Positions 1-61,371 of a DNA stretch of 61,371 nucleotides are shown one piece after another. Both the position numbers and the translations under genes were made by a program. Source of the stretch: Methylocystis sp. (GTDB lineage: Bacteria; Pseudomonadota; Alphaproteobacteria; Rhizobiales; Beijerinckiaceae); assembly GCA_016177005.1 (NCBI GenBank), contig JACOWC010000053.1, positions 1 through 61,371 of the forward strand. The letters run 5' to 3'. Numbering within the stretch: position 1 is the first letter of the stretch; each line of letters opens with the position of its first letter. The notes below the pieces were generated by a model, which worked only from the letters and a program-made list of their open reading frames with translations, did not search any database and had not been told where the DNA came from.

Positions 1-202
1 GAGCAAGCAGCAGATCGTCGTCGAGCAGACCGGCAGCCCGATCGGCCGTCCCGAGCGTCAGCGCCGCACGCTTCTCGGCCTCGGCCTGACGCGCATCGGT
101 CGCCGCCGCGCGCTGGAAGATACGCCGGCCGTGCGCGGAATGATCGCCAAGGTGGCGCATCTCGTCAAAATCGTCGACGGCGAAACGAGCGACGGGAAGT
201 GA
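1..202 (+). CDS. rpmD: 50S ribosomal protein L30 (5' truncated by window)
   Basis: Manual translation, frame 2: [55 protein letters not shown]; TGA at 200-202; directly upstream of rplO. Confidence 0.95.
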
Positions 203-212
203 GGACGCGGCC

Positions 213-689
213 ATGAAACTCAACGAACTTTCCGACAATGCCGGTGCAAGCAAGAACCGCATGCGCGTCGGCCGCGGCATCGGCTCCGGCAAGGGCAAGA
301 CCGGCGGCCGCGGCGTCAAGGGGCAAAAGGCGCGCACCGGCGTCGCGATCAAGGGCTTCGAGGGCGGCCAGATGCCGCTGCATCGCCGCCTGCCCAAGCG
401 CGGGTTCTACAACCCGTTCTCGGTCGACTACAACGAGGTCAATCTCGGGCGCATCCAGCAGGCGATCGACGCCGGCAAGCTCGACGCCAACGCGCCGGTG
501 ACGCGCGACGCGCTCCTTGCGGCGGGCGTCGTCACCAAGGCGCGCGACGGCGTGAAGATCCTTGGCCAGGGCGAATTGAAGGCGAAGCTCGCCTTCGAGG
601 TCGAAGCGGCCTCAAAGTCCGCGGTCGCCGCTATCGAAGGCGCGGGGGGCTCAGTGAAGCTTCTTGCCGGCGAGTCGACGGCGCAATAA
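213..689 (+). CDS. rplO: 50S ribosomal protein L15
   Basis: [17 protein letters not shown] and [17 protein letters not shown] signatures. Confidence 0.98.
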
Positions 690-845
690 GGCAATATGCG
701 CGGCCGCTCTCGCACGAGCGGCCGCGCCGTTTTATACCAAGCGCTCCGAACGGAGCGGGCGAGTCTCGCGCGAACCGCTTGTCCGAGCGCTCCGCCCAAC
801 AAAAAATGCGTCGCATCGACAGCGGCGCGACAGGGGAGTTCCTTC

Positions 846-2186
846 ATGGCATCGGCAGCCGAGCAGCTCGCGGCCAACGTCAATCTCTCCGCCTTCGGCA
901 AGTCCGAGGAATTGAAGAAGCGCATCTGGTTCACGCTGGGCGCGCTGATCGTCTATCGCCTCGGCACCTATGTGCCGCTGCCGGGCATCGATCCCGAAGC
1001 CTTCGCGAAAAGCTTCTTCGGCCAGTCGAAGGGCATGCTGGAGCTCTTCAACATGTTCGCGGGCGGCGCCGTGCAGCGCCGCGCGATCTTTGCGCTCAAC
1101 ATCATGCCGTATATCTCGGCGTCCATCATCATTCAGCTGCTGACGTCGGTCATTCCGACGCTTGAGACGCTAAAGAAAGAGGGCGAGCAGGGCCGCAAGG
1201 TCCTCAATCAATATACCCGCTACCTCACCGTCGCGCTCGCGACGTTTCAGGCCTACGCCATGGCGATCGGGCTCGAGGGCCAGCAGGGCGTCGTCACCGA
1301 TCCGGGCATTTTCTTTAGGATCACCACGGTCGTGACGCTGGTCGGCGGCACGATGTTCCTGATGTGGCTCGGCGAGCAGATCACGTCGCGCGGCATCGGC
1401 AATGGGTCGTCGCTGATCATCTTCGCCGGCATCGTCGCCGCCTTCCCGTCGGCGATCGTGTCGACCCTGGAGCTGGGACGCCAGGGCGCGATCTCGACCG
1501 CCCTGATCATCGCCGTGATCGTCATGTCCTTGGCCGTCGTCGCCTTCATCGTCTTCATGGAGCGCGCGCAGCGGCGCCTGCTGATCACCTATCCCAAACG
1601 CCAGCACGGCAATCGCGTGTATGAGGGACAGACGTCCTTCCTGCCGCTGAAGCTCAACACCTCCGGCGTCATTCCGCCGATCTTCGCGTCTTCGCTGCTG
1701 CTTCTGCCGACGACGGTCGCGAATTTCTACCAGTCGACCGGCAGCGAAAGCATCTTCGCGACGATCTCCGCCTATTTCGGCCACGGCCGGCCGCTGTATA
1801 TGCTCGCCTATGTTGGCTTGATCGTGTTCTTCGCCTTCTTCTATACCGCGATCGTGTTCAATCCGGCCGAGACGGCGGACAATCTCAAGAAGCACGGCGG
1901 CTTCCTGCCCGGCATTCGTCCCGGCGAGCGCACGGCGAAATTCATCGACGACGCGTTGATGCGCGTCACGGTGCTCGGCGCCGCTTATCTGGCGATCATC
2001 TGCCTCATCCCGGAAGGGCTCATCGCCTACGCCAACCTGCCGTTCTATTTCGGCGGCACGTCGCTCCTCATCGTCGTCAGCGTCACCATGGATACGGTGG
2101 CGCAGATTCACGGCCATATGCAGGCGCAGCAATATGAAGGGTTGATCCGCAAGACCAAGCTTCGTGGCGGAAAGCGCGCGCGATGA
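846..2186 (+). CDS. secY: Preprotein translocase SecY
   Basis: [11 protein letters not shown] start after GGGGAG; [30 protein letters not shown] motifs. Confidence 0.98.
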
Positions 2187-2779
2187 GGCTGGTGTTGCTC
2201 GGTCCGCCGGGGGCCGGCAAGGGAACGCAGGCGGCGCGTCTCGTCCAAAAGCACGGCGTGCCGCAGCTTTCGACGGGCGATATGCTGCGCGCCGCCGTCG
2301 CCGCGAAAACGCCGATCGGATTGAAGGCCAAGGAAATCATGGACGCCGGCGCCCTGGTGCCGGACGAGGTCGTGATCGGCTTGATCGACGAACGGCTCAA
2401 CGCGCCGGACTGCGCCAACGGCTTCATTCTCGACGGCTTCCCGCGCACGGTGGCGCAGGCCGAGGCGCTGCAAGAGCTGCTCGAACGCAGAGGCCTGTCG
2501 CTTGACGCCGTGCTCGAACTCGCCGTCGACGAAGGCGCGCTCGTCGACCGGATGCGCAATCGGGTGGACGAGACCCGCGCCGTCGGCGGGTCGGTGCGCG
2601 CCGACGACAATCCGGAAAGCTTCAAGACGCGGCTCGAGGCCTATCGCGCCCAGACCGCGCCCGTCTCAGCGCATTACGCGCGGCGGAGCGAACTGACCAA
2701 GATCGACGGCATGGCGCCGATCGACGAGGTGACGGCGGCGATCGATCTGGCCTTGAGCGCCGCAGCGGGTCGTGGCTAG
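2183..2779 (+). CDS. adk: Adenylate kinase
   Basis: [25 protein letters not shown]; short LID region. Confidence 0.97.
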
Positions 2780-2842
2780 GGCAAGCTGCCTTTGGGCGCA
2801 ATCGCGGTTGCTCCAGTAATTTCATTATTTTCATAAAACCGC

Positions 2843-2871
2843 TTGACCCGTTGGCCATTCGCCCCTAAATA
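2843..2871 (+). promoter_or_regulatory. Probable sigma70 promoter of the rpsM-rpsK-rpoA-rplQ operon
   Basis: cTTGACC-N17-TAAATA after an AT-rich tract; resembles the alphaproteobacterial CTTGAC-N17-CTATAT consensus. Confidence 0.6.
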
Positions 2872-3030
2872 AACGGTCTTCACGTTGTTGGACAGGCGGC
2901 TCCGGCTCCCGGCTTGGGGGGCGGGGCCTGTTTTCGTATGAAAACGGTTCGCAACCGTTCGCATGGGCCGGGCTCCACCGGACGCGGACGCCATCCCGGA
3001 GCTTAAGGCTCCTCTCACATGGAGAGACAA

Positions 3031-3399
3031 GTGGCCCGTATTGCAGGCGTCAATATCCCCACCAACAAGCGCGTCGTCATCGCGCTCCAATATATCCACG
3101 GCATCGGCGCCAAGAAAGCGGCGGAGATTTGCGAGAAGGTGAGCATCCCGTCCGAGCGGCGCGTGGCCCAGCTCACCGACGCCGAAGTCCTGCAGATTCG
3201 CGAGACTATCGACCGCGACTATATGGTCGAGGGCGATCTGCGCCGCGAAGTCGCGATCAACATCAAGCGCCTGATGGACCTTGGCTGCTATCGCGGCCTG
3301 CGTCATCGCCGGCAGCTCCCCGTGCGCGGCCAGCGTACGCACACCAACGCCCGCACCCGCAAGGGCAAGGCGAAGCCGATAGCCGGCAAGAAGAAGTAA
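3031..3399 (+). CDS. rpsM: 30S ribosomal protein S13
   Basis: ARIAGVNIP...[27 protein letters not shown]; GTG start after GGAGAG. Confidence 0.98.
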
Positions 3400-3402
3400 T
3401 TC

Positions 3403-3468
3403 CGGCAGTCGGCAGTCGGGCTTGGGCGGTCGGACCCCGATTGCCGACTGCCGACCTGTCGACTGCCC
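3403..3468. repeat. Inverted tandem heptamer hairpin (CGGCAGT)n...(ACTGCCG)n
   Basis: cggcagt cggcagt cgggctt gggcggt cgg ... cga ttgccga ctgccga cctgtcga ctgccc between rpsM and rpsK. Confidence 0.7.
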
Positions 3469-3525
3469 CATCAGGTGGAGCCGCTGGAATTACGGCGGCG
3501 TCGATATCGAAAGGCAAACTGAACC

Positions 3526-3915
3526 ATGGCCAAGGACACAACGCGCGTTCGTCGCCGCGAGCGCAAGAACATCGTTTCCGGCGTCGCGCATGTGAATTCG
3601 ACGTTCAACAACACCATGATCACCATCACCGACGCGCAGGGCAACACCGTGTCGTGGTCCTCTGCGGGGTCGATGGGGTTCAAGGGCTCACGCAAGTCGA
3701 CGCCCTACGCCGCGCAGATGGCCGCCGAAGACGCCGCCCGTAAGGCCGGCGAGCACGGCGTGCGCACGCTCGAAGTCGAAGTCTCCGGTCCGGGCTCTGG
3801 CCGCGAGTCGGCGCTGCGCGCGCTGCAGGCGGCGGGTTTCACCGTCACGTCGATCCGCGACGTGACGCCCATTCCCCACAATGGCTGCCGGCCGCGCAAG
3901 CGGCGTCGCGTCTGA
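3526..3915 (+). CDS. rpsK: 30S ribosomal protein S11
   Basis: [32 protein letters not shown]. Confidence 0.98.
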
Positions 3916-4004
3916 GGTTACTCCAGATTGTCTGATCTGATTTCGCGCGGCGCGCGACGCATGCCCCGACGCCGCATTCAGGAGCTTCAAGGAAAGGCCT
4001 CCAC

Positions 4005-4978
4005 GTGAGCATCCAGAAGAACTGGCAGGAACTCATCAAGCCGAACAAGCTCGACGTCCGTTGGAGCGCGGCTTCGGCGTGACGCTCGGCAACGCCCTGC
4101 GCCGCATCCTGCTGTCGTCCTTGCAGGGCGCGGCGATCACGTCGATTCACATCGACGGCGTGCTGCATGAGTTTTCGTCGATTCCCGGCGTACGTGAGGA
4201 CGTCACCGACATCGTCCTCAACGTCAAGGACATCGCCATCAAATATCAGGGCGAGGGCGTGAAGCGCCTCACCTTGAAAAAGACAGGTCCCGGCGCAGTG
4301 ACGGCCGGCGACATCCAGGCGACGGGCGACGTGCAGATTCTCAATCCCGAACTCGTCATCTGCACGCTCGACGAGGGCGCCGAAATCCGCATCGAGTTCA
4401 CCGTCGCGACCGGCAAGGGCTATGTGGCCGCCGATCGCAACCGCGCCGAGGATGCGCCGATCGGCCTCATTCCGATCGACAGCCTCTATTCGCCGGTCAA
4501 GAAGGTCAGCTATCGCGTCGAGAACACCCGCGAGGGGCAGGAACTCGACAAGGACAAGCTGACGCTGACGGTCGAGACCAACGGCGCGATGAGCCCAGAA
4601 GACGCGCTCGCCTATTCGGCCCGCATTCTGCAGGACCAGCTCAACGTCTTCGTCAATTTCGAGGAGCCGCGCCGCGAGGAGGCCGCGCCGTCGATTCCGC
4701 AGCTCGCCTTCAATCCGGCGCTCTTAAAGAAGGTGGACGAGCTGGAGCTTTCCGTGCGTTCGGCGAACTGCTTAAAGAACGACAATATCGTCTACATCGG
4801 CGACCTAATTCAGAAGTCGGAAGCCGAAATGCTGCGCACGCCGAACTTCGGCCGCAAGTCCTTGAACGAGATCAAGGAGGTGCTGGCGCAGATGGGCCTG
4901 CATCTCGGCATGGAGGTGCCCGGCTGGCCGCCCGAGAACATCGACGATCTGGCGAAGAGATTCGAGGAGCATTATTGA
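4005..4978 (+). CDS. rpoA: RNA polymerase alpha subunit, with apparent frameshifting deletion at about 4058-4061
   Basis: GTG 4005 gives [18 protein letters not shown]; the rest ([15 protein letters not shown]...LSVRSANCL...[10 protein letters not shown]) starts in another frame at 4061. Confidence 0.95.
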
Positions 4979-5059
4979 GTGAGTAGTGAGATGGTGAGTA
5001 GTGAATAGTGCGTAGGAGACCAACTCACTACTCACTACCTTACTACCTCACTACTCACC
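4979..5059. repeat. Inverted tandem heptamer hairpin (GTGAGTA)n...(TACTCAC)n
   Basis: gtgagta gtgagatg gtgagta gtgaata gtgcgta ... actcact actcact acct tact acctcact actcac between rpoA and rplQ. Confidence 0.8.
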
Positions 5060-5112
5060 ATAATCGACGGCCGTTCCTTGGCACGGCGGCCGCATAATCA
5101 ACGGAGAGCCGC

Positions 5113-5526
5113 ATGTATCACGGTCACAAGAAGCGCCGTTTCGGGCGCACCCATGAGCACCGCAAGGCGATGTTCGCCAATATGGCGCAGGCGCTCATCA
5201 AGCATGAGCAGATCGTCACGACGCTGCCGAAAGCGAAGGATCTGCGTCCGGTCGTCGAAAAGCTGGTGACGCTCGGCAAGCGCGGCGATCTCCATGCGCG
5301 CCGGCAGGCGATCGCGCAGATCAAGGACGTGAAGCTCGTCGGCAAGCTCTTCGATGTGCTCGGACCGCGCTACAGGGACCGCAACGGCGGCTATACGCGC
5401 GTGCTGAAGGCGGGCTTCCGTTACGGCGACAACGCCCCGCTCGCCGTGATCGAATTCGTCGATCGCGACGTGGACGCCAAGGGCCAGGATTCAGGGCCTG
5501 TCGAGACCGAAGGAGAGGCGGCGTAA
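5113..5526 (+). CDS. rplQ: 50S ribosomal protein L17
   Basis: [31 protein letters not shown]. Confidence 0.98.
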
Positions 5527-5592
5527 AGTCGATGATCGCGTGCTGGACGAGCGGAACCGCGCTCGGCTGGCCGCAGGTTCTGTCGAGGCTCG

Positions 5593-5625
5593 AAGGGGCG
5601 GCGCCGAGGGCGGCCGCCCTTTTTG
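5593..5625 (+). terminator. Rho-independent terminator after rplQ
   Basis: AAGGGGCGGC-loop-GCCGCCC followed by TTTTT. Confidence 0.7.
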
Positions 5626-5859
5626 TCAAGCCGATGGCGCCCGTTATGTCGCGAAGCGAAGCCGTCCAGAGCCGCGGGGTGAAATCTTCGACGGATTCGC
5701 GTCGCTTCGTCGCTGCGCTCCGGCTCGGCAAGAGCTACACGCTGCGCGCCGCGCTCGAATGCGCGCCGGCGGATGCGCGCATCGCCCGTCGCGCCCGACG
5801 CGTCCGAGCCGCATTTCGCGCTAATATGCCGCCCGGCGATTCTCGACCGAGGACATAAA

Positions 5860-7341
5860 ATGCGATTTTCCTTGCGATATGTCGTTGTCGCGATCCTGTG
5901 CGCGTTCGCCGCGCCGCGCCCTGGTCCTTCGCCGGCGCTCGCGCAGGCGCCGCTCGCAACGTCCCCCGGAGCGGCCGGCCGCGTCGAGGGCTTTACGCTG
6001 CCTGGCCCGGATCGCGCCGTTCCGATAACGCGCGGCGAACTGATTTATTCCTTCGCGCCGATCGTTAAAAAGGCGCAGCCCGCCGTCGTCAATGTCTTCG
6101 CCTCGCGCGTCGAGCGCATGCCCGCCAATCCGCTGTTCGACGATCCGATCTTCCAGCGCTTTTTCGGAGAAGGCGGCGGCATGCCGGGGCGCAACATGGC
6201 GCAGTCGCTGGGTTCGGGCGTCATCGTCGATCAAAGCGGCCTGGTCGTCACCAATAATCACGTCATCGAAGGCATGACCGACGTGAAGGTGGCGCTCGCC
6301 GACAAACGCGAATTTTCCGCAAAAATCCTATTGCGCGATCCGCGCACCGATCTCGCGGTGCTGAAACTCGCGGACGGCGCCGATTTTCCGACGATGGAGC
6401 TGGGCGATTCCGACGCGCTCGAAGTCGGCGATCTGACGCTGGCGATCGGCAATCCGTTTGGCGTCGGCCAAACCGTGACGCAGGGCATCATTTCGGCGCT
6501 GGCGCGCACCCATGTCGGCATTTCCGACTACGGTTTCTTCATCCAGACCGACGCGGCGATCAATCCCGGCAACTCCGGCGGGCCGCTCGTCGATATGAAC
6601 GGGCGCGTCGTCGGCATCAATTCCGCGATCTTTTCCAAATCCGGCGGCTCGGTGGGCATCGGCTTCGCCATTCCCGCCAATATGGTCAAGAGCGTGATCG
6701 CCGCCGCGAAGGGCGGCGGCAAGCAGGTGAAGCGGGCCTGGATGGGCGCGACGCTGCAAACGCTTTCGCAGGAGATCGCCGACGGCCTTGGACTCGATCG
6801 TCCGACCGGCGCGCTTCTGGCTGACGTCGACCCCAAGGGGCCCTCGGCCGAAGCCGGCCTGAAGCGCGGCGACGTTATTGTCTCGGTTGACGGTCAAGCC
6901 GCCGACGATCCCGAGGCGGTCGGCTATCGGCTGGCGACCAAGCCGCTTGGCGGCCAGGCGGCGCTCGGCGTGCTGCGCGGCGGCAAAAAGATCACGACGC
7001 AAATCCGGCTCACGCCCGCGCCTGAAACGCCGCCGCGCGACGCGGTGAAGATCAAGGGCCCATCGCCTTTCGCCGGCGCGACGGTCGTCAATATTTCTCC
7101 TGCGGTCATCGAAGAAATGTCCATACAGGGAATGACCAATGGCGTCGTCGTTTCCGAGGTCGACGACGGCACTTACGCGCAACAGCTCAATCTCCAGCGC
7201 GGAGACGTCATTCTCGCGGTCAACGACCAAAAAATCGGAACGACGCGCGATTTGGCGAGCATAACGTTAGGACGCGCCTACTATTGGAAAATCACGCTGG
7301 CGCGAGGCGGTCAGGTGTTCACCACCGTGATCGGCGGCTGA
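5860..7341 (+). CDS. Do/DegQ-family (HtrA) periplasmic serine protease with two PDZ domains
   Basis: Signal peptide; TNNHV, DLAVL, QTDAAINPGNSGGPL. Confidence 0.95.
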   Translation: MRFSLRYVVVAILCAFAAPRPGPSPALAQAPLATSPGAAGRVEGFTLPGPDRAVPITRGELIYSFAPIVKKAQPAVVNVFASRVERMPANPLFDDPIFQRFFGEGGGMPGRNMAQSLGSGVIVDQSGLVVTNNHVIEGMTDVKVALADKREFSAKILLRDPRTDLAVLKLADGADFPTMELGDSDALEVGDLTLAIGNPFGVGQTVTQGIISALARTHVGISDYGFFIQTDAAINPGNSGGPLVDMNGRVVGINSAIFSKSGGSVGIGFAIPANMVKSVIAAAKGGGKQVKRAWMGATLQTLSQEIADGLGLDRPTGALLADVDPKGPSAEAGLKRGDVIVSVDGQAADDPEAVGYRLATKPLGGQAALGVLRGGKKITTQIRLTPAPETPPRDAVKIKGPSPFAGATVVNISPAVIEEMSIQGMTNGVVVSEVDDGTYAQQLNLQRGDVILAVNDQKIGTTRDLASITLGRAYYWKITLARGGQVFTTVIGG

Positions 7342-7347
7342 GCCGGC

Positions 7348-7665
7348 ATGAGCGCGCTTGCGATCATCGTCACCACCATCGACGACGAGGAAAAGGCGCG
7401 CGCGCTCGCCCGCGCGGCGCTCTCGGCAAAGCTCGCCGCCTGCGTTCAGATTCATCCCATTCGAAGCTGCTACGTCTGGAAGGACGAGATGCGCGAAGAG
7501 CCGGAGTTTCTGCTGCATATGAAAGCGCGGGGCGAGGACTGCCCGGCGCTCGCCGAACTGGTCCGACGCCTCCATAGCTACGAGACGCCGGAAATCCTGC
7601 GCGTCGACGTGGCCGAGGCGGACCCGGACTATCTCGCCTGGGCGATGGAGGCGACGCGCCGATAG
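7348..7665 (+). CDS. cutA: Divalent-cation tolerance protein CutA
   Basis: KLAACVQ, HSYETPEI. Confidence 0.9.
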   Translation: MSALAIIVTTIDDEEKARALARAALSAKLAACVQIHPIRSCYVWKDEMREEPEFLLHMKARGEDCPALAELVRRLHSYETPEILRVDVAEADPDYLAWAMEATRR

Positions 7666-7749
7666 GCCGGCGTCTTCCAAATCGCCAGTCGCGCGACTAC
7701 CTTCCTGCGCAGCGAGGCTGCGCGCCAAGCCAGCAACCTGGACGTTCCG

Positions 7750-8527
7750 ATGTCGACTCCTACGGACTATTTTGTTGATCGCCGAAGACTTCGCCGGAAA
7801 CTCGGCTGGTGGCGCCTTGCCGCCCTTCTCGCGTTGGGCGTCGCCGGCCTCGTCGCAGTGGTGCGGCTCGGCGGCGCCGACTCGGCCAACAAGCTCACGC
7901 CGCATATCGCCCGTCTCGAACTGCAGGGCCTGATCACCGGCGACGACGATACGGTCGATCTGATCAAACAAATTGGCGCTTCCAGCCAAGCCAAAGCTGT
8001 GCTGGTGGAAATCGAGAGCCCCGGCGGAACGACGACCGGCTCCGAGCGACTCTATGAGGAGCTGCGGCGCGTCGCCGAGAAGAAGCCCGTCGTCGCCGTG
8101 GTCGGCACGCTGGCCGCTTCGGGCGCCTATATCGCCGCGCTTGCGGCGGAACTCCTACGCCTGGTTCAAAGACCTCGTTAAGCAGCGGCGTGATCTCGAC
8201 GATGCGCAGCTTGAGAAAATTTCCGACGGCCGCATATTCACTGCGCGCCAGGGCGTGCCGCTTAAGCTCGTCGATCTTATCGGCGGTCAGCACGAGGCCA
8301 TCGACTGGCTTGTCGCCAACAAGGGCATTGCCAAAGACCTGCCGGTGCGGGAGTGGAAGAAGAAATCCAGTCTTGAGCGACTTGGGCTGGTCAGCGGCGC
8401 TGCCGGCCTCGCGCGGGTCGCCGGATTGGCGGCGATCGCCGGTATTTTAGAAAAAACAATCCTGCTCGAACGGGGCGTCGAGCTTGACGGCCTTTTGGCG
8501 ATTTGGCAGCATTCGGCCGCTAACTGA
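7750..8527 (+). pseudogene. sppA: Signal peptide peptidase SppA (S49), split by an apparent internal deletion at about 8150
   Basis: N-part IESPGG...AASGAYIAALAA; C-part SYAWFKDLV...DGRIFTARQ...LVDLIGG in another frame; the expected GSIGV middle segment is absent; sppA-ihfB synteny. Confidence 0.85.
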
Positions 8528-8575
8528 CTCGGGCGTCGCGAATGGTTTTTCGACGCCAAGCTATTGGATCGGCTC

Positions 8576-8866
8576 ATGATAAAGTCGGAACTTATTCAAC
8601 GCATCGCGCGGCGCAACGGCCATCTCTACCAGCGCGACGTCGAGACGATCGTCAGCACGATTCTTGACGAGATCACTTCGGCGCTGGCGCGGGGCGATCG
8701 CGTTGAATTGCGGGGCTTCGGCGCTTTTTCGGTGAAGAAGCGGGACGCGCGCACCGGCCGCAATCCGCGCACTGGCGCGCAGGTCTCGGTGCAGGAAAAG
8801 AGCGTGCCGTTCTTCAAGACCGGCAAAGAGATGCGCGAGCGCCTCAACGAGAACTATCAGGGCTGA
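8576..8866 (+). CDS. ihfB: Integration host factor beta
   Basis: MIKSELI...[10 protein letters not shown]...GRNPRTG...[14 protein letters not shown]. Confidence 0.96.
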
Positions 8867-8980
8867 GGCGATCTAAGGCGGCTGCGTCCTCTCGATCGCG
8901 GGACGCGCGGCAGTGGCGTGCGGCGGCTGTAGGTTGCGGCTGCCCAGCGTGTTGCGCGGGGCCGGCAAGAGGGAGGTTTT

Positions 8981-9322
8981 ATGAAGTCCATCCTGCGCGT
9001 CATCGTTTTCGTTCCGCTGGGGCTCGTCATTCTGTTTTTCGCCATGGCCAATCGCGGATCGGTGCGCATCGGCCTCGATCCCTTTGCGCCGAACGACGGG
9101 TCGGGTCCCTCTTTCGAGGCGCCGATCTTCCTCGTCGTGCTGGCGTCCATGGCGATTGGCGTGCTCGCGGGCGGAATCTCTTCCTGGCTCGGGCATCTGC
9201 CGGTGCGCCGCGCCGCCAAGGTCGCGCGCGCCGAGGCGCGCAAGACGCGCGTCGAAATCGAAAAGCTGCGCCAGCAGGCGCTGGCGAGCGTGCCGGCCGA
9301 CAAGCGGGTCAAGAGCGGTTGA
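8981..9322 (+). CDS. LapA-like (DUF1049) membrane protein
   Basis: FAMANRGSVRIGLDPF, two TM segments, follows ihfB; GGAGG RBS. Confidence 0.75.
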   Translation: MKSILRVIVFVPLGLVILFFAMANRGSVRIGLDPFAPNDGSGPSFEAPIFLVVLASMAIGVLAGGISSWLGHLPVRRAAKVARAEARKTRVEIEKLRQQALASVPADKRVKSG

Positions 9323-9339
9323 GCGGCTTCTCCGCGCTT

Positions 9340-12300
9340 TTAATGAAAGTCCCGCGATTTCGGCAAGATTCGAACGTTGCGCGGATGGCGGACGCGCGGA
9401 CGCTGCGGATGATTAAATTCGTCGGCGCGCGACAGGGCGATGTCCGGACGATGCGCGTCTGACAGCCTGTTGAGATCGACGCTGCGGTCGATGATCCGCT
9501 GCGCCATCAGATGCAGCACATTCTCCGGGCTTTTCTGCACCCTGCCTTCCACCAGCATGAGTCGTGACGCCATCGTCTCGCGGCGGTAGCGCGCGAAGAG
9601 CCGCGCCCAAATGACGATATTGAGAATGCCGGTTTCGTCTTCGAGCGTGACGAAAATGGCGTTGCCCTGTCCCGGCCGCTGCCGCACCAGCACGACGCCG
9701 GCGCCGCGCGCGAAGGCGCCGTCGGCGAGCGCCGAAACTTCCGCGCAGGACATAATATGTTCGCGCGCGAACATCGGCCGCAGCACCGCCATGGGATGGG
9801 CTTTCAGCGAGAGTCGCAGCGTCTGATAGTCGGCGGCGACATGTTCGCCAAGCGACATGGACGGCAGCAGCGGATCTTGTTCCTTGGCGAGTTCGCGCGC
9901 GTCGGCGGCGGCAAAGAGCGGCAGGGGTTTCGCGTCGGGCAGACGCCGAACGGCCCAGAGCGCGTCGCGTCGATCGCTTTGCAGAGAGCGGAAAGCGTCG
10001 GCGTCGGCGAGCGCGCGCATCGTCGCGGCGTTGAGCGCCGCCCGACGCGCGAGATCTTCGACGCTGTCATAGGGTTTCGTTCGCGCTTCGACGATGCGGT
10101 TCCCTTCGCTTTCATGCACGCCGTCCGCCTGGCGAAAGCCGAGGCGCAGCGCTAGACTCCCGTCTTGCGCGCGCTCCAGCCGATTGTCCCATTCGCTGAA
10201 ATTCACGTCGACGGCGCGCACGTCGACGCCATGCTCGCGCGCGTCGCGCACGATCTGCGCCGGCGCATAAAAGCCCATCGGCTGCGAGTTGAGCAGCGCG
10301 CAGGCGAAGATCGCGGGATAGTGGCATTTGATCCAGGAGGAGATGTAGACGAGCTTGGCGAAGGACGCGGCGTGGCTTTCGGGAAAGCCATAAGAGCCGA
10401 ACCCCTTGATCTGCTCGAAACAGCATTGCGCGAAGCCGCGGTCGTAGCCGCGCGCCGCCATGCGCTCGACCATCATTGATTCGAATTGATGGATCGTGCC
10501 GACATTGCGGAAGGTCGCCATGGCGCGGCGCAGACGATTGGCTTCAACATCGGAGAATTTCGCCGCGACCATGGCGAGCTTCATCGCCTGCTCCTGAAAG
10601 AGCGGCACGCCCTTGGTCTTTTCGAGCACCTTGCGCAATTCGTCCGCCGGCCCGTGCTCGGGCGCCGGCGAGGGATAAACCACCGGTTCGCTTCCGGAAC
10701 GGCGGCGCAGATAGGGATGCACCATATTGCCCTGAATAGGTCCGGGCCGCACGATCGCCACCTGAATGACGAGATCGTAAAATTCACGCGGCTTCAGGCG
10801 CGGCAGCATATTCATCTGGGCGCGGCTCTCGACCTGAAAGACGCCGATCGAATCGCCCCGGCACAGCATGTCGTAGGTCGCTTTATCGTCGGCCGGCACG
10901 TCGGCGAGGCCCATGTCCTTTCCTTCATGGGCGCGCAAATAATCGAAACATTTTCTAATGCAGGTGAGCATGCCGAGCGCCAGCACGTCGACCTTCATCA
11001 GACCGAGCGCGTCGATGTCGTCCTTGTCCCATTCGATGAAGGTGCGCTCAGGCATCGCGGCGTTGGCGATCGGCGTCAGCTCGTCGAGCCGCCCGCGCGC
11101 GAGAACGAAGCCGCCGACATGCTGCGAAAGATGGCGCGGAAAGCCGAGCAGCCGCGTCGCGAAATGAATGGCGCGGCGGATGATTGGATTTTCGGGATCA
11201 AGCCCGGTCTGGCGGATGTAAGTCTGCGGAATGTCGGAGCCCCAACTACTCCATTGCGTGCTGGCGAGAGCGGCGGTCACGTCCTCGGTCAGGCCGAAGA
11301 CCTTGCCGACTTCGCGAATGGCGCTGCGCGGCCGATAGCTGATGACGGCGGCGACGAGTCCGGCGCGTTCGCGGCCGTATTTTTCGTAAATATGCTGGAT
11401 GATCTCTTCGCGCCGCTCATGCTCGAAATCGACGTCGATGTCGGGCGGCTCCTTACGCTCCTGCGAAATGAATCTGGCGAAGAGCAGATCGTTTTCCGCC
11501 GGATCGACGCAGGTGACGCCGAGCACATAGCAGACGGCGGAATTGGCGGCGGAGCCGCGCCCCTGACAGAGAATCCCCTTGTCTTCGGCGATCCGCACGA
11601 TGTCGTGAATGGTGAGAAAATAGCGCGCATAGTCGAGCGTCTTGATGAGCGCCAGCTCTTCATGCAGGAGCTTTTCGACCTTCTCCGGCACGCCCTGCGG
11701 ATAGCGCATCGCGGCATGGCGCCAGGTCAGCTCCTCGAGCCATTCCTGGGGATTGCGCCCCGGCGGGACAGGCTCGTCCGGATATTCATATGTCAATTGA
11801 TCGAGCGAGAAATCGACGCGCGCGAGAAAACATTGCGTCTCCTCGATCGCCTCCGGCGCCTCAGTGAAGAGACGCGCCATTTCGTCGGGCGTCTTCAAAT
11901 GACGTTCGGCGTTGACCTCCAGCCGGCGTCCCGCTTGCGTGAGCGTGACGCCTTCGCGAATGCAGGTCATGACGTCCTGCAGATCGCGCTGGCCGGAATC
12001 GGCGTAAAGCGCGTCGTTCGTCGCAAGCAAGGGCGTCTGCGTTCGCGCGGCGATCTCTTTCAGTCTTGAAAGACGCCGCCTGTCGTCGCCACGCCGCGGC
12101 ATGGTCGCGCCGAGCCAGACGTCGCCTTGCGCAAGATCATTAAGACGCGCGAGCGTCGCGGGCAGGCGCGTCAGATTGCGCGATGGCATGACGATCAGCA
12201 GCAGATCGCGCGCGACTTGCGCGAGATCGTCGACATAAAGACGGCATTCGCCTTTCCTGGCGCGCAGATTCCCGGTCGTCAGCAGTCGCGTGAGCAGCGC

Positions 12301-12639
12301 CCAGCCATTGCGATTTTGCGGATGAACGACGATATCCGGCGTCTCGTCGGCGAAGACGAGCCGCGCGCCGACGACGAGCTTGAAGGATAGGACGCGCTCT
12401 GCATCAAGTTGCGCAAGAAGCGCCGCATCGTCGCCGGCCGGCGGATCGCGCAATTTTTCCCGCAGCTCCTTAAGCGCCGCATAGGCGCGCACGACGCCGG
12501 CGACGCTGTTGCGGTCGGCGACGCCAATTCCGTTCTGGCCGCGCAGCAGCGCCGTCAGCGCCATGTCTCCCGGATGCGACGCGCCGCGCAGGAAAGAGAA
12601 ATTCGTCGCCGCGACGAGTTCGGCGAAAGGCGCGCTCAT
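9340..12639 (-). CDS. dnaE2: Error-prone DNA polymerase DnaE2 (ImuC)
   Basis: NFSFLRGASHP, QGRGSAANS, PPDIDVDFEHERRE, C-terminal SRDFH. Confidence 0.97.
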   Translation of the reverse strand: MSAPFAELVAATNFSFLRGASHPGDMALTALLRGQNGIGVADRNSVAGVVRAYAALKELREKLRDPPAGDDAALLAQLDAERVLSFKLVVGARLVFADETPDIVVHPQNRNGWALLTRLLTTGNLRARKGECRLYVDDLAQVARDLLLIVMPSRNLTRLPATLARLNDLAQGDVWLGATMPRRGDDRRRLSRLKEIAARTQTPLLATNDALYADSGQRDLQDVMTCIREGVTLTQAGRRLEVNAERHLKTPDEMARLFTEAPEAIEETQCFLARVDFSLDQLTYEYPDEPVPPGRNPQEWLEELTWRHAAMRYPQGVPEKVEKLLHEELALIKTLDYARYFLTIHDIVRIAEDKGILCQGRGSAANSAVCYVLGVTCVDPAENDLLFARFISQERKEPPDIDVDFEHERREEIIQHIYEKYGRERAGLVAAVISYRPRSAIREVGKVFGLTEDVTAALASTQWSSWGSDIPQTYIRQTGLDPENPIIRRAIHFATRLLGFPRHLSQHVGGFVLARGRLDELTPIANAAMPERTFIEWDKDDIDALGLMKVDVLALGMLTCIRKCFDYLRAHEGKDMGLADVPADDKATYDMLCRGDSIGVFQVESRAQMNMLPRLKPREFYDLVIQVAIVRPGPIQGNMVHPYLRRRSGSEPVVYPSPAPEHGPADELRKVLEKTKGVPLFQEQAMKLAMVAAKFSDVEANRLRRAMATFRNVGTIHQFESMMVERMAARGYDRGFAQCCFEQIKGFGSYGFPESHAASFAKLVYISSWIKCHYPAIFACALLNSQPMGFYAPAQIVRDAREHGVDVRAVDVNFSEWDNRLERAQDGSLALRLGFRQADGVHESEGNRIVEARTKPYDSVEDLARRAALNAATMRALADADAFRSLQSDRRDALWAVRRLPDAKPLPLFAAADARELAKEQDPLLPSMSLGEHVAADYQTLRLSLKAHPMAVLRPMFAREHIMSCAEVSALADGAFARGAGVVLVRQRPGQGNAIFVTLEDETGILNIVIWARLFARYRRETMASRLMLVEGRVQKSPENVLHLMAQRIIDRSVDLNRLSDAHRPDIALSRADEFNHPQRPRVRHPRNVRILPKSRDFH

Positions 12640-14219
12640 GCAAAGAGCCCGTGCAGGAACCAGCGCGGCGCGGCGGGTTCGCTTTCATAGAGGCCCTCGC
12701 GAAACACCCAGAAGCGACGTCCATCGCGATCTTCCAGCCGGTAATAGTCGCGCGTTCGCCTTTCGTAACCGACTGCATTGCGCCACCATTCCGGGGCGAT
12801 GCGCTCCGGCCCTTCGGCGCGGGCGATCATGTGGCGCACGCGACGCCATTTGAAATGCATCGGCGGACCGTCCGGCGTCTGCGCCATAGTTTCGATGGGC
12901 TGCGGCGGATCGAACAGAAACAGCGGCCGCAAGGGCGGCTCGCCCGGCTCCGGCTTCACCCAGGAACCGGGCGGGGAAGAGGGAGACGCGGCGGCGTCGA
13001 CATAGGCGGCGGCGCGCACGGGATCATGCGTGTCATGCGCCGCAAAGCGCAGCACGCGTTCGCGGCCAAAACGCGCCGCGAGACGATCGACGAGATCGGC
13101 GACGTCGCTGTCCTGCGCGCCCTGCCGCTCGAAGCCGATCTGGCTTTGCGCCAGAGTTTCGGCGCGCAAGACGCAAAAGCGGATGACGTCGAAGCCGAAG
13201 CCCGGATCGAGCGGATCGGCGAGCGACTCGGCTTTCAGGCGAAAGAGCCGCAGAAGCGCCTCGACATTGCGCGAAGGCGCGCCGGTTTCGAAATATAGCG
13301 CGCGGACGGCGCCGTCCGTGCGAAAGAAGCGCGCTTCAAAAGCGCGGCCGCCTTGCCCGCGCTTTTCGAGAATGCCCATCGCTTCCGCGATCAGCGGCCG
13401 CAGAACGTTTTCTATCGCAGAAAGATCGAGGAAGGGCTCGGCGAAGCGCCGCTCGACCATACATTCCGGCAAGGGCCGCAAGGGCGTGATGCGCGCGTCC
13501 TCGCGTCCCAGAATGCGCGTCAGCCGCCGCGTCGTCTCGGCGCTAAAACGCGCCGTCAGCGCGGCGCTAGAACGATCGGCGAGATCGCCCAATGTCGCAA
13601 GGCCGGCGCGCGTCAGCGCGATGCTTGTCTCTCTTGGCGCTTCAAGCGCGGCGACGGACAGCGGACGGGTGAAATTTTCCTCTTCGCCCGGAGGCGCGAC
13701 GGCCGTCTCGCCAAAACGCGCCAAGGCGCGCGCGGCGTCGGGCGTTCCGGCGACGGCGGCGCGTCCAGTGAAGGAGAGGCGCGCCATCGCCTGTAAGACG
13801 CAAGCGCGCATCGCCGCATCGCCGCCGAAAAGATGCGCGCAGCCCGTCGCGTCGAGCATGAGGCCGCAGGGCGGATCGAGCGCCACGAGCGGCGTGAACT
13901 GTTCGCAAAAGGCGGCAAGCCGCAGCATCAGCCGCTCGTCGGCATCCGCATCGGCCTGCGCGACGGCGAGATGGGGGGCGCGCGCCCTGGCGTCGGCGAG
14001 CGTCATGCCCGGCGTCAAGCCGAGCGCGATCGCCTTTCGATCAAGCGCGTCGATGCGCAGCGCGCTGCGCTCTTTTTTGACGAGAACGAGCGGCGCGTCA
14101 TCCGAACTTGCGTTCGGCTGTTTGCGGCGCGCCTTGGTCAGCCGCTCCGCCGACAGGAAGGGAAGCCACAGGGCGAGATAGCGACGGTGCGTCGAATGCT
14201 CTGTCCTCGAAAGCGCCAC
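12636..14219 (-). CDS. imuB: ImuB, Y-family polymerase-like accessory protein
   Basis: RRYLALWLP, GMTLADARA, AEGPERIAPEWW, RDYYRLED..G.RFWVFR; start approximate. Confidence 0.92.
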   Translation of the reverse strand: MALSRTEHSTHRRYLALWLPFLSAERLTKARRKQPNASSDDAPLVLVKKERSALRIDALDRKAIALGLTPGMTLADARARAPHLAVAQADADADERLMLRLAAFCEQFTPLVALDPPCGLMLDATGCAHLFGGDAAMRACVLQAMARLSFTGRAAVAGTPDAARALARFGETAVAPPGEEENFTRPLSVAALEAPRETSIALTRAGLATLGDLADRSSAALTARFSAETTRRLTRILGREDARITPLRPLPECMVERRFAEPFLDLSAIENVLRPLIAEAMGILEKRGQGGRAFEARFFRTDGAVRALYFETGAPSRNVEALLRLFRLKAESLADPLDPGFGFDVIRFCVLRAETLAQSQIGFERQGAQDSDVADLVDRLAARFGRERVLRFAAHDTHDPVRAAAYVDAAASPSSPPGSWVKPEPGEPPLRPLFLFDPPQPIETMAQTPDGPPMHFKWRRVRHMIARAEGPERIAPEWWRNAVGYERRTRDYYRLEDRDGRRFWVFREGLYESEPAAPRWFLHGLFA

Positions 14220-14913
14220 GGTCACGGCTCCACTCCACACGCCACTCTTGCGACTCTTGCCACGCATGCCCCGCCGCGCCGCCGCGCCGGCGCAGCAGAA
14301 AAATCGCAAAGGCCGCAGACCCCGGCGCATTCGCCGCGCGCGGGCGGGAGGGGAGCGCCCGCACAAGCCAGCGGCTCGCGGCGGCGCTCGGCGCAGGGGA
14401 GGCGGCGACGCGCGTAACGAAGATCGGCGCGCCGGCGGCGGCCGCCGCCAGAGCGAGGCGCCGGCTCGCGGTCAGGTCATAGGCGCGCGCTGCGCCGAAG
14501 AGTTCGATCAGCGTCGCGCCCACAGTTGCGCAGCGTCCGGCCTCCAAGCCCGCCTGCAGCGCCTCCTTGGCGTCGCGCACGCGAATGAAGGCGACGGCGG
14601 CGGGGTTGAGGCCGATGTCGGCGAGACCCGGCGGATAGGGCGCGCCGGATTCGGCGGTCAGCGCCTCCTGCCGGACCCAGAGCAGCGGCTTCTCTTCTCC
14701 CGCCCTGGCGCGCCTGGCGAGCGCCAGGGCGAAGCCTGTCGCCGCCGGGGCGTCGGCCGCGGTCTCGGCATAGGCCTCATGCAGCGCCGCGCGGAGAATT
14801 CCGCCTCGAAGACGCCGATCGAGGCTCGGCGCGCCGAGCGCGATCGTCTCGGAAGCTGCAGCCGGATAGGCGCAAGCCAGGCTTTTCCGCAGGGAGGCCA
14901 GCGGATGGGTCAT
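14098..14913 (-). CDS. imuA: ImuA
   Basis: LDRRLRGG..ALHE, LTASRRLALAA, SAAASRW; first gene of the imuABC cassette. Confidence 0.88.
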   Translation of the reverse strand: MTHPLASLRKSLACAYPAAASETIALGAPSLDRRLRGGILRAALHEAYAETAADAPAATGFALALARRARAGEEKPLLWVRQEALTAESGAPYPPGLADIGLNPAAVAFIRVRDAKEALQAGLEAGRCATVGATLIELFGAARAYDLTASRRLALAAAAAGAPIFVTRVAASPAPSAAASRWLVRALPSRPRAANAPGSAAFAIFLLRRRGGAAGHAWQESQEWRVEWSRDRGAFEDRAFDAPSLSRPVASLPVGGAADQGAPQTAERKFG

Positions 14914-14920
14914 CTCATGT

Positions 14921-14935
14921 GTTCCTGTTATGTTC
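14921..14935 (-). promoter_or_regulatory. Alphaproteobacterial LexA (SOS) box
   Basis: GTTC-ctgttat-GTTC (GTTC-N7-GTTC), 7 nt upstream of the imuA ATG. Confidence 0.85.
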
Positions 14936-15007
14936 TTATAATGACTCCTGGCGTGCGAGAGTCAAGGCGGGGCTGGCTAACGGCGTCTGAAGAAAGTAGC
15001 CTGTTAT

Positions 15008-15397
15008 ATGACGATAGGATATATTTGTGTTGATGAATTCGACATCGAGGCGTTGCTGTCTCTGGACGGCGCGCGCTTCGAAGCCGCCGAGGGCTATGTG
15101 GTCGAGTTCATGGCGCGGCGAACCGAGGCGACAAAGGAGCGGCCGCATGGCCTGAGCTATGCGTTCGTGTTCCAGCCGTTGGATGGAGAGCCCTATGTGC
15201 GTTTCGATAACGCCCATGCGGTTGAGCGGCGGGGCGGCAAATATGTGAAGGCGCCGCGCGCCTATGACCATTGGCATCGCAGGGCGGGCGACCCCGGCCG
15301 ACCCTATGCGTTCACGACCGCGGCCCAGCTCCTCGAGGACTTTTGGAGAGAAGTGAAACGGGAGATGGCGGAAAGGAAAATACCCAATGACTTATAA
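15008..15397 (+). CDS. DUF6516/TumE-like putative toxin
   Basis: RPHGLSY...VRFDNAH...YDHWH...Y.F.TAAQLLEDFW.EV; overlaps the following HTH gene. Confidence 0.65.
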   Translation: MTIGYICVDEFDIEALLSLDGARFEAAEGYVVEFMARRTEATKERPHGLSYAFVFQPLDGEPYVRFDNAHAVERRGGKYVKAPRAYDHWHRRAGDPGRPYAFTTAAQLLEDFWREVKREMAERKIPNDL

Positions 15398-15815
15398 GAC
15401 AGGCTCGATCGGCGAATTCATGCAATGGACCAAAAAGGTCGTGGCCGAGCCGTCGAAGGCCGGCGAGTCTCCGAAAAATTGGTTCGACTCCGAGACGACC
15501 GCCGAGAAGTCCTTGGCGACCAAGGTGTCCGCGGAGGCTATGGTGAAACTCTTATCCGCCGAGAATCTTGCGCTGCTCCAGGTGATCGCAAAGGGAAATG
15601 TGAGTTCGGTGAGAGAATTGGCGCAATTGGTCAACCGCAGGGAATCGAACTTGTCGCGGACGCTTAAACGGCTGCGGGAGGCGGGCATCGTATCCTTCGA
15701 GAAAGGCGCCGGCCGGATGCGCGCGCCTCGATTAATCGCGCGCCGCGTGACGCTCGATCTTGATCTTGTTGGCGCGAACAGCACGGTGTCGGTCAAGCAC
15801 CCGGCTCAGGCGTGA
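15387..15815 (+). CDS. Winged-HTH (MarR/HVO_A0114-like) putative antitoxin or regulator
   Basis: KLLSAENLALL...SVRELAQLVNRRESNLSRTLKRLREAGIV. Confidence 0.7.
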   Translation: MTYKTGSIGEFMQWTKKVVAEPSKAGESPKNWFDSETTAEKSLATKVSAEAMVKLLSAENLALLQVIAKGNVSSVRELAQLVNRRESNLSRTLKRLREAGIVSFEKGAGRMRAPRLIARRVTLDLDLVGANSTVSVKHPAQA

Positions 15816-15880
15816 TCCCGGCCGGCGCTCGCTCGGGCTTCGACTTTCATACGGATTCCGGCTAATCCGTTCGCTTGGTG

Positions 15881-15991
15881 TGTCATTCCCGGCGGGCCGA
15901 AGGCCCGACCGGGAATCCAGAGCCAATCTAAGAAAATACTGGGGTTGCTCTTGATTCCCGATCGCTCGCTTTGCGCGCGTCGGGAATGACA
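15881..15991. repeat. REP/RIME-like palindromic intergenic element
   Basis: Terminal inverted repeat TGTCATTCCC...GGGAATGACA with internal hairpins, between convergent genes. Confidence 0.75.
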
Positions 15992-16012
15992 TCCGAGCCG
16001 TTCAATTTCGTA

Positions 16013-17833
16013 TCACCTCGTCTTCAAATATTCGACGATGGCCATGGCGCCGGCGACGTCGTCCGACCAATCGAGCTTCAAGGTCTTGCCGTCCTCGACG
16101 ACATCCTTGTCGTGCCCCTTGTTGGAGAGCGCCGGAAAGGATGTCGTATCGAAACGATAGCCTTCTTCGCGCGGGGGCGCCTGCGCGGGGTCCCAGGAAA
16201 AGCCGGCGAGCTTCTTGTCGTAGTCGAGCCGGCTCTTGACGAAGACCGCCGGGCGCTCGCGCGGGACGAGGAGATGGTAGAGGGTCGGCACCGAGCCATT
16301 GTGCAAATAGGGCGCCTGCGCCCAGACGCCGCCGAGCGGAAGCGCGTTATAACCCTCATGCAACTTGGGATCGGCCATGACGACGTCGGCGCGGTTTTCG
16401 AGCGATACCCCTTCGAACTTGGCGCAGGGCGCGACTGGACCCTCCGATGGCATGTCGACGGTTCTCGTCGGCGGACATATCGCGGTGAAGCTCGTGCGCG
16501 CGCCTGCGGCGATCGTTTCCGAGACGACGCGCGCCCGGCCCATATCCACGCCGAGATCATAGACCTTGCCATTATGCGGCCTGTGGCAGGCGGCGCAATT
16601 TTCCTCAAATAGCGCCTCGCCCTTCTTGGCGAGCGCGAGATCGACCGGGAAAGGATAGACGGGCGCGGGCAGGCCGAACAGCAAATCCTCGCCGAAGACG
16701 GCAATGCGAATGTCGGTGTCCGCCCCGAGCCCCAGCGTCAATTCCGCCGCGAGATTGCGGAAGATCGGAATCGGAATATTGCCGTTCCATTGTCCTCCGC
16801 CGTCGATGAGCGCCTTATGGTCGCTCGACCAGCGCACCAGGCGCTTTTCCTGTTCCCATACCGCCATGAAGTCGGTGATGCCCGGAGTCGGCGGCAGCAT
16901 CGTCTTAGGATCGGGATTTTGCCCGCTCGCCTCGGCGGCGGCGTAGGCCATCGACGTGCTGACGCCGGTCGCATCCGCCATGCCGCCAAAGCCTTGCGCC
17001 ATCTCGGCTTCGAAACCCTTGTAGTTCTTGTCTATGAGCGCAAGGAGCGACGTGAATTCGAGGCCCGTGCGAACGAGAAATCCGCCGACGATCTTATTCG
17101 CGTCCTGTTTGAAGAGCTCGATCTGCCGCTCTTCATACGCCGCGTCGAATCTGCGTCCGGCGAAAAGATAATTTTTGTAGAAATAATTCTTGTCCTTGGC
17201 GTGGACCTTGTCGAGCGCGGCCAGGATCGCTTTCGTGGCGTGCGCGGTTTTTTCCTCGAGCGTGGTCGCGTCGCCGGTTATTTTCTTGATCGTGTTGACG
17301 ACCCTGACGCGATATTGCACGAGATTGAACTGCGTGTTCACGCCGCCGTCGAGATAGTGAAGGCTCCCGTCGTCGAGACGCACGCGTCCGATATGGCAGG
17401 CGCCGCAGCTCAGCGCCGCGAAATCGACGGCCGCCAGGGGGGCTTCGCGCGACAGTCCCGTAAAGCCGAATCCGCGCGCGATCGGATAGCTGGGATCGCG
17501 CTCATCGACGAAGAGTCCGGCGACGTCGAGAAAATTCTCGTCGCTTCCCCATTCCTCCGGCGCGAGCTTCGGCAGAAGTTTCAGCACGATATAGGGCGCG
17601 CCGGTCGTCATGCCGAATGGGAAATCGGCGAACCAGCGATAGGCGATCGGCTTTCGCCTGATATAGGCGTCGAGCGCGGCGTTGCGTTTCGCCTGCTCCG
17701 CGCGCCAGGCGGCGGATGACGCCGCCTCTTCCGCCACATAGGGAGGCTTCGCATGGGCGGGCGAGACGAGCGCCAGGCAAAAAACCAGCGATGCGCGCAA
17801 AGGCGCGCGAGAAAGAAATGTCACCATGGCCAT
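16013..17833 (-). CDS. Secreted di-heme c-type cytochrome (RoxA/peroxidase-like C-terminus)
   Basis: Signal peptide, CGACH and CAACH, GVWAQAPYLHNGSVPTL, SNKGH. Confidence 0.8.
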   Translation of the reverse strand: MAMVTFLSRAPLRASLVFCLALVSPAHAKPPYVAEEAASSAAWRAEQAKRNAALDAYIRRKPIAYRWFADFPFGMTTGAPYIVLKLLPKLAPEEWGSDENFLDVAGLFVDERDPSYPIARGFGFTGLSREAPLAAVDFAALSCGACHIGRVRLDDGSLHYLDGGVNTQFNLVQYRVRVVNTIKKITGDATTLEEKTAHATKAILAALDKVHAKDKNYFYKNYLFAGRRFDAAYEERQIELFKQDANKIVGGFLVRTGLEFTSLLALIDKNYKGFEAEMAQGFGGMADATGVSTSMAYAAAEASGQNPDPKTMLPPTPGITDFMAVWEQEKRLVRWSSDHKALIDGGGQWNGNIPIPIFRNLAAELTLGLGADTDIRIAVFGEDLLFGLPAPVYPFPVDLALAKKGEALFEENCAACHRPHNGKVYDLGVDMGRARVVSETIAAGARTSFTAICPPTRTVDMPSEGPVAPCAKFEGVSLENRADVVMADPKLHEGYNALPLGGVWAQAPYLHNGSVPTLYHLLVPRERPAVFVKSRLDYDKKLAGFSWDPAQAPPREEGYRFDTTSFPALSNKGHDKDVVEDGKTLKLDWSDDVAGAMAIVEYLKTR

Positions 17834-18960
17834 TTTGGAAATCCCGTCGGCTCTTTCGGTTGATGCCGGAATTTGGAAGACTCGATATAGACGCCGTGAC
17901 GCAGCCGATTGATTCCGCCGATCGGCTGATGCGCCGTCAGCCCGTGCCACGGCGTGAACGCCACATGCTCGCACTCCGTCACCTGAAACGGATTGTCGAA
18001 ATTTTGCGGGTCGATCTCGAGCGTCGCGACGTTCTGCGGCGTCGCCGTCGTCTCCGGCCATTCGGCGGTCGCATCTTCGATCGGGAGCGAATCGTCGTTG
18101 CGCAGTTGCACTTTGAAGTCAAAGACCGCCGGCTTCCCAATCGCGGGATCGAGGCTCTTTTTCATCGCCTCGCGCAGGTAATTCGTGCCCGGATTTTCCG
18201 GCACAGGAGTCTTTTCGGCGCTTCTTGGCGTGACGCTGAATTTGGCGACCCTGTCGGGGCCAAAGAGAAACGGCGCAGCCGAAAAATACGGGCTCTCCAG
18301 CGGATTGCCGACGTTGGTCTGCTTAATCTTCGCAACGACCGCTCGAGTCTTTTCTTTTTCGGGCGTCATTTGCGCGAAGAAGGGTCGAATATCGTCGTGG
18401 TTAGCGAGCTGAATCTTGGTGACTTCCAAATATTCGGAGACGTTCGGAAAGGCGAAGCCGGGAAGATTGATGAGCAGAAAATCCTGCGTCTTCGCGCCGG
18501 GTTCATTGAGCAGCGTATCGCCCTCGACGCCGATCAGCTTGATCGCCATGCCGCGGCTGTCGGGGCCGCCTTTGCCGAGATCTGGCGCGAGAAAGGGCGT
18601 GGCGTTGGAGAAGCGAATCCAAGCGGGATAGGTCCTGCCCGGCGTCGCAAATACGCCAACCCTGTAATTTTCTGGAATGTCGCGATCGACGGTGAATGTC
18701 GCCTTGACGCAGCCGTGATCTTTCGGATGCACGCCGCGCCGCGCCATGCCTTCCGGATAGCGCATCTGCAAAAGTTGGGTGGTGAGCGCGATGATTTGCG
18801 CAATCTGCTCGGCTTCGCCTTGAGGCGCTTTTTCAAATTTGGTGAGCTGAGGCGCCGTCGCGTCAGCTCCCGCCTGTTCGGCGCGTATGGCTTGGCGCGG
18901 GATCGTAAAGACCGTGAACAGCGCGGCGGCCGCGATGGACGCGCTCCGTCTTATCGTCAT
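17821..18960 (-). CDS. Secreted catalase-related heme protein
   Basis: RGVHPKDHGC, WIRFSN, RGMAIK, FTPWH...HQPIGGINRLR..VY; RBS GAGGGGAGGG. Confidence 0.85.
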   Translation of the reverse strand: MTIRRSASIAAAALFTVFTIPRQAIRAEQAGADATAPQLTKFEKAPQGEAEQIAQIIALTTQLLQMRYPEGMARRGVHPKDHGCVKATFTVDRDIPENYRVGVFATPGRTYPAWIRFSNATPFLAPDLGKGGPDSRGMAIKLIGVEGDTLLNEPGAKTQDFLLINLPGFAFPNVSEYLEVTKIQLANHDDIRPFFAQMTPEKEKTRAVVAKIKQTNVGNPLESPYFSAAPFLFGPDRVAKFSVTPRSAEKTPVPENPGTNYLREAMKKSLDPAIGKPAVFDFKVQLRNDDSLPIEDATAEWPETTATPQNVATLEIDPQNFDNPFQVTECEHVAFTPWHGLTAHQPIGGINRLRHGVYIESSKFRHQPKEPTGFPKWPW

Positions 18961-19587
18961 GTTTCCCTCCCCTCGAACAATATTCTTTTGTTTCGCATTC
19001 AAAAACAGCAGGCGCGACGGATGATGTCATAGGCCTCGCCAACCTTGAAGCCTGTGCGCCGCTGCTTCGCGATCTTGATCGGTGCGCTAATCTGCGGCGA
19101 TGAGGTGGACATGCGCGGTCGCAGCCTCCACGCGGTGAAGCTTGCCGCAAGGCGTTGTGTCAAAACACTGTCCCTCCCACCCAATAGCGAAATCAGCTTC
19201 TTCTATACTTCCTCTATATAAGGCGATCCGACAACGGCGCACGATAAGCCTGCCGCTCAGTGGGGAACGCCGAAAGCCGAGTAAGGTTCCGCCGAACAGG
19301 TCAATTTGCAGTGCGGGAGTCCGGCGCCATACGGGGCGATCGGCGCTGTGAAGCGCGCCGTTTAGCCGTCGTCTTTCAGACGCGACACAGTATCTCTCCG
19401 ATTGCGCCTGTCCTTCGCGCTATTATAGTGCGTGTGAACTATCGCGGGCGCGCCGCATCACGCCTCGCCTTCCCGCCACCGGCGGCGCCGGCTGCGCACA
19501 AAACGTCGTTCTCGCGTTGAGCGATTCCGCAATGGCACAGATGTCATCGAACGGTCGTGAAAAACGGGCTTCGATGCGCGCCAGACG

Positions 19588-22500
19588 ATGTGCTCGATGA
19601 TCCTTGCCGAGACGGACGCAGACAACGCTCCCTTAACTCCGCGTCGCTTCGGCGTCGAGGCTCGCGCGCAATTCAGCGCCGAGCTTATTCACGACGCTTG
19701 CGCCGGGCGCGTGCGCATCCGCCATATGGGGTTGCGTGGCCGCGCGCCGCTGGCGCGGGCGGTGGAGGAGCGATTTCGGCGCCTTCCCGGCGTCCTCCAG
19801 GCGCGCGCAAGCGAATTGACCGGTTCGACTCTCGTCGAATTTCAGCCGCCGATGACGACCGCGCGGCTGATGCAGGCGCTTGAAGCGGCGATCGCTGAAG
19901 AGCCCGCGCGCAACGCGGGCGAGGGCTCGCGCGCCCCAGAAACTGCCGCTCATGCCGAGACGATCGAGGCGCTCGCCGGGCGATTGGAAACGAATGTCGC
20001 TTGCGGCTTAACGACAGCGGAAGCGGCCGCGAGATTGGAGAAATGGGGGCATAACGAGCTGCGTCGCGAGGAGCCGCGCTCGGCGGCGAGCATTTTCGCC
20101 GAGCAGATGACCAGCCTGCCGGTCGCCTTGCTCGCCGCATCGGCGGCGGTGTCGCTGGCGACCGGCGGAGTCGTCGATGCGGTGATGATTGCCGCCGTGG
20201 TGCTCGTCAACGCCGGCATCGCCACGGCCACCGAGCGTCAGGCGGATCGCACGATCTTGAGCCTTGCCGCCGAGGAGCCGTCGGACGCCGCCGTCTTCCG
20301 AGACGGCGCGCGAGTGAGGATCGAGTCGCGCGATCTCACGCCGGGCGACCTCTTATTGATCGAGCGCGGCGCGTTCGTTGCGGCCGACGCGCGCTTGATC
20401 GCCAGCGATGATCTGACGGTGAACGAATCGCCGCTCACCGGCGAGGCTCAACCGGCGCCCAAAGACGAAAAATTCATTTTGTCGCCCGAAACAGGAGTTC
20501 CGGATCGTCGCAATATGGTGTTTCGCGGAACGGCGGTGACCGGCGGATCAGGCGTGGCCATCGTCACCGCGGTCGGGGCGCATACGGAGATGGGCCGCGT
20601 GCAACAATTGCTGGGCGCGCTGCGGCCGCCGCCGACTCCCATACAGCGCGAACTGGGCGAGGTCGAGCGCGAACTTGTCGTCGTCAATGGTCTGATTTGC
20701 GCGAGCGTCTTCGCTCTTGGCCTTTTGCGCGGCCACGGGCTTATCCGCACTTTGCGCAGCGCGATCTCGCTTGCCGTGGCGGCAATTCCCGAAGGGCTGC
20801 CTGCGGTCGCAACCACCACGCTCGCTCTGGGCGTGCAAGACATGCGCAAGCGCAAAGTGCTGGTGCGCAAAATCGACGCCGTGGAGACGCTTGGGGCGGT
20901 TGAAACGATCGGGCTCGACAAGACCGGCACGCTCACCGAAAACCGCATGGCGACCGTCAGCGTTCACGCCGATGGCGCCGCCTTCGAGTTGCGACGCGGC
21001 CGCCTCTCGCGCGACGGCGCCGAGGCGCCTGCCGAGACGATCGCCATTGCGCGCCGGCTATTTGAGGTGGCGACGCTCTGCAGCGACGCCGGCGTAAGAC
21101 CCGCGGGGAGCGGTTGGGAAATCGATGGCACGCCGACAGAAACCGCGCTGATCGAAGCGGGCGTGGCGATGGAAATCGATCCGATCGCTTTGCGCCGGTC
21201 CGTTTGCACGGTGACCTGCGTGGCGCGCGGCGAAGGCCGCAAGCGCATGAGCACGCTCCACGAAGCGGCTGACGGCGCGCGCATTCTCTGCGTCAAAGGC
21301 GATCCGGTCGAGGTGCTCGCGCGCTGCGCCGCGCGCAGGACCGCCGATGGCGTCGCGCCGCTCGACGATGCGGCGCGCAGAGCCATTCTCAAGGCCAATG
21401 AGCGCATGGCCGGGGACGCGCTGCGCGTCCTCGGCGTCGCGGTCGGCGAAGCCGGCGGCGATCCGCGCGACGAGCGGGATCTCATATGGCTTGGCCTCGC
21501 CGGCATGGCGAATCCCATTCGCGCCAGCGTCGCCCCGGCGCTCAAACAGCTGCATCGCGCCGGCGTGCGCACGGTGATGATCACCGGCGATCAGAGCGCG
21601 ACGGCTTTCGCGATCGCTCGGCGGCTTGATCTCAATGACGGCGGCGAATTGCGCGTGCTTGAAGCCGGCCAGATGATGAAAATGCGCCCTGAGACGCTGG
21701 AGGCGCTGGCGAGACAACCGCATGTCTTCGCGCGCGTGAGCCCCGTCGACAAGCTCAACATCGTCAAGGCGTTGCAAGGGCATGGCCATATCGTCGCAAT
21801 GACCGGCGACGGCGTCAACGACGGCCCCGCCTTGCGGGCCGCGGACGTCGGCATCGCGATGGGCGGAGAAGGCGCCGACGTCGCCCGTCGGGTCGCCGAC
21901 ATCGTGCTCGCGACGGACGACATGGACGGCATTGTCGAGGCGATAAGGCTCGGCCGCGCCACTTATGCGAATATCCGCAAGGTGCTGCGTTATCTGGTCT
22001 CCACCAATGCGTCGGAGACCATCGCCATGTTCGGCGCCGCGCTGGTCGGCGGCGAGCCGTTGACGCCGATGCAGTTGCTCTGGCTCAATCTGGCGACTGA
22101 CGCGCTGCCGGCGATTGCGCTTGGAGTCGAGCCGCCGGAGCCCGATGTGCTCGACAAGCCGCCGCATGATCCGAAAGCGCCGATTCTCGGCGCCGCCGAT
22201 TTCCGGCGAATCCTGCGAGAGGGATCAGTCATGGGCGTCGCCGCCCTCTTGGGCTATTTCAGTCTTAACGGCGGCGCCGGCGGCGCGCGCGCCAGCACCG
22301 TCGCCTTTCACGGCATTACTTGCGGCCAGCTGCTCCACAGCCTCGCCTGCCGATCCGAGCTGCGGGGATTGAGCTTTGAGCCTGGCAGGTCCCCCAATGT
22401 GGCGCTTTACGGCGGCGTCGGCGCAACCCTGCTGGCGCAGGTCGGCGTGCAGCTCTTCACATTGACCAGACGGCTTCTCGGCCTGTCGCCGCTCGGCGCC

Positions 22501-22623
22501 GGCGACATCATGCGGATCGGCGCAATTGCGCTCGGCAGTTCGCTCGCTAACGATATCATTGGCAGGATGGCGGACCGCGCAGAGGCGCCGCCGCGCGCCA
22601 ACGGAGAAAGCCATGTCTCCTGA
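19588..22623 (+). CDS. P-type cation-transporting ATPase (type II-like) with N-terminal HMA-like domain
   Basis: LTGE, AIPEGLP, DKTGTLT, TGDGVNDGPAL; N-terminal GRVRIR...TGSTLVEF. Confidence 0.95.
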   Translation: MCSMILAETDADNAPLTPRRFGVEARAQFSAELIHDACAGRVRIRHMGLRGRAPLARAVEERFRRLPGVLQARASELTGSTLVEFQPPMTTARLMQALEAAIAEEPARNAGEGSRAPETAAHAETIEALAGRLETNVACGLTTAEAAARLEKWGHNELRREEPRSAASIFAEQMTSLPVALLAASAAVSLATGGVVDAVMIAAVVLVNAGIATATERQADRTILSLAAEEPSDAAVFRDGARVRIESRDLTPGDLLLIERGAFVAADARLIASDDLTVNESPLTGEAQPAPKDEKFILSPETGVPDRRNMVFRGTAVTGGSGVAIVTAVGAHTEMGRVQQLLGALRPPPTPIQRELGEVERELVVVNGLICASVFALGLLRGHGLIRTLRSAISLAVAAIPEGLPAVATTTLALGVQDMRKRKVLVRKIDAVETLGAVETIGLDKTGTLTENRMATVSVHADGAAFELRRGRLSRDGAEAPAETIAIARRLFEVATLCSDAGVRPAGSGWEIDGTPTETALIEAGVAMEIDPIALRRSVCTVTCVARGEGRKRMSTLHEAADGARILCVKGDPVEVLARCAARRTADGVAPLDDAARRAILKANERMAGDALRVLGVAVGEAGGDPRDERDLIWLGLAGMANPIRASVAPALKQLHRAGVRTVMITGDQSATAFAIARRLDLNDGGELRVLEAGQMMKMRPETLEALARQPHVFARVSPVDKLNIVKALQGHGHIVAMTGDGVNDGPALRAADVGIAMGGEGADVARRVADIVLATDDMDGIVEAIRLGRATYANIRKVLRYLVSTNASETIAMFGAALVGGEPLTPMQLLWLNLATDALPAIALGVEPPEPDVLDKPPHDPKAPILGAADFRRILREGSVMGVAALLGYFSLNGGAGGARASTVAFHGITCGQLLHSLACRSELRGLSFEPGRSPNVALYGGVGATLLAQVGVQLFTLTRRLLGLSPLGAGDIMRIGAIALGSSLANDIIGRMADRAEAPPRANGESHVS

Positions 22624-23794
22624 CATGATCTTCACGTCGGAGTCGGTGACGCCGGGACATCCCGACAAGCTCTGCGATCAGATCAGCGACGCGGCCATCG
22701 ATGCGCTGCTGCGCGAAGACGCGCGCGCGCGCGCCGCCGTGGAGTGCGCCCTGGCGACGGGCGTCGTCTTTCTCGCCGCGCGATACGCCGCCGACGCGCT
22801 CGTCGATTTGCCGGCGCTCGCCCGCAAGGTGATGCAAGACGCCGGCTATGCCGCGGGGAGCTTCGACGCGCGCAATTGCTCGATTCTCACAAGCTTGGTC
22901 GAATTGCCGCTCGACGCGCGCGAGCCGCCGCTCTCGGCGCTCGAAGATGACGCGGCGATCGGCAGGCGCGTGGCGCATGAGCAAGCCAATGTTTTCGGCT
23001 ACGCCTGCCGCGATACGCCTGAATTCATGCCGGCGCCGATCAGCCTCGCGCATAAGGTCGCACGCGCCCTCGATTCCGCTCGCCACGACGGATTTTCATC
23101 ACTGTCGCCTGACGCCAAGACACAAGTCTCTGTTGAATTTAGCGGCGGTCGCCCGACGCGCGTTCATGGCGTGTCGCTGACTGTCGCCTTTGACGGGGCG
23201 CCAATGGACGATGACAAGTTCGAACGTTTGCGCACGCTCGCGCTTTATGCGCTTTCAGGGAGCGACATGAAGCCTGACGCTCTAACGAAGGTTCATGTCA
23301 ACGCCGGCGAACCCTTTGAAATTGGCGGACCGGCGCGTCACGCCGGCCTGACCGGGCGCAAGAACGGAATCGACTCTTATGGCGAATTCGCGCGTCAGAG
23401 CGGCTCGGCGCTTTCGGGCAAGGACCCTTCGCGCATCGAGCGCGCCGGCGCTTACGCCGCCCGCCACGCCGCCAAGAACATCGTCGCGGCGGGCCTCGCC
23501 GAGCGCTGCGAGGTTCACCTGGCTTATGCGGCGGGGCAGGCGGAGCCGCTCAGTCTCTCGGTCGAAACTTTCGGCTCCGGCCGTCGCGCGGATGAGAAAC
23601 TCGCCAAGAGGCTCGCAGAGCTTCTGGATTTCCGTCCTGCCGCGATCGTCCGCCGCTTCGGCTTGCGCGCCGCGCCGCAAACCGCGGGCGCGAGAGGCTT
23701 CTACCTCCCGCTCGCCACCTATGGCCATTTCGGTCGGGCCGATCTCGACCTCCCCTGGGAAGCGATTGACGTCGCCGAGGCGCTGAGGAGCTAG
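22613..23794 (+). CDS. metK: Divergent S-adenosylmethionine synthetase paralogue
   Basis: SESVTPGHPDKLCDQISDA, PDAKTQV, GLTGRK, LSGKDPS, YGHFGR. Confidence 0.85.
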   Translation: MSPDMIFTSESVTPGHPDKLCDQISDAAIDALLREDARARAAVECALATGVVFLAARYAADALVDLPALARKVMQDAGYAAGSFDARNCSILTSLVELPLDAREPPLSALEDDAAIGRRVAHEQANVFGYACRDTPEFMPAPISLAHKVARALDSARHDGFSSLSPDAKTQVSVEFSGGRPTRVHGVSLTVAFDGAPMDDDKFERLRTLALYALSGSDMKPDALTKVHVNAGEPFEIGGPARHAGLTGRKNGIDSYGEFARQSGSALSGKDPSRIERAGAYAARHAAKNIVAAGLAERCEVHLAYAAGQAEPLSLSVETFGSGRRADEKLAKRLAELLDFRPAAIVRRFGLRAAPQTAGARGFYLPLATYGHFGRADLDLPWEAIDVAEALRS

Positions 23795-23912
23795 ATCACG
23801 CTGCATTTGGGCGGAATCGCCCAAATGCGGATGACGTGATCGATTCCAAAAGCATAGAGCGCGCTTTGCGCGAAAAACCGGATTCTACTTTTTCGCGAGC
23901 CGCGCTCTACGC

Positions 23913-24319
23913 CTACTCCCCATTTTCGCCGGCGCCGTTCAGCGACCATAGGCCGCCGAGCCGGCTCGCGTACCAAAGCAAAGTGATCGCCGGCGGCAAG
24001 AAGCGCTCTCTCGACATTTGCCAGAGCGCCGCGGCGAACAGCGCGAGCGCCGCGATGACCTGCGGGTCGATCGAGAATTCCGCCGTCTCGCGCGGAGCCC
24101 GAGGCGCTCGCCGATGCGCGCCAAGGGGCCGCTGTGCTGAATGAGAACGCTGCCGGTCATCGGCGCCACTTCGACGGCGCGAACGCCGGCGATCGCCGAA
24201 AGAACCTTGGAGACTGAAGCGAAGTAAGCGGCGTCGCCGCGACGGTCGGCGACGCGGAGCCGCGCGCGGCCCGGCATGGCGTGGGCGACTTGCGCCAATG
24301 GCAAAGTTGCGACGCTCAT
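23913..24319 (-). pseudogene. HMA2-like domain membrane protein, frameshifted near 24105
   Basis: HAMPGRARLRV...TGSVLIQH in one frame; hydrophobic IDPQVIAALAL...LPPAITLLWYA tail in another. Confidence 0.65.
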
Positions 24320-24676
24320 TTATGCGCTCTCGCGCGCGGCCGGCGACCCGGAGGCTTCGCCCGTCGGCGCTGCGCTCTCCGACTTCGGGGTCGTCGCCGG
24401 TTTCGTCTCGGCTCCGGCTTGCGCAGCTTTCGCCTGAGCGCCGGCCATCGCTGCGGCAAAAATATCGGCGGCTGCTTCCGCCTTCGCTTCGGCAAAGAGA
24501 TCCTCGGCGGCTTCGGCGAGTTCGGCGCCCTGCACACGCGCTTCGTGATAGGCCATCATCGCCGCTTTCAGCGCCGCTTTGGCGACCGGCCGCACGCGCT
24601 GCGCCCTTTGACGGTTGAGAAGCAAAACCGCAGCTGCGCCCGTCAAAGCGCCTAATGCAAATCCAAAGGGTTTCAT
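24320..24676 (-). CDS. DUF5132-like small protein
   Basis: MKPFGFALGALTG...RPVAKAALK...AEAAEDLFAEAKAE. Confidence 0.65.
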   Translation of the reverse strand: MKPFGFALGALTGAAAVLLLNRQRAQRVRPVAKAALKAAMMAYHEARVQGAELAEAAEDLFAEAKAEAAADIFAAAMAGAQAKAAQAGAETKPATTPKSESAAPTGEASGSPAARESA

Positions 24677-24870
24677 GGTTGCGACTCCGGTCCGGTTCGC
24701 TCCTGGCGTCTCCACCATAAAGCGGCGACGGAGCCACGAATTTATCAACACATCCTATCATGCAGCAATCGACGCGCCTGCGAAAAGTGCGCGACGACGG
24801 CGTCACATCATTGTCGCGATGGACATCCTATGACCTGCGGCTGCGCCCTGATCAGCCGGGAAAAGAAGCT

Positions 24871-25884
24871 GTGACCGCAATATCCCGTATCCAAACGCCG
24901 GACCGCCTGCTTCCAGCGGAGACGAACGGCCAGACGGTGGCGCGCTATCTCGTGATGTCCGTTCCCGTGGCCGGCTGGCAGGAGAGCGCCGGCGAAGCGC
25001 GCGCGCGGATGATCGGGCAGCGATTCGACGACGCTTCGCATGTTTTCCTTCTTTGCGAAGACAGTCGCCTCGTCGGCGTCGTCGCCATACGCGATCTCCT
25101 TGGCGCAGCCGAGGCGACATCGCTGCAAGACATCGCGCGAGCGGCCGAGGCCTATAGCGTTTCCTTTGATGCGGATCGTGAAGATGCGGCGAGCGTCGCC
25201 ATTCGCTCAGGGCTTTCGATCCTGGCCGTCTGCGATGCGGAGGGCAGATTTCTCGGCGCCGTGCCGGCCCGCGCGCTGATGACGATTTTACGCGACGAGC
25301 ATCTCGAGGATCTGCATCATATGGCGGGCATTCTCGGCAAGTCAGAGGCCGCGAAAGACGCGCTGACGGCGGCGCCGCATCGTCGTGCGCTTTATCGATT
25401 GCCCTGGCTGCTCTTCGGCATGGCGGGCAGCGCCGCGGCGACCGCGATGATGTCGCGCTTCGAAGCCGCGCTGAGCGCTCATATTGCGGTCGCCTTCTTC
25501 ATTCCCGCAATTGTCTATCTCGCCGATTCCGTCGGCACGCAATCGGAAGTCGTCGTCGTCCGCGGCTTGTCGCTGACCGATTCGGCTTTGTTGCCGCTCT
25601 TCGCGGGCGAACTTGGCACCGGCGCGCTGCTTGGTTCGATGCTCGGGTGCCTCGCCTTCCCGATTGTCTGGTTTTTCTTTTCGAGCGTCGGGCTTGCCGC
25701 GACCGTCGGCATTTCACTGGCCGTGGCGAGCACGATCGCGACGGCGTTCGGGTTTCTGATGCCCTGGATTTTCGCGAGGCTCGGCTATGACGCGGCGCTC
25801 GGCTCCGGCCCGGTCGCGACCGTGGTGCAGGACACTTTTTCGCTCATGACCTATTTCGTCTTCGCCTCTTGGCTCGTGTTCTGA
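24871..25884 (+). CDS. MgtE-family magnesium transporter (CBS pair + TM domain)
   Basis: CBS domains, RLPWLL, VGTQS, SGPVATVVQD. Confidence 0.88.
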   Translation: MTAISRIQTPDRLLPAETNGQTVARYLVMSVPVAGWQESAGEARARMIGQRFDDASHVFLLCEDSRLVGVVAIRDLLGAAEATSLQDIARAAEAYSVSFDADREDAASVAIRSGLSILAVCDAEGRFLGAVPARALMTILRDEHLEDLHHMAGILGKSEAAKDALTAAPHRRALYRLPWLLFGMAGSAAATAMMSRFEAALSAHIAVAFFIPAIVYLADSVGTQSEVVVVRGLSLTDSALLPLFAGELGTGALLGSMLGCLAFPIVWFFFSSVGLAATVGISLAVASTIATAFGFLMPWIFARLGYDAALGSGPVATVVQDTFSLMTYFVFASWLVF

Positions 25885-27849
25885 ACCGCGTCGATCGCGA
25901 CGCCGGAAGGCCGCGACGCCGCAAGGTTCGAGAATTGGCCCGTCGAGCAACAGAGATGCTTCGCCGACGAGCGCCGAGATGTCCGTCGCCTCGGCCCCAT
26001 AGTTGAAGATGTAGCGCATCGCGCCATTGTCGCGGATGCGGATATCCTCCGGAAGATCGAGCGTCGATAGTTGAGCGGCGCGGAAAACCCGACGCAGGAC
26101 GCTTGCCAGCAATTCTTCGTCGGGCCAGCCAGAAAGATAAAAGACGTTGTCGCATCGCGCGAGCGCAACCTCGCCATCCTCCGAGGCGAGTTCACGCCGA
26201 ACGCTCTCTCCGAGCAGCAAAGATTCGCGCCACCGCACGAAGGCGCCCTGTTTCGGGATATGAATCCGTGCGCCGGTCCGAAGACTCTCCATGCGTCTGA
26301 CGCGAATGTCGATGAGGCTTCGCATGATTCCTGGAGGCAGTTCCGCCGGTATCTGAAAGTCGGCCGTTTTTGATCCGGCGCGCGGACCGAGCAGCATCGT
26401 CGCGCCGCTTTCCGCCAGCGCCTTCGTTAACTCTTGAGAGGGCGCAAAGAGCGCGGGCGCGATGATCAGCCGGCGTTCGGCGACGGCCGCCGCGGTCGGC
26501 GGAACGACGTCGACGGAAAGGCCGGCGCGGCGCAAGCCTCGGTAAATGGACAGCACGAGATCGAAGTAGGAGAAGTCCTGGCCTTGCGGTTCGATGCGCC
26601 ACGCCCAGGCGCTCTCATAGTCGAAGATCAGCGCAACCGGCGCGCGAACCGTGTCGACGCGCGCATCGAGCATGGCGAGTTCTCTCGAAATGCGCGCGAC
26701 GATATGAAAGCCTTCGTTCGGTTCGGCGTTCGGCAGCAGCAACCCTTCATGCATCTGCTCTTGCGCGAAGGGCGCCTGGCGCCAGCGAAAATAGCTCACG
26801 GCCTCGGCCCCGGCGGCGAAGGCCTCGAAGGTCCAGAGCCGCACCGCGCCTTGCGCGGGCGCCGGATTCCACGGCGCCCAATTCACCGGCCCCGGTTGCT
26901 GCTCCATCACCTGCCATCCGCCGCGTCCGCAGGCGCGGTAGAGATCGTGATGAAAGGCTTGAAAGTCGGGATCGCCGACCCGCAGGTAGCGCAGCTTGAA
27001 ATCGTCGTCGTGCGATGAGCGTTCGAGAAAGCCGAGCGGGTAGCTGTCCCACGCGGCGACGTCGAGATCGTCTGAGAGCGCGTAATGGTCAAAGTCGACG
27101 AACGATCCCATGAAATTATGGAGGATCGTCGCGCCCGGCGCATGAGGCCTGATGATCTCAACCTGGCGTCGGTTGAAGGCGACGACCTGATCCGACGAGA
27201 AGCGCTGGAAATCCATCAGATGCGAGGGGTTGGCCTCGGTGACGGTCAGATTGGGCAGCTCGATTTCGTCAAAGCTTCGATATTCCATCGACCAGAAAAC
27301 ATTGCCCCAGGCGTCGTTCAGCGTTTCGATCGAGCGATATTTCGTCTCGCACCATTTGCGAAACGCCCGCAGCGCCGCCGGCGAATAGCTCAGCACGGTG
27401 TCATGACAGCCATATTCATTGTCGGTCTGCCACGCGGCGATTGCGGGATGCGCGCCGAAAGCGCCCGCCAGACGCTCGACGATGCGGTCGCATTCGCGAG
27501 CGTAGCCTTCATGGCTGAAACAATAGTGCCGTCGCGAACCGAATTTGCGCGGCCTGCCGTCGGCGTCGAGCGCCGCCATATCGGGCATTTTGTCGACAAG
27601 CCATTTGGGCGGCGTCGCCGTTGGCGTTCCAAGCACGACTTTAAGGCCTGCGCGATCAAGCGCGTCGATGGCGCGGCCCAGCCATTCGAAACGATAGTCG
27701 CCGTCGCGCGGCTCCAGCCGCGACCATGCGAATTCGCCGATACGCACGAAGGAAAGGCCTATCTCCTTCATTAACCCGGCGTCTTCGCTCCAGCGTGACT
27801 CGGGCCAATGTTCAGGATAGTAGCAAACGCCAAGGCGTTGACGGGTCAT
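25714..27849 (-). CDS. Beta-galactosidase, GH42
   Basis: GVCYYPEHWP, IGEFAWSRLEP, DNEYGCH, VMEQQPGPVNW, YFRWRQ..AQEQMH. Confidence 0.95.
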   Translation of the reverse strand: MTRQRLGVCYYPEHWPESRWSEDAGLMKEIGLSFVRIGEFAWSRLEPRDGDYRFEWLGRAIDALDRAGLKVVLGTPTATPPKWLVDKMPDMAALDADGRPRKFGSRRHYCFSHEGYARECDRIVERLAGAFGAHPAIAAWQTDNEYGCHDTVLSYSPAALRAFRKWCETKYRSIETLNDAWGNVFWSMEYRSFDEIELPNLTVTEANPSHLMDFQRFSSDQVVAFNRRQVEIIRPHAPGATILHNFMGSFVDFDHYALSDDLDVAAWDSYPLGFLERSSHDDDFKLRYLRVGDPDFQAFHHDLYRACGRGGWQVMEQQPGPVNWAPWNPAPAQGAVRLWTFEAFAAGAEAVSYFRWRQAPFAQEQMHEGLLLPNAEPNEGFHIVARISRELAMLDARVDTVRAPVALIFDYESAWAWRIEPQGQDFSYFDLVLSIYRGLRRAGLSVDVVPPTAAAVAERRLIIAPALFAPSQELTKALAESGATMLLGPRAGSKTADFQIPAELPPGIMRSLIDIRVRRMESLRTGARIHIPKQGAFVRWRESLLLGESVRRELASEDGEVALARCDNVFYLSGWPDEELLASVLRRVFRAAQLSTLDLPEDIRIRDNGAMRYIFNYGAEATDISALVGEASLLLDGPILEPCGVAAFRRRDRRGSEHEPRGEDEIGHERKSVLHHGRDRAGAERRVIAEPRENPGHQKPERRRDRARHGQ

Positions 27850-27925
27850 GCGCAGACGATCATTGGATTTTCCCTATCGCGCGTTCGATGCGGCGTCGCT
27901 TTGACGGTTTGATGACAATGGGACT

Positions 27926-29098
27926 GTGGCTGGAATGGAGTCGAGGATCGAGCGAGATCTGATCGTAGCCTTCCGCCAGAGTTTCGCGCGCGAACCGCGC
28001 CTTTTCCGGGCGCCCGGCCGCATCAATCTCATTGGCGAGCACGTCGATTACAACGACGGCTTCGTCATGCCGGCGGCGCTGGACCTCTCGATCTGGGCCG
28101 CAATTGCGCCGCGCGCGGATCGGCGTCTGCGCATACGCTCGCTCATTATGGACGAAATCGTCGAATTTGATCTCGACGAAGCAAACGCGCGGCCGCGCGG
28201 CGATTGGACCGACTATGTCCGCGGCGTCGCGATTTTTCTTGAGCAGGCCGGCTACAGGCTCAGCGGCGCCGATCTCGTCTTCAATGGAAATCTCCCGATC
28301 GGCGCGGGACTCTCGGCCTCCGCGGCGTTCGAAGTTTCGGCAGGCTTTGCGCTCTTGACGATCTCCGGCGCAAAGGTCGACAGAGTCGAACTCGCCGGGA
28401 TTTGCCAGCGCGCTGAAAATCAGTTCGTCGGCGTTCGCTGCGGCATTATGGACCAGTATATCTCGTGCTGCGCCGTCGCCGGGAGCGCGCTGCTGCTCGA
28501 CTGCCGCAGTCTTACGGCGCGGAAGGTCGCGATCGATCCGCAAGCGCGTCTCGTGCTGTGCGACACCATGGTGCGACATCGGCTCGCAAGCGACGAATAT
28601 AATTTGCGTCGCGAGGACTGCGAGCGCGCGGTCGCGGCGCTGTCGACGCGGATCGCCGGGATAGCGGCGTTGCGGGACGTGACTTTCGCCCAATTGATGC
28701 GATGCGCCGATTCCATGCCCGAACGCGTCTTTCGTCGCGCCCGTCACGTTGTTGGCGAGATTGATCGAACGCTGCGCGCCGCCGCCGCGCTCGATGCGGG
28801 CGATCTCAATGAATGCGGCCGTCTCATGAATCTTTCGCATGAAAGCCTGCGCGACGACTATCAGGTGAGCTGCGCAGAGCTCGATCTCATGGTCGATCTC
28901 GCGCGCCGCATTCCTGGCGTCTACGGCGCGCGGATGATGGGCGGCGGCTTTGGCGGCTGCACCATCAATCTTGTCGATGGCAAGCGAGCCGAGGCTTTCG
29001 CGCAGTCCATGACCGAGAGATATCGAACGGCGACCGGCGTTACGCCGCCCATCCTCACCTGCGTCCCCGGTCCTGGCGCGGGCCCAGCCGGCCTATAG
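27926..29098 (+). CDS. galK: Galactokinase
   Basis: APGRINLIGEHVDYNDG, PIGAGLSASAA, CGIMDQ, GARMMGGGFGG. Confidence 0.96.
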   Translation: MAGMESRIERDLIVAFRQSFAREPRLFRAPGRINLIGEHVDYNDGFVMPAALDLSIWAAIAPRADRRLRIRSLIMDEIVEFDLDEANARPRGDWTDYVRGVAIFLEQAGYRLSGADLVFNGNLPIGAGLSASAAFEVSAGFALLTISGAKVDRVELAGICQRAENQFVGVRCGIMDQYISCCAVAGSALLLDCRSLTARKVAIDPQARLVLCDTMVRHRLASDEYNLRREDCERAVAALSTRIAGIAALRDVTFAQLMRCADSMPERVFRRARHVVGEIDRTLRAAAALDAGDLNECGRLMNLSHESLRDDYQVSCAELDLMVDLARRIPGVYGARMMGGGFGGCTINLVDGKRAEAFAQSMTERYRTATGVTPPILTCVPGPGAGPAGL

Positions 29099-29107
29099 GA
29101 GTAGCGC

Positions 29108-30157
29108 TTGTCTTTGCTCAATAGCGCCTCGCATCGCCGGCTCAATCAACTGACGGGCGAGTGGGTTCTTGTCTCGCCGCATCGGACCAGCCGCCCCTGG
29201 CAAGGACAGGTCGAGAAGGTCCGCGACGCAGAGCGGCCGCAATATGATCCGTGCTGCTATCTATGTCCGGGAAATGATCGCGCGAATGGGGCGCGAAACC
29301 CGCCATACGAGGGCGTCTTCGCCTTCGACAACGACTTTGCCGCGCTCACGCCGCAGGCGCCAGCGGCGGCATTCGCGCAGGACGGACTGCTTGTCGCCGA
29401 AAGCGAGCCAGGCCTATGCCGCGTGCTGTGCTTTTCGGAGCGTCACGATCTGACCTTGTCGCGCATGACCGTCGCGGAGATCGTTCCCGTCATCGAGGCA
29501 TGGCGCGAGGAAACGATGCGCCTTGGCGCTCTCGACATGATCAACCATGTGCAAATTTTCGAAAATCGCGGCGCGGCGATGGGCGCGAGCAATCCGCATC
29601 CCCACTGTCAGATTTGGGCGACGCACAGCATCCCCAATGAAGCGCTCAAGGAATTGACGCGCCAAAGCGCCTATCTGGCGCAGCACGGCGCTTGCCTTCT
29701 ATGCGATTATCTGGCGCTCGAAGAAAAGCTCGCCGAGCGGATCGTTTGCCGCAACGATCATTTCGTCGCGCTTGTTCCGTTCTGGGCGATCTGGCCGTTC
29801 GAAACGATGGTGCTGGCGACAAGGCATGTCGGCGCCTTTGACGAACTTACCGGAGAAGAGACGCGCGCCCTCGCCGATATCCTTCGGCGCCTGACCATTC
29901 GCTACGACAATCTGTTTGAGACCGACTTTCCCTATTCGATGGGAATTCACCAGCGTCCCACGGACAGCGCGCCCCACGCCGGCTGGCATTTTCATGCGCA
30001 TTTCTATCCGCCGCTCTTGCGTTCGGCGAGCGTGCGGAAGTTTATGGTGGGATTCGAAATGCTCGGCGAACCCCAGCGCGACATCACGCCGGAAGCGGCG
30101 GCGGCGCGACTTCGCGACGTTTCCGAAATCCATTTCCTCGATCAGGCCGCCCGGTGA
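29108..30157 (+). CDS. galT: Galactose-1-phosphate uridylyltransferase
   Basis: [40 protein letters not shown]. Confidence 0.96.
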
Positions 30158-30244
30158 GCGGGGGCACGATTGATCGGCGCCGCGCGGCTGCGCATATAAC
30201 GGATTAGGTCCACAAGGCGCGCCGTTTGCGGGAGGATCGGCGAA

Positions 30245-30901
30245 TTGAGAAAAAGCGCGATCACCGCCGAAGCCGCCGCAGCGCTCATTCCCGACGGCGC
30301 GAGCCTCATGATCGGCGGCTTCCTGGGCGTCGGGTCGCCGGATCGGCTGATCGACGCGCTCGTTTCGCGAGGCGCGCGCGAACTAACCATCATCGGCAAT
30401 GACACCGCCTATCCGACCATCGGCGTCGGCAGGCTGATCGAAGCGGGGTGCGTCGCGCGCGTGCGCGCGTCGCATATCGGCACAAATCCGACGACGCAAA
30501 GGCTGATGAGCGCGGGGGCGATCGACGTTGAGCTCATTCCGCAAGGCACGCTCGCCGAACGCATCCGCGCCGGCGGCGCCGGACTTGGCGGCGTTTTGAC
30601 GCCGACCGGCGTCGGCACAATCGTCGCCCGGGGCAAGCAGGTCGTCGAGATCGATGGTGAAATTTATCTCATCGAAAAGCCGCTGCGGGCGGATTTCGCC
30701 CTGCTGCGCGCCCATGAAGCCGATTATTGCGGCAATCTGACGTATCGGCTGACGGCGGCGAATTTTAACCCGATCATGGCCTTCGCCGCCGATTGCGTCA
30801 TCGTCGAGCCTGATGAAATCGTGCCTACCGGCGTCATTCCCCCTGACGCGGTACGCACGCCCGGCGTGCTCGTCACTCACCTCATTGGCAGGCCGCGCTG
30901 A
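30245..30901 (+). CDS. 3-oxoacid/acetate CoA-transferase subunit A
   Basis: MIGGF, PQGTLAERIRAGGAG, NFNPIMA. Confidence 0.93.
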   Translation: MRKSAITAEAAAALIPDGASLMIGGFLGVGSPDRLIDALVSRGARELTIIGNDTAYPTIGVGRLIEAGCVARVRASHIGTNPTTQRLMSAGAIDVELIPQGTLAERIRAGGAGLGGVLTPTGVGTIVARGKQVVEIDGEIYLIEKPLRADFALLRAHEADYCGNLTYRLTAANFNPIMAFAADCVIVEPDEIVPTGVIPPDAVRTPGVLVTHLIGRPR

Positions 30902-31560
30902 TGGACGCGAAGGAGATCATCGCGCGGCGCGTCGCCCTGGAGCTGCGCGACGGCATGCTGGTCAATCTCGGGATCGGCCTGCCGACTCTCGTGGCGCGCT
31001 TCGTGCCGAAGGGAATTTCGGTCGCCTTTCAGAGCGAGAATGGCCTCATCGGCTTCAGCGCACCGCCGCCTGAAGGGATGGAGAATCGCAATCTCACCGA
31101 CGCCGGCGGCGGATTCATTGCGGCGCTGCCGGGCGCCGCCAGTTTCGACAGCGCCACGAGCTTTGCGCTGATCAGAGGCGGCCACGTCGACATGGCGGTG
31201 CTCGGCGCGCTGCAGGTCGACGCCTCGGGGCGTCTCGCCAATTGGATGGTTCCCGGAAAATTTACGCCGGGGATGGGCGGCGCCATGGATCTCGTCGCCG
31301 GCGCAAAGCGCGTCATCGTCGCCATGCAGCACGCCGCGAAAAGCGAACCGAAAATCGTCGAGACTCTCACATTGCCGCCGACCTCGGCGCGGCGCGTCAG
31401 CCTCATCGTGACCGAGCTTGCCGTGATCGAGCCGACCGATGAAGGGCTTGTGCTCCGCGAACGCGCGCCCGGCGTCAGGGTCGCGCAAATTCTGGCCGGC
31501 GCCGGCGCCAGGCTCATTGTGCCGGACGAGACGCCGGAAATGTCTCTCGGTTGCGACTAG
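30901..31560 (+). CDS. 3-oxoacid/acetate CoA-transferase subunit B
   Basis: VNLGIGLPT, QSENG, GMGGAMDL. Confidence 0.93.
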   Translation: MDAKEIIARRVALELRDGMLVNLGIGLPTLVARFVPKGISVAFQSENGLIGFSAPPPEGMENRNLTDAGGGFIAALPGAASFDSATSFALIRGGHVDMAVLGALQVDASGRLANWMVPGKFTPGMGGAMDLVAGAKRVIVAMQHAAKSEPKIVETLTLPPTSARRVSLIVTELAVIEPTDEGLVLRERAPGVRVAQILAGAGARLIVPDETPEMSLGCD

Positions 31561-31672
31561 CTTCGGCGCGGGCGTCCACACTTGATATCGGCCGCGTTCG
31601 CAACAGGTATCGGCTTGGCCGCGCCGCTCGTGAACCGGAACGGTCGAGCGTTAACAGCCGAAGAGCCGATCT

Positions 31673-31900
31673 ATGAGAAAGCTGACCGTCATTCTTGCGG
31701 CCGTCATCGGCCTTGCCGCGCTCAATCCTGCGGGCGCGCGCGCCGCCGTGGATAAGCAGCGCGCGGCCTGCGAGCGCGATTCCCACAAATTCTGCGCAGC
31801 TGAAGAGCCCGATGCGATTGCGGTCGAAAAATGCCTGCGCGCCCATGTGAACGAACTTTCGAAGGCATGCAAACGCCAGTTCAGGGCGAAGGGCCGCTGA
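31673..31900 (+). CDS. Small secreted Cys-rich protein
   Basis: Signal peptide plus C..D..KFC...CL..H...LS..C pattern. Confidence 0.7.
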   Translation: MRKLTVILAAVIGLAALNPAGARAAVDKQRAACERDSHKFCAAEEPDAIAVEKCLRAHVNELSKACKRQFRAKGR

Positions 31901-32009
31901 TCCGGCGCGTCATCTAAAGCGCGCATCAAGGGCCGCTTCGCCTGCGGCGGCGAATCGCGGCGCGCGCCTTTGTTGCGGCGCCTTCTCGGCCTGACTACAG
32001 TGCCGGGCG

Positions 32010-32852
32010 ATGAATATGCTCTCAAGAGGCGTCAGGACGTCCGGCGCATTGTTCGCCGCCTGCGCGCTGGCATTGTTCGGCTGCGCGGCGCCTGCGCGCG
32101 CGGCGTCCTGCGGATCGTCGGCGGCCGGATTTGCCGCCTGGCTCGAAGAGTTCAAACGCGAGGCCTTGGCGGATGGCGTCTCACAGCGCCCGCTCGACGC
32201 CGCGTTAGCGGGCGTAGCCTATGATCAAGCGGTGATCGGCCGCGATCGCGGACAGCGGATTTTTCACCTGAGCTTTGAGAAATTCTCGAGTCGCCTGGTG
32301 ACGCCGAGCCGGTTGAGCAAGGGCCGCGCGCTGCTTCAGCGCCACGCCGCATTGTTGCGACAGATCGAAGCGCGCTATGGCGTGCCAGGCTCGGTGGTGG
32401 TGGCGATCTGGGGACTGGAAACCGGCTTTGGCGCCGACAATGGACGCTTCAGGACGGTGCAGGCGCTTGCGACGCTCGCCTATGATTGCCGCCGCTCCGG
32501 GCAATTTCAAGAGGAGCTCAACGACGCGCTGATGATCGTCGCGCGCGGCGACATGTCCCCCGCCCAGATGCGCGGCGACTGGGCCGGCGAAATCGGTCAG
32601 ACCCAGTTCATGCCGTCGTCCTATCTGAAATATGGCGTCGATTTCGACGGCGACGGCAGGCGTGATCTCATACGATCGACGGCGGACGCGCTCGCGTCGA
32701 CGGCGAATTTCCTGAAAGGCAAAGGCTGGCGGACAGGCGCGGGCTGGGCTGAAGGAGAGCCGAACTTCGCGGTCTTCCTCGAGTGGAATCAGGCGCGCGT
32801 TTACGCGAAGACCATCGCGTTGATGGCGACCAAGCTCGATGGCGGGCAGTGA
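32010..32852 (+). CDS. Lytic murein transglycosylase (MltB/SLT_2 family)
   Basis: IWGLET.FG, WAGEIGQTQFMPS, VDFDGDGRRDL, STANFL. Confidence 0.92.
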   Translation: MNMLSRGVRTSGALFAACALALFGCAAPARAASCGSSAAGFAAWLEEFKREALADGVSQRPLDAALAGVAYDQAVIGRDRGQRIFHLSFEKFSSRLVTPSRLSKGRALLQRHAALLRQIEARYGVPGSVVVAIWGLETGFGADNGRFRTVQALATLAYDCRRSGQFQEELNDALMIVARGDMSPAQMRGDWAGEIGQTQFMPSSYLKYGVDFDGDGRRDLIRSTADALASTANFLKGKGWRTGAGWAEGEPNFAVFLEWNQARVYAKTIALMATKLDGGQ

Positions 32853-32906
32853 GCGGCCCGCGGTTCAAGCCGGAGTGAGCGCGAAATCTCTTGGCGCGCG
32901 CCTCCA

Positions 32907-35672
32907 TCACTCGGCGCGACGAATCGTCAGGCCGATGATCGCGACGTCGGCCGGCGTCGGCAGGAAGGCCCGCGCTTCGACGATTGTTGGCGTCGCCTGC
33001 GCCGGGCTGGTGAATTTCATCGTCGCTTTGCGCGCGCCCGGACGCAGGCTGACGCCGCGAACGCTCAGCCGCTCGCCTTGCTTCGTGCAGATGTCGAACA
33101 CGAGACGGCGGCGCCACAAGCTGAAGGAGCCGGCGCATCGAACCTCGATTTCCGCGATGTGCCCGCCAGGAGAAAGCTCGCGATAGGGCCCGTAAAACAG
33201 ATAGCCGGCCGCATCAGAGCGACTTTCGATGACGCCGGCGGCGTTTCTCTTTCCGGCTGGGCCCACGAGAACGTCAGCGAGGGAGAACGCAGCGGCGGCT
33301 CGCGCTTCCTTAGCGACGCGGCCGCTCGACGCCTCGTGCGCCCGGGCGATCCGCACTCTGCGCAAGACGGCCGGCTCGCGACTGGCGCCACCCAAGTTTT
33401 GGATCGCCACCGAGACCCCGTTTGTCGCGCTCTCGATATAGAGCCATAACTGCGCCCGCCCGTCGAGGATCGGAGCCGCGGTCCGGGCAACGATTTCGTC
33501 CCTGTCGTTGCGAACCCCCAAACCGAAGCTTCCATAGACACGCTCGAAGTCGAAGATCGCCCAATGCGGGCCCTCCCGCCTCGCCGTCTCGGGCAGCTCA
33601 ATGATGGCCCCGACGGCCCAGGGGGCTTCGACGGGCAGAACTTCGAGTCCACCGTCGTTGAGCCATCGGCTCGCGCCGATCAAGACGCAATTGTGCTCCG
33701 AGAGACTCACTTCCTCGCTCTCAAGGTCCGCTCGTTCGTCGAGCGGAACGACTTTCATGCCCTCTTCGAATGCGAGAACGCCGCCGTCAGGAGCCAAGGA
33801 ACGAAACTTCGCCGCGAGGAGCTTACGGTGGCCGTCGCCGAGACGCTCCCACGCGAGCATCGAAGGAGACGAAAACTGTCGCTCGATCCGCTCGATCCGC
33901 GAACCGAGGCGAGCGGCGCATCGAAACGGCAGTTCAGCGGGTGAACCCACATGCGCTTCGCCGTGCTCCTCTGCGCTCAAACCCAGTCGAATGCTGGGAC
34001 GCCAGCTGAACGCCGCTTCGCTGTCAGCGAGAATCTCGGCGTGCACGAGAAGCTCGTGAGGCGCAAAGGCGCTGCGATCCCTTATGCTTAGCAGCGCGGA
34101 GGAAGCAAGAAACGCGCGCATGTGCAGCCCGCCCAGAATCTCGAAGATCGTTCCGGCGGCAGGATTGCTGCACGCGACCCGTAACGGCTCTTGGCCGCGG
34201 TCCAAGCTCTCGTCGATCTGCGCGCGATCGCGCAAATAGCCGCTGTAGACATAGGCGCGGCCCGGGGTCAGCCGGCGGGACGCCTCGAAGAGTGAACGGA
34301 TGCGGTGCGAGAGCCATATGTCTGTGTCGTCCATGACCGTGAAGAATGCGCCCGACACCGCGCGCAAGCCCACATTCAGCGCGCTTGCGCGATCGGCGCC
34401 AATCTCGTCGATCACCACGAAATCGGCGAGTCGTCTCCAATCGGCCTCGATGAAGGGGCTCAAGTCGACAGGTCGAGATTTGACGAATATGACGCGAAAG
34501 CGTCCCATCGTCTGAGCGTCGATGCTGTTAAGGGCGCGCCATACCGTCGCCGTTCGCCGTTCGCCGACGCGCATGATGACGTCGATGAAAGCGCGATCTG
34601 ACGTGTGCTTGTCCTCGCGCAGCAATTCGCGCCAGCGGTCGTAATAGGCGACCGCGTTTCCCAGAAGGCGCTCCGCGCAAAATTTCGATTCGAAGATCGC
34701 GCGCGCTCTTTCCGCCCGATCCGCGGCTTCCTTCGGATTGCTCCTGATCGCTTCCATCGCGCGGTCTATCGCCCCGACGATTTCGGACACCGAGCCGTGA
34801 GGCGGATAGTAATGGACGGCGTCCGCGAAATGCCGGCGAATCCACCGAATATCCGGGCAGATCGAAACCGCCCCCACCGCGGAGATCTCAAAGATGCGAT
34901 TGGAGACGACGTCGTCCAGAAGATGATCGCGGGACAGCAGGACAAGCCCTGCGCCGTGTGCGCAATATTCGCCCTGCACCGAGAGCCCATCGAAGGGAAG
35001 CGAACCGAAGTAGCCCCTGTCGAGATAGTCCCATGCCGACTCCGGACCATAAATCCGCATATAGTCGCGCCGGCAGAGCTCGCGAAACAGCGGGCGACCC
35101 CGTTGATCCCAATTCGTCCCAAAATAACATAGCCTCAGATCGCCGCCCCTCGCGAGCGATTCTACGAGACAAATGCGATCGTCGGTTTGCGGAGAATTGT
35201 AGTAGAAGCCGGTCTCTCCATATCCGCCGAAACCTTCGCCGATGTCCGCGCAAAATTGCGCAAGATTCTCCGATATCGTCAGATAGCCGTCGTAGGAGAG
35301 AAGGTTGGCGAATATCTCCGGATCGGCGAGAAAGCGCGACCTCGGTTCGTGCACGACGCCGAAAGTTGGTATGTCCGTGAGCTTGGGCTGCGTCGAGGCC
35401 GCGGCAAGGACGAAGTCCAACTCCGCCTGCTCGATCTCCAGCGAGGTCGTCACCGCCTGCAGCGTCACGCCAATTCGTCGGGCGGCGATTTCGAGCGATC
35501 CGAACGCCTGGCTTTCAGCCGCCTTGACCCAAGGATTGAGAAAGCCGATGCGAAGCGATCGATCGGCGAAGTTCGGCCAAGCCTCCCGCTTGGAAAACAT
35601 GGCCCGGCTGGCGTAAGCGTCCGCGCGTGACCGCGCGCCCTTGCTCAACAGTTTGCCGAGAGAACCAGCCAT
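32907..35672 (-). CDS. Multidomain glycosyltransferase (GT-B-like + degenerate GT2 + C-terminal accessory modules)
   Basis: VSNRIFEISAVG, LNVGLRAVSG.FFTVMDD, LFYGPYRELSPG. Confidence 0.7.
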   Translation of the reverse strand: MAGSLGKLLSKGARSRADAYASRAMFSKREAWPNFADRSLRIGFLNPWVKAAESQAFGSLEIAARRIGVTLQAVTTSLEIEQAELDFVLAAASTQPKLTDIPTFGVVHEPRSRFLADPEIFANLLSYDGYLTISENLAQFCADIGEGFGGYGETGFYYNSPQTDDRICLVESLARGGDLRLCYFGTNWDQRGRPLFRELCRRDYMRIYGPESAWDYLDRGYFGSLPFDGLSVQGEYCAHGAGLVLLSRDHLLDDVVSNRIFEISAVGAVSICPDIRWIRRHFADAVHYYPPHGSVSEIVGAIDRAMEAIRSNPKEAADRAERARAIFESKFCAERLLGNAVAYYDRWRELLREDKHTSDRAFIDVIMRVGERRTATVWRALNSIDAQTMGRFRVIFVKSRPVDLSPFIEADWRRLADFVVIDEIGADRASALNVGLRAVSGAFFTVMDDTDIWLSHRIRSLFEASRRLTPGRAYVYSGYLRDRAQIDESLDRGQEPLRVACSNPAAGTIFEILGGLHMRAFLASSALLSIRDRSAFAPHELLVHAEILADSEAAFSWRPSIRLGLSAEEHGEAHVGSPAELPFRCAARLGSRIERIERQFSSPSMLAWERLGDGHRKLLAAKFRSLAPDGGVLAFEEGMKVVPLDERADLESEEVSLSEHNCVLIGASRWLNDGGLEVLPVEAPWAVGAIIELPETARREGPHWAIFDFERVYGSFGLGVRNDRDEIVARTAAPILDGRAQLWLYIESATNGVSVAIQNLGGASREPAVLRRVRIARAHEASSGRVAKEARAAAAFSLADVLVGPAGKRNAAGVIESRSDAAGYLFYGPYRELSPGGHIAEIEVRCAGSFSLWRRRLVFDICTKQGERLSVRGVSLRPGARKATMKFTSPAQATPTIVEARAFLPTPADVAIIGLTIRRAE

Positions 35673-37390
35673 CCGCTCGCCTTGTCCTTCTCTTTGATTT
35701 CGGACGGTTCAATCTCCCAAAAGAACTCCAGGTCGGTCATCTCGATCCGGCAAGGGCCGACTTCACGATTGCGAAGAACCAGAGTGTCGCTGCAGAGCGG
35801 CGGCGCCAGCAGCACGATCTCGCGCCAGCCGTCTTGCGGCGGCAGAGCCGACATTTCGATTCTGAACTCCCGTTCTCCTGGCGACAACACGCCAAAACCA
35901 AAGACGCCTTGGAGCGCGCGGCAACGAAAGCGAACCCAATAGGGGCGATCGGAACCAATGGCGTCCGGCCGCTTGATTTTGAGCGCGAAGGCCCAAGGCG
36001 CGGCGGGCGTCGAGACGCCATACGCCGCCGCGTTGTCGGAGTGGTCGCGGTTCACCTTCGCGCCTTGACACCATTCGGCGTCGATCAGGCTCACCATTTC
36101 AACAGCCAAATCCGTCGCGTCGAAGCTCTCGACCAGGGGCGTCGCATTGCCCTTGAGCGCAGGGGCGGCCGGAGCGGCCGTCGAGCGGATGACTTCCGGC
36201 AAATTCATGTCGGCCATCCCCCAGCCTTCGTCGTTGAAGAGAACCGGCGGCGCGACGCGCGCTTCCTCGCACATCTCCGAAACCAGGCGCGAGAAGTCTT
36301 CCCAACTCACATAAGCGATGCTCCGCTGGTCCATTCGCCGAAACAGCGAATCGGCGCCTTGCGGCGTGTAGCCCGAACCGTAACTGTGCTCGATATGATA
36401 ATGCGGCGCGTTCGATGGAGCGACCCGTTCGGCGTAGCCGTTGACGCCCGCTTGCACGAGGAGAACGGAGTCGATGTTCCAGGAGAACACCGGCCATTCC
36501 GGATAGCTGCGCAATTCGCGCCACCCCTTGGCCGACAGCATGGTGAAGTCGCCGCACCCGTTCAGGTGCCGGTCGGCGGCGACATAGAAATCGCGAAGCT
36601 CGCGCAGAGCGCGCTGCGCGAACTCGTCGAGAAGGGCCGCAGGGTCGCCGCCGTCGTGCAGCAGATCGCGAATGACGCCAAGCCGCGTCTGGATGGGGCG
36701 AATGAGAAGGGAGTCGATCCTCGAAACTGCGGAGATTGAGCGTGCCTTCTCTCCCGCTTCGATCGTTCCCTCCTTCAGGTTTTTTCTTATGGTCTCCTGA
36801 CGCGCGCGCTGCAACAACACGTCGAAATCGGTTTCGAGCTGTATGTCGTTCGGGATGTCCCAACGGTCGGAACGATACACGCAGCGGTCGTCGAGATCGG
36901 CCGTCTTGAGCCAACGAAACAGTTCGTCCGAAAAAATGATGTCGATGTTGGTCGCAACGACATAGTCGCCCGAGGCGCGACGCACCCCCACATTCTTGGC
37001 GATCATTTGAAACATCGCAAGCGTTCGCGCGTGCGGCAGCGACAGATGAACCTCGTGCGGCACGCTGATCACCCGCGCGGCGAACCAGCCGTTCCCAGGT
37101 GGCCAGTCCAGCGCCTCAGCCAAGGGCGCGCGGCTCGACGGCGGATTCCAATCGACGAGGACGAGTTCGCCGCGCAATCGGTGGCGCTCGCACTGCAGGG
37201 CGAGGCAACGGATAAAGCTTTGAGTGCGCCTGAGCGCGTCGCCTCCATGATCGTCATTGCGGGAGGTGGCCACGAAAGAGAACAGCCGGTGGTTGTCGCA
37301 GGTCAGCGCCGGCGACCTTGCGTCCGCCGCGATTGCTCCTTCTATATCCGGCAGGAACTGAGCTTTGCAATCTTTGCGATCAGGCGTCAT
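35645..37390 (-). CDS. GT2-like protein with C-terminal accessory module
   Basis: SRNDDHGG, VLVDWNPP, AKNVGVRRA..YVVATNIDIIF, GCGDFTML. Confidence 0.65.
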   Translation of the reverse strand: MTPDRKDCKAQFLPDIEGAIAADARSPALTCDNHRLFSFVATSRNDDHGGDALRRTQSFIRCLALQCERHRLRGELVLVDWNPPSSRAPLAEALDWPPGNGWFAARVISVPHEVHLSLPHARTLAMFQMIAKNVGVRRASGDYVVATNIDIIFSDELFRWLKTADLDDRCVYRSDRWDIPNDIQLETDFDVLLQRARQETIRKNLKEGTIEAGEKARSISAVSRIDSLLIRPIQTRLGVIRDLLHDGGDPAALLDEFAQRALRELRDFYVAADRHLNGCGDFTMLSAKGWRELRSYPEWPVFSWNIDSVLLVQAGVNGYAERVAPSNAPHYHIEHSYGSGYTPQGADSLFRRMDQRSIAYVSWEDFSRLVSEMCEEARVAPPVLFNDEGWGMADMNLPEVIRSTAAPAAPALKGNATPLVESFDATDLAVEMVSLIDAEWCQGAKVNRDHSDNAAAYGVSTPAAPWAFALKIKRPDAIGSDRPYWVRFRCRALQGVFGFGVLSPGEREFRIEMSALPPQDGWREIVLLAPPLCSDTLVLRNREVGPCRIEMTDLEFFWEIEPSEIKEKDKASGWLVLSANC

Positions 37391-38679
37391 TCGGGAAACT
37401 CGTCCTTGCCGAAGGCGGCCATCAGCGCGTCGTACATCGCGACATATTCGGAGGCGAGGCCCGTGGCGGCGTCTTCATATCCAAAATCTCTCGCCGCTTC
37501 CTCCTCCCAATCGAGATCAAACGGATCGAGCTTCGCCAATCCCGCGAAGACATTGTGGTAATGCGCCGTCTGCGTGAAATTCAGCCGCTCGAGGAACAAG
37601 CCGCAGCCATAGTTGGCGACGGAGCAGGGCTTCGCCTGCGCAAGCGGCGCGTCGATGATCGCATCATCGTACAGGCACCGCTGCATCGTCCCATCCTGCC
37701 GGACATAAATGAGATTCTTGCCGGCGATGCAGGGAATGCCCCGGAAATTTCTGATCCGGTGCACATGAGGACTGATTTTCAAGCCGATCGAGGGACGCTG
37801 GAGACAACGCCCGATCAGGTCTTGCTCCTCCTTGGCGTAAGCGTGCGGATATTGTTTTCCGTTATAGGTTCCGATGAAGGGTATCGGATGAAACAATATT
37901 CCTCTTGCTTGAAACAGGCGGCGATAATGGTCCAGGCGCTCCAAGCGGGTCGGATGTGCGATGAATTGGCATCGAAAGGTGGCGCCGGCTTCGACGAGCG
38001 TAGCGGCGTATTCGAGGAATTTCTCCAGCCGGCTCTCTGCTTCCGGATGCAGCGCCGCACGGATGTCGAGCCGTTCAGCCGCTCCCTTCGGAAGCCAGCG
38101 CGCTGGGTCCTGCGAATTGTTCGTTGGGAAGGAGACGGCCCCATATTTTGCGCAGAGCTCGAGTAAATCGGGAAATTCGGGATGAACGGTGGGCTCGCCG
38201 CCGCCGCATTCGAATGCGGTCACGACGAGCTTGTTCGGGATTAGCTGGTAAACTCTCTCGATCGCGCTCAGATTGAAGCGCTGGGTCGGCTCGGCGTTAT
38301 GGCCAGCTGCGACGCAGTAGAAGCAACGATAGTTGCAGGGATTGCGTACGGCGATGTAGACGTCGCAGACATCGGGGCTGGATCGACGCCGCATTTCGTT
38401 GCGCAGCGGCTGATCGGGTTCGACGAATTGCAATTTGCCGAGCCCCATTCTGGCGCCGAGATGCGACGGATCCGTCCGCAGCGCGGCCTTGTAATGTGCG
38501 ACCGCCGCTTCCATGTCGTCTGTCTTGGCGCGCGCCTCGCCCGACCGAAACTCCGCTTCCCCGTCGCGCAACTTGAAAAGTTCTGGCGTCGAGGGGCTTG
38601 AAGCTCTCGGGGCGATCGCTCCGATCCGCGTTTCCCTCATCCCGGCCGCGCCCGCGGGGCCGTTGCAACCTTCCGACAT
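37387..38679 (-). CDS. Radical SAM protein with N-terminal TPR-like segment
   Basis: CNYRCFYC, GGGEPTVHP; AVAHYKAALRTDP; start uncertain. Confidence 0.85.
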   Translation of the reverse strand: MSEGCNGPAGAAGMRETRIGAIAPRASSPSTPELFKLRDGEAEFRSGEARAKTDDMEAAVAHYKAALRTDPSHLGARMGLGKLQFVEPDQPLRNEMRRRSSPDVCDVYIAVRNPCNYRCFYCVAAGHNAEPTQRFNLSAIERVYQLIPNKLVVTAFECGGGEPTVHPEFPDLLELCAKYGAVSFPTNNSQDPARWLPKGAAERLDIRAALHPEAESRLEKFLEYAATLVEAGATFRCQFIAHPTRLERLDHYRRLFQARGILFHPIPFIGTYNGKQYPHAYAKEEQDLIGRCLQRPSIGLKISPHVHRIRNFRGIPCIAGKNLIYVRQDGTMQRCLYDDAIIDAPLAQAKPCSVANYGCGLFLERLNFTQTAHYHNVFAGLAKLDPFDLDWEEEAARDFGYEDAATGLASEYVAMYDALMAAFGKDEFPE

Positions 38680-38926
38680 CGGCGATCCCCGTTTGTCGCC
38701 TCCCACGCCGAATGAGTACAACAACTGTCGAACGGCGGGCAACCACGCGCGCGCTTCGCGCCAGATTAGATTTTGCCCTGGCGCCTTACCTTGCAGTCGG
38801 CGTGAAGACGAGACTATGTTGCCGACGACGCGCTTGGTTTTCCGTCAAGATATGGACGCTCCGCCTTAAGAACTACCGACGTGGGCGCCTCAAAATTCGA
38901 GGCCGAGAGTTTAAGGAGAGAATTCC

Positions 38927-39955
38927 GTGAGGGAAGCGAATGACGAGCTTCGTCTCAATTTTGCGCATTCGATTGAGGATGAAGTTATTTCCAGAAGGAA
39001 TCAACGTTCGACAAAACATGCGAACCATCATCGGATATTTGATGTTTTTGACGCATACGACGGACGCATGGAACGAGGTTATGCGTATGATTTTATCGGG
39101 TCGATGACGAATTTAAGCTTAGTCTATGGCTTGAAAGATACAATTTTCCCAGAAAGCGATTCGCATCGGAAGGCGTGCTTGCCTGCTTTCGATGAAGAAT
39201 ATTTCGAATGGATCGACTTGCTTGAGTCGGTCCATGACGCTGGCGACGCCTTCGTGATCGCCGAGGTGGGGGCGGGCTATGGTCGATGGGCGGCGCGAGG
39301 CGTGTGCGCCGCGCGCCAAAAAGGCGTTCCTCGCACAAAGGCGATTTTGGTCGAGGCCGACCCGCTGCACGCGCGCTTCGCCCGAGAACACATGAGTCTC
39401 AACGGTCTTTGTCCCGGTGATTTGTATCTTCATGAGTCCGCCGCGGCGGCGCGCAATGAGACGACCCTTTTCGCCGTGGAGGCCCCGAAAGGCTTTCTGC
39501 CGGAAGGGGCGGCGTGGTACGGACAAGCCATTTTCGGCCCTGCAGGCGAGGACCAGCTGCAATCAACGGGCGTTTCCCACTTCGGCAAGCCGCTTTTGCG
39601 ACGCAGCGACGGCTGGGGCGTGATCGAGGTCGGCTCCATGACTCTCGCCGAAGCGCTCGCAAGCCACGAGTTGATTGATTTGGTCGATATGGATATCCAA
39701 GGCGCCGAGGCTGAGGTAATTGAAACCAGCGCCGACTGTCTAAATTCGAAAGTCAAACGCCTGCACATCGGCACGCATGGATCCTCGATCGAGGATCGAT
39801 TGCGCCGCGCTTTGACCGCCCAAGGCTGGACTTGCCTGTGGGACTATCCGTGCCAAGCCGAGACCGAGACGAGCTATGGGAGAGTGCGCTTCAACGACGG
39901 CGTGCAAAGCTGGATCAACCCGCGACTGCATGCGTCTTCTCTCAGGGCTGCCTGA
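38927..39955 (+). CDS. FkbM-family methyltransferase
   Basis: EVGAGYGRW, VDMDIQGAE, LHIGTH, DGVQSW.NP. Confidence 0.8.
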   Translation: MREANDELRLNFAHSIEDEVISRRNQRSTKHANHHRIFDVFDAYDGRMERGYAYDFIGSMTNLSLVYGLKDTIFPESDSHRKACLPAFDEEYFEWIDLLESVHDAGDAFVIAEVGAGYGRWAARGVCAARQKGVPRTKAILVEADPLHARFAREHMSLNGLCPGDLYLHESAAAARNETTLFAVEAPKGFLPEGAAWYGQAIFGPAGEDQLQSTGVSHFGKPLLRRSDGWGVIEVGSMTLAEALASHELIDLVDMDIQGAEAEVIETSADCLNSKVKRLHIGTHGSSIEDRLRRALTAQGWTCLWDYPCQAETETSYGRVRFNDGVQSWINPRLHASSLRAA

Positions 39956-39984
39956 GGCGTTGCCGCGGACTTTTGGAGGAGACC

Positions 39985-40782
39985 ATGCCGAGCGTCCATG
40001 ACGGCCCGTCGCCCAGCCTCGAGGCGGTGGCCGCCTATTGGAATCGACGCCCCTGCAATGTCCGTCACTCGACAAGCAATCTCGGAACGCGAGAATATTT
40101 CGACGAGGTCGAGGCGCGAAAATATTTCGTCGAGCCGCACATCCCGGGCTTCGCCGATTTTGCCCGTTGGCGCGGCAAGCGCGTGCTCGAGATCGGATGC
40201 GGCATCGGAACCGACGCCGTAAATTTCGCGCGACAGGGGGCGGACTACTCGGCGATCGAACTCTCGCAGGCCAGTCTGGACTTGGCGATGAAACGCTTCG
40301 ACGTCTATGGCCTGACGGGTTCATTCCATCTTGGAAACGCGGAGGAGGCGGATCGGCTGCTTGCTCCCTCGACCTTCGATTTGATCTATTCGTTCGGCGT
40401 TATTCATCACACGCCAAATCCGCGCGCGGCGATCGAGGCCGCGCGGCGCCTGATCGCGCCGGACGGCGAGTTGAGAATCATGCTCTACGCGGCGAATTCG
40501 TGGAAAGCGATCATGATCGACGCCGGGTTCGATCAGCCCGAAGCGCAATCGGGTTGCCCGATCGCTTTCACCTACACGCGCGATCAAGCGCATGGCTTGC
40601 TGGACGGTTTGTTCGACATCACGCAGATGCGTCAGGACCACATATTTCCCTATATCGTGGAGAAATACATCCGCTACGAATACGAACCGACGCCGTGGTT
40701 CAAGGCTATGCCGGCGGAAATGTTCAGGGCCCTCGAAGAGAGGCTCGGCTGGCATTTGCTGATCTTAGCGAAGCCGTGTTGA
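39985..40782 (+). CDS. Class I SAM-dependent methyltransferase
   Basis: VLEIGCGIGTD, FDLIYSFGVIHHTP; GGAGG RBS before ATG 39985. Confidence 0.88.
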   Translation: MPSVHDGPSPSLEAVAAYWNRRPCNVRHSTSNLGTREYFDEVEARKYFVEPHIPGFADFARWRGKRVLEIGCGIGTDAVNFARQGADYSAIELSQASLDLAMKRFDVYGLTGSFHLGNAEEADRLLAPSTFDLIYSFGVIHHTPNPRAAIEAARRLIAPDGELRIMLYAANSWKAIMIDAGFDQPEAQSGCPIAFTYTRDQAHGLLDGLFDITQMRQDHIFPYIVEKYIRYEYEPTPWFKAMPAEMFRALEERLGWHLLILAKPC

Positions 40783-40841
40783 TGGGAATCATGCCGTTCG
40801 TCGGCGACGCGCGAGCGACGCGCGTCTGAGCCTGCGCTCAA

Positions 40842-41846
40842 TCAATCGCGGCCCGCGTTCGCGCTCGACGAGGCGAGCTGGGCTTCGATCCAAGCGTAAG
40901 TTTTCTCGAGGCCTTCCCGCAGCGGCCGCTCCGGCGCCCAGCCGAGCCGGCTTCTGACCAAGCGGTTGTCGGAGTTTCGCCCCCTTACGCCGAGCGGTCC
41001 CTTGATATGACGGATCGAGATCCTTTTGCCGGCGATGTTGGCGACAAGCGCGGCGAGCTGATTGATCGAGACCATTTCCTGTGAGCCGATGTTCACCGGT
41101 CCCGCAAAATCGGATCTCATCAAGCGCGTTACGCCTTCGAGGCATTCGTCGACGTAAAGAAATGAGCGGGTTTGAGCGCCGTCGCCCCAGATCTCAATCT
41201 CGCCGCCGTCCGGCGCCTCGGCGACCTTGCGACAGACAGCCGCCGGCGCCTTCTCCCGGCCGCCTCGCCAGGCGCCCTCTGGGCCAAAGACGTTGTGAAA
41301 CCTCGCGATGCGCGCTTCAATCGCGAAATTGCGGGCGTAAGCGAGATAGAGCCTCTCGCTGAAGAGCTTTTCCCACCCGTATTCGCTGTCCGGGGCGGCG
41401 GGATAGGCGCTTTCCTCAGCGCAATTCGGATTGTCCGGGTCGAGCTGGTTGCGCTCAGGGTAGATGCAGGCGGACGACGAGTAAAAGATGCGCTTGACGT
41501 TTCGCTTGTGGCAAACGTCGAGCACATTGAGATTGATGGTCGCCGAGTTGTGCAACACCTCGGCGTCATGCTCGCCCGTAAAAAGGTATCCCGCTCCGCC
41601 CATGTCGGCGGCGAGCTGATAGACCTCGTCGAATCTCCGGTCGACGCAATGGCGGCACATATAGGGGTCGCGCAGGTCGCCGATCAGGAAATCGTCCGCC
41701 GGCGTTTCGGCGAAGGGATTGAATTTGAGATCGACGGCGCGGACCCAAAATCCTTCCCGCTTGAGCCGCTTCGTCAAATGGCCGCCGATGAAGCCTCCCC
41801 CTCCGAGCACCAGCGCAGTTCTACCGATCATTCCTGCACTCTCCAT
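40842..41846 (-). CDS. NAD-dependent nucleotide-sugar epimerase (GDP-mannose 3',5'-epimerase-like)
   Basis: GGGGFIG, LAADMGG, SSACIYP, YGWEK, REKAPAA, GVRGRNSDN. Confidence 0.9.
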   Translation of the reverse strand: MESAGMIGRTALVLGGGGFIGGHLTKRLKREGFWVRAVDLKFNPFAETPADDFLIGDLRDPYMCRHCVDRRFDEVYQLAADMGGAGYLFTGEHDAEVLHNSATINLNVLDVCHKRNVKRIFYSSSACIYPERNQLDPDNPNCAEESAYPAAPDSEYGWEKLFSERLYLAYARNFAIEARIARFHNVFGPEGAWRGGREKAPAAVCRKVAEAPDGGEIEIWGDGAQTRSFLYVDECLEGVTRLMRSDFAGPVNIGSQEMVSINQLAALVANIAGKRISIRHIKGPLGVRGRNSDNRLVRSRLGWAPERPLREGLEKTYAWIEAQLASSSANAGRD

Positions 41847-41929
41847 GCTCCATCAGCATTGGGGCGATCTCGTAACGCAAGCGGCCCGCGTGTGCGACTT
41901 GGCGCGTGGAGCCGCTTCCGAGCCGGCGA

Positions 41930-43348
41930 TCAAGCCGCTCCTTTTCTCAAGTGCGGCGCCGCGCCGGCCCCAGGTTGCATCAAATGGAACGGAAAGCCCG
42001 CGGCCGCCGGTCGTTCGACGATTCCCCAGGGGTCGATCACGGTCAGCCGCTTTGCCGCTCGCGAGGGGCCCGGCGCGAACAGCTTCGCGAATTGCGGCCA
42101 GGGCGTCGTGACGACGACGACGTCGGCCTCAGCCACCGCGGCCGCGGGATCGTCGAAAAGTCGCGCGTGCGACTGGAGCATGGACTGAGCGGCGGGCAGA
42201 GCCAGCGGATCGCTGGCGACGACGTCGTAGCCTGACGAAAGAAGACGCGCCGCCAGCGCGAGGCCCTGGCTCTCCTCGATCACGCCGGTGTCGGGTTTAT
42301 ACGACAATCCCAGAATGGCGATGACATCGCCCGGCGCCGCGCAGCTTTCAATCGCCGCCATCAGCCGGTCGAGCTGGTGGTCGTTGATCTCGTCCGTCGC
42401 CCGAGCGATCGCGCAATTCACCCCGAGCTTGCCGCCGAGCGCCGCAAGGGCCTTGTTGTCGCGGGGAAAGCATGGACCCCCGTAGCCGATTGCGGGGCGC
42501 AGATATTTGCGGCCGATGCGGCTGTCGGCGCCGATGGCGTTCGTGACCACGAGCGCGTCCGCGCCGGGCAGGCGATCGCACATTTCGCCGATCATGTTGG
42601 CGTAAGAAATCTTCGTGGTGACGAAGGTGTTGATCGCGATCTTAGCCAGTTCTGCGTTGACGAGGCTCATCCGGTGGAATTCCGGTTCGCCCTCGACGCA
42701 GGCGCGTTGAATCGTTTCGACGACGCTCCCCGCCCTGTCGTCCGACTGTCCGATCAGGATCAGATCGGGATGGAGCATGTCGCGCACCACGGAGCCGAGC
42801 GCGATGAATTCGGGATTGTAGCAAAGGCCAAGATCTACGCCGACCTTTCGCCCGGAAGAACGCTCCAGCGCCAGTCTGATCTCGCCGTCCATCGAGCCGG
42901 GGATCAGCGTGCTGGTCACCGCCACCACATGGTAGGAGTCCTTCTTGCGCAGGGCGCCGCCGACGCTCGTTAGCGCGTCGACGACATAGGCGTTAGAAAA
43001 GAGACGGCTGGCGTCCGAAGGGGTCGGCACGATGATGAAGGTGACGTCGGAATCGGCGACCGCTTCGTCGAAGGACGTCGTGGCTCTCAGGCGCTCCCGT
43101 CCCCGGTCGATCATCGCCTGGAGCAGCGGCTCGGCGACGGGCGCGCGCCCCGCGTTGACGGCCTCGACCGCCTCGGCGTTCAAATCGAGTCCAATGACGG
43201 AAAAACCCTTCGCGGCGAAGACCGCAGCCAATGGCGCGCCCAACTTGCCGAGCCCGATCACGGACAATCTGGGGCGTCCCAATTCGTCAAAGGAGTGCGT
43301 CACCGCGTGTTTCCCATTTGACTTGCGGCGCAAGGACCCAACCATCAA
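41930..43348 (-). CDS. UDP-glucose/GDP-mannose dehydrogenase family
   Basis: IGLGKLG, IVPTP, YNPEF, YGGPCFPRD, GLSYKPDT. Confidence 0.92.
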   Translation of the reverse strand: MMVGSLRRKSNGKHAVTHSFDELGRPRLSVIGLGKLGAPLAAVFAAKGFSVIGLDLNAEAVEAVNAGRAPVAEPLLQAMIDRGRERLRATTSFDEAVADSDVTFIIVPTPSDASRLFSNAYVVDALTSVGGALRKKDSYHVVAVTSTLIPGSMDGEIRLALERSSGRKVGVDLGLCYNPEFIALGSVVRDMLHPDLILIGQSDDRAGSVVETIQRACVEGEPEFHRMSLVNAELAKIAINTFVTTKISYANMIGEMCDRLPGADALVVTNAIGADSRIGRKYLRPAIGYGGPCFPRDNKALAALGGKLGVNCAIARATDEINDHQLDRLMAAIESCAAPGDVIAILGLSYKPDTGVIEESQGLALAARLLSSGYDVVASDPLALPAAQSMLQSHARLFDDPAAAVAEADVVVVTTPWPQFAKLFAPGPSRAAKRLTVIDPWGIVERPAAAGFPFHLMQPGAGAAPHLRKGAA

Positions 43349-43436
43349 TAGCTTGAGCCGATCCAGTTATTACCGGCGCCTCCACCAAAGGGCAACCCCG
43401 GCGCCAGGGCCTTCGCGTGCTTGGGAGTCCGGCGCG

Positions 43437-44519
43437 TCACCGCGGTTCCGCGGCGGCCTTCTCGGACGCGGCCAAGAGTTCCGCCTCCGCGAGATAAGCC
43501 GCCGCCTCTCGCCGTTTTCCGGCCTCGAGACAGGCCTGCGCGGCCAGTTCACACGCCTTCTCACGGAATATGCCGCGGTCGAAGGCGAGCAAACCTTCGT
43601 GGAGCTCGTCGGGGTCTATGCGCCGCAGCGCCATCGCTGCCTGGAGCGCTTCCAGGGGACGGCCGGCGTTCAGTAGCGCGTGGCCGCGCAGAAACGCCAG
43701 ACCGTAATCCAGCGCAAGATGATGCGCGTTCTCTTCGATGAGCGGCAGAGGATCGTCGCCCCTTTCGAGACTGAGGCGGGCGATAGCCTGCAGGATCAGG
43801 CTGGCGTTGGCCTCAGCCTTCTCGGAGACATCGAATTCGGCTCTGGCGAAACCTTCATTCGCCGCCGCGAGCGCTTCATCCGTCCTTCCGAGAGCGGCGA
43901 GCGTTTCCGCCAAATGATGCCAGTAGTACAACCGATTCGGTTCGGATCGAACGCAATCTTCGAGCAAGGGCAGATTGCGGGCGTGCTTTTCAGATTGGTC
44001 GCCGTCGTAGCCCAAGTGGTCCAACTCGATGCTGGTCCGGGCGATCGGAAGATTCTCGCGCGCCGAGATCTCCTGCAGAACCGGCATGAACGTCTCGTGG
44101 AGCCTTCCTCGAAACCTTAGACGCGGATCGTTGCGGAAAAGCCGCGGTTCTCTGTAGCGCGTATAGCCTTTCTTCGGCTGGAAGCGGACAGAGGCGGCGA
44201 TTGCGGAAGAATCAAGATAGTCGGAAACTCTCCCGCCTTCTGGCAGACGGAGGCGTTCGTCGGCGTCGATATAGAGAAACCATTCGCTGCCGACCGCGTC
44301 GAGTCCGACGTTTCTCGCGGCCGCGAAGTCCCCGGTCCATTGGTGATGAATGACCTTTGCGCCCGCGCCCGTGGCGATATTGACGGTGGCGTCCGACGAA
44401 CCCGTATCGACGATGATGATGTCATCGACACGCCCCGACAGGCTGTCGAGGCAACCGGGCAGGAAACGCTCCTCGTTCTTGACGATGAGAGCGGCGGCGA
44501 CGGAACTTACGCCTTTCAT
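43437..44519 (-). CDS. GT2 glycosyltransferase with TPR-like C-terminus
   Basis: IVKNEE..L..CL.S, VDTGSSD.T, WTGDFAAARN, IDADE, GRLHE, HLGY. Confidence 0.9.
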   Translation of the reverse strand: MKGVSSVAAALIVKNEERFLPGCLDSLSGRVDDIIIVDTGSSDATVNIATGAGAKVIHHQWTGDFAAARNVGLDAVGSEWFLYIDADERLRLPEGGRVSDYLDSSAIAASVRFQPKKGYTRYREPRLFRNDPRLRFRGRLHETFMPVLQEISARENLPIARTSIELDHLGYDGDQSEKHARNLPLLEDCVRSEPNRLYYWHHLAETLAALGRTDEALAAANEGFARAEFDVSEKAEANASLILQAIARLSLERGDDPLPLIEENAHHLALDYGLAFLRGHALLNAGRPLEALQAAMALRRIDPDELHEGLLAFDRGIFREKACELAAQACLEAGKRREAAAYLAEAELLAASEKAAAEPR

Positions 44520-44591
44520 GACGAGACTGCGCCGGAACTCACACGCATGAATTATGAACGAGTAATCGCCCCACCCTTTGTCGCTTGTCGC

Positions 44592-44798
44592 TCAGAAATT
44601 ACCCATCATGGTGACGGGGGGGACCTTCGTCACGCCCTTGGGGTCAGATCGACGCAGGCGCTCCGTGTCCAACGGGATCACTCGCGGCGCCTCGTACGTG
44701 GCCTTGCCGAAAACCTTCGCAACAATACTCGGAACAGACCGACCCTGCATTCCCGAAAGCGGTTCTCGGGAAGCAGTTTGCTTCAGGGCGGTCTTCAT
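44592..44798 (-). CDS. Putative RiPP precursor peptide (68 aa) with YxxPxV leader motif
   Basis: GGAGG RBS before ATG 44798; MKTALKQ...KATYEAPRVIPLDTERLRRSDPKGVTKVPPVTMMGNF; fills the intergenic gap in a same-strand run containing a PqqD/RRE. Confidence 0.6.
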   Translation of the reverse strand: MKTALKQTASREPLSGMQGRSVPSIVAKVFGKATYEAPRVIPLDTERLRRSDPKGVTKVPPVTMMGNF

Positions 44799-44975
44799 CC
44801 AAGCCTCCATGCATGCGCCACTGTTTACTTTTTCTAACGAAAGAAACCAAAGCGGTCAAGGTCAGGCAAACCTCAAGAAGGCCTCGAACAGCCCGTATTT
44901 AAAGGAAGAGCAAGGAGGCTGATCCGACCCGCGCGCTCCTCGTCCGATGGCCCCTGCGGGAGCGGCCCCTCACGT

Positions 44976-46349
44976 TCACAATATGTCGCAGCGGTAGCCC
45001 AGCCGTTTGCGATCGCTCCCCCAGTCGATTTCCTTGACCACTTGGACTTCAACGTCAAAAGAATCCGTGCAGTGCCTCTTGAGCAATTCTATAAGCCGGG
45101 AGCGCTGACACTGAGTCACATCGTCCTGCGCGCACAGCTCGATTTTAATCGTTCTGTAGCCTGTTTGCCTGATCCGGTATTCTCGCAGATTCACGATTTC
45201 GAGCAATTCGCTATTCCTGACATAGAACGGCGTTATCGACTGATCCGCGTGCTTTAGCAGGCTCTTTGTTCTGCCGCATATGTTGGAAAGCGTCGGTCCA
45301 TCATGTCCGCACGGGCAAACGGCGGCAAGCGAAGCGAAATCGCCGATGTCGTAACGAATCATCGGCGTGGCGTAGGAATGTAAATGAGTCACGAGAACGC
45401 GGCCAAGCTCGACGCCGTTCATGTCGATCTTTTCGCCGCGATCGATTTCCACGACAACGTTGCTCGTCGCAACATGAAACTTGCCTGGCGTGAACTCGCA
45501 CTCCGATGCGATGAGTCCGACCTCTTCCGCCGAATAGCTCGATCGCACCGGGACCCCTCTTTGCGCGAATTTTTCGCGCAACGAATCGTCCACGCCTTCG
45601 CCGATTGGCATCCACATGGACAAGCCGGAATTGGAAAGCAGTTCCTCTTCGGCTTCTCGCAACAACGGTTCGATAATGCGCGGAGATGCGATCAAATAAC
45701 CGATCTCGTCTCTCGCAAGTTCCGTCGCCAGTTTCCTGATGGCAGGGTGAAAGTATTTTATGTGCTTAGTGCCGCCTGACGCAAAGAATGAGTCAAGGTG
45801 ATATAACCACGATCCCTTGCGCTCCACATTGAATCCGTCCGCAAAATGCTCTGGACTGTGTTGCAGGAGAGTCTTGGGTTTCGTAAGTTCTCTGCCTTCA
45901 ATGAAGTATTGAGCCATGCCTCTTATATTATTATACTCCATATTCATTGCGCTAACATAGAATTTCGTCGGCATGCCTGAAGAGCCGGATGTCGAATGCA
46001 GCGCTACCCCTATTCTGTCGGGGGCCCTGAGCAGGCTTTGTTCGCTTGCCACTTGGGCGATGAGATCGCGGCGCCTCAATATCGGCAGCAAATGGAGATC
46101 GAGGCTCTTGACGTTGCGCGACCCGATCCGTCGTCGCCAGAAGGACGACCGGCTCGCGCAGTGCGCGAGAAGATTGTTGATTTGTGCGCGCTGCCACTCT
46201 TCCCGCGCGGCGCGGGTTCCCGTTTCGATCGCGAGCAGATCGATGACGGCGACAAGCGCGTTCTTCACCGCTGGCTCGCAAAACGTCATCGCTTGCGCGC
46301 TGAAGGCCGACTTCAGCACCTCCGCTTTTGAAAAGTCTATGCGCAGCAT
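44976..46349 (-). CDS. PaaK/CapK-like adenylate-forming ligase
   Basis: STSGSSGMP, YSAEEVG.IA.EC, PMIRYDIGD, GRT. Confidence 0.85.
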   Translation of the reverse strand: MLRIDFSKAEVLKSAFSAQAMTFCEPAVKNALVAVIDLLAIETGTRAAREEWQRAQINNLLAHCASRSSFWRRRIGSRNVKSLDLHLLPILRRRDLIAQVASEQSLLRAPDRIGVALHSTSGSSGMPTKFYVSAMNMEYNNIRGMAQYFIEGRELTKPKTLLQHSPEHFADGFNVERKGSWLYHLDSFFASGGTKHIKYFHPAIRKLATELARDEIGYLIASPRIIEPLLREAEEELLSNSGLSMWMPIGEGVDDSLREKFAQRGVPVRSSYSAEEVGLIASECEFTPGKFHVATSNVVVEIDRGEKIDMNGVELGRVLVTHLHSYATPMIRYDIGDFASLAAVCPCGHDGPTLSNICGRTKSLLKHADQSITPFYVRNSELLEIVNLREYRIRQTGYRTIKIELCAQDDVTQCQRSRLIELLKRHCTDSFDVEVQVVKEIDWGSDRKRLGYRCDIL

Positions 46350-46454
46350 AGCTCGGCCTGGCCCTTCTCAGCATCATTCCCGAAAAGTTAAGAACCGATT
46401 TTCAGACAAAATGATGCGAAACGCCTCTCCGGCCGCGGCTGCGCGCGTTGGCTT

Positions 46455-46802
46455 TCAGGAAAGCCCATCGTTCCGCCGTTTCAGGATCTTCGTTAGAAAG
46501 CGGCGCACAGCCGCTCCTGGCGCCGGGCTCTCGGCTTCCACTAAGCCCTCGGCCAGAAGCATTCTAAGGCAAATCTCGACATCGGTCAGCGGATCCGCGG
46601 TGAGCGCGAACGCTTGCCGCATCAACGCCGCAATAGCGGCCGCGTCGGCTCCGTCCTCGCATAATTCGAGCACGGCGACGGCCGTGGGATTGAGGAGAAT
46701 CGCGCGTTCGGCGCTTTCGTCGTAAATGACGTATCCGTCCAAGACCTCCAAATAGTCGGGGTTCTTGATCTTCCTATATACTTGCCCTGGCTCCTCACGC
46801 AT
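46455..46802 (-). CDS. Stand-alone PqqD-family protein (RiPP recognition element)
   Basis: DGYVIYD...LLNPTA..VLELC..G...IAA.M..AF...DV..CL..L..EGLV. Confidence 0.85.
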   Translation of the reverse strand: MREEPGQVYRKIKNPDYLEVLDGYVIYDESAERAILLNPTAVAVLELCEDGADAAAIAALMRQAFALTADPLTDVEICLRMLLAEGLVEAESPAPGAAVRRFLTKILKRRNDGLS

Positions 46803-46874
46803 CGCGCTCTTCTCGATCTGCTGACTTTATCCCAGAACGCTTTTGTCGGACCTGGTGGCGCAGGCCCGACGGCC

Positions 46875-47915
46875 TCAGGCGACCTCTGCGACGGCGTCGA
46901 TGACCTCGTCAACGCCGATTGTCGCCCCGATCGACGACTCGACGAAATCGACCATGACCTTATGCGCCCAGAAGCCGCTTGCGGTTTCTGGGCTTTCGAG
47001 CGCGATCGTCGCGTCGCGCACCATGATGATGTTGAATCTTTCCCGCCACATGTTGATGACGCCGATCGGGCGCGTCATCAAGCAATAATTTGTCGAATAC
47101 CCCATATATACGAGCCTATCCGCGCCAAGCGCGCGCAAGTCCTCGGCGATATAGTTGGCGTGCAGGCTGCCCTCGATCAGGACTTCATTCGGCCGGGGCG
47201 CGATTGCGGGATGTGGCGCGCGGTCGTGCGGGGCGTGAAAAATCCTGAAGCCCGCACGGCGAAAGGCGGATAAGGCCGGGACCAGGCGATCAACGATGTT
47301 TTCGTGCGCGCGCTGCGCCCAGCCCGGACATTCGTGGTCCGACCAGGCGTCGATGACGATCACCGCGGACCTCCGCGCCTCGAGAATTTCCGACGTGACC
47401 ACGGGCGCGCCGCCTCGTTCAGGATGAGCCTCTGTCCCGCCGAAGGGCGTTTGCGATCGACGTCGCATCGGCAGACGCAGGCGCGCGTCGGAAGTCGGCC
47501 AATTCCGGAGCAGTCCCTCGCCGAAGGGCCTCTCTCTTATGCTCAGCAGAGCGCCCGAGGACGGGTCGCCCGCAGCGGATGCGTTGCGGATCAGCAAGCC
47601 GGCCATTGCGCGGCCTTCCGGAACGAGAAGGGAGCCTGCATGTTTGCCGCTCGCCCAGACCCGCTCCGAAAGTAGCTTCAGATCGGCGCTTACCGCAGCC
47701 AAGCCGATCGCGCCATGCTCGACCTCGAGACTCACGTCGAAGGCGAGGGGGCCTTCCGCCTCCAAATCCGTCGAGACGGGAATGAGAGCCGAGTAGCCGC
47801 CGCAATCCGGATGCGTGCGCACGCGGATTTCGTCTTCGTCGACGCTCAGATGCGCCCCGTTCAGCTGCATCGCCTTCTCTACGCGAACGCACGCCGCGAA
47901 TCTCAAGGGTTCCAT
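46875..47915 (-). CDS. Isochorismatase-like cysteine hydrolase with N-terminal accessory module
   Basis: AVIVIDAW..H.C, LVYMGYSTNYC, VRDAT; GGGAG RBS before ATG 47915. Confidence 0.7.
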   Translation of the reverse strand: MEPLRFAACVRVEKAMQLNGAHLSVDEDEIRVRTHPDCGGYSALIPVSTDLEAEGPLAFDVSLEVEHGAIGLAAVSADLKLLSERVWASGKHAGSLLVPEGRAMAGLLIRNASAAGDPSSGALLSIRERPFGEGLLRNWPTSDARLRLPMRRRSQTPFGGTEAHPERGGAPVVTSEILEARRSAVIVIDAWSDHECPGWAQRAHENIVDRLVPALSAFRRAGFRIFHAPHDRAPHPAIAPRPNEVLIEGSLHANYIAEDLRALGADRLVYMGYSTNYCLMTRPIGVINMWRERFNIIMVRDATIALESPETASGFWAHKVMVDFVESSIGATIGVDEVIDAVAEVA

Positions 47916-48252
47916 CGCGCACTCCCAAGACCCGCATCTGTGGCGGGCGCGCGTATGGACGTTATCACATTGCTCGGGAGCCAAGCGCAGGACTCTTCAG
48001 CCTTCGTCCCCTCACATTCACGTCGTCGCGAAAGGTCAAATTCGTTAAAGAATTGCCGCAATCGGCGCATGATTGCGGTAATTTTATCACAGCTTTCGGA
48101 AAAATGATCGGCGACAGGCTTCAGCGTCAAATCCTTTATTGCCTACGGAAATGAAGTTGGCGATAAAAATTCAGATATGCCTGCGCTCTCCCAATGGATT
48201 GCCGCGAATTGAGGGAAGAGCAACCCCCTGTTGAATCGTGAGACGGCGCATT

Positions 48253-49110
48253 ATGAAAAATCATCTACCGTCTATCTCGGTTCTGGCGCTGCTCATGGCG
48301 TCAGGTTCTGCATTTGCAGCCGACCTTCCTTCGCACAAGGCGCCGCCGCCTCCGCCACCTCCGCCGCCTGCGCCGGCGTTGTGGACGGGCTGCTACGTCG
48401 GTCTCAACGCCGGCTGGACATGGGGCGATCACAATCAGATATCCAACCAGTCCATCGACAGCGAAGGGGCCACTGGGCTAACGACCACATACGCGGCCTC
48501 CCACGCGCCGCTGGACGGATTCATCGGCGGCGGCCAGGCGGGCTGCAATTATCAGTTCCCGGGCAGCAGTTTCGTTCTCGGCCTCGAAACGGACATCCAG
48601 GGCACGACAGCCTCGGGACACGGCGCCGCCGCAGGGTTGGGCGCCGTAGGCCCGAACGCCTTGCTCACGGTGTTCGATAACCACAGAACGCTCGACTATC
48701 TCGGAACCGTGCGCGGTCGGGTCGGCTTCCTCATTACGCCGACGCTGGAGGTCTACGGAACCGGGGGCCTCGCCTATGGCGGAGTCACGGCGAACACCAG
48801 CGCGTTCAGCTTCTGGTCGCCCTTCGGCCAGTTCGGAGGCGGCGCGGGGAACTTCTCCGGCACGCTGGCTGGCTGGACGGCTGGCGCGGGCGTCGAGTGG
48901 ATGTTCATGCCGAACTGGAGCGCGAAGGCCGAGTATCTGCATTACGACCTCGGCCATGCGAATTGGACGACGAGCTGGCTCGTCCCCGGCAACTTCGGCG
49001 GCGTAGGCGCGAATTTCGCGGTCTCTCGTACGACCTTCGACGGCAACATCGTCCGGCTTGGCGTGAACTATCACTTCAACGTGGCTCCGCCGCCCATGAT
49101 CCAATACTGA
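48253..49110 (+). CDS. Outer-membrane beta-barrel protein (Omp25/RopB family)
   Basis: Signal + ADLPSHKAPPPP, WTGCYVGLNAG, GWTAGAGVEW, GVNYHF. Confidence 0.9.
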   Translation: MKNHLPSISVLALLMASGSAFAADLPSHKAPPPPPPPPPAPALWTGCYVGLNAGWTWGDHNQISNQSIDSEGATGLTTTYAASHAPLDGFIGGGQAGCNYQFPGSSFVLGLETDIQGTTASGHGAAAGLGAVGPNALLTVFDNHRTLDYLGTVRGRVGFLITPTLEVYGTGGLAYGGVTANTSAFSFWSPFGQFGGGAGNFSGTLAGWTAGAGVEWMFMPNWSAKAEYLHYDLGHANWTTSWLVPGNFGGVGANFAVSRTTFDGNIVRLGVNYHFNVAPPPMIQY

Positions 49111-49148
49111 TCCGCCGGCGCCATTCGACGACGGAAGACGATCTCGTG

Positions 49149-49182
49149 CGGAAGGCGCCGCCCTCGAAGGCAGCGCCTTTCC
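49149..49182 (+). terminator. Hairpin after the omp gene
   Basis: GGAAGGCGCCGCC-loop-GGCAGCGCCTTTCC. Confidence 0.55.
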
Positions 49183-49236
49183 CGCGAGGCGTGAACGACG
49201 CGCATCAGCCGCTGGCCTGCCAAAAGAGCTGCCGCA

Positions 49237-49266
49237 TTGACAATATTCGCAGAGCCGTAGTAGCCG
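49237..49266 (+). promoter_or_regulatory. Possible sigma70 promoter for the precursor + radical SAM unit
   Basis: Perfect TTGACA at 49237 with a weak TAG-containing -10 region. Confidence 0.4.
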
Positions 49267-49295
49267 TTTTGAATATAGAAACCCAGGAGAACGCC

Positions 49296-49514
49296 ATGTC
49301 GGCCATGTCTCATGAAGTCGATCGCGCAAATCCGGTGAAATCAGCCGTCTTCGCGCCAGCAATCGCGTCCGAGGGCGCTGGGGCAAATCGCGAGCTCAAT
49401 CCAATCATGACGCGCGTTCTCGCCAAGGCTCGTTCGGCGAGGCCCGCTTCCGCCCAAGATGGCGATGCGAGAAAGTCCGAATTTCTCTCGGCGTTTTACA
49501 AATCCGCTGAATAA
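49296..49514 (+). CDS. Putative cyclophane (triceptide) RiPP precursor, 72 aa
   Basis: AGGAG RBS before ATG 49296; helical LNPIMTRVLAKAR leader; C-terminal SEFLSAFYKSAE; stop 15 nt before the rSAM gene. Confidence 0.75.
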   Translation: MSAMSHEVDRANPVKSAVFAPAIASEGAGANRELNPIMTRVLAKARSARPASAQDGDARKSEFLSAFYKSAE

Positions 49515-49529
49515 CGCGTCGCCGGGGCG

Positions 49530-50663
49530 ATGCGGAGCGGTCGCAAGACGGTTCTGGATACGATCATCCTCAAGTTCGCTTCGCGCTGCAATTTGGCGTG
49601 CGATTATTGTTATGAATACGCCGCGGGAGACGCAAGTTGGCGGGCGAAGCCGAAGTTGGCTTCGCCCGACGTGTTTCGGCGTCTCGGGACACGCATAAGC
49701 GAGTTCGGCGAGGAAACGGGCTCGCGACAAATTAATGTGGTCATGCACGGGGGCGAGCCGCTCCTCGTCGGAGTCAAGCGACTCGATCGATTGTTGTCTT
49801 GCCTGCGGGAGGCGGCGCGGCCCGTTGAGATAAAGTATAGTTTGCAGACCAACGGAACGCTTTTGAGCCCCGCAATATGCGACATTCTCGAAGCTCACGA
49901 CGTCTGTGTCGGCGTGAGCCTCGACGGCGGGCCCGAGCACAATGTTTTCCGCAAGGATCTCAAGGGGCGCGAGACATGGGAGCGCGTCAGCCGAGCCATC
50001 CATCGCTTGAAGGCGCGCGCCACAAATCTATTCGGCGGTCTGCTGTGCGTCGTCGATTTCGACACCGATCCCGAGGCCGTCATTACCGCGCTTTGCGACT
50101 TCGATCCGCCGGCGCTCGATCTGCTTCATCCATTCATCACTCATGATATGGCGGGCGCGCGTCGCAAGGAACTCGCCCTTCGGTACGGGCGATGGATGAA
50201 CGAAGCGATGAGGTTCTGGCTCTCCCGCCCGGATTTCGCCCACATCTCCATCCGCGTGTTCGAAGACGCTCTGCAAGCCGCGGTTTCCGCATATCCGCGG
50301 ACGGACTGGTTCGGACGAAGGAGCGTGAGCCTGCTGATCGTCGAGACCGACGGATCTTACGATCTGCTGGATCAGCTCAAAGTGATCGGTCAATCGAGCG
50401 CTGGCGTGCGAAATCTCAAGAAAACCGTCTTCGATTGCTCCCTCCTCGAAGCCGAGCGGATCGCCTGGGGACTGCTTCGCGACGCCAAGGGCGATGTGCT
50501 TCCGTCGGATTGCGCAGACTGCAGATGGCGCGAGATTTGCGCCGGGGGCCACCTTCCGGCGCGCTATTCGCTGGCGCGCGGTTTCGACAATAAATCCGTC
50601 TATTGCGAGGGCATCGGCGCTCTCCTGGACCTTGCTCAGGAAGTGATGCGTGCGCCGCAATGA
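49530..50663 (+). CDS. Radical SAM/SPASM peptide maturase, FxsB/YhhB-like
   Basis: ILKFASRCNLACDYCY, HGGEPLL, QTNG, VETDGSY..LD.LK, CADC...CAGG...RY...GFDNKSVYC. Confidence 0.88.
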   Translation: MRSGRKTVLDTIILKFASRCNLACDYCYEYAAGDASWRAKPKLASPDVFRRLGTRISEFGEETGSRQINVVMHGGEPLLVGVKRLDRLLSCLREAARPVEIKYSLQTNGTLLSPAICDILEAHDVCVGVSLDGGPEHNVFRKDLKGRETWERVSRAIHRLKARATNLFGGLLCVVDFDTDPEAVITALCDFDPPALDLLHPFITHDMAGARRKELALRYGRWMNEAMRFWLSRPDFAHISIRVFEDALQAAVSAYPRTDWFGRRSVSLLIVETDGSYDLLDQLKVIGQSSAGVRNLKKTVFDCSLLEAERIAWGLLRDAKGDVLPSDCADCRWREICAGGHLPARYSLARGFDNKSVYCEGIGALLDLAQEVMRAPQ

Positions 50664-50722
50664 TCGCGGTTCGTCGCTCCTTCGCGAATGCGGACGCGGC
50701 TGGGCGCGTGAAGCGTTCTCGG

Positions 50723-51823
50723 TTACGGGTTCGATATCCGTGGGGCGACAGCCGGCGCGTTGCGCAGTGCGGGTTCGAGCGTTTTGAAGACGAAGTTGGC
50801 GACGACCCTATCGCCTTTCTCCGTCAAATGAATGCCGTCCTGCGAATAAACTCCGTCATCCTTCTCCAAGCTGCCCGTCGCGTCCACGATGAATTTGTGG
50901 GTTGAAGGGAGATCTATTATTTCCTGATAGAGAGACGACAGGCTGTCTACATATTCCCTGCCGTTGGTTTCAATCGAGGCCTGCGCCGCATGCCTGCTCC
51001 GGAAAAAAGCATGGGGTTGGATGAAGGCGTAAAATCTTGCCCCTTGCGATACGCTTATCGCATTCATCAGCTCGATGTTTTTTGAATATTGCTGTCCGAC
51101 GCTGCGGCGACTCGCGACGCCCAAATTCACCGATACGCGGCGTTTAAATAATGCTGGCGTCAGCTGCGAAATAACAGAATAGGTGTTAGAAAAAATACAG
51201 ACGAAGGCGTTAGGCTCGGGATTCGAGAATTGATCGAAAACATATTTTTGATAGGAATGCACCATCGGATGCGAGGGCTCGCCGTAAAAACCCCTGTCGT
51301 TGACCCCGCTATAGGAAATAACGAAGTCAGGATTATACTCCAGCCCATCCCTGACAAGCTTGAGCAGTTCCTGGTTTGTCGAAAACCCGCCAACGCTTCC
51401 ATTAATAATGGTGCCCTTCATATTATTGACGATGAGCAGCTTTGCTAATTCCTCAGGCCAGCTGTGCCCGTACAGAACTCCATCTGCCGTTGACCCGCCA
51501 AGAACAAGTATGATGGGCCTGTCCCACCTTTGATTTTTTGATTTATATATAACATTGCCGTTATCCCACGAATACGACTGTTCAACGCGCTTGAGCTTCG
51601 GCTCGCCGCCGCCGTATCCATAGCCGATGTGGGGATCTAGCGCGGTGAACTCGGCTCCGAGCCGGTCAAGCCGCTCCCGCTTTTGGCTGATTTCGGCGGT
51701 CTTGCGATGGCAGTCGATGTTCGGTTTCCTGTTGGTCGCCTGTAGGAACAAAAATGCGCCGAGCTCCGTGCAACCTAAAGTGACCAATATTGCAAGAATG
51801 ACAGGAAGATGTTTGAGCCTCAT
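50723..51823 (-). CDS. Membrane-anchored SGNH/GDSL hydrolase-like protein
   Basis: N-terminal TM, LGGSTA, YSGVND, DGIH; visibly AT-richer than flanks. Confidence 0.75.
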   Translation of the reverse strand: MRLKHLPVILAILVTLGCTELGAFLFLQATNRKPNIDCHRKTAEISQKRERLDRLGAEFTALDPHIGYGYGGGEPKLKRVEQSYSWDNGNVIYKSKNQRWDRPIILVLGGSTADGVLYGHSWPEELAKLLIVNNMKGTIINGSVGGFSTNQELLKLVRDGLEYNPDFVISYSGVNDRGFYGEPSHPMVHSYQKYVFDQFSNPEPNAFVCIFSNTYSVISQLTPALFKRRVSVNLGVASRRSVGQQYSKNIELMNAISVSQGARFYAFIQPHAFFRSRHAAQASIETNGREYVDSLSSLYQEIIDLPSTHKFIVDATGSLEKDDGVYSQDGIHLTEKGDRVVANFVFKTLEPALRNAPAVAPRISNP

Positions 51824-52029
51824 CGGGACCTCGCTTGCCTCCGTCGGTTTTTTTTAAATGCTGGAGCCAAACTGCGGTGATGGACGATAGGACAGGGAAT
51901 AGCGGCGCGCAACGCGGAGAGGCCAAGCGCGCTAAGGCCTCTCGCGTCCGCCGTCCGCTGCGCGGGAGGAGCATGTCTGTGGTCGCCTCGCGCTCGGAGC
52001 CTGTCGCGAAAACCCATATTTCGGAACGC

Positions 52030-53682
52030 TCAAAAATCCTCCGCCTTCAGCAGACTCCATTTCTTCTGGCCCCAGGCCCCGCTGCGCAGGGCGAGCAAGC
52101 GCGGTTCGAGGCGAATGCGAAAACAAATGTCGCCGGCGCAAGCTTCCCTTAGCGCGCGCAGCAGCGCTTCCTCGTCAATGGGAAGGCCGTCGCTGCTCAC
52201 ATAGCGGAATGTGACTTCGCCTGGTTGGCGCTGCACGCAATCGAACAAGCGCACGTTCCGGAGTTTTTCGACCACTGGCTTCGCGCCCATGATCAGACCC
52301 AGCAGATAGGGGTTTCCGCGACGATCCAGCAGGACGTCCTTGCTGCGTCCTTCCACGGCGCCGAATCGCAACGGGGCCGGGGGACACGCGCCGCAAGCTT
52401 CGGCGCGTCCGCTCGCGATGTCGCCGGTGGCGTAGGCGATGAACAAAGTGTCGAGCGCCCAGAACGCGGCGCCGATGATGTCGCAGAGGCCATCCGGCCT
52501 CGGCCGCAAGGAGATCAGGCCGAGATTGCCCAGTTCCGAATAGGCGCCGCAATGGGGACACCGCAAAGCGAAGCCCGCGCCTTCCGACAGGCCGTAAGTC
52601 CCCACAATCTTGTCGGCGATCGTCCCGATCGCCGAGATTTGTCCCGCCGCAATGTTTTCGGAGCCGATCACCGCAAGGCGGAAGCGGTAGCGCCCCTCAA
52701 GCGTCGCGGCCAGATCGGCCGCCAAGGTCGGCCAGCCGAAGAGCGTGGTGGGTCGATAGATATCGAGCAGGCGAAGCAGCAGGTCGCGTTCGCGAAGCGT
52801 CGCGAGGCCGATCAGAAGGCTTCCGCCCGAACCCGTCACGCTGAGGCCCGGCACAGACCGGCAAAGGTTCAGGAATTTGTGACGCGGCGGGGCAAGCCCT
52901 GGAAGGCCGTAGCTGCAGGCGGCCCCGATGAGGCTCGTATGCGCCGAATGCAGAGTCGAAGTGAAGCGGAAGGGCAGCGGCTCTCCGGTCGAGCCGGCGG
53001 TCGTGAATTCCTGGCTTCTTCGGCGGTTGAGCGAAAATGCGCCTGTGTCCGCGCGAATCTGCTGCTTGGTGACGACCGGAATCTCATTGGCGTCCTCGAG
53101 GCGGCGCAACTCCGAAGGTCGCCAGCCGTTCTGCGTCCACCAATCCCGATAGCCGGGGCAATGACGCCATGCGAGATCGACGAGACGACGCAGTCGACGA
53201 AACCTCCAGTTGGAGGCGACCTCCGCCCGCTCGCCAACTCGCCAGAGCGTTTGGGCGAAAGCGTTCTCGAAGGGTTGATCGCAAAAGGCGCCGCTATACG
53301 GCTGCTCGAGCCAGGAACGCCATGCAGCGTCCCCGCTGGCGTCGTCGAGGTCGCTCCATCTGAGCGCATGCAGAACGACCCGCAGCGGCGAGCGAGCGCT
53401 GTTGCGGACGAATATGGCTTCGCATTCGTTCGGCTCCCAAAGCGTCAGCCGGATGCGGCGCGGATGCGGCGCCGCGTCGACGAAGATCTCTTCGGCGATC
53501 GATTTTGAGGTCCGCCAGCCGACTCCCGCCTGGCCCTCGGCGACGGTGATCGTCACCGTCACAAGGCTGGAGTTCGCTCTGGGCGGCGCGGGCGCGGCGA
53601 TGAGTTCGATCGCCGTGGACCATTGCAGCGGCGCTTCCAGCGAAATTGGGAAAACCGCGTCCGATTCTCGCAGCGCGTTCAA
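52030..53682 (-). CDS. Second PaaK/CapK-like ligase with N-terminal accessory module
   Basis: TTAGSTGEP, YGLSE, FIAYATGD, VEGR. Confidence 0.75.
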   Translation of the reverse strand: MNALRESDAVFPISLEAPLQWSTAIELIAAPAPPRANSSLVTVTITVAEGQAGVGWRTSKSIAEEIFVDAAPHPRRIRLTLWEPNECEAIFVRNSARSPLRVVLHALRWSDLDDASGDAAWRSWLEQPYSGAFCDQPFENAFAQTLWRVGERAEVASNWRFRRLRRLVDLAWRHCPGYRDWWTQNGWRPSELRRLEDANEIPVVTKQQIRADTGAFSLNRRRSQEFTTAGSTGEPLPFRFTSTLHSAHTSLIGAACSYGLPGLAPPRHKFLNLCRSVPGLSVTGSGGSLLIGLATLRERDLLLRLLDIYRPTTLFGWPTLAADLAATLEGRYRFRLAVIGSENIAAGQISAIGTIADKIVGTYGLSEGAGFALRCPHCGAYSELGNLGLISLRPRPDGLCDIIGAAFWALDTLFIAYATGDIASGRAEACGACPPAPLRFGAVEGRSKDVLLDRRGNPYLLGLIMGAKPVVEKLRNVRLFDCVQRQPGEVTFRYVSSDGLPIDEEALLRALREACAGDICFRIRLEPRLLALRSGAWGQKKWSLLKAEDF

Positions 53683-53905
53683 TTCCTAAGTCCGGTATGA
53701 GTTCGCCGCTCAATGGCTCTCCCGGACAAAGTTTCGCCGGGTGTCGAGAAGGTCTGTCGCGCTCGATGCCAATAAACAATGAAAACGTTAGCGCATTGCG
53801 GGTCTTGAACCCAGCGCGGGCGGCAACGTTGCGCCCACGATCGAGGAAATGCCGCGCTTGTCAAAAGTGTAGACCGCATTTCTTACAGTCCCCATCGTAG
53901 CGTCG

Positions 53906-53956
53906 TGTCAATGGCGCCCGAAATTTCCCATTTTCTGGCGCCCGAAATTTCCCCAG
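53906..53956 (+). mobile_element. IS21-family-like terminal end (no transposase present)
   Basis: TGTCAA start followed by two 18-nt direct copies of TGGCGCCCGAAATTTCCC (53912-53929, 53936-53953). Confidence 0.6.
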
Positions 53957-54308
53957 TCTCGGGGCTTTGGCGATCAGCCTGCGACGTGATTGGCGTTGAT
54001 TCGCCCAAAATCGAATATCAGCTCCGCGCGGCTCGGTCGTGCAATCGGCGGGTTTATTGTGTCACGCCGCTGCGAGGCGGTCGTGAAACTTGCTGCCGGT
54101 CGCCTCGGCGAAGCGCAGGAGCGTTTTTGCGCTCGGCAACGTTTGCCCGCTCTCCAGCCGAGCGATGGCGGACTGGCTGAAACCGCGCCTGTGGGAAATT
54201 CCGTCCTTATGGAGACGGCCTTATCGGTCTCAGGGCTTTTGTGGGACGGCGCCTTCAATTCCGTGATAGGCGGAAACCGTCCGCCTCTTGAGAAACTCGT
54301 TCCAGCTT

Positions 54309-57062
54309 ATGTCGCGCTCGCTCGCTCCCGTTCTATCGCCGCAAGGCGTTCTGCGCCTCGATCGGTGCGACGATGAATTTCCATTCGATGAGGCGGTCGC
54401 CAATCGGCTCGAAGAGCATTTCGCACGCGATTGCGGTCATGGTCTCTTGCAGCTTGGCGCCGGCGAGGCGGGGAGCCATCTCCCGCCGGCGCTCGCCTTT
54501 TGGCGCGCATTCGCCATGCGATTTGTGGCTGCGCTGTGCGCGCGCGATGATCCGGAGCAGGCCAGAAAGCCGGCGCATGTCCCTCCGCCGCCGCTCTACG
54601 ATCTCGCCGCCCTGATCGACGAGGCGCCGCCGATGCAAGGCGCCGAATATCTGCAACCCCGTGTGCTGGAGGCGTTGTGGCGCGGCATGGAGCGCGTCCT
54701 CGACGCCGAACTCGCGGAAAGCGGGCTTTCGCTTCAGGAGTTTTTCAGGAACCGCGACAGCCGATGGCGTCTCGTGGGACGCGTGCATTTCAACTTGGCG
54801 GAGAACCGCAAGGACTCGGACTATCCCTTCGCCTTCATGGCGACCTATACGTCCTCGCTCGCGGCGCATGGCGCTCTGCGCCATCTGCCGCTCGGGCAAG
54901 CGCTGCGCGAATACGCCGGCGCCGGCGACAAGGCGAAGCTCCTCAAATTGCTCGATCCCGTGCAGGAGGCGAGCGAAAGCTGCGCATGGCTTAAAGAGAT
55001 CGTCGATCGCGGCGAAGTCTTTCATCCCCTGCGATGGACGCCGAAAGACGCGATGCGGTTCCTAGCCGACGTCGAGGCGATGGAGCGGGCCGGCCTCGTC
55101 ATCCGAATGCCCGCGGCGTGGCGGATGAACCGGCCGAGCCGCCCTGCCGTCGAGGCGACGGTCGGCTCGACCGCGCCGTCGCTGCTCGGCGTGGAATCGA
55201 TGTTGGACTTTCGCGTCGACGTGAGCCTCGACGGCGAAGTCCTCACCGACGCAGAGATAGAGGGGCTGCTCGCCGCGTCCGATGGCCTCGCGATGCTGCG
55301 CGGCAAATGGGTCGAAGTCGACGCCGAGCGCTTAAGGGCGACTCTCGACAAATTTCAGGCGGTCGAGCGTCTGGCGAAAAACGAGGGCGTGCCCTTCATC
55401 CAGGCCATGCGCCTGCTCGCGGGCGCCGACATTGGCCAAGCCTCCGAAGCCGCGGCGGATAGGGCGTCCGGAAGGACGCCCGTCGCGAGCGACGGGCTGT
55501 CGCAATGGGCGCATGTGACGGCCGGCCCCTGGCTGGCTGAGGCGCTCGCCGGATGCCGCAGCCCCGAGGGGCTAGCCAAGGAACGTCAGCTGGCCGATCC
55601 GGGAGCGGCGCTGAAAGCCGAATTGCGACCCTATCAGCAGGTCGGCGTGCGCTGGCTGTCGTTTCTCATCCGGCTCGGTCTCGGCGCCTGCCTCGCCGAC
55701 GACATGGGGCTCGGCAAGACCATTCAAGTCCTCGCGCTGCTTCTCACGCTCGATCGAGGCAAATCAGGCGCGGCGCCGAGCCTCCTCGTCGCGCCCGCCT
55801 CGCTTCTCGCCAACTGGGCGTCCGAGGCGGCGCGCTTCGCGCCATCGCTGCGCATAATGGTCGCGCATCCTTCTTTCACGCCGCCCGACCAGTTAAAGGC
55901 GATGGCGGGGGAACGCCTTGCGGACGTCGACCTGGTGGTGACGAGCTATGCGACGCTGTTGCGTCTGCCGTGGATCACCCAATTCCGATGGCGCCTAGCG
56001 GTGCTGGACGAGGCCCAGGTCATCAAAAACCCGAACGCCAAGCAAACGAGGGCGGTCAAATCGCTTCTGGCCAAAGGCCGCATCGTGCTGACCGGCACCC
56101 CGATCGAAAACAATCTGCGCGACTTGTGGTCGATCTTTGATTTCCTCAATCCGGGCCTCTTGGGGTCGTCCAAAGCCTTTGCGAGTTTCGTCAAGACGCT
56201 GGAGTCGCAGGAGCATGTCTCCTACGCGCCGCTGCGCCGGCTCGCGGCGCCCTACATCCTGCGGCGGCTCAAGACTGACAAGAGCGTCATCGCCGATCTT
56301 CCCGACAAGACGGAAGTCAAGGCTTTCTGCCCTCTGACGAAAAAGCAGGCGGCGCTTTATCAGGCGGCGGTCGTGGAGCTCGAAGAGCGGCTGAAACAAT
56401 CGGGCGACGACATGGCGCGGCGCGGACTCGTGCTTTCGTCTCTCATGCGCTTGAAGCAAATCTGCAATCATCCGTCGCAATGGCTGGGAGACGGCGCCTA
56501 TGACGAAGAGGACAGCGGCAAATTCGCGCGCCTGTTCGAAATCGCCGAAACGGTCGCCAGCCGACAAGAAAAGCTGCTGGCGTTCACGCAGTTCAAGGAG
56601 ATCATCCCGGCGATCGAAAGACTGCTTCGCGCGGCGTTCGGCCGCCCCGGCCTCGTATTGCATGGCGAGACGGCGGTGGCGAAGCGCAAGGATCTCGTTA
56701 AGAATTTCCAGGAAGACGAGCGCGTCCCCTTCTTCGTGTTGTCGATAAAGGCGGGCGGCGCGGGACTCAATCTCACTGCCGCTTCGCATGTCGTTCATTT
56801 CGACCGCTGGTGGAATCCAGCCGTCGAGAATCAGGCGACCGACCGCGCCTTTCGCATCGGGCAAAAGCGCAACGTCCTCGTGCATAAATTCGTCTGCCGT
56901 GGCACGATTGAAGAGCGAATCGACCAGTTGATCGAATCGAAGCGGCAATTGGCGCAGGATTTCCTCGGCGGCGGTGGGGAAATCAAGCTGACCGAAATGA
57001 GCGACCGCGACCTGCTGGCGCTCATGCGGCTCGATCTCGATGCGGCGATGAAAGAAGCCTGA
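54309..57062 (+). CDS. SNF2-family helicase/ATPase
   Basis: LRPYQ, LADDMGLGKT, DEAQ, TGTPIEN, DRWWNPAVE.QATDRAFRIGQ. Confidence 0.95.
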   Translation: MSRSLAPVLSPQGVLRLDRCDDEFPFDEAVANRLEEHFARDCGHGLLQLGAGEAGSHLPPALAFWRAFAMRFVAALCARDDPEQARKPAHVPPPPLYDLAALIDEAPPMQGAEYLQPRVLEALWRGMERVLDAELAESGLSLQEFFRNRDSRWRLVGRVHFNLAENRKDSDYPFAFMATYTSSLAAHGALRHLPLGQALREYAGAGDKAKLLKLLDPVQEASESCAWLKEIVDRGEVFHPLRWTPKDAMRFLADVEAMERAGLVIRMPAAWRMNRPSRPAVEATVGSTAPSLLGVESMLDFRVDVSLDGEVLTDAEIEGLLAASDGLAMLRGKWVEVDAERLRATLDKFQAVERLAKNEGVPFIQAMRLLAGADIGQASEAAADRASGRTPVASDGLSQWAHVTAGPWLAEALAGCRSPEGLAKERQLADPGAALKAELRPYQQVGVRWLSFLIRLGLGACLADDMGLGKTIQVLALLLTLDRGKSGAAPSLLVAPASLLANWASEAARFAPSLRIMVAHPSFTPPDQLKAMAGERLADVDLVVTSYATLLRLPWITQFRWRLAVLDEAQVIKNPNAKQTRAVKSLLAKGRIVLTGTPIENNLRDLWSIFDFLNPGLLGSSKAFASFVKTLESQEHVSYAPLRRLAAPYILRRLKTDKSVIADLPDKTEVKAFCPLTKKQAALYQAAVVELEERLKQSGDDMARRGLVLSSLMRLKQICNHPSQWLGDGAYDEEDSGKFARLFEIAETVASRQEKLLAFTQFKEIIPAIERLLRAAFGRPGLVLHGETAVAKRKDLVKNFQEDERVPFFVLSIKAGGAGLNLTAASHVVHFDRWWNPAVENQATDRAFRIGQKRNVLVHKFVCRGTIEERIDQLIESKRQLAQDFLGGGGEIKLTEMSDRDLLALMRLDLDAAMKEA

Positions 57063-57079
57063 CGCCAAGGACCTACGCC

Positions 57080-58207
57080 ATGAGCTATTACGGCTTTCGT
57101 CCCTATGTGCCGGTCGCAAAATGGCGGGCGCTGGCCGCCCGGGAAGTGGAGAAGCTCAAGAAGAAGGGGCGCGTCATCGCGCCGGTGACGATCGAGGGGC
57201 GCACGATCGCGCGCAATTTTTGGGGCAAGGCTTGGTGCGAAAATTTGGAGCGATACTCCGATTTCGAAAACCGTCTCCCGCGCGGCAGGACTTATGTCCG
57301 CAATGGTTCGGTCGTCGACTTGCAAATCGAGCGCGGGCAGGTGCGAGCGATGGTCAGCGGCTCCGAGATCTATGAGGTGAAAATCTACATCGCCACGGTG
57401 GCGCCGTCACGCTGGAAGGCGATTTGCGCGGATTGTGCGCGCTCCATCGGCTCGCTTGTCGAATTGCTGCAAGGCAAGCTCTCGAAAAACGTCATGGAGC
57501 GCGTGTGCCGGGAAGGCGAGGGGCTGTTTCCAGCGCCGAGCGAAATCAAGATGTCGTGCACTTGTCCCGACTGGGCCGACATGTGCAAACATGTGGCGGC
57601 GGCGCTCTATGGCGCGGGCGCGCGTCTCGACGCTGCGCCCGATCTCCTGTTCGCGCTGCGCGGCGTCGATCGCGCGGAATTGATCAAAGACGCAGGCGCC
57701 GATCTGCCGATGACGCGGACGGTCGCGGCGAACGAGCGCGTTCTCGCGGACGACGATGTGGCGGCGCTGTTCGGCATTGAAATCGCGCCAGCTCCAGACG
57801 CGCAGCGAACCACGGACAAGAAAAGAAAGCCGCCATCGCAAAGCCGGACGCCAGCGCAAGCCGCGAAAGCGTCGAGCCGTTCCCGAAAGGAGACGGCGCC
57901 GAAGGCCGCCGGTCGGCGAACGATAGAGCCGGTGGAGCCGACTTCTCCCAAAGCGGCGCGCGCGATGAACGCGCTTGCGGCGCCAGAGGAAACGCCTGCC
58001 CGCGAGAAAGGGTCGAGAACCCGCGCCGACGCTCGCAAGGCGACGTCGCTGAAAAAGAATGCGCGCCCGGTCGTGGCGATGCCGAAAAAGGCTCCTTCCC
58101 AGACTGAGAATCGCGAGCGAATAGCCAAAGCCGGATCGCGCCGGCAAGGCCGCACTCGAGCCACGAAATGGATTGGCGCCCGCGCGCGCAAGGCATGCGA
58201 ACGATGA
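57080..58207 (+). CDS. SWIM zinc-finger protein with basic low-complexity tail
   Basis: NRLPRGRTY, CTCPDWADMCKH. Confidence 0.88.
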   Translation: MSYYGFRPYVPVAKWRALAAREVEKLKKKGRVIAPVTIEGRTIARNFWGKAWCENLERYSDFENRLPRGRTYVRNGSVVDLQIERGQVRAMVSGSEIYEVKIYIATVAPSRWKAICADCARSIGSLVELLQGKLSKNVMERVCREGEGLFPAPSEIKMSCTCPDWADMCKHVAAALYGAGARLDAAPDLLFALRGVDRAELIKDAGADLPMTRTVAANERVLADDDVAALFGIEIAPAPDAQRTTDKKRKPPSQSRTPAQAAKASSRSRKETAPKAAGRRTIEPVEPTSPKAARAMNALAAPEETPAREKGSRTRADARKATSLKKNARPVVAMPKKAPSQTENRERIAKAGSRRQGRTRATKWIGARARKACER

Positions 58208-58605
58208 CAGAACAGGCTGAGCTGGGTTCGGTCAGCAGCCCGATTTGCGTGGCGCCACGCGGCGCGAGAGTGAGTTCGCGAATTTCGAAACTCGATGCTG
58301 TCAATGCACGAGAACGAGCTGGCAATCGGCAGAGAGAAACATGCGACCCTCCTCGCTCCCACGCCACGACACGACACGAAAGATTGTAGCGGCATAGTGG
58401 CGAGACTGGCGGTCGGAACTTGGATAATTTATTGATTGAACATGATAATTTGCTGATCTTCGCCATTATCGATTATGCGTGGAGAATCGCCGTAATATCG
58501 AACCTCGCTTTTCCGCCGGCAGTCCGCCGGCAGCGTCGCCTCTCGCCCGCCATATCGAACGTGCGCGCTGGCTTCGCCGTCGCGGTAAGTCACGATCAGA
58601 AAGGG

Positions 58606-58962
58606 ATGCGCCAGTTCCCAAGAGTTCCAATGCAGATCACGATCCATGAGGTTCAATCCCTGAGCATCGCCGCCGCCAGGCGCATTGGCAGTACCAACCG
58701 GAGCGCGATCGTACCGCTCACCGAGCAGCGCAATCTCGAGGTCCTTGGAGGGATGTCTCGCCATTCACGGCGCAATCCGCCGCTTGTGCGCCGCAAAGGC
58801 GCGCCGGGACGCATCAGCGACCAGCGCAATCAAAAAATCCTGCTGTCGGTCATTGACGCAGTAGCCCTTAATCCTCAGCCATTGCCGCCTCGCGCTCATG
58901 AATTATTGCAGGCGGTGGTCAATGCGCCCAACCCCCAGCCGTTGCCGCCTGGGCCATCCTAA
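58606..58962 (+). CDS. Small protein with two NPQPLPP repeats
   Basis: VALNPQPLPP and NAPNPQPLPP at the C-terminus; start uncertain (58606 or 58630). Confidence 0.55.
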   Translation: MRQFPRVPMQITIHEVQSLSIAAARRIGSTNRSAIVPLTEQRNLEVLGGMSRHSRRNPPLVRRKGAPGRISDQRNQKILLSVIDAVALNPQPLPPRAHELLQAVVNAPNPQPLPPGPS

Positions 58963-59041
58963 CGCTGTCGGATATGGCGGTTCCATGCTCGTCAATGTGC
59001 ATCAAAATTTCGGACGGGTGCGTTTTGGGAGCTGACCGGTA

Positions 59042-59302
59042 CGTCGCGGGGGCGCCTTGCGCCAGCAAATCTTGTAGATCGCGCTCATGCAAGCCGTGTC
59101 GGCGTGTTGATCGCTTTCCACAGCCTGGACAGACACCAGCCCCGATGGCCGACGCTGAAATCAGCCATTGGCTGCCGAGTTGCTTGGCGTCCAAAATGCG
59201 TAACGCGCCTCCCGAGGGACCAAATCGATTTTCCTGCCACGCGCTCAAGTTATGGCTTCCTCTCTGATTGATCAAGCGCGCAACAGGAAGTGAGGAAGAG
59301 CC
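59042..59302 (-). mobile_element. ISL3-family remnant (left end + transposase N-terminal zinc finger)
   Basis: GGCTCTTCCTCAC end at 59302 on the minus strand; CPGCGKRSTRRH...RDLQDL.AQG, then abrupt loss. Confidence 0.7.
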
Positions 59303-59493
59303 AATTAAATGGATATTCCGAAGCTTGATGGCTTCGATTAAAAATCATTGAATTTCCTGAAAGCGCATTCTCAAGCCAAAATGGCTCCCGACACGGGTGG
59401 CGCGGCAAGCTTGACGCGGCTGGGGTCGGGTTCATTTATCATGTCGTCCCGCCTTGTGCGGGAGCATACAGAAAAAATTCCAGGAGACGGGAC

Positions 59494-60153
<660 letters not shown>

Positions 60154-60186
60154 GGAAGAGGTCTCACTCCGCGTCGGGAGGCGACG

Positions 60187-61130
60187 TTGATCTTTCGACA
60201 GCTGTTCGACAGCGTTTCCTGCACCTACAGCTACATCCTCGCCGGCGGGCGAGGTGGCGAGGCGTTGATCATCGATCCGGTATTCGACAAAGTCGACCAC
60301 TACATCCAGCTGCTGCAAGAACTCGACGTCAGGCTCGTCAAGGCCGTCGATACGCATACCCACGCCGACCACATCACGGCCCTCGGAGCGCTACGCGACC
60401 GAACCCATTGTGTCACGGTGATGGGAGAGAAGAGCGGCGCCGACGTCGTCTCGATGCGCGTTTCCGACGGCGAGCGTATCGACATTCCCGGCGTCGCGTT
60501 GGAGGTCATCTACACGCCCGGACATACCGACGACTCATACAGCTTTCTCATGGAGGACCGAGTTTTTACCGGCGACACGCTGCTTATTCGCGGTACCGGT
60601 CGCACCGATTTCCAGAACGGCGATCCGCGCGCGCAATATGAATCTCTTTTCGGTCGGCTCTTGAAGTTGCCCGACTGGACGCTGGTCTATCCCGCGCACG
60701 ACTACAAGGGCGATACGGTCAGCACGATCGGCGAGGAAAGGGCATACAATCCACGCCTGCAAGTCAAATCGATCGACGAATATGTAGATCTGATGAACTG
60801 CTTGCATCTGCCCAATCCCAAGATGATGGACGTGGCGGTGCCGGCCAATCGGCACATTGGCTTGCACCAGGAGGAAATCGCCAAGCGCGGCTGGGCGCTC
60901 ATGGCGGAGGAGGCGATGCGGCTCGTCGGGCAGCCGTCGATCGAGCTTATCGATCTGCGCGAAGCGCACGAGCGCAAAGCGCAAGGCGTCATCCCTGGCT
61001 CGATCCACATGCCCTATGACGATTTGGAGGAAAACATTCGCGAAGGCGGATTGCTGCACTGTCCTCGGCCTGCCACATCCAAGGCGGCGTGGACGCATGG
61101 AAGAAGGCGAACGGGAAGGTGGTTCGGTGA
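60187..61130 (+). CDS. Persulfide dioxygenase (ETHE1-like MBL)-rhodanese fusion, frameshifted near 61059
   Basis: Manual translation from TTG 60187: MIFRQLFD, THTHADH, TPGHT, GTGRTDFQ, YPAHDY, IDLRE; the tail SACHIQGGVDAWKKANG is in another frame ending TGA 61130. Confidence 0.85.
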
Positions 61131-61371
61131 CTGGGGTCAAGAAGGCGTTGTCACGTTAGCATCGGGACAGCCGGTGTTCGGCGTTCTTGATGATTTCAGG
61201 CGCTCACGGCTGCAGCGGATTTCCAATGGCTTGGCCGAGACTGAAGTGCCCTTTCGGGCAGTTCAATCGAAACTCGTGCAGGCGCTATGGGTACGCGAAA
61301 TGGAATTCGTCGACCGATTGATCGACCAAAGCATTTTCGACCGCAATGTCAGTTTCGCCCGAGAAAACTCG

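What the first reader, a model, noticed from the sequence alone, without database searches (positions are those of the whole stretch)
43437..47915. Candidate new RiPP class: RRE + PaaK-like ligase + YxxP precursor + SunS-type glycosyltransferase
Seen: a same-strand run of cysteine hydrolase, stand-alone PqqD, PaaK-like ligase, a 68-aa ORF with GGAGG RBS (44592-44798) and GT2-TPR. The peptide contains TYEAPRVIPLD followed by RRSDPKGVTKVPPVTMMGNF. Established: YxxPxL-type motifs are bound by PqqD-fold RREs (lasso and related leaders), and this GT2 motif set (NEE..CL.S, W..DF..ARN, DADE) is shared with the glycocin transferase SunS as well as many non-RiPP GTs. No pqq genes, lasso cyclase or lasso peptidase are in the window. 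Inference: an RRE-guided pathway that acylates or ligates (Lys, termini) and glycosylates (Ser/Thr) this peptide, a combination I do not recognise as a described class.
Basis: partly seen in the sequence, partly recalled or inferred. Interest (0 to 1): 0.88.

Follow-up and report, generated by a model that had tools for sequence, protein, structure and literature searches.

The report
Chaperone-guided peptide glycosylation at fixed asparagine
A 68-residue peptide gene, a peptide-gripping chaperone gene and a sugar-transferase gene recur together in dozens of unrelated bacteria, and the transferase likely attaches a sugar at an asparagine that almost all these peptides keep at a fixed position, which would be an undescribed class of bacterial glycopeptides; the neighbouring ligase is only an occasional companion.

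Summary
The genes are real, and the small ORF is conserved. One clade of GT2-TPR glycosyltransferases (55 loci, support 1.0) holds all 47 loci that carry this precursor and/or this RRE subfamily; none of 111 outside loci does. The precursor family (650 clusters at 50% identity, no Pfam/NCBIfam model) has a conserved leader, RR/KR...[FY]xxPxVxSF...AxA, then a variable core with Asn 22-28 residues from the aromatic anchor (29 of 31 loci found with a leader-only profile). Most leaders look like Tat signals, and some precursors end in PEP-CTERM/IPTL anchors. The window peptide belongs to a subclade that lost both the arginine pair and the hydrophobic stretch and ends G-N-x(1-4). The PaaK-like ligase occurs in only 2 of 62 loci and elsewhere sits beside porin genes, so it does not define the class. 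However, all 7 signal-less loci that keep the GT have some ATP-dependent ligase next to it. Best reading: RRE-guided glycosylation by the GT, likely on Asn (about 0.5; Ser/Thr next). It is not a lasso, glycocin, PQQ or LPP cluster; LPP is the closest analogue. Binding, expression and chemistry are untested.

The parts
43437..44519 (-). GT2-TPR glycosyltransferase (360 aa), GmaR/SunS-like fold; likely class-defining enzyme; clade-specific residues P115, T120, Y122, E124
   Evidence: pLDDT 91.4; SunS/ThuS TM 0.63-0.66
44592..44798 (-). 68-aa precursor peptide; signal-less member of a 650-cluster family
44804..44808 (-). GGAGG ribosome-binding site, 5 nt before the precursor ATG
   Evidence: sequence
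44679..44696 (-). YEAPRV (Y35-V40), predicted RRE recognition motif; P38 invariant in 48 aligned precursors
   Evidence: binding inferred from lasso/LPP RRE structures
44598..44600 (-). Asn67, the family's conserved core Asn and predicted sugar acceptor (+33 from Y35 here; +24/+25 typical)
46455..46802 (-). Stand-alone RRE (PqqD fold) of a subfamily that co-occurs with the GT clade and precursor
   Evidence: (TfuB1, LppB top hits)
44976..46349 (-). PaaK-like ANL ligase (457 aa); accessory, not core; sister to the ligase beside the same cassette in L007
46875..47915 (-). Isochorismatase-domain protein; same strand but not conserved with the cassette (probably not part)
48253..49110 (+). Omp25/RopB-like outer-membrane beta-barrel; usual neighbour of this ligase family and seen near 5 signal-less precursor loci including the window (context)
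40842..43348 (-). UDP-glucose dehydrogenase and NAD-dependent epimerase directly downstream; possible sugar-donor supply (context, inferred)

Best explanation
The peptide, RRE and GT2-TPR genes form a conserved three-part cassette in which the RRE likely grips the YEAPRV motif and the glycosyltransferase likely transfers a first sugar from a nucleotide-sugar onto the conserved asparagine (Asn67) in the cytoplasm, with the PaaK-like ligase likely an accessory tailoring enzyme in this lineage only. Shown: the co-occurrence, the conserved leader, the fixed-register Asn, intact GT catalytic motifs and the clade-specific residues of the GT. Inferred: RRE binding (from lasso and LPP structures); Asn as acceptor (from conservation); extension of the glycan by the accessory GT4, GT71, Anp1-like and GT10 enzymes found in relatives. 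In most relatives the leader is also predicted to act as a Tat signal, removed at AxA, releasing a glycopeptide or a PEP-CTERM/IPTL-anchored surface glycoprotein. In the window's subclade the signal is lost and Asn lies 1-4 residues from the C-terminus. There the adjacent ATP-dependent ligase would activate a carboxylate (the peptide C-terminus or a uronic acid of the glycan) and couple it to an amine. That last step is the weakest (about 0.35).
For: GT tree of 166 loci: one clade of 55 (FastTree support 1.0) holds all 47 loci with precursor and/or clade RRE; the 8 unmarked members lie on 1.4-9.3 kb loci. In 33 clade loci of 9 kb or more: precursor 30, RRE 28 (includes the training loci). A leader-only profile from 12 training peptides finds precursors in 31 of 80 metagenome loci and 0 of 70 distant-GT loci; 29 of those 31 have Asn at +22..+28. 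In 32 non-training loci, positions +23..+26 hold N in 27, S in 19, T in 9, C in 1. Repeat-type precursors repeat the Asn unit: GEPNQ (L150), PNQ (L126), GSNL (L012); L150's repeats and the L096 and L101 cores carry no Ser/Thr near the Asn. Reverse tests: of 9 new precursor-anchored genomes, 5 have GT+RRE, 2 RRE only, 1 neither, 1 is a false hit. The best RRE-anchored hit has the full cassette. Three of 4 genomes whose locus lacks the RRE carry it elsewhere, against 3 of 400 random class members. The RRE profile's PDB hits include TfuB1 and LppB, both solved with YxxP leaders. GT motifs DTGS, W..DF..ARN, DADE, HE, HxGY and KxxRN are intact. RR and hydrophobic stretch are lost together (max hydropathy 1.06-2.31 in 49 RR/KR leaders vs -0.15-0.69 in 6 without). 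Precedent for O- and N-transferases within one family: GT41 (PMC10466321, passages).
Against: No binding, expression or mass data. The solved relatives are O-/S-transferases (SunS/ThuS S-glycosyltransferases by PDB title; GmaR as flagellin O-GlcNAc transferase is recalled), and I found no GT2 N-transferase in print. Ser or Thr is present in 148 of 149 cores. Some precursors lack the Asn (L088, L089, L235; 18 of 149 representatives within +22..+41). The representative set was chosen with a profile that includes the Asn, so its counts are biased. N-x-S/T enrichment (78 of 128 in that set) is not significant in the unbiased loci (12 of 32 vs 8.8 expected). The window peptide has an 8-residue insertion (Asn at +33), which breaks the usual spacing. 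The LPP core also begins AQSN, and there Ser3 is the modified residue. L007 has no RRE found in its genome. The loci are related by descent, so the counts are not independent.
Confidence: 0.5

Rival explanations
1. Same RRE-guided cassette, but the GT O-glycosylates a Ser/Thr near the Asn (here Thr63), as GmaR-type enzymes do; the Asn is a recognition or turn residue.
For: Closest solved relatives are O-/S-transferases with the same catalytic motifs. Ser/Thr in 148 of 149 cores. Ser is the commonest residue before the Asn (41 of 128). Many signal-less peptides have S/T four residues before the Asn (TMMGN, SMMGN, SLAGN). Asn-less precursors (L088, L089) are rich in S/T/Y.
Against: No Ser/Thr position is conserved; at +23..+26 N is in 27 of 32, S in 19, T in 9. 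AYAGNV (L009), QGKNQIGAQ (L096), YVGNL (L101) and the GEPNQ repeats (L150) have no nearby hydroxyl although the same GT clade is present.
Confidence: 0.25
2. The window copy is a decaying or repurposed remnant inside a surface-polysaccharide island: the precursor lost its signal, the Asn is out of register, and the GT and ligase serve cell-surface glycan synthesis.
For: Neighbours are sugar-nucleotide enzymes, methyltransferases and other GTs. The GT was not found in 4 same-genus genomes. Partial relics exist in the same subgroup (L233, L234 lack the GT). 8-residue insertion in the peptide.
Against: All three window ORFs are intact with coding-type GC3 (0.70-0.72). The signal-less form is a clade (support 0.907) with invariant P and N across 15 aligned members. 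The L007 peptide shares the longer spacer and KGxTxxPxV[ST]MMGN.
Confidence: 0.1
3. An LPP-like pathway in which an HprK-like kinase and nucleotidyltransferase make the primary modification on Ser, and the GT2-TPR only decorates it.
For: HprK-like genes in 19 and NTP_transf_5 in 10 of 33 long loci. GT-kinase fusions in L106 and L115. The LPP core starts AQSN with Ser3 phosphorylated, resembling AQA-QSN cores here.
Against: The GT is in all cassette loci by selection, but 5 of 9 precursor-anchored genomes also have it; the kinase is missing from 14 of 33 long loci and from the window region. NTP_transf_5 and SipW-type peptidase were not found in the 65%-complete genome. Ser before Asn is no commoner with the kinase (6 of 18) than without (3 of 12).
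Confidence: 0.08
4. One reading: the PaaK-like ligase is the RRE-dependent, class-defining enzyme that acylates or ligates Lys or a terminus, with the GT acting on Ser/Thr.
For: In the window the RRE gene directly precedes the ligase. In L007 the ligase starts 11 bp after the GT. The two ligases are sisters (UFBoot 98), and both peptides keep a KGxT motif.
Against: Ligase in 2 of 62 loci. Its orthologues in 7 of 7 other loci read have no peptide or RRE, and 6 lie by porin arrays. Lys in the core in 1 of 32 further signal-less-type peptides.
Confidence: 0.07

Closest known systems
Linear polyphosphorylated peptides (LPP; LppA/B/K/S/D/N of Bacillota; PMC13381572, abstract, sections 6-8 and passages read)
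   Same: Discrete RRE with a YxxPxV leader motif, linear product, no cyclase, conserved leader with highly variable core, 1 to several precursors per locus, signal-peptidase-type cleavage, setting among polysaccharide genes, core starting (A)QSN; HprK-like kinase and NTP transferase in a subset of relatives. LppB is a PDB hit of the RRE profile.
   Different: The constant enzyme here is a GT2-TPR, not the kinase. No SipW-type peptidase or MsbA-like exporter was seen beside the cassette. The leader reads RR...[FY]xxPxVxSF...AxA, not YxxPxVLxHQxIxFETxxS. It is Tat-like, sometimes with PEP-CTERM/IPTL anchors. The conserved core residue is Asn. Hosts are labelled mainly Alphaproteobacteria and Acidobacteria.
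Glycocins (SunS/ThuS S-/O-glycosyltransferases; sublancin, thurandacin)
   Same: Same GT2-TPR fold (Foldseek E 1e-17, TM 0.63-0.66) acting on a small ribosomal peptide.
   Different: SunS HMM 76 bits vs cut-off 350. No Cys in the window peptide and none conserved in cores (1 of 32). Glycocins use a double-glycine leader, PCAT exporter and disulfide oxidoreductases and have no RRE (recalled); none of these was seen here.
GmaR-type flagellin glycosyltransferases (PDB 22ao)
   Same: Closest solved sequence (E 3.7e-48); shared HE, HxGY and KxxRN motifs.
   Different: These modify a large protein on Ser/Thr without an RRE (recalled). The 111 GT2-TPR loci outside the clade have no precursor and lack P115/T120/Y122/E124.
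Lasso peptide RRE/leader systems (TfuB1, TbiB1; paeninodin type)
   Same: RRE fold and YxxPx[LVI] motif.
   Different: No cyclase or B2 peptidase in the window; B2 not found in the genome; no lasso-type core.
Cytoplasmic Asn N-glycosyltransferases (HMW1C/ApNGT, GT41; PMC10466321 passages)
   Same: Predicted chemistry: direct transfer of a hexose from an NDP-sugar to Asn in the cytoplasm.
   Different: NGT is GT41, GT-B fold, and needs N-x-S/T. This enzyme is GT2, GT-A fold, and would be aimed by an RRE without a strict sequon. Its chemistry is untested.

Membership tests
LPP (Bacillota) | Discrete RRE with YxxPx[VL] leader motif | tested here: met
LPP (Bacillota) | SipW/archaeal-type signal peptidase in the cluster | tested here: not met
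   None among window genes scanned; TIGR02228 not found in the 65%-complete genome
LPP (Bacillota) | HprK-like kinase and NTP transferase as core genes | tested here: not met
   Absent from window 35001-57000; family-wide 19 and 10 of 33 long loci
LPP (Bacillota) | Leader consensus YxxPxVLxHQxIxFETxxS | tested here: not met
   Consensus here FxAPxVASFxMxxL vs paper section 6
Glycocins | SunS-family S-glycosyltransferase above the curated cut-off | tested here: not met
   76.1 bits vs 350; fold is shared
Glycocins | Cys-rich core with disulfides and glycosylated Cys/Ser (feature recalled) | tested here: not met
   No Cys in the window peptide; C at +23..+26 in 1 of 32
Lasso peptides | Macrolactam cyclase and B2 peptidase | tested here: not met
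   B2 not found in the genome; one weak Asn_synthase hit on another contig
PQQ biosynthesis | PqqD with PqqA/B/C/E | tested here: not met
   TIGR03859 22.6 bits vs 46; no pqq genes among the 17 ORFs scanned at 32.9-53.7 kb
HPr-rel-A system (TIGR04352/TIGR04353) | PqqD_rel_X and HprK_rel_A above cut-off | tested here: not met
   Window RRE 18.8 vs 35; L014 kinase 34.4 vs 200
RRE-dependent RiPP (general) | Physical RRE-leader binding and RRE-dependent modification | not testable with these tools
   The complex predictor was not available; needs experiment
Tat-exported proteins | Twin-Arg motif, hydrophobic stretch, AxA site (window peptide) | tested here: not met
   The window peptide has no [RK]R before the anchor and max hydropathy 0.37; met in most relatives ([RK]R 31 of 32, AxA 25 of 32)
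Asn N-glycosyltransferases (GT41) | GT41/GT-B fold and N-x-S/T sequon | tested here: not met
   GT2/GT-A; the window Asn has no +2 residue; sequon enrichment inconclusive

The most novel reading that the evidence does not exclude
A widespread, undescribed glycosylation pathway in which an RRE aims a GT2/GT-A enzyme at an Asn about 25 residues from the recognition motif. It would be the first GT2 protein N-glycosyltransferase and a sequon-free one. Its leader doubles as a Tat signal and is portable: it is fused to free peptides, repeat arrays and PEP-CTERM/IPTL-anchored surface proteins. In the window's lineage the signal is dropped and an ATP-dependent ligase couples the C-terminal glyco-Asn peptide to another molecule instead.
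Probability: 0.4. Interest if true: 0.9.

Novelty: new variant of a known kind. Interest (0 to 1): 0.76.

Why it matters
It defines a large, unnamed family of RRE-dependent precursors (650 clusters at 50% identity) with a short, testable prediction: three small genes should suffice to glycosylate one residue. If the acceptor is Asn, it adds a new fold to protein N-glycosylation and a leader-directed, sequon-free tool for glycopeptide engineering. A leader that is both an RRE docking site and an export signal links RiPP logic to surface-protein sorting (PEP-CTERM), and it gives a function to a class of orphan PqqD genes found among polysaccharide genes. If the acceptor is Ser/Thr, it is still an undescribed RRE-dependent glycopeptide class.

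Tried and rejected
Complex prediction of RRE plus peptide was not available, so there is no verdict on binding. No RNA holder was listed, which is no evidence on expression. The promoter/terminator scan was at chance level (2 vs 1.4 and 7 vs 6.3). A single-sequence RRE search found only itself. A plasmid search gave only distant GTs of about 30-35% identity. Pfam/NCBIfam have no model for the precursor leader; the best hit is formate_TAT at E 0.003 in 3 of 12. The Atlas lists 30 near clusters, none with a Pfam family, and 10 representatives carry no name beyond 'hypothetical protein'. N-x-S/T sequon rule: not significant in unbiased loci. Link between HprK presence and Ser before Asn: none. 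A shared N-terminal domain among four island proteins, including the isochorismatase, was suggested by eye but not supported by leave-one-out profiles (E 0.12, 1.3, none, none). The ATP-grasp identity of the A6 family is weak: Pfam ATP-grasp hits at E 6e-4 to 0.04, below cut-offs, and no PDB hit. TatC was not found in the 65%-complete genome, which is uninformative. The ligase was not found at E 1e-100 in 300 further order-level genomes. The two PaaK-like proteins of the window do not align significantly. The first tree run timed out and was redone with FastTree. Rows dropped: P0012 (1711-aa repeat protein, false hit) was left out but counted. Two outside loci (L162, L164) have a weak PqqD-like hit (23 and 34 bits) that I did not count as the clade RRE. 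The G133 ligase locus was not fetched (short contig). Of 83 candidate neighbour ORFs in RR-bearing loci I scanned 45; they gave one AMP-binding enzyme (L012) and one acyl-CoA-synthetase-type ATP-grasp (L100), so ligases are not wholly absent near RR-bearing cassettes. Literature searches showed no paper describing this set; the library lacks most subscription papers, and supplements (e.g. RRE-Finder Fig. S6/S7 and data sets) were not read and may list such loci.
Full report
Observation. The RRE passes Pfam's PqqD cut-off, and the GT has a GT2 domain followed by TPR-like helices. The ligase is PaaK-like only distantly. The 68-aa ORF has GGAGG 5 nt upstream and coding-type GC3 of 0.70. The YxxPxV motif alone proves little, since 21 of 586 comparable small ORFs in this 65%-complete genome have one.

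Conservation. I collected GT relatives from 150 family genomes (5 hits), the GTDB collection (best 80) and metagenomes (best 80). The closest relatives carry a small ORF, nearly always just upstream of the GT, that aligns with the window peptide, and most carry the same RRE subfamily. In a tree of 166 GT domains, one clade of 55 (FastTree support 1.0) contains all 47 loci with the precursor and/or this RRE. The 8 unmarked members are on 1.4-9.3 kb loci, and none of the 111 outside loci has the precursor. Two outside loci have a weak, different PqqD-like gene that I did not count. The clade has its own residues just before the conserved R126: P115, T120, Y122, E124, at 82-98% inside and 0-8% outside.

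Reverse tests. Anchored on the precursor, 9 new genomes out of 800 were hit: 5 have GT and RRE beside it, 2 the RRE only, 1 neither, and 1 is a false hit. Anchored on the RRE, 3 of 400 class genomes were hit; the strongest has the full cassette, and the two weaker ones lack the clade GT. All 10 cassette genomes searched whole carry a precursor. Three of 4 genomes whose locus lacks the RRE have it elsewhere. These genomes are kin to varying degrees, so the counts are not independent events.

The precursor family. A profile of 12 peptides finds 650 clusters at E<=0.001 among 1.84 billion representatives. No Pfam or NCBIfam model names the leader. The consensus is VD..[RK]R..L..L..G.A-[FY]xxPxVxSFxMxxL....AxA followed by a variable core. 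In 32 non-training loci, [RK]R precedes the anchor in 31, AxA follows in 25, and Asn lies at +23..+26 in 27 (Ser 19, Thr 9, Cys 1). To remove selection for Asn I used a leader-only profile: 31 of 80 metagenome loci were hit, 0 of 70 distant-GT loci, and 29 of 31 have Asn at +22..+28. Some precursors repeat the Asn unit (GEPNQ, PNQ, GSNL); some loci have 3-7 tandem copies. Others fuse the leader to PEP-CTERM, IPTL-CTERM-like, DUF11, Peptidase S74 or Hint domains. Against a strict rule: L088, L089 and L235 have no Asn, 18 of 149 representatives lack it, Ser/Thr is in 148 of 149 cores, and N-x-S/T enrichment fails in the unbiased set.

The window's subgroup. The window, L007, L009, L011, L087 and L090 form a subclade (0.907). 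Their peptides have lost both the arginine pair and the hydrophobic stretch (hydropathy -0.15 to 0.69 versus 1.06 to 2.31 in 49 others) and end G-N-x(1-4). The joint loss suggests that both features serve export in the others, and that the window peptide is not exported that way (inference). In 15 such peptides, five of them picked by eye, only Met1, Pro38 and Asn67 are invariant. In 32 further hits, many near-duplicates and selected by that profile, Asn is at +25 in 30 and Lys is in the core of 1. The window peptide has an 8-residue insertion that puts Asn at +33.

The ligase. Among 33 clade loci of 9 kb or more: precursor 30, RRE 28, GT4 21, HprK-like 19, Anp1-like 14, GT71 12, NTP_transf_5 10, GT10 6, ATP-grasp-like 4, PaaK-like 2. 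Ligase orthologues occur in 8 of 250 family genomes. The 7 loci read have no precursor, RRE or clade GT, and 6 sit beside Omp25-like porin genes. So the ligase is not class-defining. Yet all 7 GT-bearing signal-less loci have an ATP-dependent ligase beside the GT or peptide: PaaK-like (window, L007), a weakly ATP-grasp-like family (L009, L011, L090, L232) or TupA-like (L087). Among RR/KR-bearing loci only the sister L008 has the ATP-grasp-like family, and two have unrelated acyl-CoA-type enzymes nearby. The window and L007 ligases are sisters (UFBoot 98), and in L007 the ligase follows the GT by 11 bp. This may be shared descent rather than function. The isochorismatase has no counterpart in any fetched locus.

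Structure. The GT model (pLDDT 91.4) matches SunS/ThuS best by fold (TM 0.63-0.66) and GmaR best by sequence, with catalytic motifs intact. The RRE model has the three-strand, three-helix order (pLDDT 91.9). Its nearest structures are PqqD and the lasso B1 proteins (E 0.007-0.025, weak for so small a domain), and its profile hits TfuB1 and LppB. The complex predictor was not available, so binding rests on analogy with those leader complexes (PMC13381572 section 8).

Mechanism. Shown: co-inheritance, leader, register, intact enzymes. Inferred: the RRE binds YEAPRV; the GT adds the first sugar (together about 0.8); the acceptor is Asn (about 0.5 overall, Ser/Thr 0.25); accessory GTs extend it; RR-bearing forms leave by Tat and are cut at AxA; in the window's lineage a ligase activates a carboxylate of the peptide end or the glycan (about 0.35). 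GT41 holds both O- and N-transferases (PMC10466321 passages), and sequon-free Asn glucosylation by an unidentified enzyme is known in chloroviruses (PMC9614988 passages), so an acceptor switch has precedent but none in GT2 that I found.

Comparison. The closest system is LPP (PMC13381572; abstract, sections 6-8 and passages): RRE, YxxPxV leader, linear product, polysaccharide setting, and a core starting AQSN with Ser3 phosphorylated. It fails membership on peptidase, kinase, NTP transferase and leader consensus. Glycocin, lasso, PQQ and HPr-rel-A tests also fail. RRE-Finder papers mention RRE-glycosyltransferase fusions without describing this set (PMC7470986 and PMC12710340, passages only); their supplements were not read. 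Ten searches showed no description. Two earlier AI notes of this scan appear to describe the same family; they are not independent support.

Verdict. Real, conserved and apparently undescribed: an RRE + GT2-TPR + precursor glycopeptide system. I rate it a new variant of RRE-dependent linear RiPPs, with about a 0.4 chance of new chemistry. Interest 0.76.

Noticed in passing
window 49296-49514 and 49530-50663 (+): A 72-aa ORF ending EFLSAFYKSAE lies directly before a radical SAM/SPASM gene whose best models are the cyclophane-forming YhhB (303 bits, cut-off 445) and FxsB (297, cut-off 370): a probable second, triceptide-like RiPP pair with an unassigned precursor.
   Followed up: partly
L194-L198, L200; window 44976-46349 with 48253-49110: The PaaK-like ligase family (invariant P-loop and C-x-C-G motifs) sits in 1-3 copies beside arrays of up to 7 Omp25/RopB-like porin genes in 6 of 7 family loci: a separate conserved ligase-porin module of unknown role.
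   Followed up: partly
L009:8041-8985, L011:8065-9042, L090:6432-7379, L232:7097-8029, L008: An unnamed ~313-aa family (249 homologues, no precomputed Pfam match for the family; weak ATP-grasp hits) follows the GT in signal-less cassettes.
   Followed up: partly
L230:9615-11384 (G1132): Seven tandem precursors, each with AQA/AYA-Q[VA]ANGSG after the leader, in a complete genome with the full accessory set; a good experimental model.
   Followed up: partly
L117:5047-5661, L107:9-419, L094:459-1319, L236:1428-2300: The same leader is fused to Hint, Peptidase S74 (tail chaperone), DUF11 and carboxypeptidase-regulatory-like domains; 7 of 149 representatives have the S74-type SDRRLK start.
   Followed up: no
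L098:418-2343, L106:7108-9210, L115:38-2035: The clade GT is fused to an Anp1 domain (L098) or an HprK-like domain (L106, L115), tying these accessories to the pathway.
   Followed up: no
L088:7974-8171, L089:4213-4416: An Asn-less precursor subtype ending DPFFRLFS beside the same GT clade; a natural control for the acceptor question.
   Followed up: no
window 32907-43348: A glycan-synthesis island: 921-aa double GT, 581-aa protein without Pfam hit, radical SAM with TPR, FkbM and class I methyltransferases, epimerase, UDP-glucose dehydrogenase.
   Followed up: no
window 52030-53682 (-) and 50723-51823 (-): A second, unrelated PaaK-like protein with a 150-aa N-terminal extension, and a low-GC (0.51) SGNH-family protein.
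   Followed up: partly
L179:6643-7919 (G445): A weaker RRE relative with an RR...FSLPVV leader peptide and a cytidylyltransferase-like neighbour (read by eye) but no clade GT: possibly a sister system.
   Followed up: no
window 54288-58207 (+): Snf2 helicase plus a downstream 375-aa ORF with a SWIM-like Cys/His motif (motif recalled); below all NCBIfam cut-offs.
   Followed up: no

What the first reader, a model, noticed from the sequence alone, without database searches (positions are those of the whole stretch)
49296..50663. Hidden triceptide-like precursor paired with an FxsB-like radical SAM
Seen: the ORF track buries this peptide in a longer frame, but ATG 49296 has its own AGGAG RBS, follows a terminator and a TTGACA, and the stop is 15 nt before the rSAM. 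All C-terminal aromatics cluster in SEFLSAFYKSAE. Established: FxsB/YhhB-type rSAM/SPASM enzymes form three-residue cyclophanes on aromatic-X-X motifs, and FxsA precursors have a helical 'L.R.L' leader with terminal FxS. Inference: F-L-S plus Y-K-S (or F-Y-K) could give a bicyclic product, an atypical core in an alphaproteobacterium. No HExxH partner, protease or exporter is adjacent.
Basis: partly seen in the sequence, partly recalled or inferred. Interest (0 to 1): 0.85.

Follow-up and report, generated by a model that had tools for sequence, protein, structure and literature searches.

The report
Stripped-down ring-peptide gene pair
A methane-oxidising bacterium carries a real small-peptide gene next to a radical-SAM enzyme gene that likely staples a phenylalanine to a nearby serine to make a ring; the pair looks like a cut-down form of an unnamed family of larger peptide-modifying gene clusters.

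Summary
The 72-aa ORF (49296-49514) and the 377-aa radical SAM gene (49530-50663) are real. A second strain differs in the ORF by 5 silent changes and 1 replacement. The enzyme is not FxsB, YhhB or a sulfatase maturase by NCBIfam cut-offs. It belongs to an unnamed, mostly metagenomic sister clade that has Pro-Phe where FxsB has Pro-His and YhhB/ChlB has Pro-Asp. Relatives typically sit in larger clusters: precursor, aKG-HExxH, this enzyme, a second paralogous rSAM, and in some loci a DUF483 pair and a second HExxH. Their precursors (81 clusters) carry a leader plus H-x-x-Y/F-x-S-G-V-F-E, usually twice. The window peptide keeps the leader. Its tail most likely maps K-S-E/F-L-S/A-F-Y-K onto that core, so F-L-S equals the conserved Y-x-S and the His motif is gone. 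The second rSAM and the HExxH genes are also missing beside it. Best reading: one Phe63-Ser65 cyclophane (about 0.5). A second Tyr68-Ser70 ring is possible (0.2); F-Y-K is disfavoured. No chemistry was shown, and the core alignment is only modestly significant. The scan's earlier notes hold other triceptide-like clusters but no sequence look-alike. Verdict: new variant of a known kind.

The parts
49142..49189 (+). G+C-rich hairpin after the upstream outer-membrane-protein gene; no U-tract; possible transcription stop or RNA-stabilising element
   Evidence: -32 kcal/mol, z -4.5; not called as terminator
49237..49242 (+). TTGACA, possible -35 box without a consensus -10
49285..49289 (+). AGGAG ribosome-binding site, 6 nt before the precursor ATG
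49296..49514 (+). 72-aa precursor peptide gene
49398..49439 (+). Leader helix, residues 35-48 (NPIMTRVLAKARSA); predicted to dock on rSAM helices 230-253
   Evidence: 18.1 bits against the family leader matrix
49473..49502 (+). Core, residues 60-69, aligned to the family core H-x-x-Y/F-x-S-G-V-F-E
49482..49490 (+). F63-L64-S65, the most likely cyclophane motif (equals the family's Y-x-S)
   Evidence: inferred
49497..49505 (+). Y68-K69-S70, possible second motif (equals the family's F-E-x)
   Evidence: inferred, weaker
49530..50663 (+). 377-aa radical SAM enzyme of an unnamed clade sister to YhhB/FxsB/ChlB
49587..49610 (+). CxxxCxxC radical SAM motif (C20, C24, C27)
50133..50135 (+). F202, at the position matching HtkB D214 / HaaB H204 (X3 pocket); Pro-Phe is the clade mark
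50511..50606 (+). C328, C331, C337, C359: four invariant cysteines for one auxiliary Fe-S cluster

Best explanation
The 72-residue peptide is likely the substrate of the neighbouring radical SAM enzyme, which is predicted to bind its helical leader and would join the ring of Phe63 to the beta-carbon of Ser65, giving one three-residue cyclophane. Shown: both genes are intact, adjacent and conserved in a second strain, and the enzyme groups with cyclophane synthases in an unnamed Pro-Phe clade. Also shown: relatives pair this enzyme with leader-HxxYxSGVFE precursors, a second paralogous rSAM and HExxH enzymes. Predicted: leader residues 35-49 dock on helices 230-253 and core residues 58-69 enter the barrel. 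Inferred from the triceptide literature: SAM cleavage, H abstraction at Ser C-beta, radical attack on the Phe ring, loss of 2 Da. Inferred from comparison: the pair is a reduced copy of the larger cluster that lost the His motif, the second rSAM and the HExxH hydroxylases. That suggests this enzyme serves the Y/F-x-S motif and the missing paralogue the H-x-x motif. Leader removal and export would need general host proteins. The biological role is unknown; a small secreted or surface-acting ring peptide is the default guess.
For: NCBIfam best hits are YhhB 302.9 and FxsB 296.6, against anSME 138. The best PDB match is ChlB by sequence (E 1e-63) and by fold (TM 0.88-0.89, 35% identity). In a 134-sequence tree the enzyme nests among rSAM1 proteins of loci L002-L005, inside a Pro-Phe clade (support 0.989) apart from YhhB and FxsB. 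Of 142 family cores, position 4 is Y 132 / F 10 and position 6 is S 133. The window leader scores 18.1 bits. The best of 10 core registers is K60-K69 (0.3 bits; next -5.7), at a leader spacing of 20 (family 16-24). Combined score was reached by 0 of 5000 random 72-mers and 1 of 5000 shuffles. Predicted complex: score 0.78, best of 3 controls 0.00; that mark was reached by 116 of 157 solved complexes and 2 of 215 mismatched pairs; runs agree in at least 60% of contacts; partner pLDDT 56-69. Strain differences in the precursor are 5 silent to 1 replacement. The same gene order lies on one 7174-nt contig of another strain. MscB makes a Phe C4 to Ser C-beta bond (PMC11002830, passage).
Against: No chemistry was tested. 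The core match is weak on its own: P 0.008 for one register, 0.05 for the best of six, 0.08 against shuffles of its own tail. An HMM of family units aligned only the leader (7.4 bits, not among the top hits of 36,959 genome ORFs), and hhalign gave 37% probability. The peptide lacks both residues that anchor the family pattern (His1, Gly7). The complex may pass from likeness to the solved ChlB-ChlA structures 9GM3/9GMC. The division of labour rests on one lineage. L006 has a His core with no second rSAM on the piece held, and a sibling family uses one rSAM with several His-Ser motifs. No protease or exporter is adjacent, and no HExxH was found in the 65%-complete genome.
Confidence: 0.5

Rival explanations
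1. Bicyclic product: the enzyme closes both F63-S65 and Y68-S70, -4 Da in all.
For: Y68 sits at family position 9, which is Phe in 132 of 142 cores, so an aromatic is kept there. S70 gives the same X3 as the first motif. Single maturases can close several motifs: MicB closes YSK, HAS and FTK (PMC12912966, part 1 read).
Against: Family position 11 is highly variable (D, E, K, Q, S, A, T, N, P), 2 cores end before it, and 10 of 142 have a non-aromatic at position 9. That fits a follower or recognition residue better than a ring motif.
Confidence: 0.2
2. The enzyme acts on the peptide with other chemistry: Ser65 oxidation to formylglycine or aminomalonate, a link spanning more than three residues, a C-O link, or F67-Y68-K69.
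For: The Pro-Phe pocket differs from the characterised enzymes compared here. SjiB oxidises Ser to formylglycine on a short aromatic-x-Ser substrate (PMC13598754, passage). The family core has three spaced aromatic or His residues.
Against: The closest structure and models are all three-residue cyclophane synthases. F67 maps to family position 8, never aromatic in 142 cores. An Asp at the F202 position goes with basic X3 in HtkB (PMC11499958), and this enzyme has Phe.
Confidence: 0.13
3. A decaying remnant: the cluster lost most of its genes and the pair no longer makes a product.
For: The second rSAM, HExxH and DUF483 genes are not adjacent and were not found in the genome (65% complete). His1 and Gly7 are lost. 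The pair was not found in 60 relatives or 400 family genomes.
Against: Both frames are intact in strains about 3.6% apart (72 differences in 2001 nt). Precursor changes are 5 silent to 1. Of the 20 listed rSAM changes 13 are silent (list cut at 40 of 83 rows). None of the 11 residue differences of P0124 touches the catalytic cysteines. An RNA-library contig covers 49284-49630 (weak).
Confidence: 0.13
4. The rSAM is a sulfatase-type maturase or acts on another protein, and the ORF is incidental.
For: The general SPASM-type fold is shared with anSME (TM about 0.8).
Against: anSME score 138 against a cut-off of 349. The anSME cysteines outside the C-terminal four are not matched. Relatives carry a conserved precursor. 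The leader match and complex prediction point to this peptide.
Confidence: 0.04

Closest known systems
YhhA/YhhB and ChlA/ChlB triceptide systems (NF041705/NF041707; PDB 9GM3, 9GMC)
   Same: Best HMM, sequence and fold match. Precursor directly upstream. Similar 'NP...RVLA' helical leader. Four C-terminal cysteines.
   Different: 35-39% identity and 302.9 bits against a cut-off of 445. Pro-Phe instead of Pro-Asp. No fused HExxH domain (YhhB on plasmids is about 715 aa). Core is not YDRxHHRHNR.
FxsA/FxsB (MscB, SjiB; TIGR04269)
   Same: Aromatic-x-Ser motif; MscB forms Phe C4-Ser C-beta. Score 296.6.
   Different: Below the cut-off of 370. Separate clade with Pro-His. The motif is not the C-terminal FxS. 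Host is an alphaproteobacterium; FxsB hits were actinobacterial.
HtkB and HaaB triceptide synthases (PMC11499958)
   Same: Stand-alone maturase with an upstream precursor; they define the X3-pocket residue that maps to F202.
   Different: His-based motifs; Asp or His at the pocket. Their sequences were not aligned by a tool here; the mapping is by hand count and through anSME D196.
HXS system, HxsABCD (PMC13128918, abstract only)
   Same: Two radical SAM enzymes with His-x-Ser motifs, like the parent family of this locus.
   Different: HxsB model scores 44 against 370. The effector is a large periplasmic protein with a +8 Da change. An analogy only.

Membership tests
Triceptides / 3-CyFE (class) | Radical SAM enzyme of the cyclophane-synthase group with CxxxCxxC and C-terminal auxiliary-cluster cysteines | tested here: met
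Triceptides / 3-CyFE (class) | Adjacent precursor with leader and aromatic-X-X motif | tested here: met
Triceptides / 3-CyFE (class) | Aromatic-to-C-beta crosslink on a three-residue motif (definition in PMC11499958) | not testable with these tools
   needs co-expression, MS/MS and NMR
FxsB (TIGR04269) | Score at or above 370 bits | tested here: not met
   296.6
FxsB (TIGR04269) | Groups with named FxsB proteins; Pro-His at the X3 pocket | tested here: not met
FxsA precursor | Matches an FxsA model; C-terminal FxS (the latter recalled) | tested here: not met
   no such hit at E<=0.1; five to seven residues follow the motif
YhhB (NF041707) | Score at or above 445 bits | tested here: not met
   302.9
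YhhA (NF041705) | Score at or above 36 bits | tested here: not met
   no hit for the window peptide; a relative's leader reaches 22.2; 3 of 21 members match weakly
Anaerobic sulfatase maturase (TIGR03942) | Score at or above 349 bits | tested here: not met
   138
HXS (HxsB, TIGR03978) | Score at or above 370 bits; HxS-repeat effector | tested here: not met
   44.3; no His in the core
Unnamed Pro-Phe, HxxYxSG family (defined here) | Enzyme nests in the rSAM1 clade; leader matches | tested here: met
Unnamed Pro-Phe, HxxYxSG family (defined here) | Core with His1 and Gly7; HExxH and second rSAM adjacent | tested here: not met

The most novel reading that the evidence does not exclude
The relatives form an undescribed branch of cyclophane RiPP systems in which two duplicated radical SAM enzymes split the work on one core, one for H-x-x and one for Y/F-x-S, with two HExxH oxygenases and a DUF483 pair as further tailoring enzymes. 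The Methylocystis pair is a natural one-enzyme, His-less reduction that shows which enzyme does what, and its Pro-Phe pocket may give a ring type or Ser chemistry not yet seen.
Probability: 0.3. Interest if true: 0.7.

Novelty: new variant of a known kind. Interest (0 to 1): 0.5.

Why it matters
Triceptide maturases are sought as catalysts for strained peptide rings. This locus points to an unnamed clade: about 65 rSAM1 clusters, about 100 rSAM2 clusters and 81 precursor clusters, nearly all from metagenomes. It has a different specificity residue and paired maturases. The two-gene Methylocystis version is the simplest member to express, and it makes the division-of-labour question testable with three or four plasmids. 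The class of chemistry is probably known, so the gain is a new branch, not a new principle.

Tried and rejected
Single-protein locus search in genome contigs found no relative. Viral contigs: 19 loci, none above 38%. Plasmids: 17 records, at most 39%. Whole-genome searches found the enzyme only in the own genome: 1 of 61 at 1e-40, 1 of 401 family at 1e-60, 1 of 401 phylum at 1e-80. In 77 same-genus genomes the listed DNA matches to 44-54 kb were almost all paralogues of the outer-membrane gene (424 matches not listed). Vestigial first core at precursor residues 11-20: score 3.6 bits, P 0.05-0.08, spacing 29 outside the family's 15-26; not supported. F-Y-K ring: rejected on register and pocket residue. 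Sigma-70 promoter and intrinsic terminator scans: negative at the site. Rfam over 40000-61371: 0 hits. PDB search with the precursor profile: nothing below E 1. RNA run X19 holds contigs only; its cover of 49284-49630 and gaps elsewhere cannot show a start, strand or level. The PqqD-like gene at 46455-46802 is on the other strand in a different unit and was not linked. In the predicted complex S70 is not named among confident contacts, which the tool says is no evidence. Literature: 8 full-text searches; core motif strings gave 0 papers and 0 hits in one supplement.

Full report
OBSERVATION. The coordinates hold. A 72-aa ORF starts at ATG 49296 with AGGAG 6 nt upstream, ends at 49514, and is followed after 15 nt by a 377-aa radical SAM gene, 49530-50663. 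A longer same-frame ORF hides it. Upstream are a strong hairpin at 49142-49189 (z -4.5) and TTGACA at 49237. The consensus scan calls neither a terminator nor a promoter there. The neighbours are an outer-membrane beta-barrel gene upstream and a convergent GDSL-like gene downstream, with glycosyl-transfer and acyl-ligase-like genes around. A cluster member at 99% identity is labelled Methylocystis sp..

IS THE SMALL ORF A GENE? Contigs from four studies carry a second strain (72 differences in 2001 nt for run X4). In the precursor the six listed differences are five silent and one D55N (P 0.005-0.015), and protein P0134 confirms a single replacement. A 1-nt insertion after 49208 breaks the 107-aa extension that some sources call, which favours the 49296 start. 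One 7174-nt contig of that strain spans 46858-51917 with the same gene order, so the two-gene layout is not an assembly artefact. One RNA library has a contig over 49284-49630; contigs cannot show transcription, so this is a weak hint only.

THE ENZYME. NCBIfam ranks YhhB (302.9; cut-off 445) and FxsB (296.6; 370) far above anSME (138; 349), but none passes. The best solved relative is ChlB (E 1e-63; TM 0.88-0.89, on a model of mean pLDDT 92.8). The top of the homologue list is about 60 unnamed metagenomic proteins at 40-56% identity; named YhhB/FxsB proteins appear only at 34-38% (best 120 of 661 listed). I built a midpoint-rooted FastTree of 134 sequences, leaving out hits under 340 aa. It puts the window enzyme inside this group (sister to P0004, P0006, P0016, P0041; support 0.968). 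It joins the group to a second paralogue group in one clade (0.989) apart from YhhB and FxsB. That clade has Phe (Tyr or Leu in a few) after the conserved Pro201, where FxsB-like proteins mostly have His and YhhB/ChlB Asp. PMC11499958 (main text parts 1-2 and supplement part 2 read) shows this position (HtkB D214, HaaB H204) tunes X3 preference, Asp favouring basic residues. The mapping to F202 rests on my hand count of the HtkB gene and on the anSME D196 alignment, which agrees within one residue. C328, C331, C337 and C359 are invariant in 59 sequences. Reading them as ligands of one auxiliary cluster uses recalled anSME numbering.

THE FAMILY. Five of 80 metagenome loci belong to this clade (L002-L006). 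All 5 have an HExxH-motif gene directly upstream of the enzyme: three were confirmed as aKG-HExxH, two were seen by motif. Four of 5 have the second rSAM directly downstream (L003 only its start); L006 has another gene there. Three of 5 include a precursor, and the other two contigs begin too late. L004 and L006 add DUF483-type genes and a second HExxH. Among protein clusters, 18 of 67 rSAM1 share an exact longest-contig length with an rSAM2 (null mean 0.5, maximum 4), which is indirect evidence that pairing is common. Two precursor searches returned 87 other clusters. I dropped 6 long repetitive proteins. All 81 kept hold H-x-x-Y/F-x-x-G: 59 twice, 21 once, 1 three times, 142 cores in all. 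H, the aromatic class and G were the anchor pattern and the query profile was built largely from such cores, so His-less variants would be under-sampled. Free positions show S at 6 in 133, F at 9 in 132, E at 10 in 133, and a variable position 11.

WHERE THE WINDOW PEPTIDE FITS. With the window left out of the model, its leader scores 18.1 bits. The best of ten core registers is K60-K69, at a spacing inside the family range. The combined score was reached by 0 of 5000 random 72-mers and 1 of 5000 shuffles. So K-S-E answers H-x-x, F-L-S answers Y-x-S, and A-F-Y-K answers G-V-F-E. The core match alone is modest (P 0.008-0.08); HMMER aligned only the leader and hhalign gave 37%. A predicted complex scored 0.78 against a best control of 0.00 (mark reached by 116 of 157 solved and 2 of 215 mismatched pairs; runs agree in at least 60% of contacts; partner pLDDT 56-69). 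It put the leader on helices 230-253 and residues 58-69 in the barrel. ChlB-ChlA complexes are solved, so the pass may reflect likeness.

MECHANISM. Most likely the enzyme binds the leader, cleaves SAM, abstracts H from Ser65 C-beta and couples it to the Phe63 ring (-2 Da), as MscB does for Phe-Ser (PMC11002830, passages). These steps are inferred, not shown. The His motif, the second rSAM and the HExxH genes are all missing here; no second rSAM or HExxH or DUF483 gene was found in a 65%-complete genome. This suggests the retained enzyme handles Y/F-x-S. It is a single lineage, L006 does not clearly fit, and a sibling family with His-Ser-rich cores ending in the same H-S-S-Y-V-S-G uses one Pro-His enzyme, so this is a hypothesis. 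A second ring at Y68-S70 is possible because position 9 is aromatic in the family and multi-ring maturases exist (PMC12912966, part 1 and passages). The variable position 11 argues against it. Ser oxidation to formylglycine is a known side activity of SjiB (PMC13598754, passages). No protease or exporter is linked.

NOVELTY. It works like a triceptide system but fails the cut-offs for FxsB, YhhB, FxsA and YhhA. Eight searches of the held library found no description of the core or of paired 3-CyFE clusters. Nguyen 2020, Sugiyama 2022, Morishita 2024 and Ruel 2025 were seen only as citations or through others' summaries, and their supplements may list the family. Other papers seen: PMC12186529, PMC12636437 and PMC10288494 as passages; PMC13128918 as abstract. 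The scan's own index had no sequence look-alike; its word search listed other triceptide-like clusters in other genomes, which I did not use as support.

VERDICT. A real precursor-maturase pair and a new variant of a known kind.

Noticed in passing
L023:783-4442, L035:3953-7107, L074:1291-4209: Sibling system: precursors with His-Ser-rich cores ending in H-S/T-S-Y-V-S/T-G, then an HExxH gene and one rSAM (Pro-His type in L023 and L074; L035's start was not resolved). No NCBIfam name for the precursors.
   Followed up: partly
L004:4740-6421, L006:1118-2678: A pair of related unknown genes inside the clusters; 3 of the 4 pass the DUF483 cut-off. Possible new tailoring enzymes.
   Followed up: partly
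window 44580-44808: RNA-library contig (depth 17) lying in the gap between the genes at 43437-44519 and 44976-46349; possibly a leader or small RNA; no Rfam hit.
   Followed up: partly
window 46455-46802 (-): Stand-alone PqqD-like protein beside an acyl-CoA-ligase-like gene (44976-46349) in a glycosylation-type region.
   Followed up: no
window 37387-38742 (-): Another, weakly scoring radical SAM-like protein (25.8 bits, under the Pfam cut-off), not found by tblastn with the maturase.
   Followed up: no
window 53915-58207: The strain in run X4 follows the window to 53915 and then diverges; the SNF2 helicase gene and its neighbour were not covered by long pieces there.
   Followed up: no
P0182: A three-core precursor of the family runs on into a further domain of about 135 residues, a possible fusion or read-through.
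   Followed up: no
window 49326-49355: Precursor residues 11-20 weakly resemble the family core and might be a vestige of a first repeat; P 0.05-0.08.
   Followed up: yes
window 49515-49534: The rSAM start region can fold into a hairpin (z -1.9, 9 of 200 shuffles), compatible with translational coupling but marginal.
   Followed up: partly
L006:184-1115: The HExxH gene after the precursor seems split over two frames; error or broken gene not resolved.
   Followed up: no
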